Shown here piece by piece: positions 1-24,351 of a stretch of 24,351 nt of DNA. The DNA comes from Elusimicrobiota bacterium. GTDB taxonomy: Bacteria > Elusimicrobiota > Elusimicrobia > UBA1565. Each line of letters opens with the position of its first letter. Positions within the stretch are counted from its first letter, which is position 1. The translations under genes and the position numbers were made by a program. The stretch spans positions 1-24,351 of the forward strand of contig JBDREN010000156.1 in NCBI GenBank assembly GCA_043819795.1, written 5' to 3'. The notes under the pieces were generated by a model, which saw only the letters and a list, made by a program, of their open reading frames with translations, had not been told where the DNA came from and did not search any database.

Positions 1-42
1 GACGCGTTCCCTCGCGCATCAAAATGTGATACATATGGCTAG

Positions 43-1068
43 ATGAGAGCGCTGGTCAAGAAATTCCGGAAGAAGGGGCTGTGGCTCGACGAGGTCCCCG
101 AGCCCGAGGTCGCCGAGAACGACGTCCTGATCAAGATCCGCCAGACGGCCATCTGCGGGACCGACGTCCACATCTACCAGTGGGACGAGTGGGCGCAGAA
201 GACCATCCCCGTGCCCATGCCCGTCGGCCACGAGTTCGTCGGCGAGGTCGTCCGGATCGGCAAAGCCGTCGGGGGCGTCAAGGTCGGCGAGCGGGTCTCC
301 GGGGAAGGGCACATCGTGTGCGGCTACTGCCGCAACTGCAGGGGCGGGACCCGCCACCTTTGTCCCAACACCAAGGGCGTGGGGGTGGACCGGCCGGGCG
401 CTTTCGCCGAGTATCTCGCCATCCCGGCGAGCAACGTCTTCCCTATCCCGGACGGGATCTCGGACGACGAGGCCTGCCTGCTCGATCCCTTGGGCAACGC
501 CGCGCATACGGCGCTTTCGTTCGACCTCGTGGGCGAGGACGTCCTCGTCACGGGCGCCGGCCCCATCGGGATCATGGGCGCGGTCGTTGCCCGGCACGTG
601 GGCGCGCGCCACGTCGTCATCACGGACCTCAACGAGTACCGCCTCGATCTCGCGCACAAGATGGGGATCCAGAACGTCGTCGACGTTCGCTCCACGACCC
701 TGCCGGCGGTGATGAAGCATCTCGGCATGACCGAGGGCTTCGACGTGGGCCTGGAGATGTCCGGGAGCGGGGACGCGTTCCGGGACATGCTGGACTCGAT
801 GAAGAACGGGGGCAAGATCGCGCTTCTCGGCATCCTGTCGGCCGGCACCACGATCCCCTGGGACGAGATGATCTTCAAGGGCCTGTCCATCAAGGGGATC
901 TACGGCCGCGAGATGTTCGAGACCTGGTACAAGATGCGCGCCATGCTCCAGAGCGGATTGGACATCCGGGGGCTGATCACCCACCGGTTCCCCGTCGAGC
1001 GCTTCGAGGAGGGCTTCGAGGTGATGAGCGCCGGCAGATCCGGCAAGATCGTTCTCGAGTGGAGATAG
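43..1068 (+). CDS. tdh: L-threonine 3-dehydrogenase (Zn-dependent MDR family)
   Basis: 341 aa. N-terminus MRALVK, catalytic Zn motifs ICGTDVHIY and GHEFVG, structural Zn cysteines CGYCRNC..HLC, Rossmann motif GAGPIG, and Tdh-typical [11 protein letters not shown] and [12 protein letters not shown]. Confidence 0.96.
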
Positions 1069-1113
1069 CGTGCGTCTCCTTCCCTCCGCGCCTTGTCGGC
1101 CCCCCCCAACAAT

Positions 1114-1200
1114 ATAGGGCCTGGGTCCTATGCCGGCATACCCCGGAAGTGCCTAGCGGCCGGTAGGTCCTCGCGGCATACTGATAGGGACCTTCGGCCC
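1114..1200. promoter_or_regulatory. Cluster of palindromic, degenerate TAGG(G/T)CC boxes; putative operator array upstream of the secreted hypothetical gene
   Basis: ATAGGGCC-TG-GGTCCTAT (1114-1131, one mismatch) overlaps the perfect palindrome TATGCCGGCATA (1129-1140). Related boxes are TAGGTCC (1164-1170) and TAGGGACCTTCGGCCC (1185-1200). Confidence 0.35.
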
Positions 1201-1253
1201 CCGCCACTCTGCCCAACTCCTCGCGAGGCCGCGGTCTCCGGATCGGAGGCGAT

Positions 1254-2060
1254 ATGCGATACCTGTCCGCCGCATTGGCCGGATTCGTATTGGCGCACAT
1301 GGCCGCCCGGGCCCAAGCCGAGCCGGAGCCGCCGGGATTCACGCCGGAGCACGTCCGGGCGGCGCAACGAGACCCCCGATACTTCACCCTCGATCCGGAG
1401 AGTATCGAGGTCGTGAAGCTGAGCCAGGCAAGCCCGGGCCGGATCGCGCCCAAAGCGCCGGCCATCCCGCCTCAGAGCCCGGTCGTGGTCATCGAGAGGA
1501 TCGTCAACATCGCCAGGACCGTCTGGAAGATCATCGAGGAGAACAAGCCCGTCGTGGACGTGGAGACGTGCTTCGCGACCGCCCTGCCCGAGGGGGTCGC
1601 GCACTGGGACCAACTGAGCGGCTGGCGCCCCCCCGAGGGGGCCGTCTACGGGCTTCGCGCGGAGAACCTCTACGGCGTCAAGGTGATCGACCTGCGCTTC
1701 CAGGTCCTGCGCACCCACGGCGGCAGCTACAAAGGAAAGGGGAAGTATCTGCACGCGGTGATGATCGAGCCGCTCAAGATCGAGGTCGCCTGGGGCTACC
1801 GGTTCGGCATGAAGGCCGAGGTGCCGAGCGTCGTGAACGTGGGCACGGCCGAGGACCCCGTGGCCGGCATGATCGCCCGCCTGGGCTGGTCCATCGACAC
1901 AGTGCTCAAGCACAGCGAGGGGAAGAACGTCTTCTATCTCCAGGGAGACGGCGTCTTCCGGGAGCTCGGCGGGCCCTTCAAGAAGCCGGCCCTGGCGAGC
2001 GGGGCGCGGGCGCTCGGGAAGGCGCGGCGGACGGTGCTTTCGCTCAATTTATCCCGCTGA
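1254..2060 (+). CDS. Secreted hypothetical protein: signal peptide, amphipathic helix, beta-rich domain
   Basis: GGAGG at 1245-1249 before the ATG. Signal-like MRYLSAALAGFVLAHMAARA. Normal protein composition and GC3-biased codons, unlike the overlapping Arg/Pro-rich shadow ORFs. Confidence 0.88.
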   Translation: MRYLSAALAGFVLAHMAARAQAEPEPPGFTPEHVRAAQRDPRYFTLDPESIEVVKLSQASPGRIAPKAPAIPPQSPVVVIERIVNIARTVWKIIEENKPVVDVETCFATALPEGVAHWDQLSGWRPPEGAVYGLRAENLYGVKVIDLRFQVLRTHGGSYKGKGKYLHAVMIEPLKIEVAWGYRFGMKAEVPSVVNVGTAEDPVAGMIARLGWSIDTVLKHSEGKNVFYLQGDGVFRELGGPFKKPALASGARALGKARRTVLSLNLSR

Positions 2061-2157
2061 TCACGTCTGCCGCGGCCGAAGCGGGCGCGGGCAGCGGGTC
2101 CGCGGACAGCGCGATGAGAGCCAGGGCCGTCGCCGCCATCGTCCCGGTCTTGCGCAT
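2044..2157 (-). pseudogene. 37-aa ORF that is almost entirely a signal peptide; probable truncated 5' remnant of a secreted-protein gene, or a small protein
   Basis: Hand translation gives MRKTGTMAATALALIALSADPLPAPASAAADVISGIN*. It starts about 30 nt after the nagB stop on the same strand, and most codons end in G/C. It is not in the supplied ORF track. Confidence 0.5.
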
Positions 2158-2186
2158 CCTTGTCGCCCGCTTCCCATAAAAGGCGC

Positions 2187-2954
2187 TCATTGCCCGACGC
2201 GCCATTTGTTCTCGTAGACCCACTTCCAGTAGTCCCGGCGGGAGAGGCGCGAGGCCGCCGGCTCGTCGAGGACCATCTGCGCGCGCGGATGCAGCTGCAG
2301 CGCCGAGCCGGGCACCTCGGCCGTGACCGGGCCCTCGACGACGCGCCGGACAGGCTCGGCCTTCGCATCGCCCGTCGCCAGAAGGAGGAGGCGCCGGGCC
2401 TCGAGTATGGTCCCGATGCCCATCGTGATGGAGAACCGCGGGACGCTCTCGGTGGAGGCGCGGCTTCCGGCATAGTCCGCGATCGTTTGCGCCTCCAGGG
2501 TCTTTATGCGCGTGCGCGAGCCCAGAGAGGAGCCCGGCTCGTTGAAGCCGATGTGGCCGTTGCGGCCGATCCCGAGGATCTGAAGGTCGATGCCGCCCTC
2601 GATCCGGATGCGGGCTTCGTACTCTTCCGCCGCCTTTTCAAGGTCCGGAGCGTCTCCTCGAAGGAGATGGACGTTGCCGGGGCCGACCCGCAGCTTGTCC
2701 AAGAGATGCTCGTGAAGGAAGCGGTGGAAGCTTCTCTTGTCGCGCGGCCCCATGCCCACGAACTCGTCGAGGTTGAAGAACCGCGCCCGGCCGAGATCGA
2801 GCGCCGCGCCCGTCACGCGGGCATAGAGTCCCAAGGGGGTCTTGCCAGTGGCCAGGCCGAGGACCAGGTCGGGCTTGCGCCGGAGGCTCTCCCGGACGAT
2901 GCCCAGGGCGGTCTCCGCGACGGCCTCGGCGTCCGGCTGGATGATCACTTCCAT
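2187..2954 (-). CDS. nagB: Glucosamine-6-phosphate deaminase
   Basis: True start is MEVIIQP at 2954 (255 aa), inside the longer 2187..3515 ORF. Motifs VLGLATGKTP, FNLDEFVG, GGIDLQILGIGRNGHIGFNEPG, ITMGIGTI and PGSALQLHP. Overlaps the nagA 3' end by 10 nt. Confidence 0.96.
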   Translation of the reverse strand: MEVIIQPDAEAVAETALGIVRESLRRKPDLVLGLATGKTPLGLYARVTGAALDLGRARFFNLDEFVGMGPRDKRSFHRFLHEHLLDKLRVGPGNVHLLRGDAPDLEKAAEEYEARIRIEGGIDLQILGIGRNGHIGFNEPGSSLGSRTRIKTLEAQTIADYAGSRASTESVPRFSITMGIGTILEARRLLLLATGDAKAEPVRRVVEGPVTAEVPGSALQLHPRAQMVLDEPAASRLSRRDYWKWVYENKWRVGQ

Positions 2955-4096
2955 CGGATGCCTCCCACGATCACGGCCGCCACGCTCCACTTCCGGCCGA
3001 AGAGGACGAGGTCGGCCGGACGGCCCGGCCGGATGACGCCCTGTCTCAGCCCCAAGGCCCGCGCCGGATTTGCCGATGCCAGGGGAAGCGCCCGTTCGGG
3101 CGGCAGGCGGAGGTCCTGCGCGAGAGCGCGCGCGACGTCCAGCAGGGAAACGGCGCTTCCGGCGAGGAGTCCGCTTCCCGCCAGGCGGATCTCTCCCCGG
3201 CGCACGTCGTACTGGTCCGCGCCCACGCGGTAGCGTCCTTCCCGGGCCCTCAGGGCGAAGGTCGCGTCGCTCACCAGTACCACGCGGTCGGCGGGCTTGC
3301 AGCGCAGCACCAGCTCCGCGGCGCCGCGGCTGAGGTGCCGGCGGTCGTAGATGAGCTCGCAGGAAAGCCGGTCGTCGAGGAGCGCGCGCTCCAGGAGCCC
3401 CTCCTCTCGGTGGTGGAAGCGGCGCATCGCGTTGAATAGATGGGTGACGTGCCGGATCCCCGCGCGCGCGCCCCGCTCGAGCTCGCGGGCGCTGGCGTCG
3501 GAGTGCCCGGCGCACATGAGGATGCCGTGGTCCCGCCCGCAGCGGATCACCTCCTCGGCGCCCGGAAGCTCGGGGGCGATCGTCATCATCTTGATCAAGC
3601 CGCGGAACTCGCTGAGCAGGGAGCGGAATTCCTTGAGCGAGGGCCGGCGCAAGAACTCCTTTCGGTGCGCGCCGCGCCTGGCCGGGTTGAGGTAGGGCCC
3701 CTCTAGGTGGGCGCCCAGGATCTTCGCGCCGCCTTCGCGTTTCGCGGCTTCGCCGATGCGCCTCAGGGCCGCCCGGGTACGCGCGAGCGGCAAAGAGAGG
3801 AGCGTGGGGACGTACGCGGTGACGCCTTCCTCCACCAGGGCTTTGCCGACGCCGCGGATCTCCTCCGGGTCCGCCTTATCGAAGCTCTTGCCGAAGCCCC
3901 CGTTGATGTGGATGTCGATAAGGCCCGGAGCCAGCAGGCGGCCGCGGGCCTCGATGAGCTCGGCGTCCTTCGGCCGCCGGATACTTCGGGAGACCTCCCG
4001 GATCCGTCCCCCGGATACCAAGACCGAGGCGCGCGGGAGGACCCGGTCTCCCGCGAGGACGCGCGCGTCACGTATGAGAAGAGGCGGCTGCCGCAT
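2945..4096 (-). CDS. nagA: N-acetylglucosamine-6-phosphate deacetylase
   Basis: 383 aa amidohydrolase with PGLIDIHING, GAHLEGPYL, GAH, MTIAPE, GHSDA, VTHLFNAM, VSDA, LAGS and NPA. Directly upstream of nagB. Confidence 0.95.
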   Translation of the reverse strand: MRQPPLLIRDARVLAGDRVLPRASVLVSGGRIREVSRSIRRPKDAELIEARGRLLAPGLIDIHINGGFGKSFDKADPEEIRGVGKALVEEGVTAYVPTLLSLPLARTRAALRRIGEAAKREGGAKILGAHLEGPYLNPARRGAHRKEFLRRPSLKEFRSLLSEFRGLIKMMTIAPELPGAEEVIRCGRDHGILMCAGHSDASARELERGARAGIRHVTHLFNAMRRFHHREEGLLERALLDDRLSCELIYDRRHLSRGAAELVLRCKPADRVVLVSDATFALRAREGRYRVGADQYDVRRGEIRLAGSGLLAGSAVSLLDVARALAQDLRLPPERALPLASANPARALGLRQGVIRPGRPADLVLFGRKWSVAAVIVGGIRWK

Positions 4097-4131
4097 GAGC
4101 GAATACCTTGCCCGCTTATTGACCCAGGGGT

Positions 4132-4160
4132 AGGGTACACCGGCCCAAGGTTCCCGTCAA
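4132..4160 (-). promoter_or_regulatory. Candidate sigma70 promoter for nagA-nagB
   Basis: On the minus strand: TTGACG (4160-4155), 17-nt spacer, TACCCT (4137-4132), about 35 nt upstream of the nagA ATG. Confidence 0.5.
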
Positions 4161-4222
4161 GTCTTCTTTGCGCGGGCCTTCTCGTCTTGCGGGTCTGCGG
4201 GCTTCCTTAAAAGTTCCGCTTC

Positions 4223-4238
4223 GGGCCCCCGGGGGCCC
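4223..4238. repeat. Perfect 16-bp GC palindrome in the divergent intergenic region
   Basis: GGGCCCCCGGGGGCCC is its own reverse complement. Confidence 0.7.
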
Positions 4239-4312
4239 CAGTGGCGCCTGACAGAAATTTTTTCCTCTTATTTTACAAGACTTATTTAATATAGATTGTC
4301 AACGGTCTGTCC

Positions 4313-4341
4313 TTGACTTTCTCCCGAATCGCGGTCAAACT
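4313..4341 (+). promoter_or_regulatory. Candidate sigma70 promoter for the giant gene, with an AT-rich upstream tract
   Basis: TTGACT (4313-4318), 17-nt spacer, CAAACT (4336-4341). Preceded by the most AT-rich stretch in the window (~4254-4300). Confidence 0.45.
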
Positions 4342-4455
4342 TTATCGAGTCATCCCAGAGGAGCGTGTCCTCTCAATTGGGACGTTCTCGGCCCGAGGGA
4401 AGACCGCCGCATGAACAAGAGGATATCCGGGATCCGGCGCAATTCGGAGGAAGAG

Positions 4456-7400
4456 ATGAAGAATAATCACCTTTCCGCTTTTCCGTTCATCTTGGTCGCC
4501 GCCTTTCTGGCGGGAGGCGCGTCCTTGCGAGCCGCCGTGATATCCACTTGCCAGGACCTGAAGAACATGGACTGCGGGCAGTCCCACCAGCTCGCCGCGG
4601 ACATCGACGGAAGCTGCCTGGACGCGCCTCTGTGCCGCAACGGATATTCTCAGGTCTTCGACGGCCAGGGGCATACCGTAAGCGGTATCACCATCGACCT
4701 CTCGGGGAGCAACACGGGAGGCCTGTTCGCCACGCTCCGGACGGGCGGCAAGATCATGAACCTCGGCGTGAGGGACGTCACGATCAGGAACGCCCAAAAC
4801 GGCGCAGGATTGGTCGGCTCTCTTTATGCGGGCTCTGCCGTGGAGAGATGCTTCGCCGACCGGGTGAAGATCTCGGGAACGGGATCCCAGTTCGGTGGCT
4901 TGGTCGGATTCACGCGAGGAAGGATAACGGAATCCTATGCCACCAACGTCCGCATCACGAAGTACGGTCAGGACTATGATAGCGCCGCCGCGGGCGGCTT
5001 GACGGGCTACTGCACCGGGGGATGCGTCATCGAGCGCTCCTACGCGGAGGGCTTCTTGGTCGGCACGAAGGAGATGGGCGGCCTGACGGGGATGGTGTGG
5101 CAGCCGGGCCCAAACATCATCGAAGACTCCTACGCGGTGGTGGACGTGGACGGCAGCCGGTACCTGGGAGGCCTCATCGGCAAGCTCTATTATACGCCCG
5201 ACAACCCGTACTGGACCATCAAGAACTCCTACGCCGGGGGCAGCATCACGGCTTCGCAGTGGAGCATCGGACCCGTATGCGGCAATCCGGGCTCGCTGCA
5301 GGGCGAGAACACCCATGGCCCGTCGTGCGGGAGCACCAGCTGCACGCCCGGCCCCGAGCTCAAGAGCCAGTCCACCTACGCCGGGTGGGATTTCACGAAC
5401 ACCTGGGCCATCCATGAGGGGGTGAGCTACCCCTACCTTCGGTGGCAGAACCTCCCTCCGTGCACGGACGCCGACGGCGACGGGCGCAACGCGGAAGGGA
5501 GCGCCTGCGGGCACCAGGACAACTGCCCCGGCGTCTCGAATCCGGGCCAGGAGGACCAGGACATCGATTTCCTCGGCGACGCGTGCGATCCCACCCCGTG
5601 CGGCCAGTACGCGAACATGTCCGGCGGCGCGTGCCAGTGCGAGGCGTACCATGCGGACACCGACGGCAGTTGGGAGACGGGCTGCGAGGACCCTGATTCG
5701 GACGGGGATACGGTCGGTGACAGCGTGGACAACTGCCCGAACACGGCTAACACCGGCCAAGCCGACACCGACGGCAGCGGCACCGGGGACGCCTGCAACA
5801 GCGCGAGCGACCCGGACGCGGACGAGTTCGAGTCCGGTTGGACGGCGGCCTGTAAGGGCGGCCAGAACACGGGCTGCGCGGACAACTGCCCCGACGCGGC
5901 CAATCCCTCCCAGGCGGACACGGACGGCAGCGGCATCGGGGACGCCTGCAACGCGGCGCAGGATCCGGACGGCGACGAGTATGAGGACCTCTACGACAAC
6001 TGCCCCACCGTCCAGAACCCCGCGCAGAACGTCGAGGTGTGCCGGCCGGTGGTCGTCATCAACTCGATCACGCAGGATGGGGGCGCGTACCTCGAGGTGG
6101 ACGCTGAGATCAGCGACCCCAACGGCGATCCGCTGAGCGGAGAGGTCTCCGTCTTTACCGGGGGCGCTGTGACCCCGGCGACTATGGATCAGGAGAGCCC
6201 GCACCTGGAGGTGGAGAACGGGAACTACATCACGCGGCAGCACTGGGACGCCTTCGGAGACTTCGGGGGCCCGTTGGTGGACAACAGCTGCTCTCCTCAC
6301 AGCTTCTATGGAGGCGACAGCTGCATCACGTCCAAGGGCGGGACCATGACCTCCCTGCACCTCGAGTTCGCGTGCGAGCCGTGCGACACGGCCACCGCGT
6401 TCATGGACTATTTCGCGCCGCGAGACACCTGCAACGTTTATAGCTGGGAGATGAGCGGACGCGACATGTGCCTCCGGTCCAAGGAGACCGGCGACACATT
6501 CGACTACATCATCCTGTCATGGGGAGATAACGGAAAGCCGATCAAGCTGGTGCCCGGTCCCGTTGAAGCGGTCGTCCTGGACGCTGCGAATCCCCACTTG
6601 GTCCTGGAGGACGGCAACTATGTCGTCAGGCAGCACTGGGATCCCTACAATTACGCCGCCGGGCCCTTGGTGGACAACAGCTGCTCTTCTCACAGCTTTT
6701 GGGATGGCGACAGCTGCATCGCCTCCAAGGGCGGGACCATGACGTCCCAGCACTTCGAGTTCGCCTGCGAGCCCTGCGACAGCGCCACCCAGTTCATGGA
6801 CTACTTCGCGCCCAAGGACACCTGCGGGATGGACGCATCGGAGATCGGCGGAAGAGACATCTGCATCAGGTCCAAGAGCTCGGGGGCCAAGTTCGCGTAC
6901 GTCGTGCTCGGCTGGAACAACCCCGGCGAAAACGAAGGCGCCATCAAGCTGCTGGACCCGCAGAGCGGCGTCCAGACGCTCGCCACGCTGAGCTACTCCG
7001 GGACCCTGCAGGGCTCGTTGGATCTCGCCGCGGCCGGCCTGGTGTCCGGGGGGAACTACTCCCTCAAGATCACCGCCGACGACGGGAAAGCCGCCGTCGA
7101 GGGTTCCGCCACCGAAGAGTTCTTGTATCAGGGAGAGAGCTTTCTGGTCTTCGGCATCCCCAACAGGGCGCCGGTCCTCGCTCCCGTGCTGGAGGAGTGG
7201 GCGCAAAGGTACAACGGCCCCCTGGACGGCCCGGACTACGGCTACGCCGTGACCGCGGACGCCTCCGGGAATGTATATGTGACGGGCGGCAGCCCCGGAC
7301 CTACCGGGAACTGGGATTACGCCACCATCAAATACGACGCCGGCGGGAACCAGCTATGGGCAGCAAGGTACGACGGCACAGCGTTCTACGCCGATTTCGG

Positions 7401-10400
7401 ACTGGCGATAGAGGTGGGCGCTTCGGGAAGCGTGTATGTGACGGGCAAGAGCGGCGGGGCCGGGAGCGGCCAGGACTACGTGACGATCAAGTACGACGCC
7501 GGCGGCAACGAGCTCTGGGTGGCCCGGTACAACGGCCCGGGCAACAGGGACGACGAAGCCGCCGCCATGGCGCTCGACGCCGCCGAGAGCGTCTACGTGA
7601 CCGGCAGCAGCCGGGAGAGCGACAATCTCGACGACTACGCTACGGTGAAGTACGACACGAACGGCAACCAGCTGTGGGTGGCGCGTTACGAAGGCACGCC
7701 CAGCGGCTCGGATCAGGCCCAGGCCCTGGCGATAGACGACTCGGGGAACGTCTACGTGACGGGTCGCAGCCGCGGGACCGACGCCGGCGACGACTACGCC
7801 ACGATCAAGTACGACGCGAACGGCAACCAGCTGTGGGTGGCGCGCTACGATGGTCCCGCCGGGGCCGACGATTACGCCAAGGGGATCGCGGTGGACGGCT
7901 CGGGGAACGTCTGCGTGACGGGGGTTAGCCCCGGAAACGGGTCGAACCGGGATTATGCCACCGTCAAATACGACGCCGGCGGAAACCAGCTGTGGGCGGC
8001 GCGGTACAACGGCCCCGGCAGCATCCCCGGAAACTCCATCGATGAGGCGACCGGCATCGCCGTGGACGGCTTAGGGAACGTCTACGTGACGGGGGACAGC
8101 TACTCGACCGGAGCGAACTACGACTATACCACGCTGAAGTATGATCCGGACGGCAACGAGCTCTGGATGGCGCGCTACAACGGCCCCGCGGACTTCTCCG
8201 ATTACGCCGCCGCTATCGCCGTGGATGATTCGGGGAGCGTGTACGTGACGGGCCACAGCTGGGGCGGGGGGACGGCGGACGACTGTGTAACGGTGAAGTA
8301 CGACCCGGGCGGAAACGAGGCCTGGGTGGCGAGGTACAACGGAGCCGCGAGCGGCTATGACTGGGGCCGCGCCGTCTTCGTGGACGGTCCGGGCAATGTC
8401 TACGTCACGGGGCAGAGCGCCGGGACCGGGACGCAGGATGACTACGCCACGGTCAAATACTTCCAGCAGGCGGACGCGGCCACCGATAAAGGCGTGCCGG
8501 TCACGATCACCCTCAGGGGCTTCGATCCCGACGGGGACGCGCTCACGTTCCAGATCATGTCGTATCCCGCCGGCGGCTCGCTGAGCGGCGTGACCCAGCT
8601 GACCCCCGCCTCCGCGCAGGTCACCTACACCCCGAATTCGGGCTTCTCGGGACAGGACTCCTTCTCCTTCAAGGTCAACGACGGGGAGCTCGACTCGAAC
8701 GTCCTGGCCATGCCCGTCACCGTCAACGAGGGCAACACCGCGCCGGTCGCCGTCGCCGACAGTTACGCGACCGACGAGGACACGACCCTCGCGCCCGTCG
8801 GGTCCGTCGGTCCCGACTCCACGATCCAGAGCGTGGCGGGCAACGGCAGCCAGGGCTACTCCGGCGACGGGGGGCCGGCGACCGGCGCGGCGCTCCGCTT
8901 CCCCAACGACGTCGCGATCGACGCGGACGGCAACGTGTATATCGCGGACGCCAACAACCACCGCGTCCGCAAGGTGGACGCCGGGGGGACGATCACGACC
9001 TACGCGGGAACCGGTTCCGCCGGCTACTCGGGCGACGGAGGGCCGGCGACGAGCGCGCGGCTGGCCAGCCCCGTGGCCCTGGCGCTGGATGCCGCCGGCG
9101 ACCTCTACATCGCGGAGGTCGGCAACAAGCGCATCCGCAAGGTCGTCGCGCAGACGGGATTTATCACCACCGTCGCGGGCAACGGGGCGACCGGGTTCTC
9201 CGGCGACGGCGAACCGGCCGCGAGCGCGTCGTTCAACGGTCCCTCCGGCCTGGCTTTCGACGCGGCCGGGAACCTCTACATCGGGGACCTGAACAACCAC
9301 CGCGTCCGCAGGGTCACGCCGGCGGGCATCATCGACACCTTCGCCGGGAGCGGGCCCGACGGCATCGGCGCCGGCGGCTTCGGCGGCGACGGCGGCCCGG
9401 CCACGGCGGCGAGGTTGAACCAGCCCCTGGGCGTCGCCTTCGACGCGGCGGGAAACCTGTACATCGCGGACGCCACCAACCGGCGGATCCGCAGGGTCGA
9501 TCCCGGCGGCACGATCATGACCGTCGCCGGAGACGGCACGACCGGCTTCTCCGGTGACGGGGGCCCGGCCACGGACGCGAGCCTGAACATCCCCAGCCAT
9601 GTGGCGGTGGACGGCGCCGGCAACGTATTCATCGCGGACATGGCGAACAATCGCATCCGCGTGCTGGCTCCGGACGGGACCATATCGACCGTGGTGGGGG
9701 ACGGCACGACCGCCTTCTCGGGAGACGGGGGCCCCGCGGGGAGCGCCTCGCTGAGCAATCCGCACGGGATAGCCTTCGACGCCGCCGGGGACCTCTACAT
9801 CGCTGACTACAGCCACCAGCGCATCCGAAAGGTTGATGCGCCCCTTGGCACCGTGCTCGCCAACGATACGGACGCGGACGGCGACTCCCTCACGGCGGCG
9901 CTGGTGGATGACGTCTCGCACGGCTCGCTGACCCTGAACGCCGACGGGAGCTTCGCGTACACCCCGGCGCAGGACTACAGCGGGACGGACTCGTTCACCT
10001 ACAAGGCGAACGACGGAGCGGCGGACTCGGATCCGGCCACGGTCACGCTGACGGTCAACCCCGTCAACAACCCGCCGGTGGCCGACGACCAGGACGTCGT
10101 GACGAACGAGGACACGCCGGTCGCGATAACGTTCGGGGCGACCGATCCGGACAGCGATCCGTTGACCTTCGAGATCGCCTCCGGGCCTTCCCACGGCGCC
10201 CTCTCCGAGATCGACGGCGACCAGGTGACCTACACGCCGGGGGGCGATTACAGCGGCTCGGACAGCTTCACCTTCAAGGCCAACGACGGGGAGCTGGACT
10301 CGGAGCCCGCCACCGTCGCGCTCACGGTCGAAGCGATCAACGATCCGCCGGTCCTGGCCGAGCTGCCGGACCTGACGCTCGACGAGGACACGGCCATCCA

Positions 10401-13400
10401 CCCCGGGCTCAACGACCTGCTGGACTTCGCCTCCGACGCGGATTCGTCGGCGGACGGTCTGGAGTTCAGGATCGTCAATATGCAGGATGTCATCGACGCT
10501 CTGGGGCTCTCCGACGGCTCGACCGGCGGGGAGGCGGACATCCCGGCCGTGACTATCGGCGAAGATCCCGATAGCGGGGAGTTCGCCCTGCGAGGGGACG
10601 GCCAGGCCCACGGCAACACCTTCCACGTCCATCCGCGAAGGGAGCTCTCCGGGTCGGTGACCGTGACCGTCGAGGCCCGGGACGACGGAGGCGCGGTGTC
10701 CGAGCCGCGGTCCTTCACCCTCACGATCAACCCGGTCAACGACCCGCCGGTCGCCGACGACCGGAGCGTCGTGACGAACGAGGATACGCCGGCCTCGATC
10801 ACGCTCACGGCTTCAGACGAGGATTCCGCGGCTCTGGGCTACACCCTCTTGACTCAGCCCACCAAGGGGACGCTGACGGGAACGCCTCCGGACCTCACCT
10901 ACACCCCGGGCGACAACGAGAACGGCTCGGACAGCTTCACGTTCAAGGCGAACGACGGGACGACGGATTCGAACGAGGCCACGGTCTCGATATCGATCAC
11001 TCCGGTCAACGACCTACCCATGGCGGCCGACGACGCCTACGAGACGGACGAGGACGCGGCCCTGACGGTCTCGGAACCGAGCGCCGGCCTTCTGGCCGAC
11101 GACACGGACGCCGAAGGAGACTCCCTCACGGCGTCGCTGGCGGTTGACGTTTCGCACGGCACGCTGGAGCTCAACGCGGACGGCACGTTCACGTACACGC
11201 CGGCTCGGGACTACAACGGGGAGGACAGCTTCACCTACAAGGCCAACGACGGCCAGGACGACTCCGAGCCGGCCACGGTGACGCTCACCATCAATGCGAT
11301 CGAGGACGCGCCGGTCGCCGCGGACGGATCGGTGACGACGGAAGAGGACACGGAATCGGGTCCTATCGCCCTGGACGCCGAAGACGCGGACGGCGATCCG
11401 ATCAGCTTCGAGCTGAAGGGCTGCCCGGCGCACGGCACGCTGAGGGATTCCGCCGGCGCGGCTGTCGGGTGCGTCGGTTCCGGGATGGTCGCCCTCTACT
11501 CGTTCGACGAGGGCTCCGGGGCGACGTCCGCGGACGGGAGCGGCAACGGCAACGACGGCGCCGTCTCGGGTTCTCCCGGCTGGACAAGCGGCATGGCCGG
11601 AGGCGCTCTGGAGTTCAGCGGCGACGACCAGATCACCGTGCCCCACAGCGCCAGCCTGGGCATGACGGAGGCCCTCAGCGTGGAGACGTGGGTCAGGCCG
11701 ACCGGCTACTCCTCCTGCTACGACACCCTCAGGGTCGTCTACAAGTTCTCTACCGATGGCAGGTGGGACGGCTGGAACCTCGACATCAAGTGCGGCACGG
11801 GGCTGCTCCGCGTGGAGCTGGTGGACACGGTCGGAAAGCGATATCTGTACTATTCCGATCGTCCCGTCCCGGAGAATGTATTCAGCCATGTGGCGTTCAC
11901 CTGGGACGGCGACGCGGTCAAGTTCTATATCGACGGCGAGCCCGCCGGCGAGACGCCCACGACGTTCGGCCCCATCCCCGCCCATACGGGTCCCATGATC
12001 ATCGGCAAGATCCCGTGGACGGCGTACAGGGGCGTGATAGATGAGCTCGCGGTCTACGATAGGGCCCTCGGCCCCGAGGAGGTGGCTGCGCGGTTCAACG
12101 CTCCGGGCGCCGGCTTCGCGACCACGGTCACCCCGCCGTTGACGTACACGCCCGGGGCGGACTACAACGGTCCGGATTCCTTCTCTTTCGTGGGGAACGA
12201 CGGCAAGGCGGACAGCAACGAGGCGACCGTCGCGATCACGGTCAACGCGGTCAACGACCCGCCGGTCGCCGCGGACGCTTCGGTCACGACCGACGAGGAC
12301 GCTCCGGCGGCGATCACGCTCTCCGCCTCGGACGTGGAGTCGCCGAGCCTGGACTACACGGTCCTGACGCAGCCGGAGCACGGGACCCTCAGCGGGACGG
12401 CTCCGGACCTAACCTACACGCCCGACGCCGACTACAACGGAAGCGACTCCTTCACCTTCAAGGCGAACGACGGCGAGGCGGACTCCAACGAGGCTACAGT
12501 GTCGATCTCGGTCACGCCGGTCAACGACGCGCCGGCGGCCCGGGACGGCTCCATCGCGACCGACGAGGACACGGAGTCGGGACCCATCGCCTTGGAGGCC
12601 GACGATGTGGACGGCGACGCGCTGAGCTTCTATATGGGGAGCTGCCCGGCCCACGGGACCCTCAAGGACGCCGGCGGCGCGGCCGTTGACTGCGCGGGCT
12701 CCGCGATGCCGGCGGGGCTGGTCGCGCTCTACTCCTTCGACGAGGGCTCCGGGATGACCGCCGCGGACGGCAGCGGCAACGGCAACGACGGCTCCATCTC
12801 CGGCTCGCCCGTCTGGGCGGGCGGCGTGGCGGGCGGGGCCCTTCAGTTCAGCGGCGACGATCAGATCACCGTGCCCCACAGCGAGAGCCTGGGCATGACG
12901 GAGGCCGTCAGCGTGGAGACGTGGGTCAGGCCGGACACCTATTCTTGCGGGGACACGTATAGGATCATTTACAAGTTCTCGACCGACGGCAGATGGGACG
13001 GCTGGAACCTCGACCTCAAGTGCAGCTCGGGGCTGCTCCGCGTCGAGCTGGTGGACATGGCCGGAAAGCGGTACCTGTACTATTCGGATCGTCCCGTTCC
13101 GGTGAATGTGTTCAGCCATGTGGCGTTCACCTGGGACGGCGGCTCGGTGAAATTCTATATCGACGGCGAGCCGGCCGGCGAGACCGCCACGGCGTTCAGC
13201 TCCATCCCCGCCCACACGGGCCCCATGATCATCGGGAAGATCCCCTGGACGGCCTACAGGGGCGTGGTCGACGAGCTCGGGGTGTACGACCGCGCGCTCA
13301 GTCCGGAGGAGGTGGCGGCGCGGTACGACAATCCGGGCGCCGGGTTCGCGCCTCCGCTCGATCCGCCGCTCAGCTATATGCCCGAGGCCGACTTTGGCGG

Positions 13401-16400
13401 CTCGGACTTCTTCACCTTCACCGCGAGGGATGGGTCGGCGGAGAGCACGGCGGGCACGTGGCAGATCACGGTCACCCCGGTCAACGACCCGCCGGTGGCG
13501 TACGGCCAGCAGCTGACGACGGATGAGGACGCGCCGGCGGCGATCACGCTCTCCGCGTCGGATCCGGAGCAGGACGTCATCTCGTACTTCATCGTCCCCG
13601 GCCCCGCGCATGGGACCTTGAGCGGGACAGCTCCCGACCTGACCTATACCCCCGATCTCAACTACAACGGGCAGGACTCCTTCGGCTTCAAGGCGGCGGA
13701 TACGCCCGCGGCCCTCCCCGAGGGGCTGGCGCACTATTGGAACTTCGACGACGGGACGGCGCGCGACTTGGCGGGCTCCAACCACGGGACGCTCCACGGC
13801 GCGGCCCCCGCCGCTTCCGGCCGGGTGGGCGGCGCGATGAGCTTCGACGGCAGCTCCCACATCGACGTGGGCACGATCGGCGACGGGCCCTCGTTGACGA
13901 TCTCGGCATGGATCAAGAGCGACGGCACCGGACAGGATCAGGAGATCATGGCCCAGGGCTCGTGGGGCTCCGGCACCTGGCAGACCTGGCTGGTCCCATG
14001 GGGCTCCGCCGGGACGGCGTTCGGTGTCGGCGGGCCCGGCACCTACGGGGGGCCGGACCTCACGGACGGCCAATGGCACCAAGTGGTGGGCGTCTACGAC
14101 GATTCGGACTCGAGCCAGACGCTCTACGTGGACGGCCAGCACGTGATCACGACCGTGCGGGGCTACACGGCCAGCCCGCGGCAGACCTACATCGGCTCCA
14201 GGCCGGGCTACTCCAAGAACTTCAACGGGCTGATCGACGAGGTGGCCGTCTACGCCCGGGCGCTCTCGCCGGAGGATATCCAGCAGGCGTATCAGGACGG
14301 ATCGCAGAACATCGGCCTGCTCTACGACCTGAGCACGAGCGTGGCGAGCATCGAGGTGACCATACTGCCGGTCAACGACGCGCCGGTCGCGCAGAGCCAG
14401 GCGGTCCAGACCGACGAAGACGTCTCCGTCGCGATCGTCCTCGCGGCCGAGGATCCGGACGGAGACCCCTTCGACTACGCGCTAGGCGACCCTCCGAGCC
14501 ACGGGACGCTGAGCGGGGACTTGCCGGAGCTGACCTACACCCCGGCGCCCGACTACAACGGGAGCGATTCGTTCACGTTCACGGCTTCCGACGACAGCCT
14601 GGGATCCGAACCGGCCACGGTGAGCGTGTCCGTCGCCTCGGTCAACGACCTGCCGGTGGCCGAGGGCCAGCAGGTGACGACGGACGAGGATACGCCGGTC
14701 GCCTTCACGCTGGGCGCCTCGGACGCGGACGGCGATCCCCTCGAGTTCACGGTCACGGAGCCGGGGCACGGGACCCTGAGCGGGACCGCGCCGGACCTGA
14801 CCTACACCCCCGACCTGGACTACAACGGCCCGGACTCCTTCGAGTTCCAGGCCGACGACGGGCGGCCTCCCCACGGCATGGTCCACTATTGGAATTTCGA
14901 CGACGGTACGGCGCGCGACCTGGCCGGGTCCAACCACGGGACGCTCTATGGGGCGGCGCCCTCCGCTTCGGGCCGGGTCGGCGGCGCGATGAGCTTCGAC
15001 GGCGGCTCGCACATCGACGTGGGCACGATCGGGGACGGGCCTTCTCTGACGATCTCGGCGTGGATCAAGAGCGACGGCACCGGTCAGGACCAGCAGATCA
15101 TCGCCCAGGGCTCGTGGGGCTCCGCCACCTGGCAGATCAATCTGGTCCCCTGGGGCTCCGGCGCGACCGCGTTCGGCGTCGGCGGGAGCGGCCTTTACGG
15201 GGGTCCGGACCTCACGGACGGCCAGTGGCACCAGGTGGTGGGCGTCTACGACGATCCGAGCTCGCGCCAGACGCTCTACGTGGACGGCCAGCAAATCGCT
15301 ACGGAAGTCCGGGGCTACGCGAGCGGCCCGAGAGGGACGTATATCGGCTCCAGGCCGGGCGCGACCAAATACTTCAACGGTCTGATCGACGAGGTGGTCA
15401 TCTATGCCCGGGCGATGTCCGCGGAAGAGGTCCAGGGGGCCTACCAGAACGGATCGAACGGCGTCGGCCCGTACCCTAGCCCGAACCCGGCGACCGTGAC
15501 GCTCACGATCGAACCGGTCAATGACCCGCCGGTCGCAGACGACCTCCAGGTCACGACCGACGAGGACACCGACGCCCTCATCGCTTTGACCGGCTCGGAC
15601 GTGGAGGGCGCCGGGCTCAGCTTTTCAATCGCGTCTTTGCCCGGAGAGGGCAAGCTGTTCCAGAGCACAGCCCAAGGCCAGCGCGGCGCCGAGATCACGG
15701 CCGCCGGGCCGGTCACCGACAGCGGCGGGCGCGTGATCTACGCCCCGCCTCAGGACGCCAACGGCGGCTCGTTCGAGCCCGGCTCGGAGCCGTTCACGGA
15801 GTTCGCGTACACGGCCAACGACGGGGGCGCGGACTCGGCCGGGGCCACGGCGGGGATCGTCGTCAATCCGGTCAACGACCCGCCGGTGGCGTACGGCCGG
15901 CAACTGACGACGGACGAGGACATCCCGGTGGCGGTCACGCTCTCCGCGTCGGACGCGGAGCAGGACGCCATCTCGTACTTCGTCTCACCGGGCCCCGCGC
16001 ATGGGACGCTCAGCGGGACCGCTCCCGAGCTGACCTATACCCCGGATCTGAACTACAACGGCCAGGACTCCTTCGGCTTCATGGCGGCGGACAGGCCCGG
16101 CGTTCTGCCCGAGGGCCTGGTCCACTATTGGCCTTTCGACGACGGGACGGCGCGCGATCTGGCGGGCTCCAAGCACGGGACGATCAACGGGGCGGCGCCC
16201 GTCCCCGTGGGCCGGGTGGGCGGGGCGATGAGCTTCGACGGCAATTCCCATATCGACGTGGGCATGATCGGCGACGGTCCCTCGTTGACCATCTCGGCGT
16301 GGTTCAAGACCACCGGCACCGCCTATTCCCAGGAGATCATCGCCCAGGGACCCTGGAACTCTCAGACTTGGCAGGTGCTGCTCAAGGGGCGCCGGGGAGC

Positions 16401-19400
16401 CATCGAGTTCGGCAGCGGCGGGGCCACCCAGGCGGGGCCGATCCTCTCGGACGGCCAGTGGCACCACATCGCGGGCGTCTACGACGATTCGAGCTCGGCC
16501 CAGAAGCTCTACGTGGACGGCCAGTACCTGAATGCGATCAACCGGAGCTTCACCGCCGGCCCGAAGCAGACCTACATCGGGTCTCGGCCGGGCACCACCA
16601 TGAACTGGACCGGGCTGATCGACGAGGTGGCAGTCTACTCCCGGGCGCTCTCCGCCCCGGAGATCCAGCAGGCGTATCAGGACGGATCGCAGGGCATCGG
16701 CCTGCCTTTGGACGGGAACACGAGCGTGGCGACCATCGACTTGACCATCTTGCCGGTCAACGACGCGCCGGTCGCGCGGAGCCAGACGGTCCAGACCGAC
16801 GAGGACGTTCCCGTTTCCATCGTCCTCTCCGCGGAGGATCCCGAGGGGGATTCCATCGACTACGCCCTCGGCCAGCCTCCGATCCACGGGACGCTGAGCG
16901 GGGACATGCCGGAGCTGACCTACACCCCGGCGCCCGACTACAACGGGAGCGACTCGTTCACGTTCACGGCCTCCGACGGCAGTCTCGGGTCCGAACCGGC
17001 CACGGTGAGCGTGTCCATCGCCCCGGTCAATGACCTGCCGGTGCCGGACGACCAGCAGGTGACCACGGACGAGGACACGCCCGTCGCGATCACGCTGAGC
17101 GCTTCGGACGTGGACGGCGACCCCATCGAGTTCGCGGTGGTCTCGGAGCCCGGCCACGGCACCCTGAGCGGGACCGCTCCCGATCTGACCTATACTCCCG
17201 ATCCTGACTACAACGGCCAGGACTCCTTCGGCTTCGAGGCCATGGACAGGGCTGGCGTTCCCCCCGAGGGGATGGTCCACTATTGGTCCTTTGACGACGG
17301 GACGGCGCGCGACCTGGCCGGCGCCAACGACGGGACGATGAACGGAGCGGTGTCCACGCCTTCCGGCCGGGTGGGCGGGGCGATGAGCTTCGACGGCAAT
17401 TCCTATATCGACGTGGGCATGATCGGCGACGGGCCCTCGTCGACCATCTCGGCGTGGTTCAGGACCACCGGCACCGCCTATTCCCAGGAGATCATCGCCC
17501 AGGGACCCTGGAACTCTCAGACCTGGCAGGTGCTGCTCAAGGGGCGCCAGGGAGCCATCGAGTTCGGCAGCGGCGGGGCCACCCAGGCGGGGCCGAGCCT
17601 CTCGGACGGCGAGTGGCACCACATCGCGGGCGTCTACGACGCCGGGGACTCGGGCCAAAAGCTCTACGTGGACGGCCAGCACCTGAGAACGATCACTCGG
17701 AGCTTCAGCGCCTCCCCGCGGCAGACCTACATCGGGTCTCGGCCGAGCACCACCATGAACTGGACCGGGCTGATCGACGAGGTGGCCGTCTACGCCCGGG
17801 CGCTCTCCGCCGCGGAGATCCAGCAGGTTTATCAGGACGGTCTGAACGGGGTCGGCCCGTTGGCCGCGGCGAACTGGAATCAGGCGACCATCGCGCTCAC
17901 GGTCGACCCGGTCAACGACGCGCCGGTGGCCGACGACCTGCGGGTGGCCACCGATGAGGATACCGACGCCCGCATCACCCTGACCGGCTCGGACGTCGAG
18001 GGCTCCGGGCTGAGCTTCTCGATCGCGTCGCTGCCCGGAGGGGGCAAGCTGTATCAGAGCACGGCCCACGGCGAGCGCGGCGCCGAGATCACGGCCGCCG
18101 GGACGCAGGTCACCGACAGCGGCGGGCGCGTGATCTACGCCCCGCCTCAGGACGCCAACGGCGGGTCCTTCGCTCCCGGCTCCGACCCGTTCACGGAGTT
18201 CGTCTACACGGCCAACGACGGCGCCGCGGACTCGGCCGGAGCCACGGTGGGGATCGTGGTCGTCCCGGTCAACGACCCGCCGACCCAGCCCGGCAAGCCG
18301 ACCGTGGTCAAGGCCGTGACCAACGAGGCGAGCCATGAGGTGTCCTGGCTCAGCTCGACCGACATCGACAGCAATACTATCTACTACCGGGTCTACATGA
18401 GCCACAACGGCGGGAACTTCCTGCTCGTAACGGCGCCTACGCTTATGACCAAGTATGTCAACGGCAACCTGCTCGAAGGGACGTACGAGTACCAGGTGGA
18501 GGCCGTAGACGACGCCGGGGGCGCGAGTCCCCGGGCGGCTTCGGACCCGGCGATCGTCGACCGGACGCCTCCGATCGTCTCGGTGGGCGCTCCGCCGGAC
18601 GGGATGAAGACCGCCTCGCCCGACGTGGCGGCCCGGGTGGACTACTTCGACCCGGGCGGGGACCTGGCCAACCTTATCAGCCGGTGGTCCGGCGAAGGGG
18701 ACTATCGGGACTCCGCGGGCGCGAACGACGGGACTCCGGGGGGGAGCGTGTCCTTCGACGCTGGCAGAGCGGGCCAGGGTTTCCGGCTCCGGAACAGCGG
18801 CGGTGTGCGGGCGGTCGGGGAGTATCCCGTCGCCCAGGCCAATGAGATCACCATGATGGGCTGGATCAAGCTCGACACGCACTCGGGCTACAGCGGGCTG
18901 GTGAGCTCGGAGGGCTGCTGCCAATACCGGATCCTGGTGAGCCCGGACCACCGGCTCTTCTACAACGCCGGCACGCACATCGATATCCCCGTCGGCCCGG
19001 CGCTTGCCTTGGGCGAGTGGCATCACGCCGCCATGACGATCCGTGGAGGCCAGACGGCGAAGATCTACCTGAACGGCGAGCTGATCCACGAGAGCGAGCA
19101 GGGCGTGCCCGCCCAGCTCCCGCCGCTGACGACCGTCCTCCTGGGCGTGGGCGAGAACATCGGCACGCACGGGATCGAGGACGGGATGGTGGACGAGGTG
19201 GAGGTCTACAGCCGGGCGCTCACGGACGAGGAGGTCCGCGTCCGCTACGAGGACCATCCGCTCGGGGTGGTGGCGAGCGGGATGGATACGGCCACCCTGG
19301 CGGTGACGCGCAACGGCCAGGACGTGACGGGCGAGTTTACGGCCGGCGGAGCGGCGGCCTCGGCCCAGTTCCTGGGTCTGCCCGACGGGGAGTATGCCCT

Positions 19401-22400
19401 CTCGGCCTCGGTGAGCGACCTAGCGACCAACCAGGGGGCCTCGGCGCCGGTCAAGTTCACGGTGGACACCACGCCGCCAACGATCACGCTCACCGCGCCG
19501 CTGGCGGGCCAACAGTTCATCGCCACGCAGAATACGATCCCGATCGGCTTCAGCGTGGCGGACAACCTGGACCCGTCGCCTCAGGTCGTGCGCGCGCAGC
19601 TGATGCTGGAGGAGGCGCGGAGCGGCGCGCCCGGCAAGGAGCAAGGTCCGGTGGACGTGACGAGCGGGCAGGCGCCGATCGAGCCCCTAAGCCTGCAGGC
19701 GGGGCTCTGGAAGCTTTCTGTGACGGCCGCGGACTGGGTGGGCAACCAGAGGACCGAGGTGACGCCGGATCCTTATTTCGAGGTGATCCACGACATCAAG
19801 CCTCCGCGGACCACGGTGACGATCGCCGAGCCGAGGTACCCGCCGGAGCCGGCTCCGGGCGACCCCGAGCCCGAGTTGGTCTACCTTACGGGCGCGACTT
19901 TCGTGATCGCCTCTTCGACCGACGACCTGGTGACGGTCGGCGACAACGCGGGCCTCGGCGTGGCGACGCAGACCATCAAGGTGGGCGGGAACGTGAGGTT
20001 CGAGTACCGTAACCCGAGCCCGGCGGTCGGCGAGAGCTTCGTGAAGAGCTTCCAGCTGGGCGACGTCGACGGACCGCTGACGCTCCTGGCCGAGGCCGAG
20101 GACGTCCTGGGTAAAATGGAGACGGGCCAGGCCTTGAGCCTGCACATGGACAACCTGGCGCCGGTTATGGGCCATACGTTCAGCGCGGAGCCCGTGGTCC
20201 GGGCGCCCAAGAACGAGAAGTGGTTCGCGGCTGCGTTCCAGATCATATGGGAAGCGAACGACGGCACGGGTTCGGGCGTGGCGCATCTGGACGGGCCGAC
20301 GGACGTGACGGACGACGCCTTCGATGCGCCGTACACCGGGCGTTCGGCGGACAACGTGGACAACGAGCGGACTTTGACGGTGCGCGTGAACCTGGACACG
20401 ATCGCGCCCGTTGTGGACGCCGGGGGCGACGTGACCGTAGAGGAGGGCGTCGAGGTGGAGTTCTCGGGCACGGTGACCGACAACCTCGACGAGGTTGCGC
20501 AGTACGGGTGGACGTTCGGCGACGGCGGGATCGCGGACCAGGAGCCGAAGCCGACGCACACGTATCTCGATGAGGGGATTTATGAGGTGACGCTGACGGC
20601 GACCGACCATGCTGGACATACGACCTCGGACTCGCTCACGGTGACGGTGCTGAACGCCGCGCCGGTCGTGACGTCCGCGGCCGCCGAGCCCCAGCCTGTG
20701 GGCGAGGGGAGCGCGTTGACGATCACCGCCGCATTCACGGACCTGGGCATCCTGGACACGCACGCGGCCGAGATCGATTGGGGCGATAACACGACATCGG
20801 CGGCGAGCCTGACCGATGAGGGCGGCTCCGGGAGCCTGACGGCGGAGCACGTGTACGCCGACGATGGAATATACACGGTGAGGGTGACGGTGAGCGACGA
20901 CGACGGCGATTCCGGCGAGGCGACGCTCGACGTCACGGTGGACAACGCGGCCCCGACGATCGAAGCCGGGGCGGACCAGGCCGTGGACGAGGGCGGCGTG
21001 ATCAGCCTGGCCCCGTCCACGTTCCACGACCAGGGCACGCTGGACACGCATACGGAGACGATCAACTGGGGCGACACCACGCCGACGGAAGCGGGCGTTG
21101 TGAGCGAGTCGCCGTTCGGCCCTCCAGGGGACACGGCTGGCGCGAACGGCACCATATCGGGCATCCACGTGTACGCCGACAACGACACCTACACGGTGAC
21201 GGTCTGCGTAAAGGATGACGATAACGCCGAGCAGTGCGATGCGCTGACCGCTACGGTGAACAACGTGGCTCCGACGATGGAGGCGGGGACCGATAAGATC
21301 GCGGCGGCGGACGGGCGCCTGATCGTGGGCGGCGGGATCCCCGTCCGGAACATGGATGTCTGGCGGCTCGGACAGAGCGGCCTGCAAAGCGTGGTGATCG
21401 GGCCGGAGGAGCCGGTGACGGCGCCGCCGATCATGTTCCACGACCAGGGCACGCTGGACACGCACGGCGTGCTGATCGAGTGGGGCGACGACACGTCCGA
21501 CGCGGCTGTGGTAACGGAGTCGCCGTCAGGTCCTCCCGGCTTGACGGCAGGGGCGGACGGGATCGCGCGGGCGCAGCATCAGTACACGGCCAACGGGATC
21601 TACCCGCTGAAGGCGACGGTGACCGACGACGACGGCGGTTCGGTGTTCGGCGGCTACTCGGTGACGGTGGACGTGGTCCCGCCGGCGACGATGATCTCGC
21701 ACAGCGGGAACGTGAGCGCCGATTCCGGCATCCCCGCCCAGGCCACGGTGTTCCTGGACGCCGACGCGATGAACGCGCTGAGCGCGGAGGACCCGGTGGA
21801 CAACGAGATCGCCTTCGGCGTGCAGTGGACGTTCCGCAGGGACCTGTCGTTCGAGGGCTCGGACTCGACGTACACGGTGCACGAGGAGGCGTTCAGCCTG
21901 GCGGAGGAAGGCGTGCACATCCTCGAGTACTTCAGCGTGGACAAGCGCGGCAACGAAGAGACGCATAAGCTCATCACGATCGGCGTGGACCATACGCCGC
22001 CCATCCCGGCGCTGGAGGTGGGCGATCCGAAGTACCTGGCGTTCGGCCTGACGTTCATCGAGCCCGAGACGCCGATCACGCTGTCGGCCGAGGACCCGGT
22101 GACGTCCGACGTCGCTTCGGGCGTGGACCGGATCACGTACCGGATAGACGGCGGGGAGCTTCAGACCTATACGGAGCCGTTCCCGCTGGAGCCGGGCACG
22201 CACATCATCGACTACGGCGCGGTGGATAAAGTCGAGAACGAGCGTCGGGAGACGTTCGCGGTGGCCGTGGCGAACTACGAGTTCCACCTGACGGGCGTTT
22301 ACCAGGTGGACGGGACGGGCACGTCGGACATCAAGGGCCTTGTGCAGTCGAACGGGCTTGTGGACCTCGGGGGCTCCAACCGGGTGGACGGGGACGTGAC

Positions 22401-23328
22401 GGCGATGAGCGTGGTCCTGAAGGGGAAGGCGGAGGTGACGGGCGCGATCACCGAGGGCGAGACGCCGGTGCTGGCCGAGCCGATCGACATCGACGTTCTG
22501 GAGCCTCTGGCCTTGGCGGTGAGCGCGACGTCGACGATCCCGGAGGAGTTCATGTCGGAGGGCGGGATCCTGATCAACGGCGGGCAGACGCTGGTCTTGG
22601 ACGCGGGGACGTACGTTGTGGACCGGCTGCACGTGAACAGCGGGAGCTCGCTGGAGACGAACGGGACGGTGAACATCCTGGTGCGCGGCGAGGTGCGGAT
22701 AAGCGGCGGCGGGATGCTGAACGTGACGGGCGAGGCGACGGACCTGGTGGTGTTCACGAGCACGTCTCAGCCGATCCACTTCTCGGGCGGGGCGCTGGCG
22801 CTGGGGGTGTTCTACGGCCCGCACGGGCGCCTTGAGATCGCGGGCAACTCGCGGGTCGGCGGCCACCTCTTCGGGAAGACGGCGAAATTCACCGGGACGT
22901 CGAACACTGTGGAGATAGGCGACAGCCTGCCGGACGATCTGGCGGACGAGGAGCCCGGGGCCGTTGATGAGAAGGGCAAGGGCAAGGTCGCGGCCGCGCC
23001 GGCCGGCGCGGACCCGACCTTCACCCTGCGCGACCTCTACGTGTTCCCGAACCCGGCGGTGGGCGGTGCGGTGCCCACGATCCACGTGGCGGTGGGGATC
23101 GCGGACAAGGTGACGCTGCGGATCTACAACATCGCGGGCCAGCAGGTGCACCAGGCGACGATGGAATCCACGCCGCCCGTGCTCGACGACGGAAGCGGGC
23201 CCAAGTACGCCTACGAGTACGCTTGGGAGGGGCACATCCCGAGCGGGGTCTATCTCTACACGATGGTGGCGGAGAAGTCAGGCGAGGGGAGCATCCGCAA
23301 GGCCGGCAAGTTCGCGGTGGTCCGCTGA
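4456..23328 (+). CDS. Giant (~6290 aa) secreted multidomain surface protein, putative adhesin
   Basis: Uninterrupted 18.9-kb ORF. The ATG at 4456 is preferred over 4411 because GGAGG lies at 4446-4450 and a signal peptide follows directly (MKNNHLSAFPFILVAAFLAGGASLRA). Recognisable extracellular repeat domains run along most of its length. Confidence 0.95.
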   Translation: MKNNHLSAFPFILVAAFLAGGASLRAAVISTCQDLKNMDCGQSHQLAADIDGSCLDAPLCRNGYSQVFDGQGHTVSGITIDLSGSNTGGLFATLRTGGKIMNLGVRDVTIRNAQNGAGLVGSLYAGSAVERCFADRVKISGTGSQFGGLVGFTRGRITESYATNVRITKYGQDYDSAAAGGLTGYCTGGCVIERSYAEGFLVGTKEMGGLTGMVWQPGPNIIEDSYAVVDVDGSRYLGGLIGKLYYTPDNPYWTIKNSYAGGSITASQWSIGPVCGNPGSLQGENTHGPSCGSTSCTPGPELKSQSTYAGWDFTNTWAIHEGVSYPYLRWQNLPPCTDADGDGRNAEGSACGHQDNCPGVSNPGQEDQDIDFLGDACDPTPCGQYANMSGGACQCEAYHADTDGSWETGCEDPDSDGDTVGDSVDNCPNTANTGQADTDGSGTGDACNSASDPDADEFESGWTAACKGGQNTGCADNCPDAANPSQADTDGSGIGDACNAAQDPDGDEYEDLYDNCPTVQNPAQNVEVCRPVVVINSITQDGGAYLEVDAEISDPNGDPLSGEVSVFTGGAVTPATMDQESPHLEVENGNYITRQHWDAFGDFGGPLVDNSCSPHSFYGGDSCITSKGGTMTSLHLEFACEPCDTATAFMDYFAPRDTCNVYSWEMSGRDMCLRSKETGDTFDYIILSWGDNGKPIKLVPGPVEAVVLDAANPHLVLEDGNYVVRQHWDPYNYAAGPLVDNSCSSHSFWDGDSCIASKGGTMTSQHFEFACEPCDSATQFMDYFAPKDTCGMDASEIGGRDICIRSKSSGAKFAYVVLGWNNPGENEGAIKLLDPQSGVQTLATLSYSGTLQGSLDLAAAGLVSGGNYSLKITADDGKAAVEGSATEEFLYQGESFLVFGIPNRAPVLAPVLEEWAQRYNGPLDGPDYGYAVTADASGNVYVTGGSPGPTGNWDYATIKYDAGGNQLWAARYDGTAFYADFGLAIEVGASGSVYVTGKSGGAGSGQDYVTIKYDAGGNELWVARYNGPGNRDDEAAAMALDAAESVYVTGSSRESDNLDDYATVKYDTNGNQLWVARYEGTPSGSDQAQALAIDDSGNVYVTGRSRGTDAGDDYATIKYDANGNQLWVARYDGPAGADDYAKGIAVDGSGNVCVTGVSPGNGSNRDYATVKYDAGGNQLWAARYNGPGSIPGNSIDEATGIAVDGLGNVYVTGDSYSTGANYDYTTLKYDPDGNELWMARYNGPADFSDYAAAIAVDDSGSVYVTGHSWGGGTADDCVTVKYDPGGNEAWVARYNGAASGYDWGRAVFVDGPGNVYVTGQSAGTGTQDDYATVKYFQQADAATDKGVPVTITLRGFDPDGDALTFQIMSYPAGGSLSGVTQLTPASAQVTYTPNSGFSGQDSFSFKVNDGELDSNVLAMPVTVNEGNTAPVAVADSYATDEDTTLAPVGSVGPDSTIQSVAGNGSQGYSGDGGPATGAALRFPNDVAIDADGNVYIADANNHRVRKVDAGGTITTYAGTGSAGYSGDGGPATSARLASPVALALDAAGDLYIAEVGNKRIRKVVAQTGFITTVAGNGATGFSGDGEPAASASFNGPSGLAFDAAGNLYIGDLNNHRVRRVTPAGIIDTFAGSGPDGIGAGGFGGDGGPATAARLNQPLGVAFDAAGNLYIADATNRRIRRVDPGGTIMTVAGDGTTGFSGDGGPATDASLNIPSHVAVDGAGNVFIADMANNRIRVLAPDGTISTVVGDGTTAFSGDGGPAGSASLSNPHGIAFDAAGDLYIADYSHQRIRKVDAPLGTVLANDTDADGDSLTAALVDDVSHGSLTLNADGSFAYTPAQDYSGTDSFTYKANDGAADSDPATVTLTVNPVNNPPVADDQDVVTNEDTPVAITFGATDPDSDPLTFEIASGPSHGALSEIDGDQVTYTPGGDYSGSDSFTFKANDGELDSEPATVALTVEAINDPPVLAELPDLTLDEDTAIHPGLNDLLDFASDADSSADGLEFRIVNMQDVIDALGLSDGSTGGEADIPAVTIGEDPDSGEFALRGDGQAHGNTFHVHPRRELSGSVTVTVEARDDGGAVSEPRSFTLTINPVNDPPVADDRSVVTNEDTPASITLTASDEDSAALGYTLLTQPTKGTLTGTPPDLTYTPGDNENGSDSFTFKANDGTTDSNEATVSISITPVNDLPMAADDAYETDEDAALTVSEPSAGLLADDTDAEGDSLTASLAVDVSHGTLELNADGTFTYTPARDYNGEDSFTYKANDGQDDSEPATVTLTINAIEDAPVAADGSVTTEEDTESGPIALDAEDADGDPISFELKGCPAHGTLRDSAGAAVGCVGSGMVALYSFDEGSGATSADGSGNGNDGAVSGSPGWTSGMAGGALEFSGDDQITVPHSASLGMTEALSVETWVRPTGYSSCYDTLRVVYKFSTDGRWDGWNLDIKCGTGLLRVELVDTVGKRYLYYSDRPVPENVFSHVAFTWDGDAVKFYIDGEPAGETPTTFGPIPAHTGPMIIGKIPWTAYRGVIDELAVYDRALGPEEVAARFNAPGAGFATTVTPPLTYTPGADYNGPDSFSFVGNDGKADSNEATVAITVNAVNDPPVAADASVTTDEDAPAAITLSASDVESPSLDYTVLTQPEHGTLSGTAPDLTYTPDADYNGSDSFTFKANDGEADSNEATVSISVTPVNDAPAARDGSIATDEDTESGPIALEADDVDGDALSFYMGSCPAHGTLKDAGGAAVDCAGSAMPAGLVALYSFDEGSGMTAADGSGNGNDGSISGSPVWAGGVAGGALQFSGDDQITVPHSESLGMTEAVSVETWVRPDTYSCGDTYRIIYKFSTDGRWDGWNLDLKCSSGLLRVELVDMAGKRYLYYSDRPVPVNVFSHVAFTWDGGSVKFYIDGEPAGETATAFSSIPAHTGPMIIGKIPWTAYRGVVDELGVYDRALSPEEVAARYDNPGAGFAPPLDPPLSYMPEADFGGSDFFTFTARDGSAESTAGTWQITVTPVNDPPVAYGQQLTTDEDAPAAITLSASDPEQDVISYFIVPGPAHGTLSGTAPDLTYTPDLNYNGQDSFGFKAADTPAALPEGLAHYWNFDDGTARDLAGSNHGTLHGAAPAASGRVGGAMSFDGSSHIDVGTIGDGPSLTISAWIKSDGTGQDQEIMAQGSWGSGTWQTWLVPWGSAGTAFGVGGPGTYGGPDLTDGQWHQVVGVYDDSDSSQTLYVDGQHVITTVRGYTASPRQTYIGSRPGYSKNFNGLIDEVAVYARALSPEDIQQAYQDGSQNIGLLYDLSTSVASIEVTILPVNDAPVAQSQAVQTDEDVSVAIVLAAEDPDGDPFDYALGDPPSHGTLSGDLPELTYTPAPDYNGSDSFTFTASDDSLGSEPATVSVSVASVNDLPVAEGQQVTTDEDTPVAFTLGASDADGDPLEFTVTEPGHGTLSGTAPDLTYTPDLDYNGPDSFEFQADDGRPPHGMVHYWNFDDGTARDLAGSNHGTLYGAAPSASGRVGGAMSFDGGSHIDVGTIGDGPSLTISAWIKSDGTGQDQQIIAQGSWGSATWQINLVPWGSGATAFGVGGSGLYGGPDLTDGQWHQVVGVYDDPSSRQTLYVDGQQIATEVRGYASGPRGTYIGSRPGATKYFNGLIDEVVIYARAMSAEEVQGAYQNGSNGVGPYPSPNPATVTLTIEPVNDPPVADDLQVTTDEDTDALIALTGSDVEGAGLSFSIASLPGEGKLFQSTAQGQRGAEITAAGPVTDSGGRVIYAPPQDANGGSFEPGSEPFTEFAYTANDGGADSAGATAGIVVNPVNDPPVAYGRQLTTDEDIPVAVTLSASDAEQDAISYFVSPGPAHGTLSGTAPELTYTPDLNYNGQDSFGFMAADRPGVLPEGLVHYWPFDDGTARDLAGSKHGTINGAAPVPVGRVGGAMSFDGNSHIDVGMIGDGPSLTISAWFKTTGTAYSQEIIAQGPWNSQTWQVLLKGRRGAIEFGSGGATQAGPILSDGQWHHIAGVYDDSSSAQKLYVDGQYLNAINRSFTAGPKQTYIGSRPGTTMNWTGLIDEVAVYSRALSAPEIQQAYQDGSQGIGLPLDGNTSVATIDLTILPVNDAPVARSQTVQTDEDVPVSIVLSAEDPEGDSIDYALGQPPIHGTLSGDMPELTYTPAPDYNGSDSFTFTASDGSLGSEPATVSVSIAPVNDLPVPDDQQVTTDEDTPVAITLSASDVDGDPIEFAVVSEPGHGTLSGTAPDLTYTPDPDYNGQDSFGFEAMDRAGVPPEGMVHYWSFDDGTARDLAGANDGTMNGAVSTPSGRVGGAMSFDGNSYIDVGMIGDGPSSTISAWFRTTGTAYSQEIIAQGPWNSQTWQVLLKGRQGAIEFGSGGATQAGPSLSDGEWHHIAGVYDAGDSGQKLYVDGQHLRTITRSFSASPRQTYIGSRPSTTMNWTGLIDEVAVYARALSAAEIQQVYQDGLNGVGPLAAANWNQATIALTVDPVNDAPVADDLRVATDEDTDARITLTGSDVEGSGLSFSIASLPGGGKLYQSTAHGERGAEITAAGTQVTDSGGRVIYAPPQDANGGSFAPGSDPFTEFVYTANDGAADSAGATVGIVVVPVNDPPTQPGKPTVVKAVTNEASHEVSWLSSTDIDSNTIYYRVYMSHNGGNFLLVTAPTLMTKYVNGNLLEGTYEYQVEAVDDAGGASPRAASDPAIVDRTPPIVSVGAPPDGMKTASPDVAARVDYFDPGGDLANLISRWSGEGDYRDSAGANDGTPGGSVSFDAGRAGQGFRLRNSGGVRAVGEYPVAQANEITMMGWIKLDTHSGYSGLVSSEGCCQYRILVSPDHRLFYNAGTHIDIPVGPALALGEWHHAAMTIRGGQTAKIYLNGELIHESEQGVPAQLPPLTTVLLGVGENIGTHGIEDGMVDEVEVYSRALTDEEVRVRYEDHPLGVVASGMDTATLAVTRNGQDVTGEFTAGGAAASAQFLGLPDGEYALSASVSDLATNQGASAPVKFTVDTTPPTITLTAPLAGQQFIATQNTIPIGFSVADNLDPSPQVVRAQLMLEEARSGAPGKEQGPVDVTSGQAPIEPLSLQAGLWKLSVTAADWVGNQRTEVTPDPYFEVIHDIKPPRTTVTIAEPRYPPEPAPGDPEPELVYLTGATFVIASSTDDLVTVGDNAGLGVATQTIKVGGNVRFEYRNPSPAVGESFVKSFQLGDVDGPLTLLAEAEDVLGKMETGQALSLHMDNLAPVMGHTFSAEPVVRAPKNEKWFAAAFQIIWEANDGTGSGVAHLDGPTDVTDDAFDAPYTGRSADNVDNERTLTVRVNLDTIAPVVDAGGDVTVEEGVEVEFSGTVTDNLDEVAQYGWTFGDGGIADQEPKPTHTYLDEGIYEVTLTATDHAGHTTSDSLTVTVLNAAPVVTSAAAEPQPVGEGSALTITAAFTDLGILDTHAAEIDWGDNTTSAASLTDEGGSGSLTAEHVYADDGIYTVRVTVSDDDGDSGEATLDVTVDNAAPTIEAGADQAVDEGGVISLAPSTFHDQGTLDTHTETINWGDTTPTEAGVVSESPFGPPGDTAGANGTISGIHVYADNDTYTVTVCVKDDDNAEQCDALTATVNNVAPTMEAGTDKIAAADGRLIVGGGIPVRNMDVWRLGQSGLQSVVIGPEEPVTAPPIMFHDQGTLDTHGVLIEWGDDTSDAAVVTESPSGPPGLTAGADGIARAQHQYTANGIYPLKATVTDDDGGSVFGGYSVTVDVVPPATMISHSGNVSADSGIPAQATVFLDADAMNALSAEDPVDNEIAFGVQWTFRRDLSFEGSDSTYTVHEEAFSLAEEGVHILEYFSVDKRGNEETHKLITIGVDHTPPIPALEVGDPKYLAFGLTFIEPETPITLSAEDPVTSDVASGVDRITYRIDGGELQTYTEPFPLEPGTHIIDYGAVDKVENERRETFAVAVANYEFHLTGVYQVDGTGTSDIKGLVQSNGLVDLGGSNRVDGDVTAMSVVLKGKAEVTGAITEGETPVLAEPIDIDVLEPLALAVSATSTIPEEFMSEGGILINGGQTLVLDAGTYVVDRLHVNSGSSLETNGTVNILVRGEVRISGGGMLNVTGEATDLVVFTSTSQPIHFSGGALALGVFYGPHGRLEIAGNSRVGGHLFGKTAKFTGTSNTVEIGDSLPDDLADEEPGAVDEKGKGKVAAAPAGADPTFTLRDLYVFPNPAVGGAVPTIHVAVGIADKVTLRIYNIAGQQVHQATMESTPPVLDDGSGPKYAYEYAWEGHIPSGVYLYTMVAEKSGEGSIRKAGKFAVVR
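4540..5448 (+). other. N-terminal GLUG-motif domain of the giant protein
   Basis: LAADID, FDGQGHTVSGITI, GLF, repeated GGLVG/GGLTG/GGLIG motifs, and the typical closing motif TYAGWDFTNTW..YPYL. Confidence 0.8.
5461..6030 (+). repeat. Thrombospondin type 3-like Ca-binding repeats with an embedded Cys-rich module
   Basis: Four DNCP motifs (5518, 5728, 5881, 5995), three of them completed as DNCPxxxNxxQxDxDxxxxGDAC. Confidence 0.88.
6175..6951 (+). repeat. Tandem pair of an unrecognised ~130-aa domain with six conserved Cys
   Basis: Period 393 nt (PHL at 6199 and 6592). Shared RQHWD, GPLVDNSCSxHSF, GDSCIxSKGGTMTS, EFACEPCD, FMDYFAPxDTC and GRDxCxRSK. Confidence 0.9.
7198..8463 (+). repeat. SBBP-like beta-propeller, 8 repeats of ~53 aa
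   Basis: Eight copies of WxARYxG...DxxGNVYVTG...DYATxKYDxxGNxL; the last ends at KYF. Confidence 0.88.
8821..9837 (+). repeat. NHL beta-propeller (teneurin-like bacterial type), 6 repeats
   Basis: Six copies of IxTVAGxG..GFSGDGGPA..A.L..P..VA.DxxGNLYIAD..NxRIRxV. Confidence 0.9.
11482..19251 (+). repeat. Seven LamG/concanavalin-like jelly-roll domains in four sequence subtypes
   Basis: Approximate spans 11482-12099, 12715-13329, 13723-14295, 14875-15447, 16114-16680, 17269-17835 and 18670-19251. Each has a GLVxxW/YxFD-like start, TISAW/SVETW, WHH/FSH, LYVDG/FYIDG and GxIDEVxVYxRAL. Confidence 0.9.
13480..18267 (+). repeat. Intragenic tandem duplication of ~2.39 kb (13480-15870 and 15871-18267)
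   Basis: Both units begin GTCAACGACCCGCCGGTGGCGTACGGCC and share the order split-Ig(LamG), Ig, split-Ig(LamG), long Ig variant (QSTAxGxRGAEITAAG..QDANGGSF). Lengths are 2391 and 2397 nt. Confidence 0.92.
18271..20394 (+). other. Fibronectin type III domain followed by DxTPP-type bacterial Ig-like domains
   Basis: PPTQPGKP..VSW..YRVY..GTYEYQVEAVDDAG is FN3-like. Ig units then start at DRTPP, DTTPP, DIKPP and DNLAP. Confidence 0.7.
20395..21669 (+). repeat. Four PKD-like domains
   Basis: WTFGDG, IDWGD, INWGD and IEWGD, each followed by HxYxxxGxYxVxxxxxD-like motifs. Units start near 20395, 20653, 20944 and 21262. Confidence 0.85.
21670..22920 (+). other. Two OmpL47-type Ig-like domains followed by a Gly-rich beta-solenoid domain
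   Basis: DVVPP..EGVHILEYFSVDKRGNEE and DHTPP..SGVDRITYRIDGG..YTEPF..GAVDKVENE. Then periodic hydrophobic/Gly strands (GTYVVDRLHVNSGSSL, GVFYGPHGRLEIAG) at ~22285-22920. Confidence 0.6.
23011..23325 (+). other. C-terminal domain resembling a T9SS type-A (Por secretion) sorting domain or FlgD-like Ig domain
   Basis: YVFPNP, TLRIYNIAGQQV, W..IPSGVYLY and terminal KFAVVR, preceded by a low-complexity linker (22921-23010). Confidence 0.8.
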
Positions 23329-23414
23329 GCGCCGGGGGCTCTTGATAAGGTAAAATCTCAGCCACATCCGGCGCATGTCGCCGGAGGCTGATTTTGTTTC
23401 CCGGGACCGAGGCG

Positions 23415-24077
23415 ATGAAGCATCAGATGACCGGCAAGCGCGGGGAGGTCTGGAGCATGCGGCTCTCCGCTCTGGGCGTCATGCTGTCCGTCGCGGGGAT
23501 CCTGGTCCTGATCGTCCCGTCTTTGAGGGCGGGCACGCCGTGGCATATCGCGGGTTTTCTGATCTATGGGTTCGGCCTCATCAGCGTGTTCGGCGCCAGC
23601 GCCCTCCATCACGGGTACGAGGGCTCGGAAAGGGCCAATTTCGTCCTCCGCCAGATCGACTACAGCGCGATCCCCATCATGATCGCCGGGACCGCGACGC
23701 CGTTCTGCCTGATCCTTCTGCGGAACTCCTTTGGCTGGACCGTGCTGGCGGTCTTCTGGGTGCTGGCCTTGTTCCTGATCGTGCTGAAGAACACGTGGCC
23801 GAACGTCCCCAGGTGGCTGATCACCTCTCTATTCCTGGGCATGGGGTGGATGGGTGTCCTCCTGGCCGATCCCCTCGTGCGCCATACGGGCTGGACCGGC
23901 GTCATCCTCGCGGTCGCGGGCGGCTTGTTCTACTCGGTGGGCGCCTTGATCTTCCTTCTTGAAAAAGACGGCGTGCCGCGGGGCCGGTTCGGCTTGCATG
24001 ATGTTTGGCATCTGTTCGTCCTGGCGGGCACGGCCACCCATTTCTTCCTCGTCTATCGCTATCTGCTGCCCGTTTAG
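23415..24077 (+). CDS. Hemolysin III / PAQR family membrane protein (YqfA/TrhA-like)
   Basis: About 7 hydrophobic segments, with SALHH, IDYSAIPIMIAGTATP, GGLFYSVGA and HDVWHLFVLAG. Start is uncertain: TTG 23394, ATG 23415 or ATG 23427. Confidence 0.92.
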   Translation: MKHQMTGKRGEVWSMRLSALGVMLSVAGILVLIVPSLRAGTPWHIAGFLIYGFGLISVFGASALHHGYEGSERANFVLRQIDYSAIPIMIAGTATPFCLILLRNSFGWTVLAVFWVLALFLIVLKNTWPNVPRWLITSLFLGMGWMGVLLADPLVRHTGWTGVILAVAGGLFYSVGALIFLLEKDGVPRGRFGLHDVWHLFVLAGTATHFFLVYRYLLPV

Positions 24078-24108
24078 CGGCGACGGGTCCCGTCCCAGGC
24101 CCGGATTC

Positions 24109-24139
24109 AGCGCCTCAAGCGTTTTGCGCTTGAGGCGCT
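24109..24139. terminator. Perfect 13-bp stem-loop after the hemolysin III gene; possible terminator or REP-like element
   Basis: AGCGCCTCAAGCG-TTTTG-CGCTTGAGGCGCT. No clear U-tract follows. Confidence 0.5.
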
Positions 24140-24163
24140 TACACCTCTGGACCATTAAGACCT

Positions 24164-24186
24164 GTCGTCCGCCGTTGGCGGACGAC
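24164..24186. repeat. Perfect 10-bp stem-loop
   Basis: GTCGTCCGCC-GTT-GGCGGACGAC. Confidence 0.7.
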
Positions 24187-24351
24187 CTATTCCTGATAAC
24201 TCAGTGGAGCAAGCGACCGGTCGGCGCTCCGCGTGACCGGCGCTGACTCCCCCCCCGCCCGGTGACATTTTAGATGGCGCGAACAGGAAAATCGAAAGTA
24301 GATTTTGATTGACGGGGCTTAGGCGGATCCGGCGGATCTTTCCCGGATCCG

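Follow-up and report, generated by a model that had tools for sequence, protein, structure and literature searches.

The Elusimicrobiota bacterium assembly GCA_043819795.1 encodes, on contig JBDREN010000156.1, a giant protein with a long Ig-like stalk in which nine whole inserts interrupt loops of the stalk units, and possibly a tenth, an SBBP propeller. The presence of whole lectin-type and propeller domains inside stalk loops makes it likely that this is an exported, many-headed surface adhesin, with predicted binding heads directed sideways. The probability of this reading is put at about 0.7. The protein is most likely shaped as a rod from which the heads would project laterally. The two halves of each split unit are predicted to refold into one sandwich, by which the stalk would stay continuous.

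Reading frame and domain layout

The window, i.e., the whole stretch of DNA analysed, comprises 24,351 nt. The giant ORF occupies 4411..23328 on the plus strand, as do all the features given below, and counts 6,305 aa from its first ATG. Translation probably starts downstream, at ATG 4456, which is immediately preceded by GGAGG and followed by a hydrophobic stretch resembling a signal peptide when judged by eye. The motifs on which the original prediction was built were all found at their positions in a single open frame, and the intact copy at 11008 was confirmed.

The stalk includes 17 Big_9/cadherin-like units, 8 of them interrupted (the SBBP host counted), and two further interrupted Ig-type units. 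The heads are placed at aa 586–4952 of the 6,305, that is, along about 70% of the chain. The N-terminal GLUG-motif region (4531..5445; PF07581, 38.3 bits with a cut-off of 20.5) is likely the distal tip. It is followed by thrombospondin type 3 repeats (5461..6042; PF02412). Matches to the profile of intact units identify four uninterrupted units at 10060..11295, among which the 133-aa unit at 10333-10731 was assigned from motifs only, and single intact Big_9 units at 12247..12516, 14368..14637 and 16753..17022. Long intact units lie at 15514..15867 and at the beginning of 17908..18555, the latter being followed by an FN3-like domain (fn3 23.5 bits, below the cut-off of 25).

The C-terminal run of Ig-like, PKD and OmpL47-type domains with a DUF7305 region (19465..22950) is common to paralogues. 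The chain ends with a T9SS type A sorting-like domain (23011..23325; TIGR04183, 26.7 bits with a cut-off of 23), which has 12 close paralogues in the genome. The genome also contains six PorV-like matches above cut-off and a SprA-like ORF, which reaches 159 of the 200 bits needed over 1,165 of 1,889 aa and thus remains under cut-off. Searches of the genome with PF14349 and PF01364 gave no match, and the control searches were likewise blank. Export would proceed by a T9SS-like route, with anchoring through the C-terminal end; the GLUG region would form the opposite tip.

Interrupted stalk units

A 90-column profile of intact units was run against the flanks of each insert. The flanks of the NHL and LamG1–6 inserts proved to be complementary pieces of this profile, and at sites 2–4 the host halves rejoin without overlap or loss into units of 89–91 aa. 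The interrupted hosts are 32–69% identical to intact copies. Deleting the inserts in silico and rescanning, as proposed originally, gave a higher score for the insert-deleted unit than for the unit as it is in all eight cases. A stricter control used a profile built from database relatives only, applied the junction scan to the controls as well and shuffled the shorter half 40 times. No shuffle matched the real score for NHL, LamG1, LamG2, LamG4, LamG5 or LamG6; it was reached by 1/40 for LamG3 and by 7/40 for SBBP. In the earlier controls of 200 shuffles, run without the junction scan, the real score was reached 9 times for LamG3, 3 times for LamG5 and 10 times for SBBP.

At site 2 (8728..10059), an NHL propeller (insert 8794-9852) splits a Big_9 unit between TDEDTTL at 8770 and VLANDTDADGD at 9853, as supported by the profile, deletion rescoring and shuffles. 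The flanks cover profile columns 3-22 and 21-89, and the host shares 69% identity with the intact copy of the long form at 11002. The insertion loop coincides with the place of a 7-aa bulge in long-form Big_9 copies. In ORF C129, FG-GAP repeats occupy the same loop. The same three lines of evidence place LamG1 (insert 11455-12132) and LamG2 (insert 12673-13359) in the middle of the site 3 units 11296..12246 and 12517..13476. Their flanks cover columns 1-51 and 41-90, and 1-50 and 45-89, respectively. In P0025, an FN3 domain sits at this loop. Among 300 genomes of the phylum, no orthologue was found that carries the LamG1 unit in nested form.

At site 4, four LamG domains stand ahead of the last Big_9 strand: LamG3 in 13477..14367 (insert 13705-14325), LamG4 in 14638..15513 (14866-15474), LamG5 in 15868..16752 (16096-16710) and LamG6 in 17023..17907 (17251-17865). 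This assignment relies on deletion rescoring, strand scores and shuffles, and for LamG3 also on a model. The upstream flanks cover columns 1-76/78 and lack the final strand. The strands following LamG3–6 score 10.2, 14.1, 11.3 and 11.3 bits, the 95th percentiles of the null being 8.8 (n=54) and 7.6 (n=88). The margin at this site is small, 3–9 bits above the shuffle means.

Structure models covered sites 1 and 6 and LamG3 of site 4. In the AlphaFold2 model of aa 3023–3409, the LamG domain is followed by a strand (289–299; block pLDDT 74, host 74–85). Among the fold-search matches listed (LamG or propeller rows), the best for LamG3 was domain 4 of the arabinanase AbnA (5hon; Z 25.1, rmsd 2.4, 191 aligned).

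Site 5 (18556..19464) is a DxxPP-type, Big_13-like Ig unit split by LamG7 (insert ~18652-19266) according to domain scans and a paralogue profile; DRTPP lies at 18559, VDYFD at 18637 and SGMD at 19276. Six intact units from paralogues were made into a profile, on which the host scores 64.5 bits, the best shuffles giving 47.6 and 36.0 (40 each). A 10,012-aa ORF on C15 carries two other LamGs at this loop, flanking an intact copy.

At site 6, the N-terminal half of the host (6043..6165, three predicted strands) and its C-terminal half (6967..7155) were delimited from paralogues and models, and enclose two tandem modules with six Cys each (6166..6966; 6166-6576 and 6577-6966). The motifs are SDPNGDPLSGEVSV at 6112 and YSLKITADDG at 7057. 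An intact copy of this host was not found; both flanks recur in five other ORFs, each time around a single insert. In context, the halves are modelled with pLDDT 74–87. As two separate chains they score 0.62, the best of three controls giving 0.01; the mark used is reached by 116 of 157 solved pairs and by 2 of 215 mismatched pairs. The two-chain runs showed at least 98% contact agreement and a partner pLDDT of at least 78. The halves are thus predicted to co-fold by two predictors, and the two-chain test may be passed through resemblance to solved Ig folds.

The Cys modules gave no Pfam match and belong to no recognised family; their model is mostly at pLDDT 60 or below. Single copies occur in two paralogues. 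No relatives were found in the protein collection, the metagenomes or 60 related genomes. Atlas matches scored below 0.9 and serve as leads only. The inserts of C55 compare with the module at a BLASTP E of 1.1 and may represent either a separate module or a remote variant of this one. The module is a candidate binding domain.

Site 1 is uncertain. The SBBP propeller (7180..8463; PF06739) is predicted to be a closed ring, and residues 377–810 of its model resemble propellers (best Z 39.5, rmsd 2.3, 326 aligned, among the matches listed). It lies between NRAPVL at 7162 and ATDKGVPVTITL at 8479, and the host remainder (8464..8727) covers columns 10-90 of the intact-unit profile. The candidate first strand (7153..7179) scores 6.4 bits vs 10.4–21.3 for other unit starts. 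AlphaFold leaves it undocked at pLDDT <50, with the host at 54–66 and only one other row in the host alignment. In P0350, a Big_9 unit that follows a LamG begins at column 7 with no split. The SBBP propeller is therefore only possibly nested.

If a split domain is taken as an Ig-like host with a whole-domain insert whose flanks make one complete unit, sites 2–6 with their nine inserts belong to this class. Ten inserts at six sites had been predicted; nine inserts and five sites stand on profile halves, shuffles and co-folding, and the SBBP site stays a candidate (7/40 shuffles, strand undocked). Structure prediction, a check proposed originally, supported joined halves at site 6, gave a strand after LamG3 and did not dock the SBBP first strand.

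Origin, function and alternative readings

Repeated independent insertions, as originally proposed, overcount the events; the original figure of six sites is retained. LamG1 and LamG2 are 83% identical and LamG3–6 61–84%, vs 23–31% between the groups. Because identities are high within groups and low between them, the ten inserts would derive from about six insertions into permissive loops, followed by duplication of host-plus-insert units. In paralogues, the same loops are empty or filled by another insert. The LamG heads may bind glycans; the four similar heads LamG3–6 would add avidity, and unlike heads would widen the range.

A more far-reaching proposal is tentative. The Big_9 unit would be a multi-socket scaffold with at least four, perhaps five, usable loops, from which an Elusimicrobiota lineage built a giant-fibre family through a T9SS-like route. 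Exchangeable heads would line each fibre from end to end: one socket would take an NHL or FG-GAP propeller, another a LamG or FN3 domain, and a third host the so far undescribed Cys module. The outcome would be a true bottle-brush and not a rod whose binding region is confined to its distal part.

The nested architecture could also serve another task: in place of a cell-attachment fibre, the protein would be a scaffold, either released or kept at the surface, for collecting polysaccharides or tethering prey. Several features agree with this: the LamG3 match to a module of a secreted arabinanase, the divergent nagA and nagB upstream of the ORF, the 153 LamG matches in 62 ORFs of the genome, and the giant proteins of Omnitrophota, for which roles in prey adhesion and digestion are proposed (bioRxiv 10.1101/2023.11.21.568195). 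The C25/PorU search, also cited in favour, gave no match, and its control was blank too. However, Pfam and NCBIfam scans revealed no hydrolase family in the giant protein, and its composition is that of stalk repeats and lectin-type folds, which makes the scaffold role rather unlikely.

It is improbable that the domains are beads on a string flanked by half-repeats that recombination left behind and that do not refold around the insert. Such broken neighbours are plausible at the SBBP site, and LamG is a bead in relatives: 28 long proteins have 113 LamG domains, none of which lies inside a Big_9 unit, and neither does any in 24 short LamG-bearing proteins. Against this stand the clean rejoining at sites 2–4, the retained identity of the hosts to intact copies, the co-folding at site 6 and identical breakpoints on other contigs. 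An assembly chimera of repeat-rich reads is still more improbable. The genome is a draft of 241 contigs, the protein forms a singleton cluster, and a public record spanning the gene was not found. However, the frame stays open without a stop for 18.9 kb, GC3 is 0.85–0.94 across all segments, the repeats are diverged rather than identical, and nesting occurs on other contigs as well. Short contigs of run X1, possibly the source sample, span the junctions at 16096 and 17251 and show 0 differences. The adhesin with an interrupted but continuous stalk remains the preferred reading.

Relation to known split-domain proteins

The nesting was originally held not to have been described as a systematic design. 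This was mistaken, since papers on RTX adhesins describe split Ig-like domains that hold ligand-binding domains outward (PMC12077191; bioRxiv 10.1101/2025.09.30.679566, both of which cite Graham et al. 2024). The examples given there and in PMC10523503 are AhLap of A. hydrophila, FrhA of V. cholerae and Ab3a of A. baumannii, usually with 2–3 split domains per protein and up to six CBMs in Ab3a. The principle is thus already in print; the giant protein differs in phylum, head density, loop range, payloads and export signal. Searches of openly accessible papers and preprints found no account of such nesting for Elusimicrobiota or for Big_9 proteins, nor any in which LamG domains or propellers are the payload; Graham et al. 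2024 may list payloads of this kind.

In both systems, whole domains interrupt Ig-like stalk units several times per protein with intact extenders between. RTX payloads are PA14-like CBM, vWFA, peptide-binding and beta-roll domains, whereas the giant protein carries LamG domains, two kinds of propeller (NHL and SBBP) and the Cys module. RTX heads occupy the distal region, unlike the heads spread along most of the chain here, and RTX adhesins end in an RTX/T1SS tail instead of a T9SS-type one. Pfam scans of the whole giant protein gave no HemolysinCabind match, and an RTX retention module was not found in the N-terminal 900 aa, where scans give GLUG and TSP_3 only.

RTX extenders are split after the first strand or before the last two (figure legend of bioRxiv 10.1101/2025.09.30.679566). 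The splits here differ, lying in a mid-strand-B bulge, in the D-E hairpin and ahead of a single final strand (named from the AlphaFold2 model); strand names compare roughly, because the hosts may not be homologous. At sites 2–4, they follow profile columns ~22, 51 and 76 of 90, and only the uncertain SBBP site follows the first strand. With that site counted, inserts occupy as many as four loops of a single host fold. The split-domain design is hereby extended from type I-secreted RTX adhesins to another phylum, export signal and payload set. One protein allows split and intact repeat copies to be compared loop by loop, a comparison that maps the loops at which a cadherin-like domain naturally tolerates insertion and may be of use in studies of adhesin evolution and in protein design. 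Domain annotation misreads such proteins because the halves score as partial repeats.

T9SS cargo adhesins share the type A sorting domain (TIGR04183), and the genome has PorV-like and SprA-like genes; unlike them, the giant protein lies outside Bacteroidota, and its SprA-like match is under cut-off. The fold of LamG3 is similar to AbnA domain 4, which binds an arabino-oligosaccharide according to the entry title, with only 19% identity, so the ligand is not implied.

The stalk unit is common to the Big_9, Cadherin_4-5 and tandem-95 giants (PF17963, PF17803, PF17892, NF012211) over curated cut-offs, and tandem PF17963 and NF012211 units in the giant protein exceed the cut-off. Eight first-strand split candidates in database proteins were dropped, with strand scores of -5.8 to 3.8. 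Among 249 database relatives, whose intact units number about 6,300, 10 split Big_9 units were found in 9 proteins, two each at most; the payloads are an SdiA-regulated propeller, C-type lectin and FN3, and never LamG.

The giant protein and its proposed export

The whole feature is contained in a single open reading frame of 6,305 aa on the + strand (4411-23328), and every motif quoted in the original prediction was found where it had been placed. The longest-frame start at 4411 probably lies 15 codons too early; the true start would be ATG 4456, preceded by GGAGG (window 4411-4456). Pfam and NCBIfam scans of the giant frame matched GLUG, TSP_3, SBBP, NHL, Big_9/Cadherin_4/5 (tandem-95), Laminin_G_3, Big_13, PKD and OmpL47-type families, as well as a tail of T9SS type A; none of the families found is enzymatic. 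The tail (window 23011-23325) scores 26.7 bits against a cut-off of 23. Matches to type A tails occur at 26 places in the source genome, 25 of them over the cut-off, and the genome also carries six PorV-like genes and a SprA-like 1,889-aa ORF on contig C134, under its cut-off. Judged by sequence, these tails and genes may represent a T9SS-like export route beyond Bacteroidota. The protein would enter Sec export starting from ATG 4456 and cross the outer membrane via such a route, with the C-terminal end acting as the anchor and the GLUG region lying distally.

Interrupted units of the Big_9 stalk

Residues 915-4618 hold 17 units of the cadherin-like Big_9 stalk, 9 uninterrupted (one placed from motifs only) and 8 interrupted; this architecture is shown by the sequence. 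Flanks of the inserts match complementary pieces of the intact-unit profile, whether this drew on six intact copies or on 439 such units supplied by relatives in the databases. As anticipated, deleting the inserts in silico and rescanning gave units of 89-97 aa that scored higher than the unit as it stands in all eight cases. As a fair control, the shorter half was shuffled 40 times per site and compared with the real score, which was reached by none of the 40 shuffles at each of the NHL, LamG1, LamG2, LamG4, LamG5 and LamG6 sites, by one at LamG3 and by seven at SBBP. The final strands after LamG3-6 resemble those of intact units in sequence and score 10.2-14.1 bits, where the 95th percentiles of the nulls are 8.8 and 7.6. 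AlphaFold2, applied to the LamG3 unit with its neighbour, gave a mean pLDDT of 81 and a predicted strand at 289-299 after the LamG; the input alignment had 38 rows, none of them a separate intact copy spanning the split. At the SBBP site the insert is modelled as a closed propeller, but pLDDT is below 50 in the candidate first strand and 54-66 in the host. Nesting had been claimed for ten inserts and is supported for nine, with SBBP a possible tenth.

The flanks are predicted to refold around the inserts into a continuous stalk. The LamG heads likely bind glycans, the closest fold to the LamG3 model being domain 4 of the arabinanase AbnA. Acidic motifs, putative calcium sites of cadherin-like domains, are retained beside the inserts.

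Hosts of LamG7 and the Cys tandem

Six intact units in other source-genome ORFs served to build a profile for the LamG7 host. The flanks of this host match columns 3-39 before the insert and 26-99 after it; with the insert removed the host scores 64.5 bits (shuffle maxima 47.6 and 36.0). In a 10,012-aa ORF on contig C15 a LamG occupies this loop twice, with an intact copy standing between the two.

Two other ORFs carry both flanks of the Cys tandem with one Cys module between them, and three more carry them around an insert of about 110 aa of uncertain kinship. Both flanks are modelled as confident strands (pLDDT 74-87), the Cys modules being not confident. Modelled as separate chains, the host halves scored 0.62 (best control 0.01), a mark reached by 116 of 157 solved pairs and 2 of 215 mismatched pairs, though two parts of a single Ig-like fold may attain it through likeness to solved structures. 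The strand pattern, and not a family match, suggests that this host is Ig-like. The six-cysteine module itself, of about 130 aa, is found in the window (6166-6966) and on contigs C151, C230 and possibly C55; Pfam has no match for it, none of the searches run turned up a relative beyond the source genome, and it is a candidate new binding domain.

Occurrence, history and genome context

Among 249 long relatives (150 and 99 new; about 6,300 intact Big_9 units), ten split units were found in nine proteins, with at most two per protein. Near columns 33-37 the payload was an SdiA-regulated propeller in six of the proteins, which are related to one another, and in two others a C-type lectin; one FN3 insert lies near column 51. 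No split before the final strand was detected in the 249, and no LamG was inside Big_9 among 113 LamG domains in 28 of them or in 24 LamG-bearing proteins out of 120 short ones. These figures are lower bounds, since sampling was skewed towards proteins with many intact repeats and some splits escape the detector; even so, 8 interrupted units of 17 is an outlier. This further socket near columns 33-37 was seen in unrelated database proteins (P0002, P0005, P0056, P0159, P0162, P0171; P0147, P0194).

LamG1 and LamG2 are 83% identical and LamG3-6 61-84%, vs 23-31% between the three LamG groups. Host units share this grouping in part. The ten inserts can thus be explained by about six insertions with later duplication. 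Loops are also reused: on contig C129 (locus L037, 1-1800) FG-GAP repeats open Big_9 units at the NHL loop at least twice, C18 and C169 contain C-halves that match, and FN3 occupies the LamG1/2 loop in the relative P0025. The original interpretation, a continuous rod with side-projecting heads built by repeated independent insertions, is partly supported.

Ligand-binding domains held off the adhesin axis by split Ig-like domains are described in passages of PMC12077191, a paper that also refers to Graham et al. (2024; Proteins 92:933). Portions of bioRxiv 10.1101/2025.09.30.679566 give two or three such domains as typical, six CBMs in Ab3a, and two split positions; "LamG", "laminin" and "propeller" are absent from its main text. 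Sections of PMC10523503 name the FrhA split domain, those of PMC8286594 list Big_9 as a stalk domain, and those of PMC11573180 describe Elusimicrobiota as prone to huge proteins. Nothing found in the literature searched describes LamG or propeller domains sitting inside Big_9 units. The giant protein resembles split-domain adhesins in its working, yet it is not an RTX adhesin.

In the source genome ten open frames exceed 6,000 aa, and LamG hits number 153, spread over 62 ORFs; members of a giant-protein family there have the C-terminal 1,000-1,300 aa in common and differ upstream of it. Two genomes of the same taxonomic family contain open frames of 20,647 aa (G092:C17) and 17,912 aa (G144:C12) with many LamG matches. 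The giant gene is preceded by two divergently oriented genes on the - strand (window 2187-4096), nagA, which scores over its cut-off, and one that is nagB-like; the window also holds tdh (43-1068) and an ORF of 268 aa (1254-2060) whose N-terminus looks signal-like and for which neither Pfam nor NCBIfam gave a match. Downstream, a TrhA/hemolysin III family membrane protein is encoded at 23394-24077.
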